Virus record (IMG/VR): IMGVR_UViG_3300002461_001209 | Origin: a virus | Length of the DNA: 64,000 bases | Direction: 5' to 3' (one strand) | Shown here: positions 1 through 64,000 of the stretch, piece by piece | How positions within the stretch are numbered: the first letter of the stretch is position 1 | How the letters are laid out: each line of letters opens with the position of its first letter | Notes under the pieces: generated by a model | The model's input: the letters and a program-made list of their open reading frames with translations, nothing else | Database searches by the model: none | What the model was told of the DNA's origin: nothing | Position numbers and translations under genes: made by a program

Positions 1-135
1 TGTAATGCAGCAGTTATTACCCCCAACAGCAATAGGGGCTTCTATGACAAATGATGATTTTTCAAAGGTTAATAAATCATCATTTACCCTTATGACTTTT
101 TCAAAAGAGTATTTGATAGAATGTGGATTATACAT
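1..135 (-). CDS. 5' part of a hypothetical protein running off the left edge (MYNPHSIKYSFEKVIRV...)
   Basis: ATG at 135-133, open for 45 codons to position 1; manual translation. Confidence 0.4.
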   Translation of the reverse strand, partial: MYNPHSIKYSFEKVIRVNDDLLTFEKSSFVIEAPIAVGGNNCCIT

Positions 136-269
136 AAATGAAATTTAATGTGATTAAGTGAGTTTTGTCAATTCAATGTGTGAATTTCTGTTCAAATAAA
201 TGTAAAATAAAGTAATTTCTCTTTTTTGTTATTTTTGATATAATTCAATTATGTATTTAGGAATTTAAT

Positions 270-989
270 ATGAAAATAAGAGAACATTTTAGTGAAAATT
301 ACGGCTTAGTAAATTATGTAGAAGTTGCTGCTATTGATATGAGCAAGGATAAAAGCCATTTAGTAGAGTTCCATCCTAAATTTGTATCATTTACAAAAAG
401 AAGGGGTGATGACTCAAGAATGGAGAAAATTAAAAACAATCCTCAGATAAGTGAGCATGATAAAGATGATTATGGTTACTTTTACTGCTCTGTATTTGAG
501 TTACCTTTAGAAGTGTGCAACAAAGATTGGCATATTGTGAACAAGGATTTTAAGCCAGATGATGAGTATCTATCAAATATAAAGAAAAAGAAATACTGTC
601 CTATAGCTGTTAGTCATGAAACATTTATCAATTGGTTTATTAAGATTTATCCATACCTTAATGATGAATGGAAGGAAAATAATAAAGAATATATGGCTGA
701 AATGGATAGAGTCATATTGGAGAACAATCGCAGGATGCTGCAAGGATTTAAAGAGGAAAATATCAAGGAAATTAGAGCAGCAGTAAAACTTGGTGCTGAT
801 ATCAATTTTAGTGAAAATGGAGCGTCCCCTTTGTTGTATTGCATAGAGGGTAAAAACATCAACTTGTTTAAATATCTTGTGAATAAATCAGTCAAAATTA
901 ATAGTGATGTTTTTGTAGATGAAAGCAACCCTATTTTTAATGAATTTAACACCTATCAATCAAGGTTGAAGAAAAAGATGAAAATATAA
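270..989 (+). CDS. hypothetical protein with a C-terminal ankyrin-like repeat
   Basis: LGADINFSENGASPLLYCIEGKNINLFKYLV resembles an ankyrin repeat; AGGA RBS; basic tail KKKMKI. Confidence 0.7.
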   Translation: MKIREHFSENYGLVNYVEVAAIDMSKDKSHLVEFHPKFVSFTKRRGDDSRMEKIKNNPQISEHDKDDYGYFYCSVFELPLEVCNKDWHIVNKDFKPDDEYLSNIKKKKYCPIAVSHETFINWFIKIYPYLNDEWKENNKEYMAEMDRVILENNRRMLQGFKEENIKEIRAAVKLGADINFSENGASPLLYCIEGKNINLFKYLVNKSVKINSDVFVDESNPIFNEFNTYQSRLKKKMKI

Positions 990-1061
990 GTCAGTTTTAA
1001 TTGAGATAATTGACTTTTATAGACTTTTCTAATAGATTGTTACTAAATTAAAGGTGATTCA

Positions 1062-1814
1062 ATGTTATTAAAAGAACTCGTTAACAATCAAGATTTACAA
1101 AAAACAGCCGTTTATGGTTTGGAAATCAATGAGCAAGATGTAGAGTTGGTTGACTCTCTACCAGAATCAATAGAGGAAGTAGGTCTTGTTTTAAAATTGG
1201 ACGCAGACTCCATGATTGATGAGTCATTACTTGATGTGTTGATAACTTTAAGACTTAAAAATATAGATGTTGTTTTGGAAGTTCCATCACAGTTGGTGGC
1301 TCAAAATAATGTTGAAATCAAGTACTTGCTACAACTGGCAAGTAATGCTGACTTTGCTGTTGCTTTCTTGCCTCCAGGTCATGCATTGGTAGGTGACTCA
1401 TTGACTGTTGAGCAGTATAAGCAAATTGTAAAAAATACAACTACTGAAATGCTGGCAAAACCTAACTTTGATAAATTTGTCTACCCTGTCTCAAGTTTCT
1501 TTGAGTATTTGATGTTGGAACAAATTTTATCTGAAGAAGATTTGAAAGAATTCAGACCAGAGAACGAATTTATTAAGGAAAACTTTGCATCTGTTTTGAC
1601 AAAGCAAGACAGTGATGATTTCAAGTCAGAAATAAGAGCATTGGTTCATCAGTTCTATGGTGGAAAAGAAGAGTTTACTATTTTCTCCAAGAGTCTTATT
1701 GAGTCATTGAGAGACAAAAGCAAGCAGATGTATAAAGAGCAAGTTGAGATTGATATTAGAAACAACCCTCAACAAGACGCAGAAAATCCAAATATTAACT
1801 CAAGTAGTAACTAA
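1062..1814 (+). CDS. acidic hypothetical protein
   Basis: 250 aa ORF, AAGGTG RBS, no recognisable motif. Confidence 0.7.
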   Translation: MLLKELVNNQDLQKTAVYGLEINEQDVELVDSLPESIEEVGLVLKLDADSMIDESLLDVLITLRLKNIDVVLEVPSQLVAQNNVEIKYLLQLASNADFAVAFLPPGHALVGDSLTVEQYKQIVKNTTTEMLAKPNFDKFVYPVSSFFEYLMLEQILSEEDLKEFRPENEFIKENFASVLTKQDSDDFKSEIRALVHQFYGGKEEFTIFSKSLIESLRDKSKQMYKEQVEIDIRNNPQQDAENPNINSSSN

Positions 1815-1907
1815 TCGTTTCATTTAGGTTGAAAACCTATTTTTTTCATATAAAATAAGTATATGAAGAGATTGGTTCTTGAGATTAATTTCTAAAGGAG
1901 ATTATAT

Positions 1908-3023
1908 ATGAAAAATACAGTTCAATTAGGTGCAGAGGTTCTATCACAAATGGTGACAGATGAAAAAATTGTTGGTTTTATGTCAGAACCGTTGAAAAAA
2001 AGAATTTCAGAAATAGGAATTGCTGCATTTTTAGCTATAACAACTGCATTTTCAGCAGGTGTGGCTCATGCAAGTGATAAGGACAGAGCGAGAAACCTTA
2101 CTTTGGGTGCTTCTACTTTCATGGGTATATTAGTAGACGGTGCCAAACCTAAAGACTTGCCTGTAGAGTGCCACAACATTCAAGGAATGAATGGCTGGAA
2201 AGTTGGTGGTGCAGGTGCTGCTGGTGGTATTTTTGGTAATCAAATTGGAAATGGTTCTGGAAATACTATTGCTACATTGGGTCTTGGTTTTGTGACATCT
2301 GCTGCTGTGGCTAGTCGTGAGCAAGATAGAATGATTGCTGAGTGCAACAATATATTGAGACAAAATGCAGAAAGAGATGCAGGATATAACCGTTATAACA
2401 ATTCATACAACAATGGTTATAATTCAGGGTATAACAATGCGCCACAGCCAGTTGCATATCCGACATACAACCCTAACCAGAAATATAATCCTATTAATGC
2501 AGATATATTGTATGAAACAAATGATGTAAACGGAAGGTCATTAATCGTTACAACAGAGAATAGCCCAGGTCTGAGTGCTCTGAAAGGGCAAAAAGTAGGA
2601 AGTCTCTCTGTGGAATCAGACCCAATTGTAAAGCGTGCTTTGGACATATCAAGTGACGGATTGGCTCAATCTTATGAGCAACTGGACAATAGTGCAAAGG
2701 TACTTCTTAACTATTTAAGAGGGGGTACATCTTCACAGAAAATTTCAAGATATGCTGTAACTGATGATGACTTGAGAGCTAATGAGTCTGTCAGAAGAAG
2801 CAATCAAAATGAAATCAGAAGAGCACAAGCTGCTTATGACGCAAGTTTTGTTAATTATGCACAGAAGAGATCTATGGCAGCAAACATCTATGACAATGCA
2901 GCGGTTGATGGATACAACATCACACAATATAGGGAGGTGCTTAACATCATGACACCACCTGAGTCTGTTGTTTTGGTCAATGGAGGAAAGAAAGTCAATA
3001 AATATGGTGTTATTCCTAGATAA
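1908..3023 (+). CDS. glycine-zipper 2TM domain protein with Y/N-rich linker
   Basis: VGGAGAAGGIFGNQIGNGSGNTIATLGLG glycine zipper; hydrophobic segment ending AHA; YNNSYNNGYNSGYNN tract; AGGAG RBS. Confidence 0.7.
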   Translation: MKNTVQLGAEVLSQMVTDEKIVGFMSEPLKKRISEIGIAAFLAITTAFSAGVAHASDKDRARNLTLGASTFMGILVDGAKPKDLPVECHNIQGMNGWKVGGAGAAGGIFGNQIGNGSGNTIATLGLGFVTSAAVASREQDRMIAECNNILRQNAERDAGYNRYNNSYNNGYNSGYNNAPQPVAYPTYNPNQKYNPINADILYETNDVNGRSLIVTTENSPGLSALKGQKVGSLSVESDPIVKRALDISSDGLAQSYEQLDNSAKVLLNYLRGGTSSQKISRYAVTDDDLRANESVRRSNQNEIRRAQAAYDASFVNYAQKRSMAANIYDNAAVDGYNITQYREVLNIMTPPESVVLVNGGKKVNKYGVIPR

Positions 3024-3115
3024 TCAACAAAAACTAAAATGAATATTAATTCTTTTAAAAGTCATTTATTTGACTTTTTTTGTTTTTACAACTATTTTTT
3101 ATAAAAAGGTGATAT

Positions 3116-3586
3116 ATGAGTAATAACTTGGCAGATTTAGCAGAATCCATCAATCATATAAGTTTAAATGATAAAGATTTAATGGATTGTGTTTTATCTT
3201 ATTCAAAGATTTTTTCTAAAGAATTATCGGAATCTCAGTTAGAGAAATTAGATGACTTCTTCACAAGTGAATTTTTTATTGAGCAATCAAAAACATGTGT
3301 AAGAGAGGCTATCGTATTAGCAATGCAAGCACTTACTCTAGATTCAAGTGTTAAGTTTTCATCACTGATGAAGCTTCATATCAATAAGGATAACCAAGAG
3401 TACAATATTGAAAATATATCCAGTATTGACGCTGAAAAAGAATTATTAAAAGAATTTTTCTCTGGGTTGAGAAAAGAGTATTTTACAAAAACTTATTCTC
3501 AAAATAAGGGACTGAAGAAGGTGACAAAAATCAGTGGTGATGTTCTTGATAACAGAAGATATGCTTTTGTAAATTATGTAAAATAA
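3116..3586 (+). CDS. hypothetical protein
   Basis: 156 aa ORF with AAGGTG RBS. Confidence 0.65.
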   Translation: MSNNLADLAESINHISLNDKDLMDCVLSYSKIFSKELSESQLEKLDDFFTSEFFIEQSKTCVREAIVLAMQALTLDSSVKFSSLMKLHINKDNQEYNIENISSIDAEKELLKEFFSGLRKEYFTKTYSQNKGLKKVTKISGDVLDNRRYAFVNYVK

Positions 3587-3589
3587 GGA

Positions 3590-4510
3590 TTGAATGTTTC
3601 AATGAAAAGTCTTAAAAAATTTGCCTCTCTCTCACTAATAGCCATTCCCATTTTGACCTATGCTCAAAATTTGGAAGAGTCTGGTCTTGTTGTTGATCCT
3701 GCTCAAAATCAATTGATGGGACCAGTGATTGATTTGTCTGTTGTTGGCAACCCTGCACAAGAAGAGGTGATAGAAGAAGTTTTGTTTGAGCAGGATGATA
3801 TTTTATCTACATACCAATACTGGGGACAAACAAGCAACAAGGAAAAAATATCAGAGTTCTTGTCTAATGGTCAAAATGTGAATGATGATTTTTTTGATGG
3901 AACCAATCTTTTAATTCTATCAAGTATGAGAAAGAATCAAGAACTATTTAATTTATCACTTGCGTATAAAGCCAATATTTCACACAAAAACAATGAAGGC
4001 AAAAATTTACTGCATTATGTTTTTTCTGATTTTAATCAAGTATTTTTTGATAATTTAAGAGATAAGGTAGGTTTGAAGAAAATAGATGAGTTGGCAAATG
4101 TAAAGGACAAATATGGAGCCACGCCTGCACACTATTATTTTTTATCAAGCAAGTTATCTGATGAAAAAATGGTAGAGTCATATATGTTCAAACAGATTAA
4201 CTTGGAAGACAAAAAAGGTTTGACACCAGGACACTATGCATTGAATTCACCCAATTGTATGAATTTGAATACCTGGCTAAAAGCAGGTGGAGATATAACC
4301 AAGAAAAATCAGGATGGTGTTTCTTTGGAAGAATTAATGTTTGATAAGTGCTCTGTTCATTCTGTTGTAAAAAACTTTAATTATATGACTGATAGTGGCA
4401 AGGCTAGAATTAATGATGTTTGTGCAAAAATAGGTTTAAGAGAAGACTCTGATATGGAAATTTTAGAGGATAATCAAATTAATCAATGCATAGTCAGAGA
4501 TAATATTTGA
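3590..4510 (+). CDS. ankyrin-repeat protein with probable signal peptide
   Basis: N-terminal basic plus hydrophobic segment ending TYA; ankyrin motifs GKNLLHY, GATPAHY, GLTPGHYA. Confidence 0.75.
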   Translation: MNVSMKSLKKFASLSLIAIPILTYAQNLEESGLVVDPAQNQLMGPVIDLSVVGNPAQEEVIEEVLFEQDDILSTYQYWGQTSNKEKISEFLSNGQNVNDDFFDGTNLLILSSMRKNQELFNLSLAYKANISHKNNEGKNLLHYVFSDFNQVFFDNLRDKVGLKKIDELANVKDKYGATPAHYYFLSSKLSDEKMVESYMFKQINLEDKKGLTPGHYALNSPNCMNLNTWLKAGGDITKKNQDGVSLEELMFDKCSVHSVVKNFNYMTDSGKARINDVCAKIGLREDSDMEILEDNQINQCIVRDNI

Positions 4511-4576
4511 TCTTATCTTTTTATTTAATATAATAATTACATAAGCAACAAATAAGCTTATTTTAGAGAGGCAGTT

Positions 4577-4759
4577 ATGAATAACAAGAAGGTAGGATTT
4601 TCAAAAAGTTTTTTAGATAAAATAAACAGTGTTCACGAGAGAGCAACTGATATATTTTCATCAATGGATGTTCGTGCAACATCATTGATTGATTTACACC
4701 CTGCCTCTGTTTTGAATAAAAGAATACAAGAAAAAAATAAAACAGGTAAAAAGATGTAA
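4577..4759 (+). CDS. small hypothetical protein
   Basis: 60 aa, GAGG RBS, followed by terminator. Confidence 0.5.
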   Translation: MNNKKVGFSKSFLDKINSVHERATDIFSSMDVRATSLIDLHPASVLNKRIQEKNKTGKKM

Positions 4760-4785
4760 TTGTCTTAATGGACCTAAGTTTTAAG

Positions 4786-4811
4786 AAAAGACCTTTTAGA
4801 AGGTCTTTTTT
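4786..4811. terminator. bidirectional intrinsic terminator
   Basis: AAAAGACCTT-TTAG-AAGGTCTTTT between convergent genes. Confidence 0.8.
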
Positions 4812-4814
4812 GTT

Positions 4815-5243
4815 TTAGTATTCAACATTCATTAGTTCAGATACAGTATCTGTGTGTCTCAATATGGCTTTTACGGTTGCTTTGAAATATGGTGCAGTTT
4901 CTTTCATACGAAATAGTATTTTCAAATTACCTTCACTTTGTTTTTTGAGATCTTTGAGTTTTGTGTAGTAGCTTGCATACTCTTCAAACCCCTCCATCTG
5001 AGTCATTACCTCATCTAGATAGAAAATATTGTTTTTAATTTTGTAATTGAGATTTTCTACATTTATTTTGATATTTTTATCAAGATTGTTGCTTATTTTG
5101 TCATTGATAAGCACTTTTTTGATTTTTTCAGTTTGTGAGAAGAATATTTCTGAGTAGTTTTTTTCAGAAATGACAGAAACAGACTCCAAATCATCCTTTG
5201 GTTTCACGAATAGGGACTTTAAAAACTTCCAGATTTTATTCAT
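4815..5243 (-). CDS. hypothetical protein
   Basis: 142 aa ORF ending at the bidirectional terminator. Confidence 0.65.
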   Translation of the reverse strand: MNKIWKFLKSLFVKPKDDLESVSVISEKNYSEIFFSQTEKIKKVLINDKISNNLDKNIKINVENLNYKIKNNIFYLDEVMTQMEGFEEYASYYTKLKDLKKQSEGNLKILFRMKETAPYFKATVKAILRHTDTVSELMNVEY

Positions 5244-5334
5244 TTTACTTTTTGTCTTGTTTCATTTACTGCTTATTTTTTCTCAAAATAAACTAAACAA
5301 AAAAAACAAAAATGTCCAATATTTAGAAAAACTT

Positions 5335-5409
5335 TGGAGCCATCAACAGGAATCGAACCTGTAGCCTTTGGTTTCGGAAACCAATACTCTTCCATTGAGT
5401 TATGACGGC
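5335..5409 (-). tRNA. trnR: tRNA-Arg(CCG)
   Basis: Full cloverleaf: GCCGTCA/TGATGGC acceptor, TTGGT-TTCCGAA-ACCAA anticodon arm, GGTTCGATTCC T arm, encoded CCA. Confidence 0.92.
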
Positions 5410-5415
5410 TTATGT

Positions 5416-5473
5416 TGGTCTCACAAGCAGGAATCGAACCTGTATCTAGTGCTTAGGAGGCACTCGTTCTACC
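5416..5473 (-). pseudogene. 5'-truncated tRNA-Arg(CCT)
   Basis: GGTAGAAC, AGTGC-CTCCTAA-GCACT, T arm and TTGTGAG-A-CCA are present; upstream sequence cannot supply a 5' acceptor strand. Confidence 0.75.
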
Positions 5474-7290
5474 GTAATTTAAAACGAAATCAAACTTTTT
5501 TCAAGTTTGGCTTAAAGCTTACAGCAAGCTCTATATTAAAACCCCAACATTAAAGTTCATAAACAGCTAATTTGCTAATATGAAGTATAATACTTATCAT
5601 ATATGATTTTCTATTCATGTTGTTTTTGTTTTAATAAAATTTTTTGTGATAATTTTTTATTTTTAATAATATTATCCCTCAACTCTTTCCAATAAATACC
5701 CAATTTCAAATTATTCCTTTCAGGTAAATTTGAAGTCTTAATGTATTTATTATTACTTGAGATTCTTTTTTCTATATGGTTTAAACTTATTGTTTTATCG
5801 TATTTTTCATTAGTCCTATTGTTAGTGGCTTTAATCATTATATGTTTTTTAAACAATCCTTTCCTTGCTATACATATTGCTGCACTGTGATGTATGCTTA
5901 TTCTATTTCTAGTAGAGTACTTTAAATAACCTATTAAGCTTGTGTATGCAGGATCAACTTCTATTATTTCTATAGAATTATCTATTGCTCTATTTTTTAT
6001 TAATTCTATTACTTTATTATAAGCAAAAGAATTCAATTGTATTTTTTTATTTTTAAAACTTTCACTATAGTTTAGCTGGATTTTCTTTAGATTAAAATCT
6101 AATTTTTCTATTACAATAGGCTTATTTAGATTGCTTCCTAATTTAATTAAATTTTTAATAGCTAAAGATATAGAATTAGTATTTTGATCTTTTGTGCCAT
6201 TTAAATTATAGTAAAAGTTATAAATATTTAATAAGTTACCTTTGTTATCTAAATTGGTAACTGCTAAATTATTTTGATTAATATCTACTCCTATACAGCC
6301 ATATTTTTTACTAGTAACAATGTTTTTTATCAAATTTTTTTCAAAGCTTATTGCAACAATATATTTATTCTTATGATTTTTTGAATTTTGTTTAATAATA
6401 TTGTATGTTAATGCCTGCCATAATTTTTTCTCTCTACCTTGATTATTTATGATTATTTGTTTTATTTTATCTGATTCATAATTTAAGTTAAATTGGATAT
6501 TAATATATTTGTCATCAATATTATTACATTTATGATTAATATTTATCCTCAGATTAAAAAGATTACCTTCAATATGAGTTATTTGAGCATTGCTGTTACC
6601 AGCAACTTCATCTTTACTACCTATTAATATAAAGTTTTTGTTTCTTTGGTAATTCCATTCTTTATACCAATCTTCATGATTTTTAAATTTAGTTTGAACA
6701 CTATTTGATTTTATTTTAAATTGCTCTCTAAAAAGATTATTGCTACCAAAACAAATTTTAATATTCCCCGTATTTCTAATTCTTTCTAAAATAATTAGTT
6801 TGTTTTTTAATTTATCAAGCCTTTTTTTATTAAATGCAATTTTAGATTGTAATTTAGCTTTTAATTTAGACTCTATACTGTTCAAATCCATTATTTTAAG
6901 TTTAGCCTTATATGTTTCATAAGTTTTTCTCTGCTTTAATATAGTTTTTTCTATAATATTTATTTTAAATTTGGTTTCATCCATATTTGTTTTATTTAGA
7001 GAAATTATTGATGAAACTTTACCATTTAATACTTTATAAATAGAATCAAAGTGTCTCCTACTAATTAAGTATTTGGATTGATATAATACACTAATATCTT
7101 TATACGGAATTTTTTTGATAAATAAATCAACATACATTCTATGCATTATGTTATTATAATGAATGGCAAAGCTATCTAGCTTAATTATTTGAGTTAATTC
7201 TAAATCTTTTGTTATCCCCGTTACAGTTTTCATAATTAATATATAATATTAATTATGAATTAAGTCAAATAATAGCTGAAGGCATATTTA
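5474..7290 (-). mobile_element. tnpB-only IS200/IS605- or IS607-like element; left boundary approximate
   Basis: tnpB-like gene, subterminal hairpins at 5491-5509 and about 5516-5530, abuts the truncated tRNA; no tnpA visible. Confidence 0.6.
5611..7233 (-). CDS. tnpB: TnpB-related RuvC-domain protein with coiled-coil insertion
   Basis: RuvC-I IGVDIN, RuvC-II IVIEKLDF, VDPAYTS, GSKDEVAGN, C-terminal SIHHSAAICIARK typical of long TnpB-related proteins. Confidence 0.8.
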   Translation of the reverse strand: MKTVTGITKDLELTQIIKLDSFAIHYNNIMHRMYVDLFIKKIPYKDISVLYQSKYLISRRHFDSIYKVLNGKVSSIISLNKTNMDETKFKINIIEKTILKQRKTYETYKAKLKIMDLNSIESKLKAKLQSKIAFNKKRLDKLKNKLIILERIRNTGNIKICFGSNNLFREQFKIKSNSVQTKFKNHEDWYKEWNYQRNKNFILIGSKDEVAGNSNAQITHIEGNLFNLRININHKCNNIDDKYINIQFNLNYESDKIKQIIINNQGREKKLWQALTYNIIKQNSKNHKNKYIVAISFEKNLIKNIVTSKKYGCIGVDINQNNLAVTNLDNKGNLLNIYNFYYNLNGTKDQNTNSISLAIKNLIKLGSNLNKPIVIEKLDFNLKKIQLNYSESFKNKKIQLNSFAYNKVIELIKNRAIDNSIEIIEVDPAYTSLIGYLKYSTRNRISIHHSAAICIARKGLFKKHIMIKATNNRTNEKYDKTISLNHIEKRISSNNKYIKTSNLPERNNLKLGIYWKELRDNIIKNKKLSQKILLKQKQHE

Positions 7291-7363
7291 GTTGATGAAA
7301 TTAATTGACTGTAATTTATAATTAATTATTATTAATTAAAATTTGATAAGAAAATACTATATT

Positions 7364-9067
7364 ATGAGCAATAAAAAAGACATTAAAGACTCTTTAACGG
7401 ATTTTATTATAAATAAAAGTTATGATGTTGCAGTTTTAAAAGGAACTTGGGGAATTGGTAAAACTTTTTTATGGAAAGAAATAGAAAGTGAAATTATAAA
7501 AAATAAAAAATTTCCCTCTAATACTTTTATGTACATATCACTTTTTGGAATGAATGATATAAATGAAGTAAAAAATAAATTGATTTTCTCGAAAAAATCT
7601 ACTGGTTGGCTCATGAATACATTTAAAGGTTTAGAAGATATAGATTTAGCAGGATTACCAGTTTCAGCACTTAAATATCCTGTAATATCACTATTTGAAT
7701 ATATGTTAAATAAAAAACTAAAAGAAAAGGTGATTATTTTTGATGATATTGAAAGAAGGAGCAACGAATTTAATATGTTATCTTTTTTAGGATTAATTAA
7801 TGAATTAAAAAGTAAAAATAATCAAATTGTTATCATATTAAACGAAGAAAAAATACTAATGAGTGATAATTTATCTAGTACAGATTGGCAAGTCTTTAAA
7901 GAAAAGATAATTGATATAGAGTTTAAATTAGATGTTAATGAAGAAGACTGTTTAAAGATAGTTAAAAATATTAATTTTAATGAATATAAATTAATAAGAC
8001 CAATTTATAAAAAAATTTTAGATAGAGCATTAACTAATTTAAATTGTAAAAATATTAGAGTTTTAAATTTAATTTTTAAAAGATTGTATAAAATTTTAAT
8101 GCTATTTCGTGAAATATTAAATAAGAAAAATAAAGATGATTTTGAAATTATTCTTCAGAACATTGCTAAGATGTGGTTTGTATATTTTGATAGTAATAAA
8201 GTAAATCGTGAAGAAATTATAAATTATGAAATTATTTTAAAATATATGGAAATTTATCCTAACATTAAAAGTAGAAATAATTATTTTTATAATAAAAGCA
8301 ATAATTTAGATCCATTGATGAAAGATTTAGAAGAAGATAAAATAGTCAATTTGTTATTAAATTTAGATTTTAATCTTAACATAGAGATTGTTAAAATAAT
8401 TTCTATGTATATTAAAACAGGATATTTAGATGAATTTACTTTAAAAAATGTTTTAAAAAATGAAGCTATAAATATAGAATTAGAATATAATAGAATGTGT
8501 ATATATAATTTCAATAATGATGTCGCAATTAATAAAAATATAACAGCAGAAATTATAATAAAAAAAGCTAAGTTTTTTTCAAATTTAGAGTGCTCTAATT
8601 ATGATGTTTTAGCAGATTTTTATATGACACTAAAAAAAATTGATAATTCTTCTAAAGAAATGATTTTTGATAGATTACTTCAATTAATGAGAGAACGTAA
8701 GTGGAAGCCAAATTTAAAAATATTAAAAGATTGCCAAAAGATTGAAGATGAGTGGAAAGAAATTCAGAAAATATTCCCTTCTGAATTAGATAAGATGTCA
8801 CTTTTAATTTCTTACTATAGTATGGGGTATATTGAATCTGTAGATAATATTTTAAATAAATTAACTGTAGAGTCTTTAAGGGATAAATTATTAAATCTAA
8901 ATAATGTAGATCTTCAAAACTTTTTAATTTTTATTAAAAGTATACAGGGTGCAGAACGATTAAAAAATTTTAATAACACATTTAAAAATTTATATGAAGA
9001 TACAACTAATAAAAGTGAAGATAAACTAAAAAATATATTTTTGTTAGCGGGGTATAATTCTTTCTAA
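7364..9067 (+). CDS. KAP-family P-loop NTPase
   Basis: Walker A GTWGIGKT, Walker B VIIFDDIER, FKEKIID motif; ATG 7364 preferred over TTG 7343. Confidence 0.75.
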   Translation: MSNKKDIKDSLTDFIINKSYDVAVLKGTWGIGKTFLWKEIESEIIKNKKFPSNTFMYISLFGMNDINEVKNKLIFSKKSTGWLMNTFKGLEDIDLAGLPVSALKYPVISLFEYMLNKKLKEKVIIFDDIERRSNEFNMLSFLGLINELKSKNNQIVIILNEEKILMSDNLSSTDWQVFKEKIIDIEFKLDVNEEDCLKIVKNINFNEYKLIRPIYKKILDRALTNLNCKNIRVLNLIFKRLYKILMLFREILNKKNKDDFEIILQNIAKMWFVYFDSNKVNREEIINYEIILKYMEIYPNIKSRNNYFYNKSNNLDPLMKDLEEDKIVNLLLNLDFNLNIEIVKIISMYIKTGYLDEFTLKNVLKNEAINIELEYNRMCIYNFNNDVAINKNITAEIIIKKAKFFSNLECSNYDVLADFYMTLKKIDNSSKEMIFDRLLQLMRERKWKPNLKILKDCQKIEDEWKEIQKIFPSELDKMSLLISYYSMGYIESVDNILNKLTVESLRDKLLNLNNVDLQNFLIFIKSIQGAERLKNFNNTFKNLYEDTTNKSEDKLKNIFLLAGYNSF

Positions 9068-9072
9068 TTAAG

Positions 9073-9098
9073 AAGAGCCTGCAATTTGCAGGCTCTTT
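9073..9098. terminator. bidirectional terminator
   Basis: AAGAGCCTGCA-ATT-TGCAGGCTCTT between convergent genes. Confidence 0.8.
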
Positions 9099-9102
9099 AG
9101 TT

Positions 9103-9327
9103 TCATGCTAATGTTTCTAATTTTGCATTTTGAATAGATTCAACATGTTTTCTAATCCATCTCATAAACAGCATGGCTTTATCCTGATTAGCAAATGCCC
9201 CATCACCTGTGTCTTCTATAGGAACAGGAAATTCAAACCCACATTCAGTGACATACCAAAGTTCTTTCTTTTGATATCTTAAAAATTTAACCTGCTTGTT
9301 GTTGCTAACCATCTCTTTAATGTTCAT
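9103..9327 (-). CDS. small conserved-looking phage-type hypothetical protein
   Basis: 74 aa, AAGGAG RBS, ELWYVTECGFEFPVPIEDTGDG. Confidence 0.7.
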   Translation of the reverse strand: MNIKEMVSNNKQVKFLRYQKKELWYVTECGFEFPVPIEDTGDGAFANQDKAMLFMRWIRKHVESIQNAKLETLA

Positions 9328-9328
9328 T

Positions 9329-9463
9329 TTATATCTCCTTTAAATTTGAACTAACACCTCTACTGCACCATGCTCCATATGTCACACATAAAAGGTTCCA
9401 TATGTTTGATTTAAACTTGTTTTGTTCGTTTTCTTCTTCCCATTTTTTTATAGATGTTCTCAT
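9329..9463 (-). CDS. 44 aa hypothetical ORF (MRTSIKKWEEENEQ...)
   Basis: Manual translation; lies between tRNA-Glu and the 74 aa gene. Confidence 0.35.
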   Translation of the reverse strand: MRTSIKKWEEENEQNKFKSNIWNLLCVTYGAWCSRGVSSNLKEI

Positions 9464-9492
9464 TTTATTCTCTTTTCTTTTTAGTTATAATT

Positions 9493-9568
9493 TGGCGTCC
9501 TCAGCGGGGATCGAACCCGCATTACAAGATTGAAAGTCTTGTGTCCTAACCGATTAGACGATGAGGAC
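9493..9568 (-). tRNA. trnE: tRNA-Glu(TTC)
   Basis: GTCCTCA acceptor, CAAGA-CTTTCAA-TCTTG, GGTTCGATCC, CCA. Confidence 0.92.
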
Positions 9569-9575
9569 CAAATTT

Positions 9576-9650
9576 TGGCACCACCTAAAGGATTCGAACC
9601 CTTATTCCCAGATTCGTAATCCAGTATATTATCCATTATATGAAGGTGGT
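9576..9650 (-). tRNA. trnR: tRNA-Arg(ACG)
   Basis: ACCACCT/AGGTGGT acceptor, CTGGA-TTACGAA-TCTGG, A20 in D loop, CCA. Confidence 0.9.
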
Positions 9651-9657
9651 ATAATTT

Positions 9658-9741
9658 TGGAGTCGCATGGGGGAATCGAACCCCAGCCCGAAAGCGTCAC
9701 CTTGAAAGGGTGATGACCGTTACCCGCAGTCAACATGCGAC
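9658..9741 (-). tRNA. non-canonical 8/4 tRNA with UUC anticodon and variable arm
   Basis: 8-bp acceptor GTCGCATG/CATGCGAC, 4-bp T stem GGGG/CCCC, TCACC-CTTTCAA-GGTGA, variable arm GCT-TTCG-GGC, U73, CCA; 84 nt. Confidence 0.8.
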
Positions 9742-9749
9742 ATTATGCT

Positions 9750-9825
9750 TGGCGTCCCCTAGCGGATTCGAACCGCTGTTCTTGCCGTGAAAGGGCAATG
9801 TCCTTGGCCTCTAGACGAAGGGGAC
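9750..9825 (-). tRNA. trnE: tRNA-Glu(TTC), canonical bacterial type
   Basis: GTCCCCTTCGTCTAGAGGCCAAGGAC..., TTGCC-CTTTCAC-GGCAA, CCA. Confidence 0.95.
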
Positions 9826-9843
9826 TTAATATTTACTTACCTG

Positions 9844-9928
9844 TGGTGGGTATGGTAGGAATCGAACCTACTCACCCGAAGGAACAGATTTACAGTCTGC
9901 CGCAACTCTCCAACTTTGCCGCATACCC
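9844..9928 (-). tRNA. trnY: tRNA-Tyr(GTA)
   Basis: GGGTATG/CATACCC acceptor, GCAGA-CTGTAAA-TCTGT, long variable arm, CCA. Confidence 0.93.
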
Positions 9929-9978
9929 ATTACAGGTAAGTAAACATCAACATAAACAAGCTTAAATTTTTAAAGAGC

Positions 9979-10006
9979 AAAAAGAAAAGGCACCTTACGG
10001 TGCCTT
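9979..10006 (-). terminator. intrinsic terminator upstream of the tRNA cluster (attenuator 3:4 hairpin)
   Basis: AAGGCACC-GTAA-GGTGCCTT followed by TTCTTTTT on the minus strand. Confidence 0.85.
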
Positions 10007-10028
10007 GATCATCTGCTTCTCTATCTTC

Positions 10029-10127
10029 TTAGATATTTGCCCATTGTGATAAACGAGCAGAAGCGAATGAGACACCTTTAGTGTTCATTTCCTCTCGTTC
10101 ATAATAATAAGCATTTGCGAAGTTCAT
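10029..10127 (-). CDS. putative attenuator leader peptide MNFANAYYYEREEMNTKGVSFASARLSQWANI
   Basis: AGGA RBS, 32 codons, TAT-TAT-TAT-GAA-CGA-GAG-GAA run, located between promoter and terminator. Confidence 0.75.
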   Translation of the reverse strand: MNFANAYYYEREEMNTKGVSFASARLSQWANI

Positions 10128-10160
10128 TTTATTTTCCTGTTTAAATTTTTCAATATCGTT

Positions 10161-10189
10161 ATTATCGTTCAAATATTTTCTTTTGTCAA
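10161..10189 (-). promoter_or_regulatory. sigma70-like promoter for the leader and tRNA cluster
   Basis: TTGACA-17 nt-GATAAT. Confidence 0.75.
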
Positions 10190-10202
10190 CACATTTTTTA
10201 AT

Positions 10203-10607
10203 TTATTTTTTAAATTTTCTTTTTGCCTGGTTTTGAGGTGTATTAAACTGTGTTACCATTTGTTGAATATCTTCTATCTTATACTCTTTATTAATATTGA
10301 AACTGACTGCAACACAAAACTCATCAGATATGAACTCATGTTCTTTGCAATCATCAAATGATATTACATCTCCTGGCTTTATGACTATTGTATCACCATC
10401 TATGAAAAATTGTCCAGTACCTTGAATCATCCATAAAACAGACATACCATTACCATCTATGTGAGGCTCTACATCTTTGAATACTAGAACAGTTGCATTA
10501 TTTTGGGAAGTAATGTGTGAAGCATATCCTTCATCTATTGTATCTTGATGTTCTTGTAAATCAAAGGAATAGCTGATTTGAGGTGTTTCTGTAAAAAGTA
10601 TTTTCAT
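10203..10607 (-). CDS. cupin-fold protein
   Basis: VEPHIDG...LWMIQGTGQFFIDGDTIVIKPGDVISFDDCKEH cupin motifs. Confidence 0.7.
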   Translation of the reverse strand: MKILFTETPQISYSFDLQEHQDTIDEGYASHITSQNNATVLVFKDVEPHIDGNGMSVLWMIQGTGQFFIDGDTIVIKPGDVISFDDCKEHEFISDEFCVAVSFNINKEYKIEDIQQMVTQFNTPQNQAKRKFKK

Positions 10608-10681
10608 AAGATTATTTTACTTTAAATCTGACTTTGATCAAGGTCTTGTGTTATAATGATGTTTTTTAATGAGGATAAAAT

Positions 10682-11023
10682 ATGGAAAGATATCTCGGTG
10701 AAGTTGAAGTGAAAATCGAAAATACTCCTTATGCAAATTTTAAGCCAAATGACTGGGCTATGCTCTTTATAGAAAGATATGCTCAAATTGATGGTGCACA
10801 CCATAAGCAGTGGGTTCTTGATCAGGTGGCTAGAATTCTAAAGGGTACAAAAGTCAATATTAAATTGGCAAAATGGGATGATGGTCAAGAAGAGTATCGT
10901 ATTGACCTAGATGAGCCATCAAAACAATATTTAGATTGGGTCGTTGAGATGAAAGGCAAATGGATTGAAAGTAAAGACTATACAGGTTGGGAATATAGTT
11001 ATGATGAGGGAATTGCACCGTAA
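10682..11023 (+). CDS. phage-type hypothetical protein
   Basis: YAQIDGAHHKQWVLDQVARIL; GAGG RBS; TGtTATAAT extended -10 upstream. Confidence 0.7.
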   Translation: MERYLGEVEVKIENTPYANFKPNDWAMLFIERYAQIDGAHHKQWVLDQVARILKGTKVNIKLAKWDDGQEEYRIDLDEPSKQYLDWVVEMKGKWIESKDYTGWEYSYDEGIAP

Positions 11024-11056
11024 ATACAAATAAAAATCCAGAATTGAAAGTGTAAT

Positions 11057-11085
11057 AAAAAAAAGAGCCTAAAGGCTCTTTTTTT
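11057..11085. terminator. bidirectional terminator
   Basis: A8-GAGCCT-AA-AGGCTC-T7 between convergent genes. Confidence 0.85.
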
Positions 11086-11087
11086 AT

Positions 11088-11630
11088 TTAAATCCCAGGT
11101 TTGGGTTTAGGTGTGTTTTTCTTTGCTGGCTTTAAGATGAAGTTAATCTCTTTACCACCATAGCTAATTTTTGTATCCAATTCACCATAGTTTTCTACAG
11201 TTTTAAGAACTTTTTCAATAAACTCATCGTTGATGGATTTCATCTGTGTTTCTCTGAAAGTTTTAAATCTGATGACGATTTTAACCTTATGTGATTCCTC
11301 AAGGAATTCATTGACTTTTTTCATCTTAAGATCAAAGTCATTGTCACCAATTGATGGACGCACCTGAATGGTTTTAATGTCGTGGCTTCTGTTTTTGAAA
11401 TCAAGTTTTTCTTGTTTCTTTTTCTCATGATAAAGCCAAGAATCAAACTTTACAATTTTGCATGTTGCATAGTCTTTGTTTTCACCAACTTGCATTAAAT
11501 CTAAATCTTGCTCATGTGCGAGCTTGATGGCGTCGTGAAATGACATTTCACCAACTTTTTCTCCCTCTTCTGAGAGTAAAAGAATTCTTTGCGCTCTGAT
11601 TTGATTGTTTACAAAATATTTTTTATCCAA
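11088..11630 (-). CDS. infC: translation initiation factor IF-3
   Basis: NNQIRAQRILLL, A..LA..QDLDL, CKI..F, IKTIQVRPSIGDNDFDLKMKKVNEFLEE.HKVKI; TTG start with GGAG RBS. Confidence 0.9.
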   Translation of the reverse strand: MDKKYFVNNQIRAQRILLLSEEGEKVGEMSFHDAIKLAHEQDLDLMQVGENKDYATCKIVKFDSWLYHEKKKQEKLDFKNRSHDIKTIQVRPSIGDNDFDLKMKKVNEFLEESHKVKIVIRFKTFRETQMKSINDEFIEKVLKTVENYGELDTKISYGGKEINFILKPAKKNTPKPKPGI

Positions 11631-11732
11631 GTGTTTTTCTCCGTGTTAATGATTAATTATATACTGTTTTTCTATCAAAAACAATATGATTGTGTTGTTT
11701 TAAAACAAATTGTTGATGTTTTTTCATCAAAA

Positions 11733-12650
11733 TTAGTAGGCACTGAAATTATTTTGAACCATCCATACGGCTAAATCAATTGCATTGATGTTCTTGGTTT
11801 CTTCCTTGTCTTGCAATGTTTGCAAAATAGGTGCCATTTTACCATCCCATTGTCTCTTCATGATATCTGGTGCTATGAGAGATAACGGCTTTTGTATAAG
11901 AGGATTGTAGAACTTCTTTGCCATAACTTGCTTATTTCTAATAAGTTTTGAGCAAGCCCATTGTATTTCAGTTTCTTGGGGTTTGAAGTTTCTGTATTGT
12001 GGATGGTTTTTGACACTTGTAATGAACTCTTCCACCAAGAAAAGTTCTGTACTTTTGACATAATTCTTTATTTCTGCTTCAAGCCATTCTTCTTTTTGTT
12101 TTTTAAATTCTTCAGTATTGTTTTGTCCACCCACACCAGGCATAGATAAAATACCGTTTTGCTGATAGTTATTATTGCCACCTCCACCAGAGAGAATGTT
12201 GGTGCCAAACATATTGTCCAATTCTGCTACTTCGTCCTTGGGTGCAGAATGCATTTGTGGTTTATTTAGTGGGTCTTCAACCCTTTGAGTTCTTGTTGGT
12301 GAGTCCTCACTTCTTGCAGGAGTCCCTTGATTGTTTGATATGGTGAGGCTTCTTGATCTGTTGTTGAACACAGGAAATTCATCATTATCATCAACAAGCC
12401 CACATGATTCCCATTTGCCTTGTGGGTAAGCAAGAACAGGCACTTTAAAAATTTTTTCACTATCTCCTGCTCCTGCTGCTCCTTTGCTCATGGTTTGATA
12501 AAAGATGATAGATCCATCTTCCTTTATCTCATAACTCTCAGCATAGCATATGACCGGATTTTGGCTTGGTCTATTTTTCTGCTGAAAGGAGGTTTTAGCC
12601 TGCTCAGTGAGGAAAAGTGCAAATTTAAATTTAGGCTTCAGGAGTTGCAT
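11733..12650 (-). CDS. hypothetical protein, two domains joined by a low-complexity linker
   Basis: 305 aa ORF. Confidence 0.7.
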   Translation of the reverse strand: MQLLKPKFKFALFLTEQAKTSFQQKNRPSQNPVICYAESYEIKEDGSIIFYQTMSKGAAGAGDSEKIFKVPVLAYPQGKWESCGLVDDNDEFPVFNNRSRSLTISNNQGTPARSEDSPTRTQRVEDPLNKPQMHSAPKDEVAELDNMFGTNILSGGGGNNNYQQNGILSMPGVGGQNNTEEFKKQKEEWLEAEIKNYVKSTELFLVEEFITSVKNHPQYRNFKPQETEIQWACSKLIRNKQVMAKKFYNPLIQKPLSLIAPDIMKRQWDGKMAPILQTLQDKEETKNINAIDLAVWMVQNNFSAY

Positions 12651-12659
12651 TTTTTACTT

Positions 12660-13004
12660 TTATTGTGCTTCTTTGATTTGAAAATATTTTTCAACGAAAA
12701 TAATATCATTTTCATTGCTCTTGAGTTCGCCGCCTTGCTCTTCTTCTTTGATAATCATGTTAACACGTTTACTAAGAAGTCCTTTTTTAATACCTGCTTT
12801 ATCTGCAACTTTTTCAAGAGCCTCTTTAAATGCTTCTTGATCCATTGCAATTTTTTTCTTTTGAAAAATCAAATCTTCAATAGATTTTGCTATTTCTTTT
12901 GTCATGATGACTTCAGATGTAGGTGTCTCAGGTAGTTCGTCTTTTTTAGCCATTAGGTTCTCCAAATTGTCATATATCTTATGTAATGGAATAAAAGTTG
13001 TCAA
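12660..13004 (-). CDS. small helical protein, possibly a GapR/T4 DsbA-like DNA-binding protein
   Basis: IEDLIFQKKKIAMDQEAFKEALEKVADKAGIKKGLLSKRV pattern; weak resemblance only. Confidence 0.4.
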   Translation of the reverse strand: MTTFIPLHKIYDNLENLMAKKDELPETPTSEVIMTKEIAKSIEDLIFQKKKIAMDQEAFKEALEKVADKAGIKKGLLSKRVNMIIKEEEQGGELKSNENDIIFVEKYFQIKEAQ

Positions 13005-13044
13005 ATAATTTGTATTCTTTAAAAAAATTATTTATCATATTTCA

Positions 13045-13803
13045 ATGGAAAACTGGGAAAACCTCAATAAAATTTTAACCATGGAAAGAGCAGCCTCTGA
13101 CAGGATGATATTGCTGTCTCAGCAATTGATAGCTCACTCTTTAAATGGAGAGAAAAATGAAGCTAAAAAGCTGTTAAAACAAGGTGCTGTGCTCAATTGT
13201 TTTGAAGAGCATTTAACTCCTTTGATTGCATGTATGGAGTCAGGTCACTACGATTTGGCAAAATTCTATGTAAGAGCAAATGCTTCCATAACATACATGC
13301 CTAATCCTAACTTTATCAATGCTCTTTGGTATGCATTGATAAATAAAAAACATAATTTTCTTGAACTGTTCATTGAGAGTAAGTGCCCACTAACCAGACA
13401 TCCTGAGACCAAAAATCCATGTTTGATTTTTGCAACCATAAATTCAGATTTACAAGCGGTCATAACACTACTGAGACACTATAATATCAAGGTTAATGAA
13501 AGAGATGGTGCAGGCAATACAGCAATACATCACAATGTGGCTAAAGAAAATCCCTCAAATGATGATATAGAGATTGGTCGCTTACTGATTGCTGCTGGTG
13601 CAGATACCAATCTTCCTAATCTGGACGGTAAGACTCCTAAAGACTTGGCTGTTGATTTTGCTGCAAGAGCTATGTTGTTGTCTGGAGTATTGGAAGAGAC
13701 ATTGCCTCATAAGGATGAGTTGATTGAATCCATTGAAAATGAGGTTGAGAATAATGCTCAGCCACCAGAGGTAAAGCCTGGTGCTAAGAAATTGAAAATT
13801 TAA
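13045..13803 (+). CDS. ankyrin-repeat protein
   Basis: HLTPLIAC, GNTAIHH, AGADTNLPNLDGKTPKDLA; tail AKKLKI. Confidence 0.85.
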   Translation: MENWENLNKILTMERAASDRMILLSQQLIAHSLNGEKNEAKKLLKQGAVLNCFEEHLTPLIACMESGHYDLAKFYVRANASITYMPNPNFINALWYALINKKHNFLELFIESKCPLTRHPETKNPCLIFATINSDLQAVITLLRHYNIKVNERDGAGNTAIHHNVAKENPSNDDIEIGRLLIAAGADTNLPNLDGKTPKDLAVDFAARAMLLSGVLEETLPHKDELIESIENEVENNAQPPEVKPGAKKLKI

Positions 13804-13818
13804 TTTCAGGTTTTACAA

Positions 13819-14643
13819 TTATTTGCCACTTAAAAAATCACTTGGACTGATTTCTTTTTTGCTACCGAACTGTGGTGTAATTGTTTTGCTTGATTTTTCC
13901 TGAGTCTGTCTTGCAGTAATTTTCTCTACTGGTTTGACAGGTGAAGTCTTCTCTAAGACACGTGTTGCTTGAGGTGTGGAGGCAATGCTGGCGTTTGAGT
14001 TACTAGCTGACTGAGATGGGGTTTGTACTGTATTGTTGTTAATAACGGGAGTTGCAATATTGCTGGTTGTACTGTTTGGTAGAGCCACTGGTAATTTTGT
14101 GTCACCTATTGAAGCAGGTGGTTTGGGTCCATTAACTGTAGCAAGAAGATTTTCGTTAAGATTGATCTCTGGCTTTATAGAAATACTGTCTATTTCTTTC
14201 TTTAGTGCTAAAAGATTTTTGTTGTGGTTGTTAACCATTTCTTTGAGTTTTTGAATTTGACTTGTATCGTTGGATTTTTCAATATTTTGCAACATGGCTG
14301 AGACTGTTTTTAATTGAGATTCTTCCTGTGAAAACTCTTGTTTTAATATAAGAAGTCTTCTCTCATCTCTTGCTTTTTGCTCAGCAGATATGGTGTTGGC
14401 TTGAACTATTGCGCTGGCAGTGGAAGCGCCAAGTGGTGCTAAAGGATTGGGCTTGTTGAGTATGGTTCTCTTGTCTATCTCAGCCAAATTTGTTTTTTCA
14501 CACTTTAAATCTTTTTGTGTCTGTCTTTCATTGACATAGAGTATATTGCCTTCACTGTTTGTGCATTTGAAGATGACATTTTGTGCATATGTTAAGTTGC
14601 TGGCTGAAAGAATGGCGAGGGATATAAGAGTCTTTTTATTCAT
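13819..14643 (-). CDS. secreted DUF4124-like protein with coiled coil and P/S/T-rich tail
   Basis: Signal peptide ending TYA, IFKCTNSEGNILY, EQKARDERRLLILKQE. Confidence 0.65.
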   Translation of the reverse strand: MNKKTLISLAILSASNLTYAQNVIFKCTNSEGNILYVNERQTQKDLKCEKTNLAEIDKRTILNKPNPLAPLGASTASAIVQANTISAEQKARDERRLLILKQEFSQEESQLKTVSAMLQNIEKSNDTSQIQKLKEMVNNHNKNLLALKKEIDSISIKPEINLNENLLATVNGPKPPASIGDTKLPVALPNSTTSNIATPVINNNTVQTPSQSASNSNASIASTPQATRVLEKTSPVKPVEKITARQTQEKSSKTITPQFGSKKEISPSDFLSGK

Positions 14644-15248
14644 TTTGCTTGTTCCTTTAAAATTTTAACAGAATTTAAAACAGCATTGGGATATTTATCT
14701 TTACCTAAAGATCCATTGTATCTGCCTAAAGCTCTGTGTATGTTTCCTTTCTCTATATCTATATAATGTCTTAAAATAGTGCAACCATATCGCAGATTTG
14801 TTCTGAGATGAAATAGATTATGATTTTTTTCTCCTATAATGTCAATCCAAAAGGGCATAATTTGCATATAGCCTCTAGCACCTACTGAGCTTATGGCATA
14901 TTTTTTAAAGTTGCTCTCCACTTTTATAAGTCCTAAAATAAGGTCTGGATCTAGCCCTGCACGTGTGGCTTCGTAATGTATTGTAACCAAGAAGTTAATT
15001 GCCTCTTCTTCGTCTATAAAGCGTTTTTTAATATAGTTAAGTCTTGGTACTATCCATGTTTGCTTCTCTTGATCGTTCATAAAACTTGAAAATATTGGCT
15101 TTTGATCTGAAATGGAGGCAGACATCATTTGTTTTGTTGCTGCACTGAGCACCTCATAGCGTTGATTGCCTGCTATAGATAAGCTAGGTAATAAATACAA
15201 AGCAGTTGATAGTGCAATCAAATTAATAAAGGTCTTTAATTTGATCAT
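14640..15248 (-). CDS. lytic transglycosylase (SLT domain) with signal peptide
   Basis: LIKVESNFKKYAISSVGARGYMQIMPFW, NLRYGCTILRHY, ALGRYNG; ATG 15248 preferred over the ORF-track start. Confidence 0.9.
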   Translation of the reverse strand: MIKLKTFINLIALSTALYLLPSLSIAGNQRYEVLSAATKQMMSASISDQKPIFSSFMNDQEKQTWIVPRLNYIKKRFIDEEEAINFLVTIHYEATRAGLDPDLILGLIKVESNFKKYAISSVGARGYMQIMPFWIDIIGEKNHNLFHLRTNLRYGCTILRHYIDIEKGNIHRALGRYNGSLGKDKYPNAVLNSVKILKEQAK

Positions 15249-16236
15249 ACAAATATTTTCCGAGGTGAAAAGCCAATTCTGGTGGAACAGAATTACCAAT
15301 TTGTTTATATTGTGCACTGATTGACCCAGTAAATTTCCAATTGTCTGGATAACTTTGAATTCTGGCACACTCTCTAATACTTAATGGACGATTGAATTCT
15401 GGATGACATCTCTCTGTTTGTTTTTGTGATGGAGATGTAAGTATTGTGGGGGATATATCACTATAAGATAGTTTTTTCAAAACTCCTGTCTTACCTCCAC
15501 CAGAGTAGAACATCTGACCCATATACTGTTTTTGAAGATCTAGGTTTAAATTTTTCCAATTGCCACCTTGTGGAATAAGTGCAAAAAGATTTTCTTTTTC
15601 TTTTGAATATTTAGGACTGTTGGTTTGAATTTTTTCTATATTTTCTTTAAAAATACTTGTTGATTTCAATATGTCATGCAGTGTGATTGATTTTACTTTA
15701 GGTGGTGCTTCAAAATTAACCTTATTTTTGAATTTTTTCAAACATCCAAATATGAAGACACGCTCTCTATTTTGTGCAACATGATAGTTCTTTGAATTTA
15801 ATAGAAGTGGGTTGAAAACATGATATTTCAAATCCTCTAATGTATTTATAATAGTTTGTATTGTTCTTCCTTTATCATGTGTGATGAGTCCTTTGACATT
15901 TTCAATGAGAAAAAAATCAGGTCTACATTCATCAACTGCACGAGCAAACTCATAAAAAAGAGTGCCTCTTGCGTCTTCAAACCCCAGTCTTTTACCACTA
16001 TGTGAGAATGCTTGGCAAGGAAATCCTCCAGTGACCATTTGTATATTTTTATAAGGTTTGAATGATATCTTTTTGATATCTTCATGGATAACGTTCCAAT
16101 TTGGTTTGTTGAGTTTAAGTGTCTGAGCACAATTTTTATCGTACTCGTTTAACATAATGTGATGAAAGCCTGCTCTTTCTAATCCAAGAGCAAGGCCACC
16201 AGACCCAGCAAATAATTCTATTGTATTGATTGACAT
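15223..16236 (-). CDS. orphan C5-cytosine DNA methyltransferase
   Basis: Motifs FAGSGG, GFPCQ, ENV, Q.RER, RECARIQ, YKQIGNSVPP; TRD GGGKTG...SPSQKQTERCHP. Confidence 0.93.
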   Translation of the reverse strand: MSINTIELFAGSGGLALGLERAGFHHIMLNEYDKNCAQTLKLNKPNWNVIHEDIKKISFKPYKNIQMVTGGFPCQAFSHSGKRLGFEDARGTLFYEFARAVDECRPDFFLIENVKGLITHDKGRTIQTIINTLEDLKYHVFNPLLLNSKNYHVAQNRERVFIFGCLKKFKNKVNFEAPPKVKSITLHDILKSTSIFKENIEKIQTNSPKYSKEKENLFALIPQGGNWKNLNLDLQKQYMGQMFYSGGGKTGVLKKLSYSDISPTILTSPSQKQTERCHPEFNRPLSIRECARIQSYPDNWKFTGSISAQYKQIGNSVPPELAFHLGKYLYDQIKDLY

Positions 16237-16338
16237 AATTCACTATATAAAACATATAGAAATTATGTCAATTTTTTTTAAATTTGATAATTTGTGAAAA
16301 TTTAATATATTGATTTTATTATTTTGAAAGAACAACAT

Positions 16339-16965
16339 ATGAAATATTTAGCACTGGCAACTCTTTTATTATCATCCCAAGTGGCAATTGCTCAAGTTAA
16401 GGAGCCAACTGATAAAGAGTTCAGAGAAAAAAGTGAGCAATCACTTTCAAAATTTGAAAAAGATTTTTTAAAATCTGTTGATAAAGATAAAACATATACT
16501 TTGGATTATGAGCTTAAAATAAAGTATAAAGGTGTTTTGATGTTTGATGGAAGTTTTCAAAACAATAGCTCAGAACTGTTCTCAATTATGGCGGGTTTAA
16601 TGAATTCATCCTCAGTCAATAATGAGCAAAGATTAAAAACAGACTCACAAAAAGGAATGAATCAAGGGGTTAAAGTGGATTTGGATAACGAGTTGGACAG
16701 TGTAGGAATAAGACTTGTTACACATGTGGATAAGGCTTCAAAAAATTTATGGACTCAATTTATTTTTGAAAATGCTGGATTTGAAAAAACAGATGTTTTA
16801 TCTATTATTACCAATGCTGACGCTTCTGCTGGTCAAGCTGAGATGGGAAGAAAGCCTAATGCAGTAGAGAATAAGAATGAATTTATTGTTCTTCATCAAA
16901 GAGACAAGCCCACCAAATTTCTTTGGAAAGATACTGAGGTAGATTTAAAGGTGATGGTCAACTGA
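16339..16965 (+). CDS. secreted hypothetical protein
   Basis: MKYLALATLLLSSQVAIA signal peptide; stop overlaps the next start. Confidence 0.7.
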   Translation: MKYLALATLLLSSQVAIAQVKEPTDKEFREKSEQSLSKFEKDFLKSVDKDKTYTLDYELKIKYKGVLMFDGSFQNNSSELFSIMAGLMNSSSVNNEQRLKTDSQKGMNQGVKVDLDNELDSVGIRLVTHVDKASKNLWTQFIFENAGFEKTDVLSIITNADASAGQAEMGRKPNAVENKNEFIVLHQRDKPTKFLWKDTEVDLKVMVN

Positions 16966-18167
16966 TGAAAAATATTCAGATATTGCTTGAGACTGTATTG
17001 AGATGTGGTGGCACATGCTCTGGTTGTGCTTTAGCTTCGCTTGAAAGGTTAGAAAAGTCTCAAATCAATTGGGATGACTTGACTCAAAGATTCAAGGATG
17101 TTAACGTGCTTTTGAGTAAAGAAAATTTTCAAGAAGTGGAGTCTGTGACTGTATTTTTGGGTCAAGGAGACCATTTCTTATTGTCTGATGAAGATATTGT
17201 AAAGTTTATGAAATCTCTCAAAGAGATGATCCCAGAAGGTTTAAGAACCAAATCAAATACATTTATAACTGCTTCTGCTATTGGAAAAAATGAAGATACG
17301 AAGAGAAAGATGGACTTGTTTTATGAGCTTTCTATAGAAAATAAAACACCTTTTTTTATTCAAGTTGTTTTCGATCCTAAGAAAATAGTCGCAGAAAAAT
17401 CTTTTAAAAAGATTTATTTGAATAATATTTTGTATTTCAAAGAAAAGTGTGGGATGACTGAGCTTACTGTGAATTTAGGTGAAGATGTTTTCAACTCAAT
17501 GAGTGCTCAATATTTTCATGATTGGATTATTGAAAATCAGTTTATTCATGTAGAGATGAATTGGGTATTTAACATCCAGACAAAGGAGATGTGGAAAAAC
17601 AAATCTCAAGAAATGTTGTCTTGGCTTCAAGATTTACTCATATTAAATGCCAAAGAGCATTTATATGAAATTAATTTTATACCATTTTTATCTAAGATAT
17701 TGAGCGATCAAAGTCTCACAATGGAAAATGTTGTTGCCAATATTGAGAAGTCTTTAGGAAACAACTTTTATATAGATAGTAAGGGCAATCAGTATCCAGC
17801 CCAGGTTGGCATGATTAATAATTTAATTCCTATTAAGGAGAGATTGTCTCAAGCTGATAGTCTGCCACTGAAGAGTCATGCAATTAAAATTTACAATGCA
17901 TTTATGAAAAACAAGACTTGCAATTCTTGTCAGTATATAAATACCTGTGCTCAAACAGGTGTTGTTTCTTGGTTAAAATATGAAAATGAAAACAAATGCC
18001 CCTCAAATTTGAAGGGTTTTATGGATTTTTTAATTGAGTACTATAGGGATAATCCAGATCTTAATGCAACAAGATTTAACAGAAATCCAGTACAAAATGA
18101 AGGAATATTAACATCTGAGAACGAAATTTACAAATATTTTGAAAATAAGTTTTTGACAAAAATTTGA
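16965..18167 (+). CDS. divergent radical SAM protein with SPASM-like Cys-rich C-terminus
   Basis: CGGTCSGC (CxxxCxxC) near the N-terminus; CNSCQYINTC...C. Confidence 0.7.
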   Translation: MKNIQILLETVLRCGGTCSGCALASLERLEKSQINWDDLTQRFKDVNVLLSKENFQEVESVTVFLGQGDHFLLSDEDIVKFMKSLKEMIPEGLRTKSNTFITASAIGKNEDTKRKMDLFYELSIENKTPFFIQVVFDPKKIVAEKSFKKIYLNNILYFKEKCGMTELTVNLGEDVFNSMSAQYFHDWIIENQFIHVEMNWVFNIQTKEMWKNKSQEMLSWLQDLLILNAKEHLYEINFIPFLSKILSDQSLTMENVVANIEKSLGNNFYIDSKGNQYPAQVGMINNLIPIKERLSQADSLPLKSHAIKIYNAFMKNKTCNSCQYINTCAQTGVVSWLKYENENKCPSNLKGFMDFLIEYYRDNPDLNATRFNRNPVQNEGILTSENEIYKYFENKFLTKI

Positions 18168-18200
18168 TATTGGTGTAAAATCGGCTCAGGAGAAAGTCTT

Positions 18201-18518
18201 ATGAATAAAAATCTAAAAGAATTTGTAGAAAGACAGGAAATAGATTCAATCAAAGAATTCGTAAAAGAAAACGGAGAGGCTTGCCTTTTTGAAAATGATG
18301 AGACTGGCAAAAGTTTACTTTATTATGCATTGCAAAACAATGTAGATAGAGGAAGAGTTTTGGTGGTTATGCAATATTTGCTCAACATGGGTGTAGATCC
18401 TAGCTCCGTTGATAGCTCTTTCAAGAGTGCTTTGGATTATGCAAAAGAGTATGGCAACATGCCAGCAATGGCTTTGATAGGACAAGCTATCAATAAAAGA
18501 ATGATTGAAAATCAGTAA
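18201..18518 (+). CDS. small ankyrin-repeat protein
   Basis: GKSLLYYA, MGVDPSSVDSSFKSALDYAKEYGN. Confidence 0.75.
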   Translation: MNKNLKEFVERQEIDSIKEFVKENGEACLFENDETGKSLLYYALQNNVDRGRVLVVMQYLLNMGVDPSSVDSSFKSALDYAKEYGNMPAMALIGQAINKRMIENQ

Positions 18519-18527
18519 TTGATTTTC

Positions 18528-19679
18528 TTATTTCTGCAAAGAACTTATCCAGCTTTGAACGCTTTCATGGCCTTTTTCTGAAATTCGGGAATCTATTTTT
18601 GAGAATATAGATTTCCATATCTGACAATAATGTGTCTTGCCATAAATATCATTTGATTGCTCAACTGCTTCCTTCATGCAACCACCTTGACATTCTTTAA
18701 AGTAACTGCAACTGTAGCATTCTGTTTTTAGTTTATAGCTTCTTTGAGCAATTTGCTCAAATAAATCATAATTCCAGGTTTCTTTAATGCTGTTGCCCAA
18801 CTTTAAATGTTTGGAGTCAGCCAAATCTAGGCAAACATATAAGTCTCCATTGGGTTCAAGATTTAATGAAACATATGCGCAATTGTGTTGTGAGGCACAG
18901 CCTGATACATTAATAAGCTCTGGATCGTTTTTTAAGTTGTATAATCTTTTTTGTGTAAAGCTTGCGAAAGGCTCTATAAGTATATTTTGTTGCATGAACC
19001 AGTTATCAAAAGCTTTTTCATATATAACTTGCATTTCATCTACAGAAATTTTCTCTACTTCACTACCCCCATAGAAGACAGGTCGGAGAGTGATATTGTA
19101 TTTTTTGTTGTTTGCTATTGAGATTTCTTCGTGAATGAAGTCTTTCATTGCGTAGTCTACAACAACAATACCATCAATGCTTCTGCCGATTGTTCTCTTG
19201 AGGCTTGAAGCATTTTTCAAAAAGATAGTCTTATATTTACTCGGATCTTTATTAACTGTTCTTTGATTGGTGAAGTTATCATAAGAAGTTCCAATATTAT
19301 CTGAGAACAGTTCACTTAGTTCTGCAACCTTTTTATATGATCCTATTAAGTTGGATTGAACGCCATGTCTGAAGTTTTTGAATAGTGGAGAGAGTTCATT
19401 TTTAACAATTTCTGTAAAATTTTTCAAGTAATCATGTGACACTGTCAATATTTCACCACCAACATACTGAACTGTAAGCATATCCCTGGTTCCACCCAGA
19501 TTGAATTCAAAAATCTTTGATTTGATAAAATCAATGGATTTTCTTAAATCATCCAATGACATGATTTTAGATTGGTTGTTTTCAAAAGATGAACAGTATG
19601 AACAATCTGCATTGCAGTTTTTTGTAACTCTTACATGCAGTGTCAATGTGTTTTGATTTGCAAAAAATATGTCTGACAA
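18528..19679 (-). CDS. radical SAM/SPASM protein
   Basis: CNADCSYC, YVGGE, C...GDLYVC, CYSCSYFKECQGGC...YC. Confidence 0.88.
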   Translation of the reverse strand: MSDIFFANQNTLTLHVRVTKNCNADCSYCSSFENNQSKIMSLDDLRKSIDFIKSKIFEFNLGGTRDMLTVQYVGGEILTVSHDYLKNFTEIVKNELSPLFKNFRHGVQSNLIGSYKKVAELSELFSDNIGTSYDNFTNQRTVNKDPSKYKTIFLKNASSLKRTIGRSIDGIVVVDYAMKDFIHEEISIANNKKYNITLRPVFYGGSEVEKISVDEMQVIYEKAFDNWFMQQNILIEPFASFTQKRLYNLKNDPELINVSGCASQHNCAYVSLNLEPNGDLYVCLDLADSKHLKLGNSIKETWNYDLFEQIAQRSYKLKTECYSCSYFKECQGGCMKEAVEQSNDIYGKTHYCQIWKSIFSKIDSRISEKGHESVQSWISSLQK

Positions 19680-20152
19680 TTTATTTATACCTCAATTTTG
19701 CTATAAACTTAACAAATAAATTGAATATTAGCAAATATAAAATCATTTTTTGTTAAAAATTTTCACTTTGTTTGTCAAAAAAAATAGTGTTACTCTTGTA
19801 TTTTTTAAATCTTTAAAATTGTTGAAGTAACATCAAGTTTTTAGGTGTTACTTCATTTATAAGGGGCAAATTTCTGTTTTTTTGACTTTTAAAAATTTGT
19901 TTATAAGTTACCTAGATGATATTTTTTTATATAGTAACGGGGCAAATAAGCATTGTGCTAAAAGTCAAGTTTTTTTTATCATATAAAATATTTTATTAAA
20001 AATTTTAGAGATTTTTTCAATATTTGGGTGATTTTAAGCGGTTATTTTTATTGATTAATAAAACAGTTTTAATATCTTTTCATAAGTGGTTTTTTACATT
20101 TTGCTATTTTTTGATTTTTGTTTTACAATCTATAAAAAATTAGGGTTTTAAG

Positions 20153-20599
20153 ATGAAAAAAGTGGAATCAGCGGGAGTTATCATTATTAGAAAGGACAGA
20201 GCAACTGGTGAGTTAAAAGTGTTGCTCATGAACTCTTACAACTTTTGGGATTTTCCTAAAGGTGGTATTGAATTGAATGAAAGCAAAATTCAAGCAGCCG
20301 TAAGGGAAGTTTCAGAAGAGACAGGTATTAAAAATCTGGACTTTATATGGGGAAAAACCTTTTATCAAACTGAAGAGTTCGGTAAAAACAGGAAGACTGT
20401 TTACTATTTTATTGCCAAAACTGATGAAGAAAATATCAAGATGGGGATAAGTCCTACTTTAGGAAGGCCAGAGCATGATGAATATCGTTGGGTTTCTTTT
20501 GAGGAAGCAAAACTCATGACAGTAGACAGAATAAGAAAGGCTCTTTCTTGGGCTGAAGACAGGGTAAAAGTAATCTATAAAAATAAAGTCACTCTATGA
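20153..20599 (+). CDS. Nudix hydrolase, asymmetrical Ap4A hydrolase-like
   Basis: SAGVII, WDFPKGG-Nudix box GIELNESKIQAAVREVSEETG, EHDEYRW. Confidence 0.85.
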   Translation: MKKVESAGVIIIRKDRATGELKVLLMNSYNFWDFPKGGIELNESKIQAAVREVSEETGIKNLDFIWGKTFYQTEEFGKNRKTVYYFIAKTDEENIKMGISPTLGRPEHDEYRWVSFEEAKLMTVDRIRKALSWAEDRVKVIYKNKVTL

Positions 20600-20612
20600 G
20601 ATTTAAGAAAAA

Positions 20613-21614
20613 ATGAATGTTGAAAAATTAACCCCTAGAAAAGCAATGGATTTACTGTCTGTTGTGATTCTTGCTGGTGTTTTTTTTTACTGTATTTTTA
20701 ACTTCTTTCTTGTCATTAATTATTTCAGAGTTGGAGATTTACTCAACAATTATAATCTGAAACTCTTGTTTCAAGATATTGTATTTGTACACTCTGGGTT
20801 AATCACATCAGGATTCTTACTGGTCTTGTATGCCTTATTTAAGAAAAAGATGATGTTGATAGAATTTACTCTAATAACTCTCTTAGGATTTTTCTCTGGC
20901 TTATATGGATATATGGACACAGTTATACATGAATCTTTATTCAATTCAGGTGTTTATGGTTTTTTAATGCGTGAGGGGCAATCAATTTTAAATCCACAAT
21001 ACACAAGAATATTTCTATATATTGCTGTACTGCTTCTGTTGTTCTTCGTGATAATTTTATCCAAGGCATATAAGTTGCAGCGTGTTTTTATATTTTTAAT
21101 TGGGGCGTCTATTTTAAGCACAACAATTATATTTCACTTTGCTATTCCTATGGGCTACTTCAAGTTTGTGAGGAATAATGCTCTATATGAGATGGGATAT
21201 GAAATTCAAAACAAAGAAATAAAGGATATTTGTAAACAGAAGAATTGTGTTGTTTTTGATTCTAATTGGAAAGTGGTATTTAAGGATGATGAGATAAGTG
21301 AAGACTTTTTAGAATTTTATGATCCACAAATTGCCCCTATCAGGGATATGTTTGATAAATTTGGTGCAAAATATTATTCTAATTTTTTAAGTAATTTCAG
21401 AGGAAATACATTTGATTATGTACCTGTAATTGTGGTCAAAGGTGATAATAATTTTATTTTAATTACGGATGAATCACTGACAACAGGTTACTCAAGAATT
21501 TCAGAATTGGTATTTGTATCTATTACGGTGGTGGCTCACTTGTTTTGGTACTTTTTAGGATTTGCTTTGTATATTCTTCATTCAGGCAGGAAAATTTACA
21601 GATTGTCTGTTTGA
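20613..21614 (+). CDS. multi-pass membrane protein
   Basis: About 6-7 hydrophobic segments. Confidence 0.7.
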   Translation: MNVEKLTPRKAMDLLSVVILAGVFFYCIFNFFLVINYFRVGDLLNNYNLKLLFQDIVFVHSGLITSGFLLVLYALFKKKMMLIEFTLITLLGFFSGLYGYMDTVIHESLFNSGVYGFLMREGQSILNPQYTRIFLYIAVLLLLFFVIILSKAYKLQRVFIFLIGASILSTTIIFHFAIPMGYFKFVRNNALYEMGYEIQNKEIKDICKQKNCVVFDSNWKVVFKDDEISEDFLEFYDPQIAPIRDMFDKFGAKYYSNFLSNFRGNTFDYVPVIVVKGDNNFILITDESLTTGYSRISELVFVSITVVAHLFWYFLGFALYILHSGRKIYRLSV

Positions 21615-22108
21615 GAGATTTTCTTAAATTCGCTAATAGCCTCACTGATATCTTTCCAAGCATATCCTCTAGAAGCAAGGAAGCTGGCATATTTTTGATA
21701 GTTATCTGGATTGAATGTTTTGTATTTATTAATAAGTAGTTGTTGAATTTTTGTGTTTAAGTTTTCTTGGAAGTCATCTTCTGATGTTTTATTGGATATG
21801 ATTTGCTCAATAAGGTCTTGCTCTATCCCCTTTTGTTTTAGTCGGTATGATATTTTTTTAATACCTTCTTTGCGTATATATTGGTTGAAGATAGAGTTAG
21901 CTCTTCTCTCATCATTGATGTATGACATTTGAACCAACTTGGTGCATACACTGGAGATGATTTTTTCATCTGGTTGGTATTTTTTCATTTTCTCTTTGAT
22001 TTCAAATTCAGAGTAATCACGTTTGGACAGTAGCCATATGGAGTAGCTCATGAGCCGTTTTTCATCAAAGATTTTGGGTTTGATTTCCTTATTGGTGTTG
22101 TATTTCAT
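21596..22108 (-). CDS. recX: regulatory protein RecX
   Basis: LLSKRDYSEFEIKEKM, YINDERRA, L.QKGI, FLASRGY three-helix repeats. Confidence 0.88.
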   Translation of the reverse strand: MKYNTNKEIKPKIFDEKRLMSYSIWLLSKRDYSEFEIKEKMKKYQPDEKIISSVCTKLVQMSYINDERRANSIFNQYIRKEGIKKISYRLKQKGIEQDLIEQIISNKTSEDDFQENLNTKIQQLLINKYKTFNPDNYQKYASFLASRGYAWKDISEAISEFKKISQTDNL

Positions 22109-22215
22109 ATGAAAGATACTATATCACACAAAGATATTTTTGTAAAACGATTTATTTTTTTAAAAAATCTGCTTATATAATGTATAATGACGATTAAGAA
22201 TTTAGGAGTTAACTT

Positions 22216-22998
22216 ATGAATATTAAGCCGAGAAAAGTTGAGCCTGGTTATATGAAGAGGTGGTTCAAGCAATCTGTTGCGATGATGATTTATTCACCTT
22301 TGAATTGGATTTTAGTGCTTTCTTGTTTTTACCTGCTGGATGGATACAACATCAATACGGTAGCTAAAATCTTGATGGGTATGTTTTTTGTGGTATTGGG
22401 ATTGGAGTTTTCTCATTATGCATATGAGAGGAAAAACAGTCTGGATGTGTTTGTGAGGTCTTTGGTAAACACATTTAAGTCATTCTTTATGCAAATCAAG
22501 TTAAGGCTTGTTGTGCTTATTTTTGTATTAGGTGCTATTGCATTGTTGAATTATGCTCAGGACGCAGCCCTTGCGAAGATGACTGCTGAAGAATTGGCAA
22601 AGATTGAGAAGAGGGTTCCACGCTTCATGGGTGACAGTGTATGGTTCTTTATTTTTGGTGTGACTTTCCTGAACATGGGTGGAATGATGAGAATTTTCTC
22701 ACATCTTCTAAATAGGTATTTCGGTGTTGAGGAAAGAGCCATTATTGATGTCCAGTGTCATAATGCTGCTATGGAGAACAAGGATGTGAATGTAACTAAT
22801 GAAGTTGCTTTGTTTGGTCTTATCTTTGTTTTGGGGATTTTGTTTCCTACTTTGATTTTCATTATCTATCCTGTGTATTGTGGAATGGTCTATTTGGCAT
22901 TCAGGGAAATATTTGTGGGTGACAATGAAGTGAAGGTTGAAGAAGATGTTAAGGAAGAGAGTTTCATTGCAAAACCTGCACTTATTGATAATAGGTGA
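22216..22998 (+). CDS. membrane protein, possibly BPSS1780-like
   Basis: PRKVEPG...W N-terminus and several TM segments; AGGAG RBS. Confidence 0.6.
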   Translation: MNIKPRKVEPGYMKRWFKQSVAMMIYSPLNWILVLSCFYLLDGYNINTVAKILMGMFFVVLGLEFSHYAYERKNSLDVFVRSLVNTFKSFFMQIKLRLVVLIFVLGAIALLNYAQDAALAKMTAEELAKIEKRVPRFMGDSVWFFIFGVTFLNMGGMMRIFSHLLNRYFGVEERAIIDVQCHNAAMENKDVNVTNEVALFGLIFVLGILFPTLIFIIYPVYCGMVYLAFREIFVGDNEVKVEEDVKEESFIAKPALIDNR

Positions 22999-23053
22999 AA
23001 TATATGTGGTAATGATATGGTGGTATAACTTACTGCTATATAACAGTTTAGAT

Positions 23054-23097
23054 ATCTGCCTGTATTAAGAAATTCTTAAATCAGGCAGATTTTTTTT
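23054..23097 (+). terminator. long-stem terminator
   Basis: ATCTGCCTG..TTAAGA..TCTTAA..CAGGCAGAT followed by a T run. Confidence 0.75.
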
Positions 23098-23247
23098 ATT
23101 CATAGTTTTGTGAATAATTAATTATAATGGCTATTTTGATTTTCATTGGTGGGAATGGTTTGACGCAGCTAGGGATTAAATTATTGAATTTGTGGATTAA
23201 AAAAACATCTGAAAATCAGATGTTTTTTATTTTGGTTTGGTTTTTAT

Positions 23248-23577
23248 TTAAAACAATTTAAGTTGTTTGGGGTCATCATTTTTAGGTTTTGAATTTTTAA
23301 TGACTTTTTCTGGAAAATCAAGACGCTCAAGAAATTGATTTTGCCATTGTTTAGGAACTTTTTTCCAAGATACTTCTGTGCATTGTTTTTCAAGAAATTC
23401 TGCTGATACAGAGCTAATGCATAATGAGCTTGCTTGGGAGTCTATGGCAGCGCATAGGGATTCAAGGTGTCCTTGTGGGTGGTGTTTGGAGCTTGAGAGA
23501 TCTACAAGAAGGTAGTCATCTTTATATTTTTCTTTAAATGTTTGTAATCCTAGTAGTCTTTTTCCGTTGATAATCAT
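23248..23577 (-). CDS. hypothetical protein
   Basis: 109 aa, AGAG RBS. Confidence 0.65.
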   Translation of the reverse strand: MIINGKRLLGLQTFKEKYKDDYLLVDLSSSKHHPQGHLESLCAAIDSQASSLCISSVSAEFLEKQCTEVSWKKVPKQWQNQFLERLDFPEKVIKNSKPKNDDPKQLKLF

Positions 23578-23637
23578 GTTTATTCTCTTGTAGTGTTTAT
23601 ATATCTTAATATATTGAAAATAATATTCAATATCTGG

Positions 23638-24489
23638 TTATATTTTTTTAACAGGTTTATTGGGATTGTTATCTTGTGATGGTTTATTTAAATTTTGCTC
23701 TAAGTAAAAGGTATTAAACAATATGAGTGTGGTATTTATTTCATCATAGAGTTGATTGAATTTTTCTTTACCCAATAGTTTTATTGAGGACATGGTAGAT
23801 TTTTTCATAATAGACTCATCATCAAAATCAAAAACAGGGTCAAATGATGTGAGTGGATTTTGATTTTTGTATATATGGTGGTGAAAGTCTTGGGTACAGG
23901 TTATAAAATGTTTTCTAAATGTTGATTGAATGAAATCATTGCCAAAGTCTTTTTCAAGGACTATTGAAATATGACTTGTGAGAATGAAGTTGGATAGGAT
24001 AAATGGGATTGATGTGTTTTCAATTTTTTCTTCTAGGTTTATTAGTCTGGAGAATACATTTTTATCACCTTTTCCTAATGCATAGTTGAGGGTATATGGA
24101 AGTATTTTTTTATATAATTTAGGAAACTTTTGAGTCAAATAGTTTGTATTTGGTTGTCAAAGTAGATAAATTTATTTGCAATCGTTTGTGATTTTTTAAT
24201 AATTTGAACTTCCATCTTATCTTTATCTATTGGGTTGAGTGAGTTGATGAGAGGTATGGAGTGGTTTTTTTCAAATGGGTTGAAGTTTATGTTGGCTGTG
24301 TTGTTTTCTTTAAGTATATGCTCTATGGAGGAATTTATAATCATATCTTCTTTAATGGAGAAGTTGGTTTTAAGAAATTCAAGACTTAAATTTTCAAAAT
24401 CTGATTTAAGTATTTCTAGTAAAAAGCCTTCTTTTTGATGTTGGTTGAGTTATTTTATGTTGATTTTGATTAAATTTTTTACTGCTCAT
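23638..24489 (-). pseudogene. probable single gene broken by two frameshifts (near 24455 and 24138)
   Basis: ATG 24489 frame stops early; a second frame (HQKEGFLLEILKSDF...) runs into ORF 24135-24344, which overlaps TTG-started ORF 23638-24138. Confidence 0.45.
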
Positions 24490-24683
24490 ACATTGAGTAT
24501 AGCAAAAGTTTGAGGTAATTTAAAGATTAAGTGTTTTGGTTTTTTTAAGTTGTGTTATAAGTTGTATTTTTAAGATTTCAACACAAGGAATTTCTTAAAT
24601 AAGGAAGTGAGATAATTAAGCAATATTAGCTTGGTTATTAAGCGGAAAAATTTATGATGTAATTATTGTTTATAGGATTTTAC

Positions 24684-26601
24684 TTATTCTTTTATTTGTA
24701 ATTTTTCCATAAAGAGTTTTTCAATATCTTTGAGAACTTGGGTATCGTCACCTACCATGGAGTTCATGTTGATGAGTCTTCTGAGGACAATTTGGGCGAT
24801 ATCTTGCTCTATGGTGTTGGTGAGGAATAGCCAGTAGATTTGTGAGAATTTACCATCTCTGTGGGTTCTACCTTCAATTTGGTTCATGGAGATAGCAGAC
24901 CATCTGAGGTCATGGATAAGCATGATTCTTGGTGTGCCGTTGTGCTCTCCTTGGTGTAGTGATATAGCTTCTTCTACAGTGAATAGGATGACTTTGGTTT
25001 TTCCAGTTTGAAAGTCCATTCTATTTTGTTCTTTTTCTTTGGGTGATATTTGACCGTGTATGACGGAGCAATCTATGTTTTGTTTAGCGAGTTTTTCTTT
25101 AATGAGTGAGAGTGTTTCTTGGAAAGCGACACTGACAGCGACTTGGTGGTTGTTTTCCAAGCCGTTGATAATATATTCAATGGTTGAGTCAATTTTAAGG
25201 ATAGAGGCTTTTTGTCTGAATCTTAAGTTTGCAACGAGTTGGTTGACATCACCTTTTTGTTTAAGGGATTTATTGTTGAGTGATTTATACTCGTTATGTT
25301 TAAGTTTTTTAAATTCATCCCAAGCTGCTTGGTATAGGGGTATTTGTTCGGGACTGAGTTCAATGTGTGTAAGTTCACGATTAATTTCAGGCCAGCCAGC
25401 GATATCGGTTGGATTTCTTCTGATAGCTGTGAACCATCCCAAACCCATTTACCGAATTCTGCTCTTGATACGCCGAGACTCATGGATTTACACCATTGTT
25501 CAAAGTCATCCATACTGCTGGCTTTTTCTCCAGTGATAGAAGAAAGTAGAGGTATAAGGTATGAAAGCTCTAATGGGTTTTGTCCTGCTGTAGCACTTAA
25601 AAAGAGATTGAACTGTGAATTGTCGGATATTTTTCTACCTAGTTTAGCTCTCATGGAGGTGCTATTTTTCATTTTATGAGATTCATCCCAAATGCTGAAA
25701 TCAAAAATAGGTGCAAGGGAATTATTTTTTATTCTTTTATTTTTAGCTTTTTTACTTTTTGCTTTTGTTTTATATTTATCATCTTGAACTTTAAATAGTT
25801 TTTGTAGTCTATCGTAGTTGATGATGAGTATTTTAAATTTATCTGTATCAAACTGGAGAAGGGTGTTACGCCAGTGGGCTATAGCAGCAAGTGTTGTAAC
25901 GATGAGAACGGTTCTTTTATCTTTATGGAAGATAAGTTTATTGCTTTCTTTATCTATACTGAAGGCTGGATATTTGCTGTTTAGATTAATTTTTCTAATT
26001 GAAGAAAGTGAGCTAATGGTTTTACCAAGGCCAACCTGGTCAGCAATTAGGAATCCAGAATATTTCTTAGAGAAGGCTTTAGCAGCCATATCGCCAGCGA
26101 TGCTTTGATGTGGTCTTATATCCCATATATCTTTGTCAGGCATTAGAGCTTGTGTTTGTGGTCTATGTTTTGAGTTAAGGAAGAATTCAATCCAGGATTC
26201 GTATGAAAATGGCTGGCTTAGATATGGTTTAATATCTTCTGAGGGTTGTCTGGTTCTAATTGTGTATGTCTTGTAGGTAGAATTCCAAGAGAGTCCTAAT
26301 CTGGAGGCATTTTCTCTTAGTTCAAATGGGTAGTCTACACAATATATATACAGATCATTTTCGTTGATAGGTTTTCTGAGAAATCTGGCCAATCCATATT
26401 ATCATTTTGTTCATCTTTATTGTCGGGTATGATTTCCATGCTACCTGGAATGATGAATGGTTTAAATTCTTCTGGGATGGTGTTACCTGAGAACTCCCAA
26501 GATTTGCTGATGGGTTCCCACCATAGGGCAGATTTATGCTCTTTGGCGATTTGTTTTGCTTTATCTTTGAAGTCGAAGGGTATTTTCAGTAGTGCTTTCA
26601 T
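24684..26601 (-). pseudogene. SF2/SNF2-like helicase with two N-terminal DUF5710-like repeats, split by two frameshifts
   Basis: DQVGLGKT (I), WDESH (II), LSAT (III) in 25223-26392; HGQ, QIEGRTHR (VI) in 24684-25448; N-terminal piece 26335-26601. Confidence 0.8.
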
Positions 26602-26660
26602 ACTGAGAAAATTAACAATTTAGATGATTGAAGTCAAATTTTAATAAAATTATATTTGTT

Positions 26661-27530
26661 TTATATTTTTATCTTTTTTGGTAATACATCTGTTGTTGTA
26701 TTATTTTTATTGATGTGTTTTTCAAGAGATTTATGATTTTTTTGAATGATTTTCTTTGTTAATACACTGGTAATGTTTTTCTTGTTAAGCCAATAGGGTT
26801 TAGGTGCTTGGGTGCCATTGAGCATATTGAAGTCATCTTTAAGTGCCCAAGGTGTCCAAGAGCTTAAGTTTTGAGAAAATGAGGATGATGTAAACATATT
26901 GGTCATACGTTCTACATTAGATACGTTCCATTTACTGATATTTTGATTGAATTTGGAATTATAAAACATTTGATCCATGCTGGTTACACGAGAAACGTCC
27001 CATTGAGATATATCTTGATTAAATTGTGATGTATCAAAAATACATGTCATGTCTATAACATTCGAAGTATTCCAATTGTTGATATTTTTATTAAAGACAG
27101 ATTTATAGAACATGAAAGACATGTTTTTAACATTACTAACATCCCATTGAGAAATATCACCATTGAAGTTAGAATCTTCAAAAACAGAGGTCATAAATTT
27201 AACACTAGATACATTCCATTTACTTAAGTTACCATTAAACTTTGATTTATTAAACATATCATCCATATGTATTAAATTAGAAACATCCCATAGACTAATA
27301 TCACCACGAAAATTAGATGAGCAGAACATGCCTTTCATATCTACCACATTAGATACATTCCATTGACTGATATCACCATTAAATTTTGAGTTTGAAAATA
27401 GACTTGAAAAATCTTTAACATTGGAAACATCAATATGATTCAAATCACATGTATTGCCGTGAATTTTAATTTCTTTTTTAATTAAAAATTCAAGATGTGC
27501 TTTATCTTCAGCTATTATTGTTTCTTTCAT
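26661..27530 (-). CDS. DUF285/BspA-like LRR protein, 289 aa
   Basis: N-cap, repeats, C-cap, tail KKIKI. Confidence 0.9.
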
Positions 27531-27549
27531 ATTTTTATTTTATTATATT

Positions 27550-27960
27550 TTAAGTCTTTGGTATGTTATGTGCTTCAACCCAATAGGGGACAGGTGCTGG
27601 ACAACTAATAAATATATCAATTTTATTTGTTAGACTCAATGGCTTCCAATCATTTAAGTCTTGGTTAAATTCTGAATCTGCAAACATACTGTCCATATCT
27701 TCAACCTTAGATACATTCCAATTACTTATATCATTATTAAATTTTGAACCAATGAACATACCATCCATTCTTTGAACATTAGATACATCCCACTTTGATA
27801 TGTCGCCATTAAATTCAGAATCAATAAATAAACTATTCATTGTTTTTATATTTGAAACATCTATATGGTTCAGGTCACATTCATAACCAAAGTCAATAAT
27901 TTCTTTATTTATTAGTGTCTTAAGATGCTCTAAATCTTGAGCTAAAATCGTTATTTTCAT
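27550..27960 (-). CDS. DUF285 protein, 136 aa, with the tail out of frame
   Basis: Stops at HNIPKT; DLKYNKIKI tail lies in another frame. Confidence 0.8.
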
Positions 27961-28517
27961 ATTTTTATTTTATGAGATTTCACATTTTTATCAACAAGTG
28001 AAGATTCTAATTCTTTGTTAAGCCAATAACTATTAACTGCTTGAGGTGTATTTTCAACTTCTGCCCAATATGGAATTGGTGCATTACAGCTATAAAAAGC
28101 ATCATATTTTTTTTGTAAATTGATGGGCTTCCAAATAGTTAAGTCTTTATTGAATTCAGAATTAGAAAATATATTAATCATTTCTTTTACATTTGAAACA
28201 TCCCAATTACTTATATCTTGATTAAACTTAGAAAGATCAAACATACAGTTCATATTTATTACTTTAGATGTATTCCATTTAGATATATCACGATTAAATA
28301 CTGATTCATAAAACATATGGCTCATATATTCAACATTTGATACATCCCACTTACTTATATCACCATTAAAAAAACTATCAAAAAATAATTTCCCCATATC
28401 TGTTATTTTAGAAGTATTGATATGATTTAAATGACATGTATTACCGTGAAGTTTAATTTCTTTTTTAATTAAAAATTCAAGATGTGCTTTATCTTCAGCT
28501 ATTATTGTTTCTTTCAT
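27957..28517 (-). CDS. DUF285 protein, 186 aa
   Basis: Same architecture. Confidence 0.9.
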
Positions 28518-29245
28518 ATTTTTATTTTATTATATTTTAAGTCTTTTTTAATTAATTGAAAGGTATCTCCTGGATTTGCCCAGTAAGGAATATTTGCTTT
28601 ACAATCAGTAAATATTTTATCTTTATTCTCTAAAGCTATAGGTTCCCAATCAGTTAAATCTTGTGTAATTTCAGATAGAAAAAACATAGATCGCATATTT
28701 GTAACTTTTTGAACATTCCAATTACTTATGTCTTTGTTAAATATTGATTTATAAAACATATAATTCATATTTTGAACATTAGAGACATCCCAACTGGATA
28801 TATTTTGGTCAAATTTTGATTCTTCAAACATAGACCCCATATCTGTTACATTGGAGACATTCCATTTGCTGATATCATTGTTAAATTTAGATTTAAAAAA
28901 CATAGATCCCATATCTTTCATATTATGTAAAGTCCATTTGCTTATGTCTTGATTAAAGGAAGATAATTGAAAAATTCCATGCATACATTCAACGTTTGAA
29001 ACATCCCACTTTGATATATCTCCGTTGAATTTGGAAGTATCAAACATTCCAGTCATTTTCTTAACATTAGAAACATTCCAATTGCTAATATCCCCATTAA
29101 AGAATGAGTGTGCAAATAAATCACTCATATCTTCTATATTTGAAACATCAATATGATTTAAATTACAATTATTACCGTTAAGCTGGGTTTCTTTTTCAAT
29201 TATTTTAATTAAATGACCTATATTTTTAGCTATTATTGTTTTCAT
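28514..29245 (-). CDS. DUF285 protein, 243 aa
   Basis: Same architecture. Confidence 0.9.
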
Positions 29246-29811
29246 ATTTTTATTTTATGAGATATTACTTTTTTATCAATTAAAGATGAATCAAGATTTT
29301 CTTGCATTTTTATAGTTTTATATTCTTTAACCAGTTGTGCAGTGTCACCTGGATATACCCAATAAGGAACAGGTGCAGAGCAATATCGAAACATATAATC
29401 CTTTTTAATTAAATTAAATGGCATCCAAATAGTTAAATCTTGTTTGAATTGTGAATCTTGAAACATTTGTTGCATATATTGAACATTTGAAATATCCCAT
29501 TTGCTTATATCTTGATTGAATTCAGATTTAGAAAACATGGAGCACATATCTTGAACATTAGATACATCCCAATCAGATATGTTTCCATTAAATTTAGAAT
29601 TAGAGAACATTGAAAACATTGATGTTACATTGGAAGTATTCCATTTGGATATATTCCCATTGAATTGAGATTGATAAAATAAGGCACTCATATCAGTAAT
29701 GTTTGATACATCAATATGATTTAAATCGCAATCGTTACCATATAGTGAAATTTCCTTTTCAAAAATTTTTATTAGTTCTCCTGTATTTTCAGGGGTTATT
29801 ATTGTTTTCAT
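29242..29811 (-). CDS. DUF285 protein, 189 aa
   Basis: Same architecture. Confidence 0.9.
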
Positions 29812-30233
29812 ATTTTGATTTTATTGGATTTAATATTTTTATCAATTAAAGATGAATCAAGATGTTTTTGCATTTTTTTGATTTCATACTCTCTAACTAG
29901 TTGTGCAGTGTCACTTGTCTTTGCCAAATAGGGAGTTGGTGCTTTACAAAATTCAAATATATAATTCTTATTTTTGAGAGAAATTGGCTTCCAATTTATT
30001 AAGTCTTGTTTAAAATTAGATTCTCTAAACATAAAATTCATATCTTTAACATTAGAAACATTCCAATTTGATAGGTCTCTATTGAATAGAGCATCAAAGA
30101 ACATAGAATTCATATTTACGACATTAGATACATCAATATGATTTAAATCACATATATTGCCATGAAGTTTAATTGTTTTTTCAATTAAATATTTGAGTTG
30201 TTCTTTATCTTGAGCTATAATAGTTTCTTTCAT
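29808..30233 (-). CDS. DUF285 protein, 141 aa
   Basis: Same architecture. Confidence 0.9.
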
Positions 30234-30787
30234 ATTTTTATTTTACTAGTTCTAGACTTACTTTCAACTAAAGAAGCACTTAGTTCTTTATTAAGAATAT
30301 AAGACTTAACAGCTTCAGGTATATTTTTAGCTTCAACCCAATAGGGGACAGGTGCCGGGCAATCACGAAAGATGCCTATCTTTGATTTAAGTTTAATAGG
30401 TTTCCAATTCTCTAGATTTTTATTGAATTGTGATAATTGAAACATATATCTCATACTTATAACTTCGGATGTATTCCAACGAGATATATCCTGATTAAAT
30501 TTAGACTTATAAAAGATACCTTCCATATCTGTTACATTAGACACATCCCAATTTGATATATCCCCATTAAAATCAGATAGAAAAAAGAGAGATTCCATGT
30601 TGGTGACATTAGATACATCCCATTGACTGATATCTCCATTGAATTTAGATCCTTCAAAAATTTTTCTCATATCTGATATATTAGATGTATTGATATGATT
30701 TAAACTGCAATTAATACCATTTAGTTCAATCTCTTTTCTTATTAGTTTGACTAAATGTTGTTTATTTTGAGCTAATATTTTTTTCAT
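30230..30787 (-). CDS. DUF285 protein, 185 aa
   Basis: Same architecture. Confidence 0.9.
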   Translation of the reverse strand: MKKILAQNKQHLVKLIRKEIELNGINCSLNHINTSNISDMRKIFEGSKFNGDISQWDVSNVTNMESLFFLSDFNGDISNWDVSNVTDMEGIFYKSKFNQDISRWNTSEVISMRYMFQLSQFNKNLENWKPIKLKSKIGIFRDCPAPVPYWVEAKNIPEAVKSYILNKELSASLVESKSRTSKIKI

Positions 30788-31341
30788 ATTTTAATTTTAT
30801 TGGATTTAATTTTATTCTCAACTAAAGAAGTTTCTAATCCTTTGTTTAACCAATAACTATTAACTGCACTGGAGGTGTTTTCTGCTAAATACCAATAGGG
30901 TAAAGGAGCAGAGCATTTTTGAAAAGTATTTCCTTTTTCTTTTAAATTGATTGGTTTCCAATTTATTAAATCTTGATTGAATTTTGACTCATAAAACATA
31001 TTTCTCATATTTTTAACATTAGAAACATTCCATTTGGATATATCTCTATTAAATTGAGAAAAAGCAAACATTGCCTCCATATTATTGACTTGAGAGACGT
31101 TCCAATTTGATATATTTTTATTAAATTTAGAGTTTTCAAAAATATTTTCCATATTATTAACATTAGAAACATTCCACTCACTTATGTCTCCGTTAAATTT
31201 TGAGAAATTAAATAAATAACTCATATCTTTTACTTTAGAAACATCAATATGATTTAAATCACATTCATTACCATTGATTTCAATTTCTTTTTTAATTAAA
31301 AGTTTAAGATTTTCTTTATCTTGAGCTACTATTCTTTTCAT
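30784..31341 (-). CDS. DUF285 protein, 185 aa
   Basis: Same architecture. Confidence 0.9.
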
Positions 31342-31970
31342 ATTTTAATTTTAACTGTTTTATCAGATTTATTCAATAAAAAAGATTCTAAACTTTCATT
31401 TAACATGTATCTTTTAACTGCTTTAGGTGTGTTTTCAGCTTCAGCCCAGTAAGGAATATTGGCATTACAAGCATGAAAAATATTGCTCTTATAATTTAAA
31501 GATATAGGCTTCCAATTTGTTAAGTCTTGTGTAAACTCAGACATATAAAACATATGTGCCATGTTTTTAACTTTCACTACATTCCAGTTAGATATATTTT
31601 GATTAAATTTTGATTTTTCAAACATTGTATTCATAATTTCTACATTAGATACGTCCCATTTAGAAATATCATTGTTAAATAATGAATTAGTAAACATTTG
31701 ATTCATATCTTTGACATTAGAAACATTCCAGTTAGATATATCACCTTTAAACGGAGAATCAAAGAACATGGAGTTCATTGTATCTACCCGAGATACATCC
31801 CACTTCGATATATCGCCATTAAATTTTGAATCATAAAAGAGTGCATACATATTGGTAATATTAGAAACGTCAATATGATTCAAGTCACATTCGTTACCAT
31901 ATAATGAGATTTCTTTCTGAATTATATCTAATAAATGAGATGAATCTTGAGGAATTATTTTTTCTTTCAT
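31338..31970 (-). CDS. DUF285 protein, 210 aa
   Basis: Same architecture. Confidence 0.9.
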
Positions 31971-32539
31971 ATTTTGATTTTTTTCTCAATTATTATTTTT
32001 TGAGTGAGATGATTTTCATGATTTTCCAGATTTTTAATAATTGTAATATTTTCTTCAATTGATTCTTTAATGTTTTCTGCAATAGCCCAATAGGGAACTG
32101 GCGCGGGACAATTTTTAAACATATCATCTCTATCTTCTATAGATAAAGGTGTCCAATTGGTCAAATCCTTATCAAATTTTAAGTTTTCAAACATATAATC
32201 GGCATTCTTAATTTTTGATACATCCCATTTTGATATATCGCCATTAAATTCAGATTTATAGAACATATATCTTGTATTTTTTGCATTTGAAACGTTCCAA
32301 TTGCTGATATCTCCATTAAACTTTGAATTTTTAAACATTGAGTACATATGTGTGGCATTCCTGACATCCCATTTACTTATATTTCCATTAAAGTCCGAAT
32401 ACTCAAAAATTTCACCCAAGTTTGGAAGGCTAGAGACATCAATGTGATTTAAGTCGCAGGTATTTCCATTCAATTTAATTTCTTTTTCTATGATGTTTCT
32501 TAAGTCTTGTTTACTTTGAGGTCTAATTATTTTTTTCAT
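31967..32539 (-). CDS. DUF285 protein, 190 aa
   Basis: Same architecture. Confidence 0.9.
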
Positions 32540-33168
32540 ATCTTCATTTTATTGGATTTAATGTTTTTATCAATTAGAGAGTCTTCTAGATATTTATTGA
32601 GCCAATAACTTCTAACGGCTGCTGGTGTATTTAGTGCTTCAGCCCAATAGGGGATAGGTGCTGGACAACGTTGAAACATATAATCTTTATATTGTAGAGA
32701 TATCGGTTTCCAATTGATTAAATTTTTATTAAAATTAGAGAGATGAAACATTTGGTTCATATCTTTTACTTTAGAAACATTCCAATTGCTGATGTTTTTG
32801 TTGAATAATGAGTCACTAAACATATCTTTCATGTTTTCTACCTTAGACACATCCCAAAGATTTATATCTTGGTTAAAGTTAGAATTGTGAAACATTTCTT
32901 CCATATTGATTACATTAGAAACATTCCACTTACTTATATCTCCGTTGAATATTGAATCACGAAACATAAGTTTCATGGTTTTAATATTGGATGTATCCCA
33001 CTTACTTATGTCGCCATTAAATGAACTACTATAGAATAACTCTTCTAAACTTGTAAGATTTGATATATCTATGTGGTTTAGGTCACAATGATTACCATTT
33101 AGACGAAGTTCTTCTCTAAATATTAATTTTAAGTCTTCTAAGTCTTGAGGAATTATTTTTTCTTTCAT
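32536..33168 (-). CDS. DUF285 protein, 210 aa
   Basis: Same architecture. Confidence 0.9.
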
Positions 33169-33941
33169 ATCTTCATTTTATTAGATTTAATCTCTTTATC
33201 AATTATAGAGTTTTCTAAATCTTTGTTGAGCCAATAACTTCTAACTGCTGCTGGTGTGTTATCTGCTTCTGCCCAATAGGGTACAGGTGCAGCACAATCA
33301 TCAAATATAGAGTCTTTCTCAATTAAATTTATAGGTCTCCACTTCGTTAAATCTTTTTTAAAATTAGACGATTCAAACATAGAACGCATATTTTCAACTT
33401 TTTGCACATTCCAATTGCTGATATCGTGATTAAACTGAGATTCCTGAAACATACACCACATATCTTTAACATTGGAAACATTCCATCCACTAATATCACC
33501 ATCAAAATTTGATGCAAAAAACATATAAGACATATCAATTACATTAGAAACATTCCAGTTACTAATATTTTGATTAAATGTTGAGTCTAAAAAAACAGTT
33601 GACATATTTTCGACATTGGATACATCCCATTTTGATATGTCACCGTTAAATTTAGAATTATTGAACATACTATGCATATTATTAACATTAGAAATATCCC
33701 AATTGCTTATATCACCATTAAATGAAGAAAAACAAAACATAGCATCCATATTATTAACTTTAGATACATCCCAATCTGAAATGTCACCATTAAATTTAGA
33801 ATTGTAAAATAAATAGTTCATATCTGTTATATTTGATACGTCTATATAATTTAGATTGCACTCATACCCATTTAATTTAATTTCATCCTCAATTAATAGC
33901 TTCAAGTCTACTGAATTTTCAGGTACAATAGTTTTTTTCAT
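33165..33941 (-). CDS. DUF285 protein, 258 aa
   Basis: Same architecture. Confidence 0.9.
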
Positions 33942-34498
33942 ATCTTTATTTTATTGTTTTTAACACTTTTATCAATTAAAGAGTCTTCTAGTTCTTTATT
34001 GAGCCAATGGCTTTTAACTGCTGCTAGTGTGTCTTCTGCTTCAAACCAATATGGTGCAGGTACTGAGCAATTATAAAACATAGATGATTTATTTTCTATA
34101 CTAAAGGGCTTCCAGTTTGTTAAGTCTTGTTTAAACTCAGACTGATAAAACATAGATTCCATGTCTCTAACTTTTTGCACATTCCATTTAGAAATATCTC
34201 CATTGAATTTAGATTCATGAAACATCCCCCACATATTTTTAACTTTAGAAACATTCCAATTGCTTATGTATTTATTAAAATGGGAGTGGGAAAACATAGC
34301 TGACATATCAACAACATTAGATGTATCCCACATTGATATGTCGCCATTGAATTGTGAGCCACTAAATAAGCTGTTCATGTATTCAATGTTAGATACATCA
34401 ATATGATTGAGGCTGCATTCATAACCATTTTCTTTAATTTCATCTAAAATTAAATCTTTAAGATTTGATTTATTGGTTGCAATTATTTGATTTTTCAT
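33938..34498 (-). CDS. DUF285 protein, 186 aa
   Basis: Same architecture. Confidence 0.9.
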
Positions 34499-35055
34499 AT
34501 TTTCACTTTATTGGATTTAATATTTTTATAAATAAGTGAAGAGTCTATCTCTTTATTGAGGGAATAGCTTCTAACAGCGGCTGATATATTATCTGTTTCT
34601 GCCCAGTAAGGTAAAGGTGCAGAACAATAGTTAAATACGAGTTTGTGATATTTTAAATTTAGGGGTTTCCAATTTGTTAAGTCTTGATTAAATTTAGACC
34701 CACTAAACATAAATAGCACACTTGTAACTTTAGAAACATCCCAATTAGAAATATTTTGATTAAAAATAGAGTTATCAAACATTTTATACATGTTTTCAAC
34801 ATTACTTACATCCCAACTGCTAATATCTTGATTAAACTCAGATTTAAGAAACATTTCAGACATTGTTGTAACATTAGAAATATTCCATTTAGAAATATTA
34901 CCGTTAAATTTTGAACTAGAAAATAAGTTACTCATATCTGTGATATTGGAAACATCAATATGATTTAAATTGCAGTTATAACCATACATTTTAATATTAT
35001 AATCAATTATTAATATTAACTGTTGTAGATTCTTTGCTATTATTTTTTCTTTCAT
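34495..35055 (-). CDS. DUF285 protein, 186 aa
   Basis: Same architecture. Confidence 0.9.
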   Translation of the reverse strand: MKEKIIAKNLQQLILIIDYNIKMYGYNCNLNHIDVSNITDMSNLFSSSKFNGNISKWNISNVTTMSEMFLKSEFNQDISSWDVSNVENMYKMFDNSIFNQNISNWDVSKVTSVLFMFSGSKFNQDLTNWKPLNLKYHKLVFNYCSAPLPYWAETDNISAAVRSYSLNKEIDSSLIYKNIKSNKVKI

Positions 35056-35708
35056 ATCTTCATTTTATTATTTTTGACGATTTTATCAATGAGTGAAGAT
35101 TCTAGTTCTTTATTGAGCCAATAACTTCTAACTGCTGCTGGTATATTTTCAGCCTCTGCCCAATATGGGACAGGAGAAGAACAGTTTTTAAATATTTCAA
35201 GCTTATATTCTAGATTAAGGGGTTTCCAGTTAGTGATATCTCTATTGAATTGAGATCTGAAAAACATATGCTCCATATTTTTAACCTTTGAAACATTCCA
35301 CTTGGAAATATCTCCGTCAAACTCTGATTCATAGAACATATAATACATATTTTTAACATTAGATGTATCCCATAGAGAAATATCTCTATTAAATTTTGAA
35401 CTAGAGAACATTGAACACATATCTTGAACATTAGACACATTCCATTGACTGATATCGTTATTGAATTCTGATGAAGAAAATAATCCATCCATACTTTCTA
35501 CATTAGATACATCCCATTTTGAAATATCGCCATTAAAATCTGAAAGATTATTATCAATATTTGTTGTATAACAAAAAAGGTGATCCATATTTTTTATGAG
35601 GCTTACATCTACATGATTTAAGCTGCAAGAATTATCATTTTGAGAAATTTCATTTCTAATTATTTCTCTTAATTCTTCCTTATTTTTCGCTATTATTTTT
35701 TCTTTCAT
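35052..35708 (-). CDS. DUF285 protein, 218 aa, with an 8-aa insertion after the N-cap
   Basis: Same architecture plus [12 protein letters not shown] insertion. Confidence 0.9.
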
Positions 35709-36625
35709 ATCTTCATTTTATTATTTTTGACGCTTTTATCAATTAGTGAAGATTCTAGTTCTTTGTTAAGCCAATAGCTTCTAACTGCTCTTGGTGTGTT
35801 CGGTATTTCAGCCCAATATGGAATAGGAGAGTTGTTTCTACCGAATAAGTTTATTTTATCAACCAAACTAACGGGTTTCCAGTTAGTCAGGTCTTGCTTG
35901 AATGATGAAGCATAAAATATTTCATCCATTACTGTAACTTTGGATACATTCCAGTTGCTTATATCTTTATTGAAGATGGACATTGAAAACATATTTTGCA
36001 TATTTTCAACATTAGATACATCCCATGAACTAATATCTCCATTAAATTTTGAATTACTAAATGTGAGTGCCATAGATGTTACATTGCTAACATTCCAATT
36101 TGAAATATCACCATTAAATTCAGATGATTCAAACATATTAGATATGTTTTCTAATTTTGACATGTTCCATTGACTAATATCATTGTTAAATAATGAATTA
36201 GTAAACATATGATTCATATCTTGAACATTTGATACATCCCATTTACTAATATCTTGATTAAAAACAGAACTACTGAAGGCGTTATTCATATGTTTAACAT
36301 TTGATACATTCCATTTACTTATATCTCTATTGAATTTTGATTCTGCAAACATAAACCCCATATCTTCTACATTAGAGGTATCCCAACCTGATATGTCACC
36401 ATTAAATTCAGATCCGTAAAACATAAATTGACAGTTCACAACTTTTGAAGTATCCCACTTAGATATATCTCCATTGAATTTAGAATTCATAAATAAATTT
36501 TTCATATTAGTGATTTCTGATACATCAATATGATTTAGATCGCAATTATTTCCATGCATTTCAATTTCTTTTGAAATTAGAGATTCTAAATGTAAGTTAT
36601 CTTTAGCTATTATTGTATTTTTCAT
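35705..36625 (-). CDS. DUF285 protein, 306 aa
   Basis: Same architecture. Confidence 0.9.
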
Positions 36626-37298
36626 ATCTTAATTTTATTTGATTTAATTTCATTTGCAATTAAAGATGATTCTAGCTCTTTGTTTAACCAGTAGCTTCTA
36701 ACGGCAGTAGAAACATCTTGTGCTTCAGACCAATATGGTTTTGGTGCAGGGCAATTAGAGAACATAATTTTATTTGAGAATATATCTTTGTCTAACGGTA
36801 ATAGTAAACTAATTGGCTTCCAATTTGTTAAGTCATGGTTGAATTTAGAGTGTGAGAATATATTGTTCATAGCTTTAACATTAGAAACGTTCCAATTGGA
36901 TATATTTTGATTAAAATTTGAATAATAAAACATACATTCCATATTTTCTACATTTGATACATATTTTCAACATTAGACGTATCCCACTGACTAATATTAT
37001 TATTAAATTCAGAATGAGAAAACATCCAACTCATATCTACAACTTTTGATGTGTCCCACTCACTTATATCGCCATTGAATTTGGATTTTTCAAACATACA
37101 TTCCATACTAATTACCTTGGAAACACTCCAATTGCTAATATCTCCATTAAAAGAAGAATTATAGAATAAGTATCTCATATCTGTAATATTAGAAACATCA
37201 ATATGATTTAAATTACAAAAATTACCATTTTTAGATATTTCATCTGTAACGATTAATTTTAAATGTATTAAATCTTTTGCTATAATCTTATTTTTCAT
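36622..37298 (-). pseudogene. DUF285 gene split by an out-of-frame internal deletion near 36960
   Basis: N half 36948-37298 and C half 36622-36942 are in different frames; junction GAA AAT AT|GTA TCA AAT GTA. Confidence 0.85.
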
Positions 37299-37864
37299 AT
37301 TTTCATTTTAATGTTTTTATTAGATTTATTCAATAAAGATGATTCTAATTGTTTTTTAAGGTTATTTATTCTGTAATTTTTAATTAATATGTCTATATCG
37401 CCATCTTCTGACCAATATGGTTTTGGTGCTGGACAACGATCAAAAGTTGCATTTTTATATTTTAAATTTATCGGCTCCCAATTGTTTAATTCATTATTGA
37501 ATTTAGAGCCAGAAAACATAGATGCCATATTCTCAACTTTAGAGACATTCCAATTAGAAATATCTTGATTAAAGGCGGCAGCTAAAAACATTTCACTCAT
37601 AGTTGTAACGTTGGATACATTCCATTTACTAATGTCTTTGTTGAAGTTAGATAATTCAAACATACCCTCCATTTTATTAATGTTGGAGACATCCCACTTG
37701 CTTATATCTCCATTAAAATTAGATAGATAAAACAAGCTGCTTAAGTCTTTTAAATTGGATATATCAATATGGTTTAAATCACATTCATGACCGTTCAGTT
37801 TTATCTCACCAAAGATTATAGATCTTAAATGGTTTGTATTTTGAGCTATCAGTCTTTCTCTCAT
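37295..37864 (-). CDS. DUF285 protein, 189 aa
   Basis: Same architecture. Confidence 0.9.
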
Positions 37865-38709
37865 AGTTTTAACCTTTTAGATTGAAATTCTTTATCTATT
37901 AGAGATGATTCCAGTTCTTTATTTAAATAATATTTTCTAACAGCAGCAGGAGTATCCTGTGTTTTTGCCCAATAAGGTTGAGTTGCTCTACAGAGCATGA
38001 ACATTCTATCATTTTCAATTAAACTAGTGGGTTTCCAACTTGTCAAATCTTGAGCAAATTGAGAGTATGCAAATGATTCATACATACTTTGCACATTAGA
38101 AACATCCCACCTGGATATATCTTGATTGAAATGTGAATATGAAAAAATATTATCCATTTTGACAACGCTTTTCATATTCCAATTGGATATATCATTATTG
38201 AATTTACTATGTGAAAACATATAACTCATAATCTCAATATTGGAGGTGTTCCATTTACTGATATCACCATTAAAAGCAGAGGTGTGAAACATAGCAAACA
38301 TGTTTACTACTTTTGATACATCCCAGTTTAATATGTCTTGATTAAAATCAGATTCTTTAAATGTTGATTTCATGTTGACAATATTAGATGTGTCCCAGTT
38401 GCTAATGTTTTGGTTAAATTTTGAATTATTGAACATGTAACTGATATCTTTAACATTAGAAATGTTCCAGTTAGATATATCACCATCGAAATCTGAGCTA
38501 TAAAACATGCATTGCATATCTTCTACTTGAGATGTATCCCATTTACTAATGTTTCCATTAAATTTAGAGTAACTAAATAGACTAATCATTTCTGTTATTT
38601 TAGATGTATCTATGTGATTCAAGTCGCATTCATCTCCATATTCATTCATCTCTTGTATGACCAAAAGTTTAAGTTGTTCTAGGTTTTCAGGTATTATTTT
38701 ATCTCTCAT
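37861..38709 (-). CDS. DUF285 protein, 282 aa
   Basis: Same architecture. Confidence 0.9.
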   Translation of the reverse strand: MRDKIIPENLEQLKLLVIQEMNEYGDECDLNHIDTSKITEMISLFSYSKFNGNISKWDTSQVEDMQCMFYSSDFDGDISNWNISNVKDISYMFNNSKFNQNISNWDTSNIVNMKSTFKESDFNQDILNWDVSKVVNMFAMFHTSAFNGDISKWNTSNIEIMSYMFSHSKFNNDISNWNMKSVVKMDNIFSYSHFNQDISRWDVSNVQSMYESFAYSQFAQDLTSWKPTSLIENDRMFMLCRATQPYWAKTQDTPAAVRKYYLNKELESSLIDKEFQSKRLKL

Positions 38710-38713
38710 TTTA

Positions 38714-39346
38714 TTATATTTTTATTTTACTATTCATGGTATTGTTTTTATTTAAAGATTCTCCAAGTTCTTTATTGAGCCAATAACTTCTAATGGTTCT
38801 AGGTATATTTTCATTTTTTAACCAATAAGGAACAGGTGCTTCGCAATCAGTAAAAATTGCATATTTTAATTCTAAGTTCAATGGTTTCCAATTTGTTAAG
38901 TCTTGATTGAATGCTGATTGAGAAAACATTTGTTCCATAATTTTAACATTTTCTACATCCCAATCACTTATATTTTGATTAAATCTGGACAAATTAAACA
39001 TATGATTCATATTGATAACATTAGATACATCCCACTGACTGATATCACTATTAAATGTAGATTCAGCAAACATATATTCCATAAATCTTACATTGGAAAC
39101 ATTCCATTGACTGATATCGCCGCTGAATTTAGATCTATAGAACATGCTTCTCATATCAGTAACATTAGATAAATCCCATTGACTGATATCACCATTGAAT
39201 TTAGAGTTAAGAAATAAAGTAGTCATATCTGTTATATTAGACACATCGATATGATTTAAGTCACATGAGTTGCCATTCAGTTTTATTTCTTCTCTAATTA
39301 AAGATTGCAAGTGTTCAAGGTCTGTGGCAATGATAGTCATTTTCAT
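38714..39346 (-). CDS. DUF285 protein, 210 aa
   Basis: Same architecture. Confidence 0.9.
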
Positions 39347-39687
39347 ATTTTTATTTTACCTTCTTTTGATTTTTTATCAATTAAAGATTGATCTAGTTCT
39401 TTATTTAACCAATAGCTTCTAACGGCAGCGGGGGTGTCTTCCACTTCTGCCCAATATGGAATTGGTGCAGAGCAATTATTAAAGAGAAAGTCTTTGCTTT
39501 CTAGGTTTTTAGGTTTCCAGTTGGTCAAGTCATGGTTAAATTCTGAGTTAGAGAATATATTACTCATATTTTCAACTTTAGATACATCTATATGATTTAA
39601 ATCACATTTATTACCATTTAGAGAAATTTCATTTTTAATTAAGATTTTTAAATGTTCTGAATCTTGGGTTAAAATAATTTTCTTCAT
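39343..39687 (-). CDS. minimal DUF285 protein, 114 aa
   Basis: N-cap, one repeat and C-cap; 5' end nearly identical to 39684-40460. Confidence 0.88.
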
Positions 39688-40460
39688 AATTTAAACCTTT
39701 TGGATTGAGTATAATTGTTTATGATAGATTTTTCTAACCCTTTTTTTAACCAATAGCTTCTAACAGCAGCAGGTGTGTTTTCTGCTTCAGCCCAATATGG
39801 TATTGTTGCCAGAGAACCTTCAAATATAAAATCTTTTTCTTTTAAACTTAATGGCTTCCAATTAATTATGTCGTTGTTAAATTTAGAGCATGAAAACATA
39901 TTTTTCATACTTTTTACATTTGAAACATTCCAATTGGATATATCAAAGTTAAAATTAGCGTTATGAAACATCCAGTTCATATGTATTACATTAGAAACAT
40001 CCCAACTACTGATGTTCCTATTGAATAGCGAATCAAAAAACATATCATTCATATTAACGACATTAGAAACATCCCAATTTGATATATCTTGATTGAAAAC
40101 AGAATATGCAAACATTCCACATGTAACTTCAACATTTGCAAAATTCCATTTTGATATGTCTTGATTAAATTTAGAATTTCTAAATATATTACTCATATTA
40201 TTAACGTTAGATATATCCCAGTTATTGATGTCACCATTAAATTCTGAGCTAGAAAACATATAGTTCATATATTTAACATTAGAAGTGTCCCAATTGCTTA
40301 TGTTGCCATTAAATTCTGAGCTAGAGAACATATTACTCATATTTTCAACTTTAGAAACATCAATATGATTTAAATCACATTTATTACCATTTAGAGAAAT
40401 TTCATTTTTAATTAAGATTTTTAAATGTTCTGAATCTTGGGCTAAAATAATTTTCTTCAT
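39684..40460 (-). CDS. DUF285 protein, 258 aa
   Basis: Same architecture. Confidence 0.9.
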   Translation of the reverse strand: MKKIILAQDSEHLKILIKNEISLNGNKCDLNHIDVSKVENMSNMFSSSEFNGNISNWDTSNVKYMNYMFSSSEFNGDINNWDISNVNNMSNIFRNSKFNQDISKWNFANVEVTCGMFAYSVFNQDISNWDVSNVVNMNDMFFDSLFNRNISSWDVSNVIHMNWMFHNANFNFDISNWNVSNVKSMKNMFSCSKFNNDIINWKPLSLKEKDFIFEGSLATIPYWAEAENTPAAVRSYWLKKGLEKSIINNYTQSKRFKL

Positions 40461-41389
40461 ATTTTAACCTTTTGGGATTTGTTTTTTGATTTAGGTAAAA
40501 TATATTGATTTATTTTATGAAATTTTTGAGTAATTAAAAATTCCTTTACAGCCTTCGGTGTATCATCTGCTTCAGACCAATAGGGTATTGGTGCAATACA
40601 ATCTTCAAATATAAGATATTTATCTTCTAAACTTAGTGGTTTCCATTGAGTTAAATCTTGATTGAATTTACTTTTTTGAAATATAAAATCCATATCCTTA
40701 ACATTTGATACATTCCAGTTTTTGATGTTTTGATTAAATTCAGATTTAGCAAACATTCCCCCCATATCTTTAACACTAGAAACATCCCAATCACTTATAC
40801 TTTTATTAAATTTAGATTCTAAAAACATGCGTTTCATGTTTTCTACATTGGAAACATTCCATCTGGATATATTTTGATTAAATTTAGAGTTCCGAAACAT
40901 AGAATTCATGTCTTCTACATTGGATACATCCCAACTACTAATGTCTCCATTAAACTTAGAACTACCAAACATATAACTCATATCTTTAACATTAGATACA
41001 TCCCATTTGGATATATTTTGATTAAATTTTGAATTTTCAAACATATCAGTCATATCTTTGACATTAGATACATTCCACTGGCTTATATCCTGATTGAAGT
41101 GAGAACGGCAAAACATATTTCTCATAATTATAATATTAGAAACATCCCATTTTGATATGTCACCGTTAAATTCTGAATTGAAAAACATGAAACCCATATT
41201 TTCTGCGTTAGATGTATTCCATTGGCTTATATTCCCGTTAAATAAACTATGAGAAAATAATGATCCCATATCTTTAATTCTAGATACATCTATATGATTT
41301 AGATCACAAGAGTTACCATTAGATAGAATTTCACGTTCAATAATGTTTTTTAAGTCACTGTAGTCTTGAGCTATGACAATATCTTTCAT
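40457..41389 (-). CDS. DUF285 protein, 310 aa
   Basis: Same architecture. Confidence 0.9.
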   Translation of the reverse strand: MKDIVIAQDYSDLKNIIEREILSNGNSCDLNHIDVSRIKDMGSLFSHSLFNGNISQWNTSNAENMGFMFFNSEFNGDISKWDVSNIIIMRNMFCRSHFNQDISQWNVSNVKDMTDMFENSKFNQNISKWDVSNVKDMSYMFGSSKFNGDISSWDVSNVEDMNSMFRNSKFNQNISRWNVSNVENMKRMFLESKFNKSISDWDVSSVKDMGGMFAKSEFNQNIKNWNVSNVKDMDFIFQKSKFNQDLTQWKPLSLEDKYLIFEDCIAPIPYWSEADDTPKAVKEFLITQKFHKINQYILPKSKNKSQKVKI

Positions 41390-42237
41390 ATTTTAACCCT
41401 TTGGGATTTAATGCTATTATTTTTAAGAGACTCTTCCAGTGATTGATTCAAGCAATATATTTTAACTGCTTCAGGTATTTTTTCTGCTTTAGCCCAATAA
41501 GGAATAGGTGCAGGACAATCTTTAAAGGTAGATTGCTTAGTTTTTAGTAGTAATGGTTTCCAATTTGTTAAATCTTTATTAAATTTACTTTCTTCAAACA
41601 TTAAATCCATAGACTTCACAATTGATACATCCCAGTTACTGATATCTCCGTTGAATTTTGACTTACGAAACATTTCAGACATATGTTTAACCTTAGATGT
41701 ATTCCATTGGCTGATATCTTGATTAAATTTTGATTCTTTGAACATACCCCACATATCTTGCACTTTAGATGTGTTCCACTGAGAAATATATTTATTAAAC
41801 TTAGAGTTATGGAACATTGATGAACTATCTGTGACCCTAGAAATATTCCAGTTACTGATGTCTTGGTTAAATACAGATGAACTGAACATTGAACTCATGG
41901 TTTCCACATTGGACACATTCCATTGAGATATATCTTGATTAAATTGAGACTGAGCAAACATCAAAATCATCTTTTTTACTTTAGAGACATTCCATTTACT
42001 AATGTCGCCATTAAAATTTGATTTATAAAACATAGATGCCATGTCTTTAACGTTAGAAACATCCCATTCAGAAATGTCGCCATTAAAGTTTGTTATATAA
42101 AACAAAAGTTGCATGTCTTCTATATTGGATACATCAATATGATTGAGATTGCAGTTGTTTCCATTAGCTTGAATTTCAAGATCAATTAAAGATTTTAACT
42201 CTGTTCTATCTTTAGGTGTTATTGTCTTTTTATTCAT
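41386..42237 (-). CDS. DUF285 protein, 283 aa
   Basis: Same architecture. Confidence 0.9.
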   Translation of the reverse strand: MNKKTITPKDRTELKSLIDLEIQANGNNCNLNHIDVSNIEDMQLLFYITNFNGDISEWDVSNVKDMASMFYKSNFNGDISKWNVSKVKKMILMFAQSQFNQDISQWNVSNVETMSSMFSSSVFNQDISNWNISRVTDSSSMFHNSKFNKYISQWNTSKVQDMWGMFKESKFNQDISQWNTSKVKHMSEMFRKSKFNGDISNWDVSIVKSMDLMFEESKFNKDLTNWKPLLLKTKQSTFKDCPAPIPYWAKAEKIPEAVKIYCLNQSLEESLKNNSIKSQRVKI

Positions 42238-42361
42238 ATATTAATTTTACTCTTTTTACTAAATTTATCAATAAAAAAATTTGAGATTAATTTTTAATCT
42301 GAATATAGATTAATTAGTTATAATATATAACTTATTTTTTAGACTTTACTTTTTTTCAACA

Positions 42362-43384
42362 TTGGATTACAATTCGTCAATGTATAAATTAACTAAAAAA
42401 GAAATATTATCCCTCATCAAAGATGAGAGTAAAAAGGTTCTACAACCAGGAACTTTAGTAAGTTGTAATTTTGGCTCTGTAGATGAAAGAACAGCCGCAA
42501 TTTATTATGTTTTTGCTCTTTCAACCAAACCCAATAAAGAAATTCAAGAATACGTAAACCTTATTCAGTTTTTTATTTTGACATTACATGATTGCATAAA
42601 TGCAAGAGATACAAGAGGAAATAGAGTTGCATTTCAATATGCTGTTAGAAGGTTGGCAACGTCTTTGACTGTTGAGGATCAAAAGCGAATATTGAACCAA
42701 ACAACACCATCAATGATAGCTGAATTTTATTCAAGCATAAATGTTCTGTATGATTATGTTCCAATCCTTGATTCAACAGCAGCTATAAAGGTTGATAAAA
42801 ATTTATCTCTTTTTGAGTTATCAAAAAGTTTACTGGATAAAAATCCAGCTAAACCACAAAGTGGATTTTTTGGCTATAATTTAAACAAGGTATCAGATAT
42901 GTTACCTGATTTGAATTTTGGAATCTCTGCCATTTCAGATATGATTATGGACTCCAATAAGACAGTAACAGTTGAGAGTGTTGTAAATGGTATGTCGGCA
43001 TCTGATCATTATTTTTCTCTGCTTAATGAAAATAAACCAACGTTGGAATCTTGTGAATTTTTCTGCCTGGTAATAAAAGATTGGGCAAAGTCAAAATCTC
43101 AAAGTGAAGAGATGAATGAGAAGTTGAAACAGACACTTCATTTTTTGAAAGATGAAATTAAGAACAATCCACAGTTGACGATATACACTGAAGATTTATT
43201 TGTAAAACATATTCCACAGTTGATATCACATATTGAATCCTTAAAAAGGATGGGTAATTTTGAGTCACAGATAAAGATGATTGATGAATATATTCAAAAG
43301 ATAAATAAATCTTATGTCGATCATATTAATTTCAAACTAAATGTTTACAACAAATATCTTAAAGAAAAATTAGCTGATTTCTAA
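42362..43384 (+). CDS. hypothetical helical protein, opposite strand, inside the array
   Basis: 340 aa ORF; ATG 42380 is an alternative start. Confidence 0.7.
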   Translation: MDYNSSMYKLTKKEILSLIKDESKKVLQPGTLVSCNFGSVDERTAAIYYVFALSTKPNKEIQEYVNLIQFFILTLHDCINARDTRGNRVAFQYAVRRLATSLTVEDQKRILNQTTPSMIAEFYSSINVLYDYVPILDSTAAIKVDKNLSLFELSKSLLDKNPAKPQSGFFGYNLNKVSDMLPDLNFGISAISDMIMDSNKTVTVESVVNGMSASDHYFSLLNENKPTLESCEFFCLVIKDWAKSKSQSEEMNEKLKQTLHFLKDEIKNNPQLTIYTEDLFVKHIPQLISHIESLKRMGNFESQIKMIDEYIQKINKSYVDHINFKLNVYNKYLKEKLADF

Positions 43385-43399
43385 TATAAATAATCTATA

Positions 43400-44320
43400 T
43401 TAAATTTTTAATTTGTTACTATTAATGCTTTTATTAACAAGTAATTTTTCTAGTTCTTCATTGAGCCAATAGCTTCTAACTGCTGTTGGTGTATCTTCAG
43501 TTTTTGCCCAATAAGGTTTTGGTGCATGACAAGAATTAAACATATCTTTTTTGTCTTTTAATTTAATTGGTCTCCATTTAGTTAAATCACCAGTGAAAGC
43601 ACTTCTTTCAAACATATGTGAAAGATTCTTTGCATTGGAGACATACCAACTGCTTATATCTTGATTAAATTTAGATAATAAAAACATACTACTTGCGAAT
43701 GTTAAGCTACTTACATCCCACTCGCTGATATTTTTGTTAAAATATGATTTTGAAAACATAGATGACATATCTATAACATTAGATACATTCCACTTTGATA
43801 TATCTTGGTTAAATTGAGAGCTTGAAAACATATATCTCATATTTTCAACTTTAGATACATCCCAACTACTTATATCTGTATTAAAAATAGAAATTGAAAA
43901 CATATTTTGCATATTATTAACTTTAGATACATCCCATTTATTAATATTTTTATTAAACATCGATGATTTGAACATGCTTGTCATATCTTTTACATTAGAA
44001 ATATTCCACTTTGATATATCTTGGTTAAATTGAGAGCTTGAAAACATAGAGTGCATATTTTCAACATTGGATACATCCCAGTTTAATATGTTGTTGTTAA
44101 AGTGTGAATATGAAAACATACCTCTCATATTTTTAACATTAGATGTATCCCATTCACTTATATCACCATTGAATTTAGAATTTCTAAATAAATCATTCAT
44201 ATTTACAATATTAGATGTATCAATATGATTTAAGTCACATGTATAACCATTTGAATCAATTTCATATTTAATAATTGATTTAAGATGTTCTAAATCTTTT
44301 GCTACTATTTTTTCTTTCAT
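43400..44320 (-). CDS. DUF285 protein, 306 aa
   Basis: Same architecture. Confidence 0.9.
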   Translation of the reverse strand: MKEKIVAKDLEHLKSIIKYEIDSNGYTCDLNHIDTSNIVNMNDLFRNSKFNGDISEWDTSNVKNMRGMFSYSHFNNNILNWDVSNVENMHSMFSSSQFNQDISKWNISNVKDMTSMFKSSMFNKNINKWDVSKVNNMQNMFSISIFNTDISSWDVSKVENMRYMFSSSQFNQDISKWNVSNVIDMSSMFSKSYFNKNISEWDVSSLTFASSMFLLSKFNQDISSWYVSNAKNLSHMFERSAFTGDLTKWRPIKLKDKKDMFNSCHAPKPYWAKTEDTPTAVRSYWLNEELEKLLVNKSINSNKLKI

Positions 44321-44335
44321 ATAATTGAACTTTTA

Positions 44336-45277
44336 TTAAGGCTTATTTTTTCTTTTAGATGATTCAGAAGTATTGATGGCACTTTGAAGTCTCATAAGAT
44401 CAGCAAAGTTTTTTTTGTATACATCAAGTTGACTTGTGCGATTACCATTTTGATCAACTATAATTACAATAAAGCCAGTTGAGCATCTAATCATGTCCTT
44501 TTTAACTTCTTCAATAAGCTCTTTAACATAAGGCTTTATATGTTGATTTTTATTCTCAATGTATACATCATCTAGATTCATAGGCTTCTTCAATAGAATT
44601 AATGTAAGCAAGTCAACATGATAGATGTGTTCACTAATAACCTTTTTAACTTCAGTTTCATCACATTTTGGAATTATATCTAATAATAGATTTTTGTTGA
44701 CTTTAATGAGTGTGCTTCCTAAATTTAATAGAATATTGTTCATTTCAATTTCAGTTACAAGATCTGAAAATTTATTGATATATGAGTCAAACTGAAATTT
44801 TTTATCAAAGCTGTATAAAAAGTATTTGTTTCTTGCAAGAAAATCTTCGTGACTCTCACAATTATCTTTTTGTTTCTTCATATAATCAAGAAGAGTTTCA
44901 AATTTCTGTGATTTTTCATTTTCACTTAATTTTTCATATCGCATATTTGAAACTATACTGTTGGCAATAGGAAATTTTTCTTGAATACCGTTTGTTATCC
45001 AGAGATTTACATTATTTTTAAGTAGTAGTTCAATACATTTTTGTGCATTATCTTTATATGCTTGTGCAATAATTCTCTCTTTGTTTGATAGAAATCTATT
45101 GATATCAGTTCCGTTATTTATCAATACTTCTAGCTCTGTTGAGTTATCTGATTTAAGGATTTTGAGAATGTTTGAGCTTTCTTTAAGTAAATCGTCTTTT
45201 TTATTATTTTTAATTTCCTTTTTTACAATATCAAATTCTTTAATATATTTTGAGAATAGACATGTTTCATGAGGACT
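44336..45277 (-). pseudogene. 5'-truncated paralogue of the 546 aa protein at 50067-51707
   Basis: Frame continues upstream of 45124 as SPHETCLFSKYIKEF, matching TYDTCLFSEYIHKL; LWITNGIQEKFPIA matches VWLTNGMEENFPVA. Confidence 0.8.
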
Positions 45278-45989
45278 TTGTCATCGAGTGATTTTGGAGT
45301 CCAAATAGTTAAGTCAAATGAGAATTTAGAATTATAAAACATGGAGGAAGCTGTTTTGAGATTGCTGACATTCCAATGGGTAATATCTTGATTAAATTTA
45401 GCAAATGAAAACATTGAGTCCATTTTTTCAACATTAGATACATCCCATGCACTTATGTCGCAATTGAATTGAGAATCTTCAAACATGGATTTCATTTTTT
45501 TTACATTAGACACATTCCATTTAGATATATTTTGGTTAAATTTAGAATTTTGGAACATGGCATTCATATTTTCAACACTAGATACATTCCATGTAGAGAT
45601 GTCCCCGGTAAATTGAGAACCATAGAATAAACCAGCCATATGGATAACGTTGGATACATCCCATTTAGATATGTCTTTATTGAAATTCGATTTATAAAAC
45701 ATATAGTCCATGTATTCAACACTAGAGGTGTTCCAATTGGATATGTTTTTATTGAATACAGATAAACCGAACATTTCTTGCATGCTGAAAACACTTGAAG
45801 TATTCCATTTAGTGATACATTCCAATGGCTTATGTCACCATTAAATGATGAATTAGCAAATAATTCACTCATATCAGTTATATTTGATACATAAATATGG
45901 TTCAAATCACACTCATTACCATGCAATCTAATTTCATTTTTAATTAGTGACTCTAAATGTTCTTTATTTTCTGCTATTATTTTTTTCAT
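45223..45989 (-). pseudogene. DUF285 gene with an internal frameshift near 45820 and C-cap replaced at about 45278
   Basis: N-cap in 45564-45989, repeats in 45223-45825; junction TGG AAT GTA TC|A CTA AAT GG. Confidence 0.85.
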
Positions 45990-46762
45990 ATTTTTATTTT
46001 ATTGGATTTTAAACCTTTATCAATGATTTTAGAATTTAGCTCATTTTGATGTATGTGAATTTTAACAGCAGCAGGAGTATCATCTGCTTGTGCCCAATAA
46101 GGTATAGGTGCTTGGCAGTTAAAGAATGCATCATCTTTATTTTTTAAAGATATAGGTTTCCAGTTTGTCAAATCAAATGAGAAATTTGAATTTAAAAAAA
46201 TACTTTCTATAGATTCTACGTTAGAAACATTCCAATTAGATATATCTTGATTAAATTCTGATTGAGAAAACATGTGGCTCATATATATAACATTAGAAAC
46301 ATTCCAATTATTAATATTACTATTAAATTTAGAGCAAACGAACATATTGGACATATATTTAACATTGGAGACATCCCATTGGCTAATATCTCCATTAAAT
46401 TTAGATTTATAAAACATGCCATACATATTTACTGCATTAGAAACATCCCATTTTGATATGTCTCCGTTAAATTCTGAATTATAGAATAGGTCAGTCATAT
46501 AGATAACATTAGAAACATCCCATTGGCTAATATTTCCATTAAATTTAGAATTAGAAAACATTCCATTCATATGGATAACATTAGAAACGTCCCATTTTGA
46601 TATATCTCCGTTAAATTCTAGGCTATCAAATAACCAACTCATATCAGTGATGTTAGATACATCAATATGATTTAAATCACAATGATTGCCATTTAATTTA
46701 ATTTCTTCTTTAATCAAAAATTTTAAATGTTCTTGATCTTTTGGCATTATTTTTTCTTTCAT
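45986..46762 (-). CDS. DUF285 protein, 258 aa
   Basis: Same architecture. Confidence 0.9.
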
Positions 46763-47604
46763 ATTTTTATTTTATTATTTTTCATGTTTTTATCAATGAT
46801 TGATGAGTCAAGTTCTTTTTTGAGTAAGTGGATTTTAATGGCTTTTTGAGTATCTTCTAATATATACCAATAAGGTTGAGGTGCAGTACATTCATCAAAC
46901 ATATTGTCTTTTTCAACTAATGAGTATGGAGTCCAATCGGTTAAATCATGTGAAAATTTAGACTTTGCAAACATAAGAAACATATCACCTACATTAGATA
47001 CATCCCAATTTGAAATATCAAGATTAAAAACTGAGTTATAGAACATTTGATTCATTTCCTGAACACTAGATACATCCCACTGGCTTATATCAGAATTAAA
47101 TTGAGAGGCGATAAACATTCCAGTCATTGTTGTGACAGATGAAACATTCCATTTAGATATATCTTGATTAAAAATGGATTTGTAAAACATGCTGGTCATA
47201 TCATCAACATTGGATGTATTCCAAAAGCTTATATCACTGTTGAATTTGGATTGTCTGAACATAAAGGACATGTTTTCAACACGTGACGTGTTCCAATTGG
47301 AAACATCTCCATTAAATTGGGAATTGGAGAACATATAAGCCATATTTTTAACACTGGAAGTATTCCATTTGCTAATGTCTTTATTGAATTGAGAGTTTTC
47401 AAACATGTGTTCCATATTGGTTACATTAGAAACATCCCATTCTGATATATTTCCGTTAAATTTTCTATCTTTAAGTAAATAACTCATATCATTTACTTCA
47501 GACACTACAATATGATTAAAACTGCAATTATCACCTTTATTTTTAATGGTTTCATTAATAATTTTTATTAAGTGATCTCTGTCTTTAGCTACAATTTTTT
47601 TCAT
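46759..47604 (-). CDS. DUF285 protein, 281 aa
   Basis: Same architecture. Confidence 0.9.
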
Positions 47605-47606
47605 GT

Positions 47607-48236
47607 TTATATTTTGAGTTTATTTGTTTTTACTGTTTTATCAATGAGAGATGCTCCTAGTTTTTTATTTAGTAGATAAGTATTGATAGATTGTTTTATG
47701 TCTTTTACTTCTGTCCAATAGGGTATGGGTGCCAAGCATTGTCCAAACATATTGTCATGAATTGTAAGAGATAATGGTTTCCAATCAATGAGATCTTTTT
47801 GAAATGCTGATTGATAAAACATAATGCTCATATTTTCAACATTAGATACGTCCCATTGGCTGATATCACCATTGAATTTGCTTTTATAAAACATGGCGGA
47901 CATGGAGAGTACATTGAAAACATTCCATTTTGATATATTGCCATTAAATTCTGAACCTGAAAACATGCTGTTCATTTTTTCAACACTAGATGTGTTCCAT
48001 TTGCTGATATCTCCGTTAAATTTAGAATCAATGAACATATAATCCATATTTTTAACTTTGGAGACATCCCATTTGCTAATATTGCCATTGAATTCTGATT
48101 TAAAAAATAAACTAACCATATCTGTTATATTTGATGTATCAATATGATTTAAATCACAACAATATCCATTAGTGAGAATTTTATCTTCAATAAGAAATCT
48201 CAAGTGATCTTTATCTTTTGCTAAAATCTTTTTCAT
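47607..48236 (-). CDS. DUF285 protein, 209 aa
   Basis: Same architecture. Confidence 0.9.
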   Translation of the reverse strand: MKKILAKDKDHLRFLIEDKILTNGYCCDLNHIDTSNITDMVSLFFKSEFNGNISKWDVSKVKNMDYMFIDSKFNGDISKWNTSSVEKMNSMFSGSEFNGNISKWNVFNVLSMSAMFYKSKFNGDISQWDVSNVENMSIMFYQSAFQKDLIDWKPLSLTIHDNMFGQCLAPIPYWTEVKDIKQSINTYLLNKKLGASLIDKTVKTNKLKI

Positions 48237-48730
48237 ATTTTAATTCTATTGGTAGTGTTATTTTGAGTGTTTATTTTTTTGTTGAGTTTATTGAATCTTT
48301 GCTGAATTAAAGTTTTATTTACTTTCTCTTGGGTTAAATTTGGGTTAGCCCAATATGGGGTGGGAGCCAAACATTCGTGAAAAGAGTGATCCATAGATTG
48401 AAGAGAAATGGGTTCCCAGTCAGATAGGTCTTGATTAAATATTGAATATGAGAACATATAATCCATATCTTCAACATTGGAGACATCCCAACTACTGATG
48501 TCGTTATTAAATTCAGATAGTAAGAACATGCTACTCATGTTTTTAGCATTGGATACATCCCATTGAGAGATGTTGCCATTGAATTTTGTGTGTGTAAATA
48601 GACTTGAAAAATCAGTGATGGCAGAAACATCAATATGATTCAAATCGCAGTTATTTCCATTGAGTTGAATTTCATCTTGGATGAGTTTTCTTAAAACTAT
48701 ATTATCTTCAGGAATTATTTTACTTTTCAT
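48233..48730 (-). CDS. DUF285 protein, 165 aa
   Basis: Same architecture. Confidence 0.9.
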   Translation of the reverse strand: MKSKIIPEDNIVLRKLIQDEIQLNGNNCDLNHIDVSAITDFSSLFTHTKFNGNISQWDVSNAKNMSSMFLLSEFNNDISSWDVSNVEDMDYMFSYSIFNQDLSDWEPISLQSMDHSFHECLAPTPYWANPNLTQEKVNKTLIQQRFNKLNKKINTQNNTTNRIKI

Positions 48731-48807
48731 AATTCTATTTTACGATTATTTGACTTATTTATCAATTATTTACAGAAATTATTTAATCTCCTGTAAAGAT
48801 TATAAAT

Positions 48808-48843
48808 AAAAAAAGCGAGGTTCGTAAGAACTTCGCTTTTTTA
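48808..48843. terminator. bidirectional terminator-like hairpin inside the IS left end
   Basis: AAAAAAGCGAGGTTC-GTAA-GAACTTCGCTTTTTT. Confidence 0.75.
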
Positions 48844-48881
48844 CTGTTACAATCAAAATAACCACAAATCAATTACAACAT

Positions 48882-49769
48882 ATGAGAATTATAACAGAAA
48901 AAATCAAACAAAATGTCATAAAAATTGTTAAATCTTTAAAAATTAAAGAAATAAAATCTATCATTGGCAGAGCTAGATTAAAATTTACCTATGATGAAAT
49001 AGAATTTTATATAAATTGCATATTCAAACATAGTCTTGCCCAGAAAACATTTAAATTTATTTATTCAGAATATAATTTAAACATTAACTATGCTGGATTT
49101 ATGAAAAATATTGCTCTTTTCAGTTCTTTATTTAAATACTTGTTTAATATCATGAATAAAAACCTCAATATAAGAGCAAGTCAATTGCTCAATATTGTAG
49201 ACTCTACTTTGATTGAAGAGAAAAAATCTAATTTTATTACACAAAAAGATTGGAATTTAAACCGCGTAACAACAAGAAATGAATATAAAGACAAAAATAA
49301 TAAAATTAAACGAAAAATTAGAACTTGTGGATCTAAAGGACTTATTTTTATAAACAGATTTAATCAGGTTTATTGTGCTGAATTAATGAATATTAATGAT
49401 TCAGACATGAATATATTGAAAGATTTAACTCGTTATAAAAATCAATTAAAGGGTATATTACTAGCTGACAGAGGATTTTCTAATAAACTGGTTAGAAAAA
49501 GATTATCTATAGATAAAAACAATATTTTTGATTATGGTAAAGCTTACTGTACTTTAATAAGTCCTTATAAAACATCAGAAAATAAAAACTTAACAAAAAA
49601 AGAGAGAAAACTATATAAAAGACGATGGAAAATTGAAACATTGTTTCAGCAGTTAAAAAATAATTATGCAGATAATAAATTAAATTTAACAGGTAAATAC
49701 AGTAAAATTTTAAAACAAGCTAAATTTTATTCTACTTTTATAATACATAATCTACTGACCATAGGTTAA
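48882..49769 (+). CDS. DDE transposase (IS982/IS4/IS5-like clan)
   Basis: NIVDST, LLADRGF, YKRRWKIETLFQQLK. Confidence 0.88.
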   Translation: MRIITEKIKQNVIKIVKSLKIKEIKSIIGRARLKFTYDEIEFYINCIFKHSLAQKTFKFIYSEYNLNINYAGFMKNIALFSSLFKYLFNIMNKNLNIRASQLLNIVDSTLIEEKKSNFITQKDWNLNRVTTRNEYKDKNNKIKRKIRTCGSKGLIFINRFNQVYCAELMNINDSDMNILKDLTRYKNQLKGILLADRGFSNKLVRKRLSIDKNNIFDYGKAYCTLISPYKTSENKNLTKKERKLYKRRWKIETLFQQLKNNYADNKLNLTGKYSKILKQAKFYSTFIIHNLLTIG

Positions 49770-49867
49770 TTTTATAATTTATATCTTAATGATATGTTGC
49801 CTTCGGCAACACATTAATAATATTAAATATTTTCTTACAGGAGATTAAATATTTACAGAAATAGGGG

Positions 49868-50016
49868 GAAAACAAAAAAAGAGCATAAAGCTCTTTGTTT
49901 TGTTGTAATGTCAAAATTTGACTGAGTAAACTCGGATTACAAACCTTCACACTTAAATGAGTAGTGAAAAACTCGATAGTAAAGTCTCGGCACTTATGTA
50001 GGCGGCGAATCACCAG
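49868..50016 (-). ncRNA. candidate structured small RNA or regulatory leader
   Basis: Between promoter 50021-50049 and terminator AAAGAGC-TTTAT-GCTCTTT-T4; GC-richer than flanks, with several hairpins. Confidence 0.45.
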
Positions 50017-50020
50017 TCAT

Positions 50021-50049
50021 ATTTTGTGGCTTTTTGTTGAAATTGTCAA
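50021..50049 (-). promoter_or_regulatory. sigma70-like promoter
   Basis: TTGACA-17 nt-CAAAAT. Confidence 0.55.
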
Positions 50050-50066
50050 TATTTAATCTAAATTCA

Positions 50067-51707
50067 TTAATTAGGTTTGTTTTTCTTCTGAAGAAATTCA
50101 TGGAAATTCATCGCATTTTGAAGTTGTAACAGTTTAGATAGGGACTCTTGGTATTTTTGAGCCTGTGTAGTGGTATTACCATTGTAATCTTTGTATATGA
50201 TGGTAAATCCTCTTGAGCTTCTGAGAAGATCTTCTTTTACTTCGTCAATTTTTTCTTGAACATATTTTTTAATGGGTTTATCTTCAAGAACAACATCATT
50301 CATGTTCATGGGTCTTTTTTGAAGAATCCAGATGAGAAGATCTGGCGAATACATGTGGGATTTGATAAAATCTTTGAGTTCGTGCTCTTGAGAATTTTCC
50401 ACTGTTTTCTTCAAAAGTTCTCTATCGCAAGAATAAAGCTCATGTGCAGAAAGAAGAAACAGGTTGTTGATTTCTTCCTCTGTCAGAACACCAGTAAACT
50501 TATTTTTGTACAAATAAAAAGACTCTTTATTCTCAAATCTGAATACGAAAATTTTATGTTTAAACAAAAAGTCTTGATGTGTTTTGGAGTTGTCTTTTTG
50601 GTTTTTCATAATCTCCATTAATTCATCAAGACGTAAAAGTTGTTCTGTTTTACTGATAGGCATTTTGAAGATAGATGAGGCAAGATCAGCAGCAACTGGG
50701 AAATTTTCCTCCATACCGTTGGTGAGCCAAACATTTGCATTGTTATCATGCAATATTTTTATACATTTGGTAGAATTGAGATCATATGCAAGATTGATGA
50801 TTCTGGTGTTTTTATCTACAAACTTATCAATATCCAGACCTTTTAGAAGCAATGCTTCAAGATCTTCATGTTTGTCTTTTTTCAAAATATCTTTAATTGT
50901 AGAGTTTTCTCTAAGTGATGTATCATTTTTGCTTGTTTTTATTTCTTCTTTTTCAATGTTAAGTTTATGGATATATTCAGAGAAGAGGCATGTATCATAA
51001 GTTTTTTGTTGAGGGTTGTATTCAAAGCCCAATTCAAGCAAATATTGAACAAACTCTTTGACTGACATTTTTGGGGCTTTATCTAAAAGCTCCATATGGT
51101 ATTCATCACAAAATGATGTCCATGCTGGAAGAATGCTTTTGTTAAGAATCTCATGTGGTTGGGAGTCGTAGTCTGTGCCATTTTTATCTGTAAAAATGAC
51201 ATTGAATGATTTTCCATCTGTAACCATAGGTGTGTTTAAGCCATCTGTGACATTGTCCTCATGATTTTCATAAGTATCTGCTGAGAAGTGGAAATAAAAC
51301 TGTGAGGGAAGTCCATGTTGGTATTTTTTGAACTCTTTGAGTTCCATGATATATTCATCGTAATCTTCAATATCATCGTCATTTTTTAGTTCAAGAGCTT
51401 TCATTAAAAGATTTTTAGCTCCTTCAGTATCTTTTGAAGAAAAAACACGCTGCACAAGTCGTTCCGATTTTTTGCTGGTTGATGTTGAGGTGGGTTGTGT
51501 TTGTTCACTCGTAGCCAATTGAAGTTTATCTCCAACTTCTTGCAGTATGACACTACCAATGGTGGGGTGTGTGAATTCTCTTGTGACAATATTATTGTCT
51601 TTATATTTGGATTTTCTTTTCCAATCTTTCTCTTCTGTATTGATGTTTTGTTTTTTATAATAATCAATGAGATAAGACTTGCATTGTTCAGTGGTGATTT
51701 TTGACAT
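50067..51707 (-). CDS. hypothetical protein, 546 aa, with acidic middle and degenerate ankyrin-like segment
   Basis: Long ORF with AAGGA RBS; paralogue remnant at 44336-45277. Confidence 0.75.
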   Translation of the reverse strand: MSKITTEQCKSYLIDYYKKQNINTEEKDWKRKSKYKDNNIVTREFTHPTIGSVILQEVGDKLQLATSEQTQPTSTSTSKKSERLVQRVFSSKDTEGAKNLLMKALELKNDDDIEDYDEYIMELKEFKKYQHGLPSQFYFHFSADTYENHEDNVTDGLNTPMVTDGKSFNVIFTDKNGTDYDSQPHEILNKSILPAWTSFCDEYHMELLDKAPKMSVKEFVQYLLELGFEYNPQQKTYDTCLFSEYIHKLNIEKEEIKTSKNDTSLRENSTIKDILKKDKHEDLEALLLKGLDIDKFVDKNTRIINLAYDLNSTKCIKILHDNNANVWLTNGMEENFPVAADLASSIFKMPISKTEQLLRLDELMEIMKNQKDNSKTHQDFLFKHKIFVFRFENKESFYLYKNKFTGVLTEEEINNLFLLSAHELYSCDRELLKKTVENSQEHELKDFIKSHMYSPDLLIWILQKRPMNMNDVVLEDKPIKKYVQEKIDEVKEDLLRSSRGFTIIYKDYNGNTTTQAQKYQESLSKLLQLQNAMNFHEFLQKKNKPN

Positions 51708-51720
51708 GAATGAATCCTTG

Positions 51721-52953
51721 TTAAATTTTGTTGCTTTTGTTTATTTTGTTTTCTTTTTTCTCTGTAATGGTAGATTGCAGATTATGAAGCTGAATTACTT
51801 CCTTGTTGTTGACGATGTATGGAATATGTTCAGACTTGATGAATAGTTTTCTGCTGTGGTAGTTGTAGAGGATGTTTTCTTCGGATAAGTTCTCAGAGAT
51901 GACGAAATAGAGGTTTTGAAGTTTTGACAATGACTCGCTGCTTATAGGCTCATTTTTAATGTTAATCATTAAATTTTGAAATATATTGATGTATATATCT
52001 GAGTATAAAAATCCAGAGGGTGAGCAGTAGTGTTTTTCTCTAAGTATATAGATGTCATTTTCAGAACTGTTTTGATCCAAGAATTTAATGGATTTCAAAT
52101 CTTTGGACTCTTTTATCTTCTCAAACATCATATCATAGACGATATCAATGAGTGTGTTGGGGTCTATCTTTTGGTTTGAGTCTTGTTCTCGCACTAAGAA
52201 TGTGGACAAACCATCATAAGATATGTGCGAGGTAAATTGGGAGTAGAGTTTTCTCTGTGATTGTATGTTGTTAGGTAGAAAATCTTGGATAAAGCTCATC
52301 ACTTCTGTGTATATGCTGTGCTCTAAATTCTTTTTATTTAAAAAGTAGTTGAGGTACAGAGATTCTTTGATTTTATTGATTTCACCAACTTTATCTTCTG
52401 AGATTTTTTGCATAAGCATTCTCATGGATGTAAAGCAGTTTTTTATTTCATCTATTTTTTTATTTTTGTAGATCAGATCATCAACTTTGTAGATAGCACT
52501 GGTTTCTATTTTGTTATTATTTATGATTTTTTCAAGAGATGATGGGTCAAAACGAACAGTGTAGTTAATGATAGCTTCACCAATAATTGCTTTGCCAGGT
52601 GTTTTGAATTTTGAAACAAATTCAAACATGGCTGTATTGCCTTGATAAATACATGTGGACAGAAGGCTATCTGCTTTTTCTGTGTTGATTTTTTTGAGTT
52701 CTTCTATATCACTTGGGGAGATGATTTTATTGAGGGTTTGAGTTGTTATATTGGACAATAGTGCAATGGCTTGCATTTTGTCAAAGAAGAACATGGACTC
52801 AATGTTTTTGAGAAATTCCTCATGGTTTGTTTTAATGCTTGCAGTGATAGGGATTTTATTTTTAATAAGGAAAGAGGAAAGCTCCATTTGAAAATCATCA
52901 AATGATTCTTGATTGTTAATCAGTTCGTTGAATTTTTTCTGGTAATTATGCAT
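51721..52953 (-). CDS. hypothetical helical protein with basic tail
   Basis: 410 aa, ends LQSTITEKKENKINKSNKI. Confidence 0.7.
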   Translation of the reverse strand: MHNYQKKFNELINNQESFDDFQMELSSFLIKNKIPITASIKTNHEEFLKNIESMFFFDKMQAIALLSNITTQTLNKIISPSDIEELKKINTEKADSLLSTCIYQGNTAMFEFVSKFKTPGKAIIGEAIINYTVRFDPSSLEKIINNNKIETSAIYKVDDLIYKNKKIDEIKNCFTSMRMLMQKISEDKVGEINKIKESLYLNYFLNKKNLEHSIYTEVMSFIQDFLPNNIQSQRKLYSQFTSHISYDGLSTFLVREQDSNQKIDPNTLIDIVYDMMFEKIKESKDLKSIKFLDQNSSENDIYILREKHYCSPSGFLYSDIYINIFQNLMINIKNEPISSESLSKLQNLYFVISENLSEENILYNYHSRKLFIKSEHIPYIVNNKEVIQLHNLQSTITEKKENKINKSNKI

Positions 52954-53029
52954 CTATTTAATTATTGCATAAAACGTGATTTTTTTCAAATAAATATGAT
53001 TTTTTAAATGATAATTTAATTTTTAAACA

Positions 53030-64000: not shown

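What the first reader, a model, noticed from the sequence alone, without database searches (positions are those of the whole stretch)
5416..7290. tnpB element ends exactly inside tRNA-Arg(CCT), so the predicted guide is tRNA sequence
Seen: about 135 nt downstream of the tnpB stop, past two hairpins (AGCTT-GCTGT-AAGCT; CAAACTT-GAAAA-AAGTTTG), the minus strand switches at ...AATTAC|GGTAGAACG into the D loop of a tRNA-Arg(CCT) whose 5' end is missing. Established: TnpB uses an RNA from the element's right end, with the adjacent flank as guide, and IS607 elements recombine at GG dinucleotides. Inference: the guide is GGTAGAACGAGTGCCTCC..., which would target intact tRNA-Arg(CCT) alleles. The 5' tRNA piece is not visible at the other end, implying a later deletion or insertion.
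Basis: partly seen in the sequence, partly recalled or inferred. Interest (0 to 1): 0.6.

Follow-up and report, generated by a model that had tools for sequence, protein, structure and literature searches.

The report
Stranded TnpB transposon inside tRNA gene
A known kind of jumping gene that carries an RNA-guided nuclease landed inside an arginine tRNA gene and then lost its transposase, so its guide RNA now reads as tRNA sequence; intact copies of that tRNA lack the flanking motif this family uses, so it probably cannot cut them.

Summary
Observation confirmed. The junction is the exact right end of an IS607 family: relatives with 55-62% identical TnpB, many beside a serine recombinase, end at the same GG before 26 other flanks. 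Two sister genomes carry the empty site, an intact tRNA-Arg(CCT). Here 3.6 kb (tnpB plus a KAP NTPase gene) replaces the tRNA's 5' 16 nt and upstream spacer; the left end and tnpA are gone.

- The GG belongs to the scaffold, so the guide starts at 5471.
- The third RuvC residue is H448, a clade-wide D-to-H change as in published clade RIIIr-4, not decay.
- Intact alleles offer TGGA or CGGA next to the target, whereas 17 of 18 family insertion sites have GGG.

Unexpected: copy-specific changes in the near-invariant element end fold over guide nt 1-9 (post hoc, p about 0.003-0.02), suggesting a muted guide. Three relatives also abut tRNAs, but the enrichment is not convincing without this case. 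The scan has noted TnpA-less TnpB in jumbo phages, and a TnpB in a tRNA gene, on other DNA. New member of a known kind.

The parts
5611..7233 (-). tnpB, 540 aa, intact; RuvC D317-E376-H448; no C4 zinc finger
   Evidence: fold matches Cas12k/Cas12f/TnpB
7240..7268 (-). putative leaderless tnpB promoter (-35 at 7268-7263, 17-nt spacer, -10 at 7245-7240, start codon 6 nt later)
   Evidence: same geometry in 10 of 12 relatives; the -10 here is off-consensus and the scan did not list it; inferred
5472..5590 (-). omega-RNA scaffold and element right end (5' limit unknown); stems at 5587-5556, 5531-5515, 5509-5491
   Evidence: alignment and consensus fold of 15 copies; four both-sides-changed pairs in this copy
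5472..5473 (-). GG core dinucleotide: last bases of the element, equal to G18-G19 of the tRNA D loop
5480..5488 (-). scaffold segment altered in this copy and complementary to guide nt 1-9 (5471-5463)
   Evidence: prediction only
5456..5471 (-). predicted guide (16 nt; 20 nt would reach 5452), same sense as the tRNA
   Evidence: position by analogy to CboIStron; no RNA data
5416..5471 (-). 3' remnant of tRNA-Arg(CCT), from position 20a to CCA; A20 absent; T-stem pair broken by a G-to-A change at 5443
5335..5409 (-). intact tRNA-Arg(CCG), formerly the second gene behind the lost promoter
7364..9067 (+). KAP-family P-loop NTPase, 567 aa, absent from both empty alleles; sits where left end, tnpA and tRNA 5' part would be
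   Evidence: Pfam PF07693; PADLOC PDC-S49 N-terminal match, E 5e-19
9073..9327 (-). 74-aa ORF and its terminator-like hairpin: the left anchor of synteny with the empty alleles

Best explanation
This is a stranded IS607-family insertion. An autonomous element (serine recombinase TnpA plus TnpB) recombined into the GG of the D loop of this replicon's own tRNA-Arg(CCT) gene (boundary and empty site shown; enzyme inferred from relatives). Later events removed the left end, tnpA, the tRNA's 5' 16 nt and its putative promoter, and a KAP NTPase gene now fills that place (end state shown; order inferred). tnpB, its own promoter and a folded omega-RNA remain, so a TnpB RNP carrying a tRNA-sense guide is probably made (inferred). 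The guide is tRNA only because that is the flank. It most likely does not license cutting of intact alleles: the adjacent motif is TGGA instead of GGG and the seed is predicted to fold back on the scaffold. Read-through from the tnpB promoter may now supply tRNA-Arg(CCG) (inferred).
For: Right end shared with 26 other insertions; one protein sequence (P0012) occurs with six different right flanks and TnpA upstream. Left flanks end in GG in 18/18 and GGG in 17/18; the next base is T in 24/27. Empty alleles L216 and L286. No TnpA and no left end in the window (left-end alignment score 27 against a shuffle mean of 30). The same erosion down to the tnpB promoter occurs in copies with non-tRNA flanks (L222, L223, L224). 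28/28 distinct host-type tRNA(CCT) segments and both sisters have GGA before the protospacer. An uncompensated T-stem change at 5443 fits decay. tRNA flanks are 3/26 without this case against 2.5-4.5% expected (p 0.03-0.11). Seed pairing is 0.94, against 0.07 with the consensus end.
Against: The ORF and catalytic residues are intact and the scaffold has four compensatory changes, so the RNP has been under selection at some point. This TnpB is the longest branch of its clade (1.26 against a median of 0.14, quick tree), so its TAM may differ. Loss of A20 happens to bring the target motif to three of four matches with TGGG. The remnant is no more diverged from sister alleles than the functional neighbour tRNA (2-4/56 against 5-8/75), which fits a recent insertion or constraint on the guide.
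Confidence: 0.6

Rival explanations
1. Active homing element. TnpB has relaxed its TAM to accept TGGA, cuts empty tRNA-Arg(CCT) alleles of co-resident sister replicons, and the tnpB-KAP block is copied in by recombination between the 74-aa ORF and the tRNA 3' half. The KAP NTPase hitchhikes.
For: Intact ORF, promoter and compensated scaffold without TnpA; homologous flanks on both sides in sisters; guide matches sisters at 15/16; loss of A20 shifts the register towards TGGG; two other TnpA-less copies sit sense-wise inside tRNA genes (L007, L027/L031).
Against: Family insertion motif is GGG and the related CboTnpB strictly needs TGGG; sister mismatches fall at guide positions 1 and 9; the seed is predicted to be sequestered; D-E-H activity is inferred from conservation, not shown (PMC10691335).
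Confidence: 0.2
2. Domesticated anti-host effector. The replicon uses TnpB to cut or block the tRNA-Arg(CCT) gene of a Burkholderiales host, by cleavage or as a TldR-like roadblock; the seed hairpin tunes specificity.
For: The 16-nt guide matches exactly in 5 of 301 Burkholderiales genomes, 20/20 in those read, which is better than either sister allele.
Against: The host is unknown. The match follows from ordinary tRNA conservation, since sister L286 has nearly the same sequence. Motif is TGGA/CGGA in every case. The replicon lost its own CCT tRNA while 12% of its Arg codons are AGG. No orthologous locus was found in another lineage. The L007 target was not found in 61 genomes of the class.
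Confidence: 0.1
3. The RNA, not the nuclease, is what is kept. The element end was remodelled to supply a stand-in D-stem, giving a tRNA-like 3' module, and the locus is retained for transcription and processing of tRNA-Arg(CCG).
For: Four of the nine new pairs lie in the register of the lost D stem; the shared putative promoter is lost while tRNA-Arg(CCG) stays intact with compensated stems.
Against: No acceptor stem can form (three of seven positions unpaired, three wobble); A20, the main Arg identity element, is missing (PMC9976931); this does not explain an intact 540-codon ORF.
Confidence: 0.1

Closest known systems
IS607-family elements with TnpB, CboIStron (Zedaveinyte et al., bioRxiv 10.1101/2023.11.20.567912)
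   Same: Serine recombinase TnpA in autonomous relatives, GG core, G-rich insertion motif (DGGG here, TGGG there), scaffold ending in CGG, guide taken from the right flank.
   Different: No group I intron (left end only about 60 nt before tnpA); TnpB is 540 aa, D-E-H, without zinc finger; this copy lacks left end and tnpA; flank is a tRNA.
TnpB major clade RIIIr-4 (Altae-Tran et al. 2023, PMC10691335)
   Same: RuvC-III Asp replaced by His, no C4 zinc finger, represented in viruses.
   Different: Clade placement was not tested with their reference sequences; partner here is a serine recombinase rather than an RHH/MazE protein; longer N-terminal helical region.
Non-autonomous tnpB-only (IS1341-like) derivatives
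   Same: tnpB with its own promoter and omega-RNA persisting without transposase.
   Different: The left end is also gone, so trans-mobilisation is not possible; only homing by recombination remains. Comparison rests on general knowledge.
TldR repressors (Wiegand et al., bioRxiv 10.1101/2023.11.30.569447)
   Same: TnpB without transposase whose guide matches a cellular gene.
   Different: TldRs are nuclease-dead and conserved with partner genes; here the catalytic residues equal those of mobile relatives and no conserved locus was found. Only the abstract was read.

Membership tests
IS607 family | Serine recombinase TnpA (MerR-HTH plus resolvase) upstream of tnpB | tested here: not met
   Absent from the window; present in close relatives such as L008-L024 and L225. 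This copy is a derivative, not an autonomous member.
IS607 family | Ends at a GG core without target duplication or inverted repeats | tested here: met
   Right end ends in GG at 5473-5472; left flanks of relatives GG in 18/18.
IS607 family | Left end present | tested here: not met
   No match above shuffles in 7234-9500.
TnpB / OMEGA | RuvC-containing TnpB/Cas12-like fold | tested here: met
   NCBIfam NF040570 and TIGR01766 hits below their cut-offs; Foldseek hits to Cas12k and Cas12f, E down to 3e-7, on a model of pLDDT 69; Atlas cluster named TnpB-related.
TnpB / OMEGA | Conserved structured right-end RNA with a sharp scaffold-guide boundary | tested here: met
   conservation drops right after the GG in 27 insertions.
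TnpB / OMEGA | RNA is made, bound by TnpB and directs cleavage | not testable with these tools
   Needs RIP-seq and cleavage assays.
TnpB / OMEGA | Empty site presents the cognate TAM next to the guide match | tested here: not met
   TGGA/CGGA in 30/30 intact alleles against DGGG inferred from family insertion sites; the TAM of this protein itself is unmeasured.
TnpB clade RIIIr-4 | RuvC-III Asp-to-His and no C4 zinc finger | tested here: met
   H448 is invariant in 51 homologues and aligns with Asp in distant relatives P0113-P0120; no CxxC pairs.
TnpB clade RIIIr-4 | Phylogenetic placement among the published representatives | not tested
   Reference sequences not retrieved.
IStron | Group I intron that splices the element out | tested here: not met
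   No Rfam intron hit in window 1-20000; relatives have only about 60 nt between left end and tnpA.
TldR | Inactivated RuvC in a clade fixed beside partner genes | tested here: not met
   Same D-E-H as mobile relatives; single locus.

The most novel reading that the evidence does not exclude
A transposase-less TnpB in a large phage-like replicon has been tuned, by a one-base register shift and a naturally evolved seed-blocking hairpin, into an RNA-guided effector against tRNA-Arg(CCT) genes of its host or of rival replicons, and tRNA genes are a recurrent target of such stranded copies.
Probability: 0.13. Interest if true: 0.8.

Novelty: new member of a known kind. Interest (0 to 1): 0.42.

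Why it matters
As the best reading stands, it is a well-resolved natural case of what happens to a TnpB whose guide lands on a conserved essential gene type: empty alleles, both family ends, an inferred TAM and a possibly self-muted guide are all in hand. The family also gives a ready test of an open point: D-E-H, zinc-finger-less TnpBs are assumed active from conservation (PMC10691335), and the mobile relative P0012, with six insertion sites, predicts a DGGG TAM. If the rival readings hold, phage-like elements would be using RNA-guided nucleases against tRNA genes; I found no description of that in the papers searched.

Tried and rejected
Whole genome not held, so a second CCT tRNA or a tnpA elsewhere in the replicon cannot be excluded.

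No close TnpB relatives or tRNA alleles in IMG/VR or GenBank phages. The right-end pattern hits in viral contigs showed no left end or TnpA and looked like chance matches.

Chimera idea rejected: after L216 alone the remnant looked host-like in its 5' part and replicon-like in its 3' part, but sister L286 has the same bases, so it is the lineage's own tRNA.

Inactive-RuvC idea rejected. IStron-like splicing rejected. KAP NTPase as cargo inside the element is not supported: no left end lies beyond it.

Systematic tRNA targeting not shown: 4/27 flanks; Fisher p 0.13-0.27 for TnpA-less against TnpA-intact copies, 0.04-0.11 if only sense insertions count, chosen post hoc. In 115 distant family loci only 5 loose T-arm motif hits, none clearly a tRNA.

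No empty allele found for the tRNA-Tyr case. A long-range helix between the scaffold 5' part and the 3' tail was considered by eye and lacks covariation. The AlphaFold model is poor around residues 428-463, so active-site geometry could not be checked. The careful tree did not finish; only the quick tree was used. One script timed out and four calls failed on arguments or handles.

Full report
Observation. On the minus strand an intact 540-codon ORF (7233-5611) is followed by two hairpins and, 139 nt after the stop, a GG (5473-5472) that runs into the 3' 56 nt of a tRNA with a CCT anticodon and CCA end, then an intact tRNA-Arg(CCG).

The protein and its family. Profile hits are weak, but about 50 metagenomic proteins are 55-62% identical and the predicted fold matches Cas12k/Cas12f/TnpB. 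Many relatives lie directly behind a MerR-HTH/resolvase TnpA, which makes this an IS607 family. One protein sequence, P0012, occurs with six different right flanks, so the family is mobile and its ends can be read off. The RuvC residues are D317, E376 and H448. The His is invariant in 51 homologues, mobile ones included, and aligns with Asp in distant relatives. Asp-to-His at RuvC-III plus loss of the zinc finger defines clade RIIIr-4 of Altae-Tran et al. (PMC10691335), who infer activity from conservation. The missing third acidic residue is therefore a clade trait, not decay.

The boundary. In 27 distinct insertions conservation stops right after the terminal GG (AG in one), and the window junction is in this register. 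Left flanks end in GG in 18/18 and GGG in 17/18; the base after the right end is T in 24/27. In CboIStron the scaffold ends in CGG, the last G does not pair with the target, and TnpB needs TGGG. The guide has the same sense as the tRNA, so it could address the gene but not the tRNA molecule.

The empty site. Two sister genomes (L216, L286; 83-87% identical in the neighbouring ORF) carry the 74-aa ORF, a terminator-like hairpin, a 100-120 bp spacer (with a sigma-70-like promoter match in L216), intact tRNA-Arg(CCT) and tRNA-Arg(CCG). In the window 3.6 kb (5474-9072) replaces the spacer and the first 16 nt of the tRNA. It holds tnpB and, divergently, a KAP NTPase that matches candidate defence system PDC-S49. 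No TnpA or left end is present. The same erosion, stopping at a leaderless tnpB promoter, is seen in copies with non-tRNA flanks. The remnant differs from L286 at two positions, one of which breaks a T-stem pair.

Can it hit intact alleles? Both sisters and all 28 distinct host-type segments have an A between the D-loop GG and the protospacer. This is A20, the main arginine identity element (PMC9976931). It is absent at the junction: either it was deleted after insertion at GG|A, or the target carried an A-to-G change that made a canonical GGG|T site. Sequence cannot tell these apart. Either way intact genes present TGGA or CGGA, not GGG. The sisters also mismatch guide position 1 or 9. Five of 301 Burkholderiales genomes match the 16-nt guide exactly, which follows from tRNA conservation; the host is unknown.

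The omega-RNA. The two best-aligned stems are kept, with four pairs changed on both sides in this copy, so the RNA was under structural selection along this long branch. The last 21 nt are almost invariant in 26 relatives, yet this copy has four changes there, three of them at positions fixed in all 26. With them 5488-5480 pairs with guide nt 1-9: predicted pairing 0.93-0.95, the highest of 27, against 0.07 with the consensus end (0.42 with the longest scaffold). Four random substitutions reach this in 5/1500 trials, random bases at the same sites in 33/1500, shuffled guides in 1-10/500. I noticed this after the fact, other copies reach 0.8-0.9 by chance, and it is a folding prediction without protein, so it is a lead. 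It would fit selection to mute a guide that matches an essential gene type. Cis inhibition of TnpB by its own RNA has a precedent (PMC10278001).

Is tRNA targeting recurrent? L007 (no TnpA, both ends, canonical GGG|T site in a tRNA-Arg(TCT)), L027/L031 (no TnpA or left end, D loop of tRNA-Tyr) and L010 (autonomous, antisense at the CCA end of tRNA-His) also abut tRNAs. Without the discovery case that is 3/26 against 2.5-4.5% of G-rich sites lying in tRNAs in this AT-rich window (p 0.03-0.11). G-rich target preference plus dispensable tRNA genes can explain it.

What the replicon is. It is not established. The 74-aa ORF has relatives in jumbo phages (RsoM2USA, XacN1, GAP32), and a lone IF3 and tRNA clusters fit that. 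No structural genes were seen in the proteins scanned, relatives of the element lie on contigs up to 1.3 Mb, and an earlier scan note calls the genome bacterial. I call it phage-like. The 22 contigs with the identical protein show the same neighbourhood where displayed and are not independent evidence.

Verdict. Shown: boundary, family, empty allele, loss of left end and tnpA, D-E-H triad, TAM mismatch against the family motif. Inferred: RNA production, TAM of this protein, muting, read-through to tRNA-Arg(CCG). Best reading: stranded IS607/TnpB insertion with a by-default tRNA guide that probably does not cut (0.6). Rivals: homing with relaxed TAM (0.2), host tRNA-gene targeting (0.1), retention for RNA or promoter function (0.1). 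New member of a known kind; interest 0.42.

Noticed in passing
L007:5830-7750: TnpA-less copy with both ends, inserted at a canonical GGG|T site in the variable loop of a tRNA-Arg(TCT); both tRNA halves are visible, so TAM and guide are fully predictable. A different intact tRNA-Arg(TCT) lies at L007:9468-9542.
   Followed up: partly
L031:4725-4815 (same as L027): TnpA-less, left-end-less copy whose right end (AG instead of GG) runs into the D loop of a tRNA-Tyr(GTA) lacking its 5' part: the same anatomy as the window, in an independent lineage. No empty allele found.
   Followed up: partly
L010:3016-3106: Autonomous copy inserted antisense at the CCA end of a tRNA-His in a tRNA cluster.
   Followed up: no
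window:7364-9067: Low-GC KAP NTPase matching PADLOC PDC-S49 over its N-terminal half; nearest relatives only 38-39% identical; a 322-aa form (P0123) is in the same cluster.
   Followed up: partly
window:26661-57691: Array of about 35 tandem paralogues built from a short Trp-Asp/Asn-Val-Ser repeat (DUF285/BspA-like from memory; not scanned).
   Followed up: no
window-wide: 27 of 65 ORFs of 150 aa or more end in (I/M/L/V)-K-I, and unrelated proteins show similar endings; possibly a C-terminal targeting signal.
   Followed up: no
window:48882-49769: 295-aa ORF on the opposite strand inside the repeat array that looks like a DDE transposase by eye.
   Followed up: no
window:11088-11630: Divergent IF3 outside the usual ribosomal-protein operon, as in several jumbo phages.
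   Followed up: partly
L225:6336-6410; L244, L245, L253: tRNA calls with a CUA (amber) anticodon in related large contigs.
   Followed up: no
L006:1630-2988: A canonical zinc-finger TnpB lies 3 kb from a decayed copy of this family.
   Followed up: no

What the first reader, a model, noticed from the sequence alone, without database searches (positions are those of the whole stretch)
9979..10189. Ribosome-mediated attenuator whose control codons match the tRNA cluster it gates
Seen on the minus strand, in order: TTGACA-17-GATAAT promoter; AGGA RBS; a 32-aa ORF containing TAT TAT TAT GAA CGA GAG GAA (YYYEREE); a GC stem plus U-tract terminator; then tRNAs Tyr, Glu, UUC-variant, Arg(ACG) and Glu, exactly the amino acids of the run. 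The leader has the four segments of a trp/his-type attenuator. Segment 1 (10081-10099, AACGAG..ATGA.ACAC) can pair with segment 2 (10052-10076, GGTGTC.TCAT..CTCGTT). Segment 2 can instead pair with segment 3 (9999-10020: GCTTCT/AGAAGC, TCAT/ATGA, GGTGTC/GGCACC), which sequesters the terminator 5' arm. Segments 3:4 form the terminator. Established: such attenuators control amino-acid biosynthesis and some synthetase operons. Inference: stalling on Tyr/Glu/Arg codons switches on replacement tRNA genes, so the locus would sense loss of charged tRNA, for example after host anticodon-nuclease attack or starvation. I do not know of a described attenuator of this type controlling tRNA genes.
Basis: partly seen in the sequence, partly recalled or inferred. 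Interest (0 to 1): 0.92.

Follow-up and report, generated by a model that had tools for sequence, protein, structure and literature searches.

The report
Leader-peptide attenuator gating phage tRNA genes
A tiny translated "test" gene rich in tyrosine, glutamate and arginine codons, wired to a switchable transcription stop signal, sits in front of a cluster of Tyr, Glu and Arg tRNA genes in an uncultured phage-like genome, so these tRNAs are probably made only when ribosomes run short of them; I found no published description of this kind of control for tRNA genes.

Summary
The minus strand carries a consensus promoter, a Shine-Dalgarno site and a 32-codon ORF with the run YYYEREE. A strong intrinsic terminator follows, then tRNAs Tyr, Glu, an odd UUC tRNA, Arg(ACG) and Glu.

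- **Orthologues.** I found seven distinct leaders in metagenomes. All keep the promoter, ribosome-binding site, YYYE[R/H]EE run, terminator and an internal GGUGUC that can pair with the terminator's 5' arm. All precede arrays made only of Tyr and Glu tRNAs (4-15 genes); Arg(ACG) is present in two.
- **Switch.** Folding with a ribosome footprint forms the antiterminator only while the ribosome sits at or before the last control codon (clean in 5 of 7).
- **Constraint.** Conservation is at nucleotide level, not peptide level. None of 200 synonymous recodings keeps the switch.
- **Tracking.** A cultured Ralstonia jumbo phage has an analogous NNNQRQNQ leader before Asn/Gln tRNAs.
- **Weak points.** There is no expression data and covariation is thin. 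The Arg codon does not track Arg tRNA. One broad composition test was negative. The replicon type is not certain.

This scan has reported the same design on other DNA (37 notes, at least 32 genomes). Six literature searches found no description. Verdict: a probable ribosome-mediated attenuator, a new variant of a known kind.

The parts
10161..10189 (-). Sigma-70-type promoter: TTGACA, 17 nt, GATAAT
   Evidence: It is the only zero-mismatch match in the window. TTGACA-17-nATAAT is kept in all orthologues.
10135..10138 (-). Shine-Dalgarno AGGA, 7 nt upstream of the ATG
   Evidence: An SD-like site is present in all 7 orthologues with a terminator, and absent in the decayed copy L150.
10029..10127 (-). 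Leader ORF, 32 codons plus stop
   Evidence: HMMER finds a peptide family with an invariant YYYE.EE..T.G core. Indels before the run are multiples of 3.
10089..10109 (-). Control codons TAT TAT TAT GAA CGA GAG GAA (YYYEREE)
   Evidence: Nucleotide-identical in 6 of 8 distinct copies: L148 differs at one synonymous base and L013 has CAT for CGA. Best scan-statistic score of 251 clusters.
10080..10100 (-). Segment 1 (anti-antiterminator), overlapping the last four control codons
   Evidence: Pairs with segment 2 in the MFE and in the consensus fold.
10052..10076 (-). Segment 2, beginning with GGTGTC, a near-copy of the terminator 3' arm (antiterminator strand)
   Evidence: GGTGTC (GGTGCT in L013) sits at a fixed distance from YYY in all orthologues.
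9999..10020 (-). Segment 3: pre-terminator stretch plus the terminator 5' arm GGCACC
   Evidence: Pairs with segment 2 when segment 1 is masked (-28.5 kcal/mol, P about 1.0).
9977..10006 (-). Intrinsic terminator (8-bp stem, GTAA loop, T-run); segments 3:4
   Evidence: -13.5 kcal/mol. Conserved with one compensatory and several wobble changes.
9966..9979 (-). Conserved box TGCTCTTTAAAAAT just after the terminator; role unknown
   Evidence: Present in 5 of 7 orthologues. Not enriched elsewhere in the window.
9844..9928 (-). tRNA-Tyr(GTA)
9750..9825 (-). tRNA-Glu(TTC)
9658..9741 (-). 84-nt long-variable-arm tRNA with TTC anticodon
   Evidence: Best Rfam match is tRNA-Sec at 34 bits, below threshold. 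A homologue with the same anticodon stem-loop is in L145.
9576..9650 (-). tRNA-Arg(ACG)
9493..9568 (-). tRNA-Glu(TTC), second canonical copy
9103..9463 (-). 44-aa ORF and 74-aa gene (phrog_20427) directly after the last tRNA, possibly co-transcribed
   Evidence: No terminator-like site was found between them and the array in the scan of 9000-11100.

Best explanation
This is a ribosome-mediated (leader-peptide) transcription attenuator that gates a tRNA gene array.

Transcription starts at the consensus promoter and the 32-codon leader is translated.

- **When Tyr-, Glu- and Arg-tRNAs are plentiful.** The ribosome passes the YYYEREE run. Segment 1 pairs with segment 2, the GGCACC arm stays free, the terminator forms and transcription stops before the tRNA genes.
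- **When decoding of these codons is slow.** The ribosome stalls on the run and covers segment 1. The GGUGUC of segment 2 then pairs with the terminator's 5' arm before the 3' arm is made, and the polymerase reads into the tRNA array.

The result is negative feedback on the supply of exactly these tRNAs.

**Shown here by computation:** the anatomy, its conservation, the alternative folds and where they switch.

**Inferred:** that the ORF is translated, that stalling happens, that read-through follows, and what depletes the tRNAs in nature.
For: 1. **Anatomy** is complete and at consensus quality.
2. **Conserved module.** Seven distinct orthologues keep the promoter, SD, ORF, YYYE[R/H]EE, GGUGYY at a fixed distance and the GGCACC/GGTGCC terminator. 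Their upstream genes differ (cupin, PTPS, an ATP_bind_3 protein and others), so the module moves as a unit.
3. **Downstream arrays.** Every orthologue with enough downstream sequence is followed by arrays of only Tyr(GTA) and Glu(TTC/CTC) tRNAs, 4 to 15 genes. Arg(ACG) is present in two.
4. **Switch in the window.** On the transcript made before the terminator's 3' arm, the probability of the GGUGUC:GGCACC pairing is 0.13 with no ribosome. It is 0.99-1.00 with the P-site on codons 2-13, and 0.00 on codons 15-23 and at the stop.
5. **Switch in orthologues.** The same switch, with the boundary at the last Glu codon, appears in L145, L148, L154 and L155. In L148 it is on only for codons 6-13, that is T-YYYEREE.
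6. **Consensus fold** is the 1:2 hairpin plus the terminator, with 3 compensatory pairs and no systematic breaks.
7. **Level of constraint.** Identity by codon position is flat in the leader (0.82/0.78/0.74), and the same codon is used in 0.87 of identical-residue pairs. The neighbouring 74-aa gene in the same genomes gives 0.76/0.86/0.56 and 0.58. The constraint is therefore on nucleotides or codons, not on a peptide.
8. **Recoding control.** 0 of 200 synonymous recodings keep the switch.
9. **Arg codon choice.** Both Arg codons of the leader (CGA, CGT) belong to the box read by tRNA-Arg(ACG), although AGA makes up 70% and CGA 4% of Arg codons in the window.
10. **Tracking elsewhere.**
    - L048: 10 Glu tRNAs and no Tyr. 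Its leader reads ..FEEREE.. and shares the 14-mer GAACGAGAGGAAAT.
    - Ralstonia phage RsoM2USA: NNNQRQNQ plus a terminator before Met, Ile, Asn, Asn, Gln and Lys tRNAs.
    - L020: six Lys tRNAs and a K-rich leader.
    - L132: a Cys tRNA and a CCIC leader.
    - The excess of such matches over label permutations gives p = 0.002.
11. **No bypass promoter.** No promoter-like site lies between the terminator and tRNA-Tyr.
Against: - No expression, 3'-end or ribosome data; my one read-mapping call failed on a filter.
- At equilibrium the full-length RNA keeps the 8-bp terminator core even with segment 1 masked; only the flanking helix changes. The antiterminator is a 6-bp helix next to a 4-nt bulge, so it must act kinetically.
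- In L013 and L151 the antiterminator is predicted even without a ribosome (0.83, 0.99).
- Covariation is thin because the core is nearly invariant. The test for co-evolution of the segment-2 extension with the pre-terminator stretch is marginal (permutation p = 0.085).
- The CGA codon persists in L145, L148, L154/L155 and L048, whose arrays lack Arg tRNA. It also takes part in 1:2 pairing, so its presence may be structural or kinetic.
- A whole-ORF composition test over 251 clusters was not significant (p = 0.10).
- The orthologues share descent, so their leader-to-array association is one evolutionary event maintained, not seven.
- L048, L020 and RsoM2USA place the ORF stop differently relative to the hairpins, so their logic may differ.
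Confidence: 0.7

Rival explanations
1. The promoter-to-terminator unit makes a small structured RNA (or a dual-function RNA) with its own role. The tRNAs are expressed by constitutive leak-through or from upstream transcripts. The Tyr/Glu codon run is incidental to RNA sequence constraints.
For: - Conservation is at the nucleotide level.
- The fold is very stable (z = -5.06).
- The terminator core survives in equilibrium folds.
- The cupin gene ends 14 nt before the -35 with no terminator, so upstream transcription may enter.
Against: - The frame stays open for 31-44 codons in every lineage, although the tails cannot be aligned.
- Indels before the run are multiples of 3.
- An SD at the correct spacing is conserved, and is lost only in the decayed copy L150.
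- The switch boundary coincides with the last control codon.
- Non-homologous leaders elsewhere match their own tRNAs.
- There is no Rfam match.
Confidence: 0.13
2. The ORF encodes a functional small peptide, for example a regulator or an arrest peptide, and the terminator simply ends its gene.
For: The first 26 or so residues are well conserved across the family.
Against: - There is no third-position relaxation. Synonymous sites are as conserved as the others, unlike the adjacent 74-aa gene.
- C-terminal length and sequence vary freely, from 31 to 44 residues.
- The conserved part coincides with RNA segments 1 and 2.
Confidence: 0.05
3. It is a translation-coupled attenuator with the opposite or a different logic. 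Efficient translation would keep the ribosome close to the polymerase and suppress termination, as in pyrBI, or the leader would sense amino-acid starvation rather than tRNA loss.
For: - In L048, L020 and RsoM2USA the stop codon lies just upstream of, or inside, the first hairpin. The ribosome at the stop, not the stalled one, is what changes the fold there.
- Charged-tRNA sensing cannot by itself tell amino-acid shortage from tRNA shortage.
Against: - In the window and 4 orthologues the predicted antiterminator forms on stalling, not on completion.
- Making tRNA does not relieve amino-acid starvation, so that signal would be useless to the element.
Confidence: 0.08
4. A chance juxtaposition of a small ORF, a terminator and tRNA genes.
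For: AT-rich DNA is full of small ORFs and promoter-like hexamers (10 promoter-like sites against 8.4 expected).
Against: - Conservation of the whole module in seven orthologues.
- Permutation rank 1 of 251.
- z = -5.06.
- 0 of 200 recodings behave alike.
Confidence: 0.02

Closest known systems
Leader-peptide transcription attenuators of amino-acid biosynthetic operons (trpL, hisL, pheL, leuL, thrL, ilvL of enterobacteria)
   Same: - A promoter-proximal short ORF with a run of control codons.
- Four RNA segments with mutually exclusive 1:2/3:4 and 2:3 pairings.
- An intrinsic terminator before the regulated genes.
- A stalled ribosome that masks segment 1.
- Multi-amino-acid runs, as in thrL and ilvL (the operon details are from my own knowledge).
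   Different: - The regulated genes are tRNA genes, not enzymes.
- The sensed species and the product are the same molecules, which gives direct feedback.
- There is no sequence or covariance-model similarity to the Rfam leader families.
- It lies in a phage-like genome.
pheST attenuator (pheM leader) of E. coli
   Same: A leader-peptide attenuator that controls a component of the translation apparatus (an aminoacyl-tRNA synthetase) in response to charged tRNA. This is from my own knowledge.
   Different: It controls a synthetase, not the tRNA. It uses a single amino acid (Phe). It is a cellular gene.
T-box riboswitches
   Same: They sense tRNA status through a terminator/antiterminator choice and control genes of aminoacylation.
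   Different: T-boxes bind uncharged tRNA directly, without translation. No T-box match was found (E up to 1), and there is no specifier-loop or T-box motif. Here a translated ORF with a conserved SD is the sensor.
Phage tRNA genes as counter-defence (T5 tRNA-Tyr against retron-Eco7 PtuAB; T1/T7 tRNA-Lys against PrrC), PMC11555353
   Same: Phage-encoded tRNA-Tyr supply compensates for host-triggered loss of tRNA-Tyr. This gives a rationale for Tyr tRNA arrays.
   Different: That paper describes strong constitutive promoters, not a sensing leader. No nuclease that targets Tyr and Glu together is identified here.
Codon-matched leaders before phage tRNA clusters noted earlier by this scan (AI notes, not publications)
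   Same: The same design: a leader ORF written in the codons of the downstream tRNAs, followed by a terminator.
   Different: Those notes concern other phage groups (Bacteroidota phages, Caulobacter giant phages). This family (YYYEREE before Tyr/Glu isodecoder arrays) was not among the notes returned for this sequence.

Membership tests
Leader-peptide (ribosome-mediated) transcription attenuators | Short ORF with a start codon and ribosome-binding site close to the promoter | tested here: met
   AGGA lies 7 nt before the ATG, about 27 nt after the predicted start. This is conserved in 7 orthologues.
Leader-peptide (ribosome-mediated) transcription attenuators | Cluster of codons for the sensed amino acid(s) | tested here: met
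   Seven consecutive Tyr, Glu and Arg codons. The run is conserved and ranks 1 of 251 in a permutation-calibrated scan.
Leader-peptide (ribosome-mediated) transcription attenuators | Intrinsic terminator between the leader and the regulated genes | tested here: met
   An 8-bp GC-rich stem plus a T-run, at -13.5 kcal/mol. Conserved in the orthologues.
Leader-peptide (ribosome-mediated) transcription attenuators | Mutually exclusive alternative structures (anti-antiterminator, antiterminator, terminator) | tested here: met
   Energies are 1:2 -19.0, the 2:3 domain -27.3 and 3:4 -13.5 kcal/mol. The switch is seen in footprint-masked folds. Caveat: at equilibrium the full-length RNA keeps the terminator core.
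Leader-peptide (ribosome-mediated) transcription attenuators | Control codons placed so that a stalled ribosome covers segment 1 but not segment 2 | tested here: met
   The antiterminator probability falls from about 1.0 to 0 between codons 13 and 15 in the window. The same boundary appears in L145, L148, L154 and L155.
Leader-peptide (ribosome-mediated) transcription attenuators | Read-through depends on leader translation and on charged-tRNA level | not testable with these tools
   This needs reporter, Term-seq or in vitro assays. The only read-mapping call failed.
Leader-peptide (ribosome-mediated) transcription attenuators | Regulated genes are amino-acid biosynthesis or synthetase genes | tested here: not met
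   The genes behind the terminator are five tRNA genes, followed by two small ORFs.
Rfam leader families (Trp_leader, His_leader, Leu_leader, Thr_leader and others) | Match to a curated covariance model | tested here: not met
   No match in 9000-10700 at E up to 1, apart from a sub-threshold Thr_leader hit on the other strand at 9000-9102.
T-box riboswitch | Match to the T-box model, with specifier loop and T-box motif | tested here: not met
   No T-box hit at E up to 1.

The most novel reading that the evidence does not exclude
The module is an on-demand counter-defence device. The leader detects the collapse of decoding at Tyr and Glu (and CGA) codons caused by a host tRNA-targeting immune nuclease. 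It answers by transcribing an array of highly diversified Tyr/Glu isodecoders. These are 55-75% identical to each other and have varied anticodon loops, so some should escape cleavage. Related leaders, re-written in other codons, would gate other tRNA sets in jumbo phages.
Probability: 0.3. Interest if true: 0.9.

Novelty: new variant of a known kind. Interest (0 to 1): 0.8.

Why it matters
Phage tRNA genes are usually discussed as codon-usage helpers or as constitutive replacements for tRNAs destroyed by host defences. How they are regulated is almost unknown.

A leader-peptide attenuator in front of tRNA genes would be a direct feedback sensor of tRNA supply, in which the ribosome reads out the availability of the very tRNAs that the switch controls.

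- It extends a textbook mechanism to a new class of target.
- It explains why dedicated promoters are followed at once by strong terminators in these tRNA regions.
- It predicts which tRNAs are limiting or attacked in the unknown host (here Tyr and Glu).
- It offers compact parts for synthetic biology that report the decoding capacity of chosen codons.
- The RsoM2USA example gives a cultured phage-host pair in which the idea can be tested.

Tried and rejected
- **Read mapping.** There is no natural-variant or RNA evidence from reads.
- **DNA searches in cultured phages.** The region matched only the tRNAs. Leader-peptide tblastn found nothing. The RsoM2USA leader has no orthologues there.
- **IMG/VR searches.** The exact leader found nothing. 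A degenerate leader pattern gave one chance hit inside a coding gene.
- **Upstream cupin gene.** It has no relatives at all.
- **IF3-anchored search.** It found relatives, but their contigs end before the leader or carry no tRNAs nearby. The record behind L005 could not be searched.
- **Whole genome.** None is held.
- **Broad composition test.** The whole-ORF test for codon matching over 251 clusters was not significant (p = 0.10).
- **Cross-pairing test.** The test for the segment-2 extension was marginal (p = 0.085).
- **Post-terminator box.** It is not a recurrent promoter-like motif in the window (16 matches against 14.8 expected).
- **74-aa protein.** The model has pLDDT 73.9 and no fold match (best E = 0.037, TM 0.38).
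- **T-box and known leader families** were rejected by Rfam.

Full report
**1. The observation.**

Read on the minus strand, window 10189-9493 contains the following:
- TTGACA, 17 nt, GATAAT (10189-10161).
- AGGA (10138-10135), 7 nt before the ATG at 10127.
- A 32-codon ORF ending at 10029, whose codons 7-13 are TAT TAT TAT GAA CGA GAG GAA.
- A hairpin AAGGCACC-GTAA-GGTGCCTT (10006-9987) with a T-run to 9977.
- Five tRNA genes: Tyr(GTA), Glu(TTC), an 84-nt long-arm tRNA with a TTC anticodon, Arg(ACG) and Glu(TTC).

Other points about the anatomy:
- The promoter is the only zero-mismatch match to TTGACA-N17-DATAAT in the 64 kb.
- No promoter-like site lies between the terminator and tRNA-Tyr.
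- The 186-nt leader folds at -50 kcal/mol against -33.05 +/- 3.35 for shuffles (z = -5.06).
- No Rfam family matches the leader.

**2. What the window is.**

No whole genome is held.

- Identical copies occur in activated-carbon and drinking-water metagenomes.
- Most proteins have no Pfam or PHROG match. Those that do include a bacterial-type IF3, ankyrin repeats, a KAP NTPase, a radical SAM enzyme and a DNA methylase.
- The 74-aa gene just after the array (9327-9103) is phrog_20427. It has 378 homologues.
- Many of these homologues lie on IMG/VR contigs of 200-435 kb, usually inside tRNA regions.
- It also occurs in cultured jumbo phages of Proteobacteria: RsoM2USA, XacN1, GAP32, CBB, BF and fHe-Yen9-04.

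The window is therefore most likely part of a jumbo phage of a proteobacterium. Some leader homologues sit on 2.2-Mb contigs, so a prophage or a cellular location for some family members cannot be excluded.

**3. Orthologues of the leader.**

- A locus found through the 74-aa gene (L013) has the same module, with YYYEHEE.
- A profile of the two peptides, searched against 1.84 billion proteins, found five more leader peptides. A word search found six further variants.
- All carry YYYE[R/H/Y]EE followed by ..T.G(V/A).
- Their DNA gives seven distinct full modules: window, L013, L145, L148, L151, L154 and L155.
- Each has TTGACA-17-nATAAT, an SD-like site and an ORF of 31-44 codons. Each has GGTGTC (GGTGCT in L013) exactly 33 nt after the first Tyr codon, and a GGC(A/G)CC...GGTGC(C/T) terminator with a T-run.
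- The upstream genes differ from locus to locus, so the module travels as a unit.
- One copy (L149/L150) lacks the SD, the terminator and nearby tRNAs. It has a roughly 430-bp segment bounded by 24-nt inverted repeats downstream, and looks like a decayed copy.

**4. What follows the leader.**

In every orthologue with enough sequence, the array consists only of Tyr(GTA) and Glu(TTC or CTC) tRNAs:
- 7 in L145 and in L146.
- 15 in L148.
- 11 in L154.
- 8 in L155.
- Tyr, Glu, Glu and Arg(ACG) in L151.
- Tyr, Glu, Glu and unusual tRNA-like genes in L013.

The copies within an array are only 55-75% identical, and their anticodon loops vary.

Tyr and Glu therefore track perfectly, although this is one inherited association. 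Arg does not track. CGA is kept in L145, L148 and L154/L155, which have no Arg tRNA in the array, and the one lineage without CGA (L013) also lacks it.

CGA is rare in this genome (4% of Arg codons; AGA is 70%). Both leader Arg codons fall in the box read by tRNA-Arg(ACG). CGA also pairs within helix 1:2. It may be a sensor codon, a deliberately slow codon or a structural base triplet, and I cannot decide between these.

**5. The switch.**

I folded each leader up to the point where the terminator's 3' arm emerges. A 27-nt ribosome footprint was forced single-stranded at each codon in turn.

In the window, the probability of the GGUGUC:GGCACC pairing is:
- 0.13 with no ribosome.
- 0.99-1.00 with the P-site on codons 2-13.
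- 0.41 on codon 14.
- 0.00 on codons 15-23 and at the stop codon.

In the orthologues:
- L145, L154 and L155 behave alike, with the boundary at the last Glu codon.
- In L148 the pairing is on only for codons 6-13.
- In L013 and L151 the antiterminator is also predicted without a ribosome (0.83 and 0.99). This fits the model only if helix 1:2, which is made first, is kinetically trapped.

Isolated energies in the window are 1:2 -19.0, the 2:3 domain -27.3 and 3:4 -13.5 kcal/mol.

On the full-length RNA with segment 1 masked, the MFE keeps the 8-bp terminator core and only rearranges its flanks. Antitermination must therefore rest on the order of folding, as is accepted for trp (from my own knowledge).

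**6. RNA or peptide?**

Across five genomes, the neighbouring 74-aa gene shows the usual coding pattern. Identity by codon position is 0.76/0.86/0.56, and the same codon is used in 0.58 of identical-residue pairs.

The leader shows 0.82/0.78/0.74 and 0.87. It is therefore constrained as nucleotides or as specific codons.

- The C-terminal tails vary freely in length and sequence.
- The frame stays open, and indels before the run are multiples of three.
- RNAalifold returns the 1:2 hairpin and the terminator as the consensus, with three compensatory pairs.
- None of 200 synonymous recodings of the window's ORF reproduces the behaviour 'off without ribosome, on when stalled, off at the stop'.
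- A test of whether each leader's segment-2 extension fits its own pre-terminator stretch better than those of other orthologues is only marginal: cognate -8.9 against -7.35 kcal/mol, p = 0.085.

**7. Is the design general?**

I examined 251 non-redundant tRNA clusters from loci that carry the 74-aa gene.

- A whole-ORF composition test shows no significant excess of cognate codons in upstream small ORFs (p = 0.10).
- A local-run statistic does show an excess: 6 clusters score above 4 against 1.4 expected (p = 0.002), and the window ranks first.

The other high scorers, all but L116 with a strict terminator, are:
- L048: ten Glu tRNAs; the leader reads ..FEEREE.. and shares GAACGAGAGGAAAT with the window.
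- L020: six Lys tRNAs and a K-rich leader.
- L132: a Cys tRNA and a CCIC leader.
- L081: His, Glu, Lys, Lys and Glu tRNAs, and an EKHEK leader.
- L116: Thr tRNAs.

The cultured Ralstonia phage RsoM2USA has, before Met, Ile, Asn, Asn, Gln and Lys tRNAs, a 37-codon ORF. It begins M-F-N-A-F and then has AAC AAC AAT CAG CGA CAA AAT CAA, followed by a terminator (L157 8479-8592). This is the same layout as YYYEREE, with a central CGA and first-base changes Y to N and E to Q. In that leader, and in L048 and L020, the ORF stop lies next to or inside the first hairpin, so the details of the switch may differ.

**8. Comparison and novelty.**

In anatomy and predicted behaviour this works like a trp- or his-type attenuator. 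It meets every structural criterion of that class that I could test. It fails only the criterion on the kind of genes controlled, and it matches no curated leader model. It is not a T-box.

Six full-text searches found no description of a leader-peptide attenuator controlling tRNA genes. The nearest literature is on phage tRNAs as counter-defence, for example T5 tRNA-Tyr against retron-Eco7 PtuAB (PMC11555353).

This scan has itself reported the same design repeatedly on other DNA: 37 notes in at least 32 genomes. Those are unchecked AI notes and I did not count them as evidence.

I rate this as a new variant of a known kind, with confidence 0.7 in the mechanism.

Noticed in passing
window 9103-9327 (-): The 74-aa protein (phrog_20427) has 378 homologues. 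It is almost always embedded among tRNA genes in huge-phage contigs and in cultured jumbo phages (RsoM2USA, XacN1, GAP32, CBB, BF). Its function is unknown. The AlphaFold model has pLDDT 73.9 and no PDB fold match.
   Followed up: partly
L148 2778-4575; L154 2718-3815; L145 2732-3374: Arrays of 7-15 tRNA genes restricted to Tyr(GTA) and Glu(TTC/CTC). Copies are only 55-75% identical and have varied anticodon loops (for example CTTTCAC, TTTTCGC, ACTTCAC). This suggests diversified isodecoders rather than simple dosage.
   Followed up: partly
window 9658-9741 (-); L145 2823-2908: A long-variable-arm tRNA with a Glu anticodon TTC. It scores best against the tRNA-Sec model (34 bits, below threshold). 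A homologue with the identical anticodon stem-loop is present in L145, and a 75-nt version in L013.
   Followed up: partly
window 5410-9100: The relative L012 has intact tRNA-Arg(CCT) and Arg(CCG) about 130 nt after the 74-aa gene. In the window these are 3.6 kb away and Arg(CCT) lacks its 5' part. The KAP NTPase gene (7343-9067) and the 540-aa ORF (5611-7233) therefore look like insertions.
   Followed up: partly
window 9966-9979 (-): A box TGCTCTTTAAAAAT directly after the terminator is conserved in 5 of 7 orthologues but is not enriched elsewhere in the window. It may be a pre-tRNA processing or pause element.
   Followed up: partly
L150 180-790: A leader copy that has no Shine-Dalgarno site, no terminator and no tRNAs within 800 nt. 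It is followed by a roughly 430-bp segment bounded by 24-nt inverted repeats, which resembles a MITE insertion.
   Followed up: partly
L157 8479-8660 (Ralstonia phage RsoM2USA, MG752970.1 about 87180-87361): An unannotated 37-codon ORF with the run NNNQRQNQ, plus an intrinsic terminator, lies before unannotated tRNAs Met, Ile, Asn, Asn, Gln and Lys in a cultured jumbo phage. This is a testable analogue.
   Followed up: partly
L048 1900-2960: Ten consecutive tRNA-Glu(TTC) genes are preceded by a 17-codon ORF containing EEREE and by a terminator. An upstream near-copy of the terminator's 3' arm is also present. The contig is binned as a Chloroflexota MAG but is probably viral.
   Followed up: partly
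window 11088-11630 (-): A bacterial-type translation initiation factor IF3 gene sits in a phage-like context. It is 59% identical to one on a 191-kb metagenome contig that also carries a YYYEREE leader about 7 kb away, and only about 31% identical to other IF3s found.
   Followed up: partly
proteins P0140, P0142: Near-identical leader peptides are recorded on contigs of 2.22-2.23 Mb, too large for known phages. These may be a prophage, a cellular genome or a chimeric assembly. They could not be fetched because the look-ups were exhausted.
   Followed up: no
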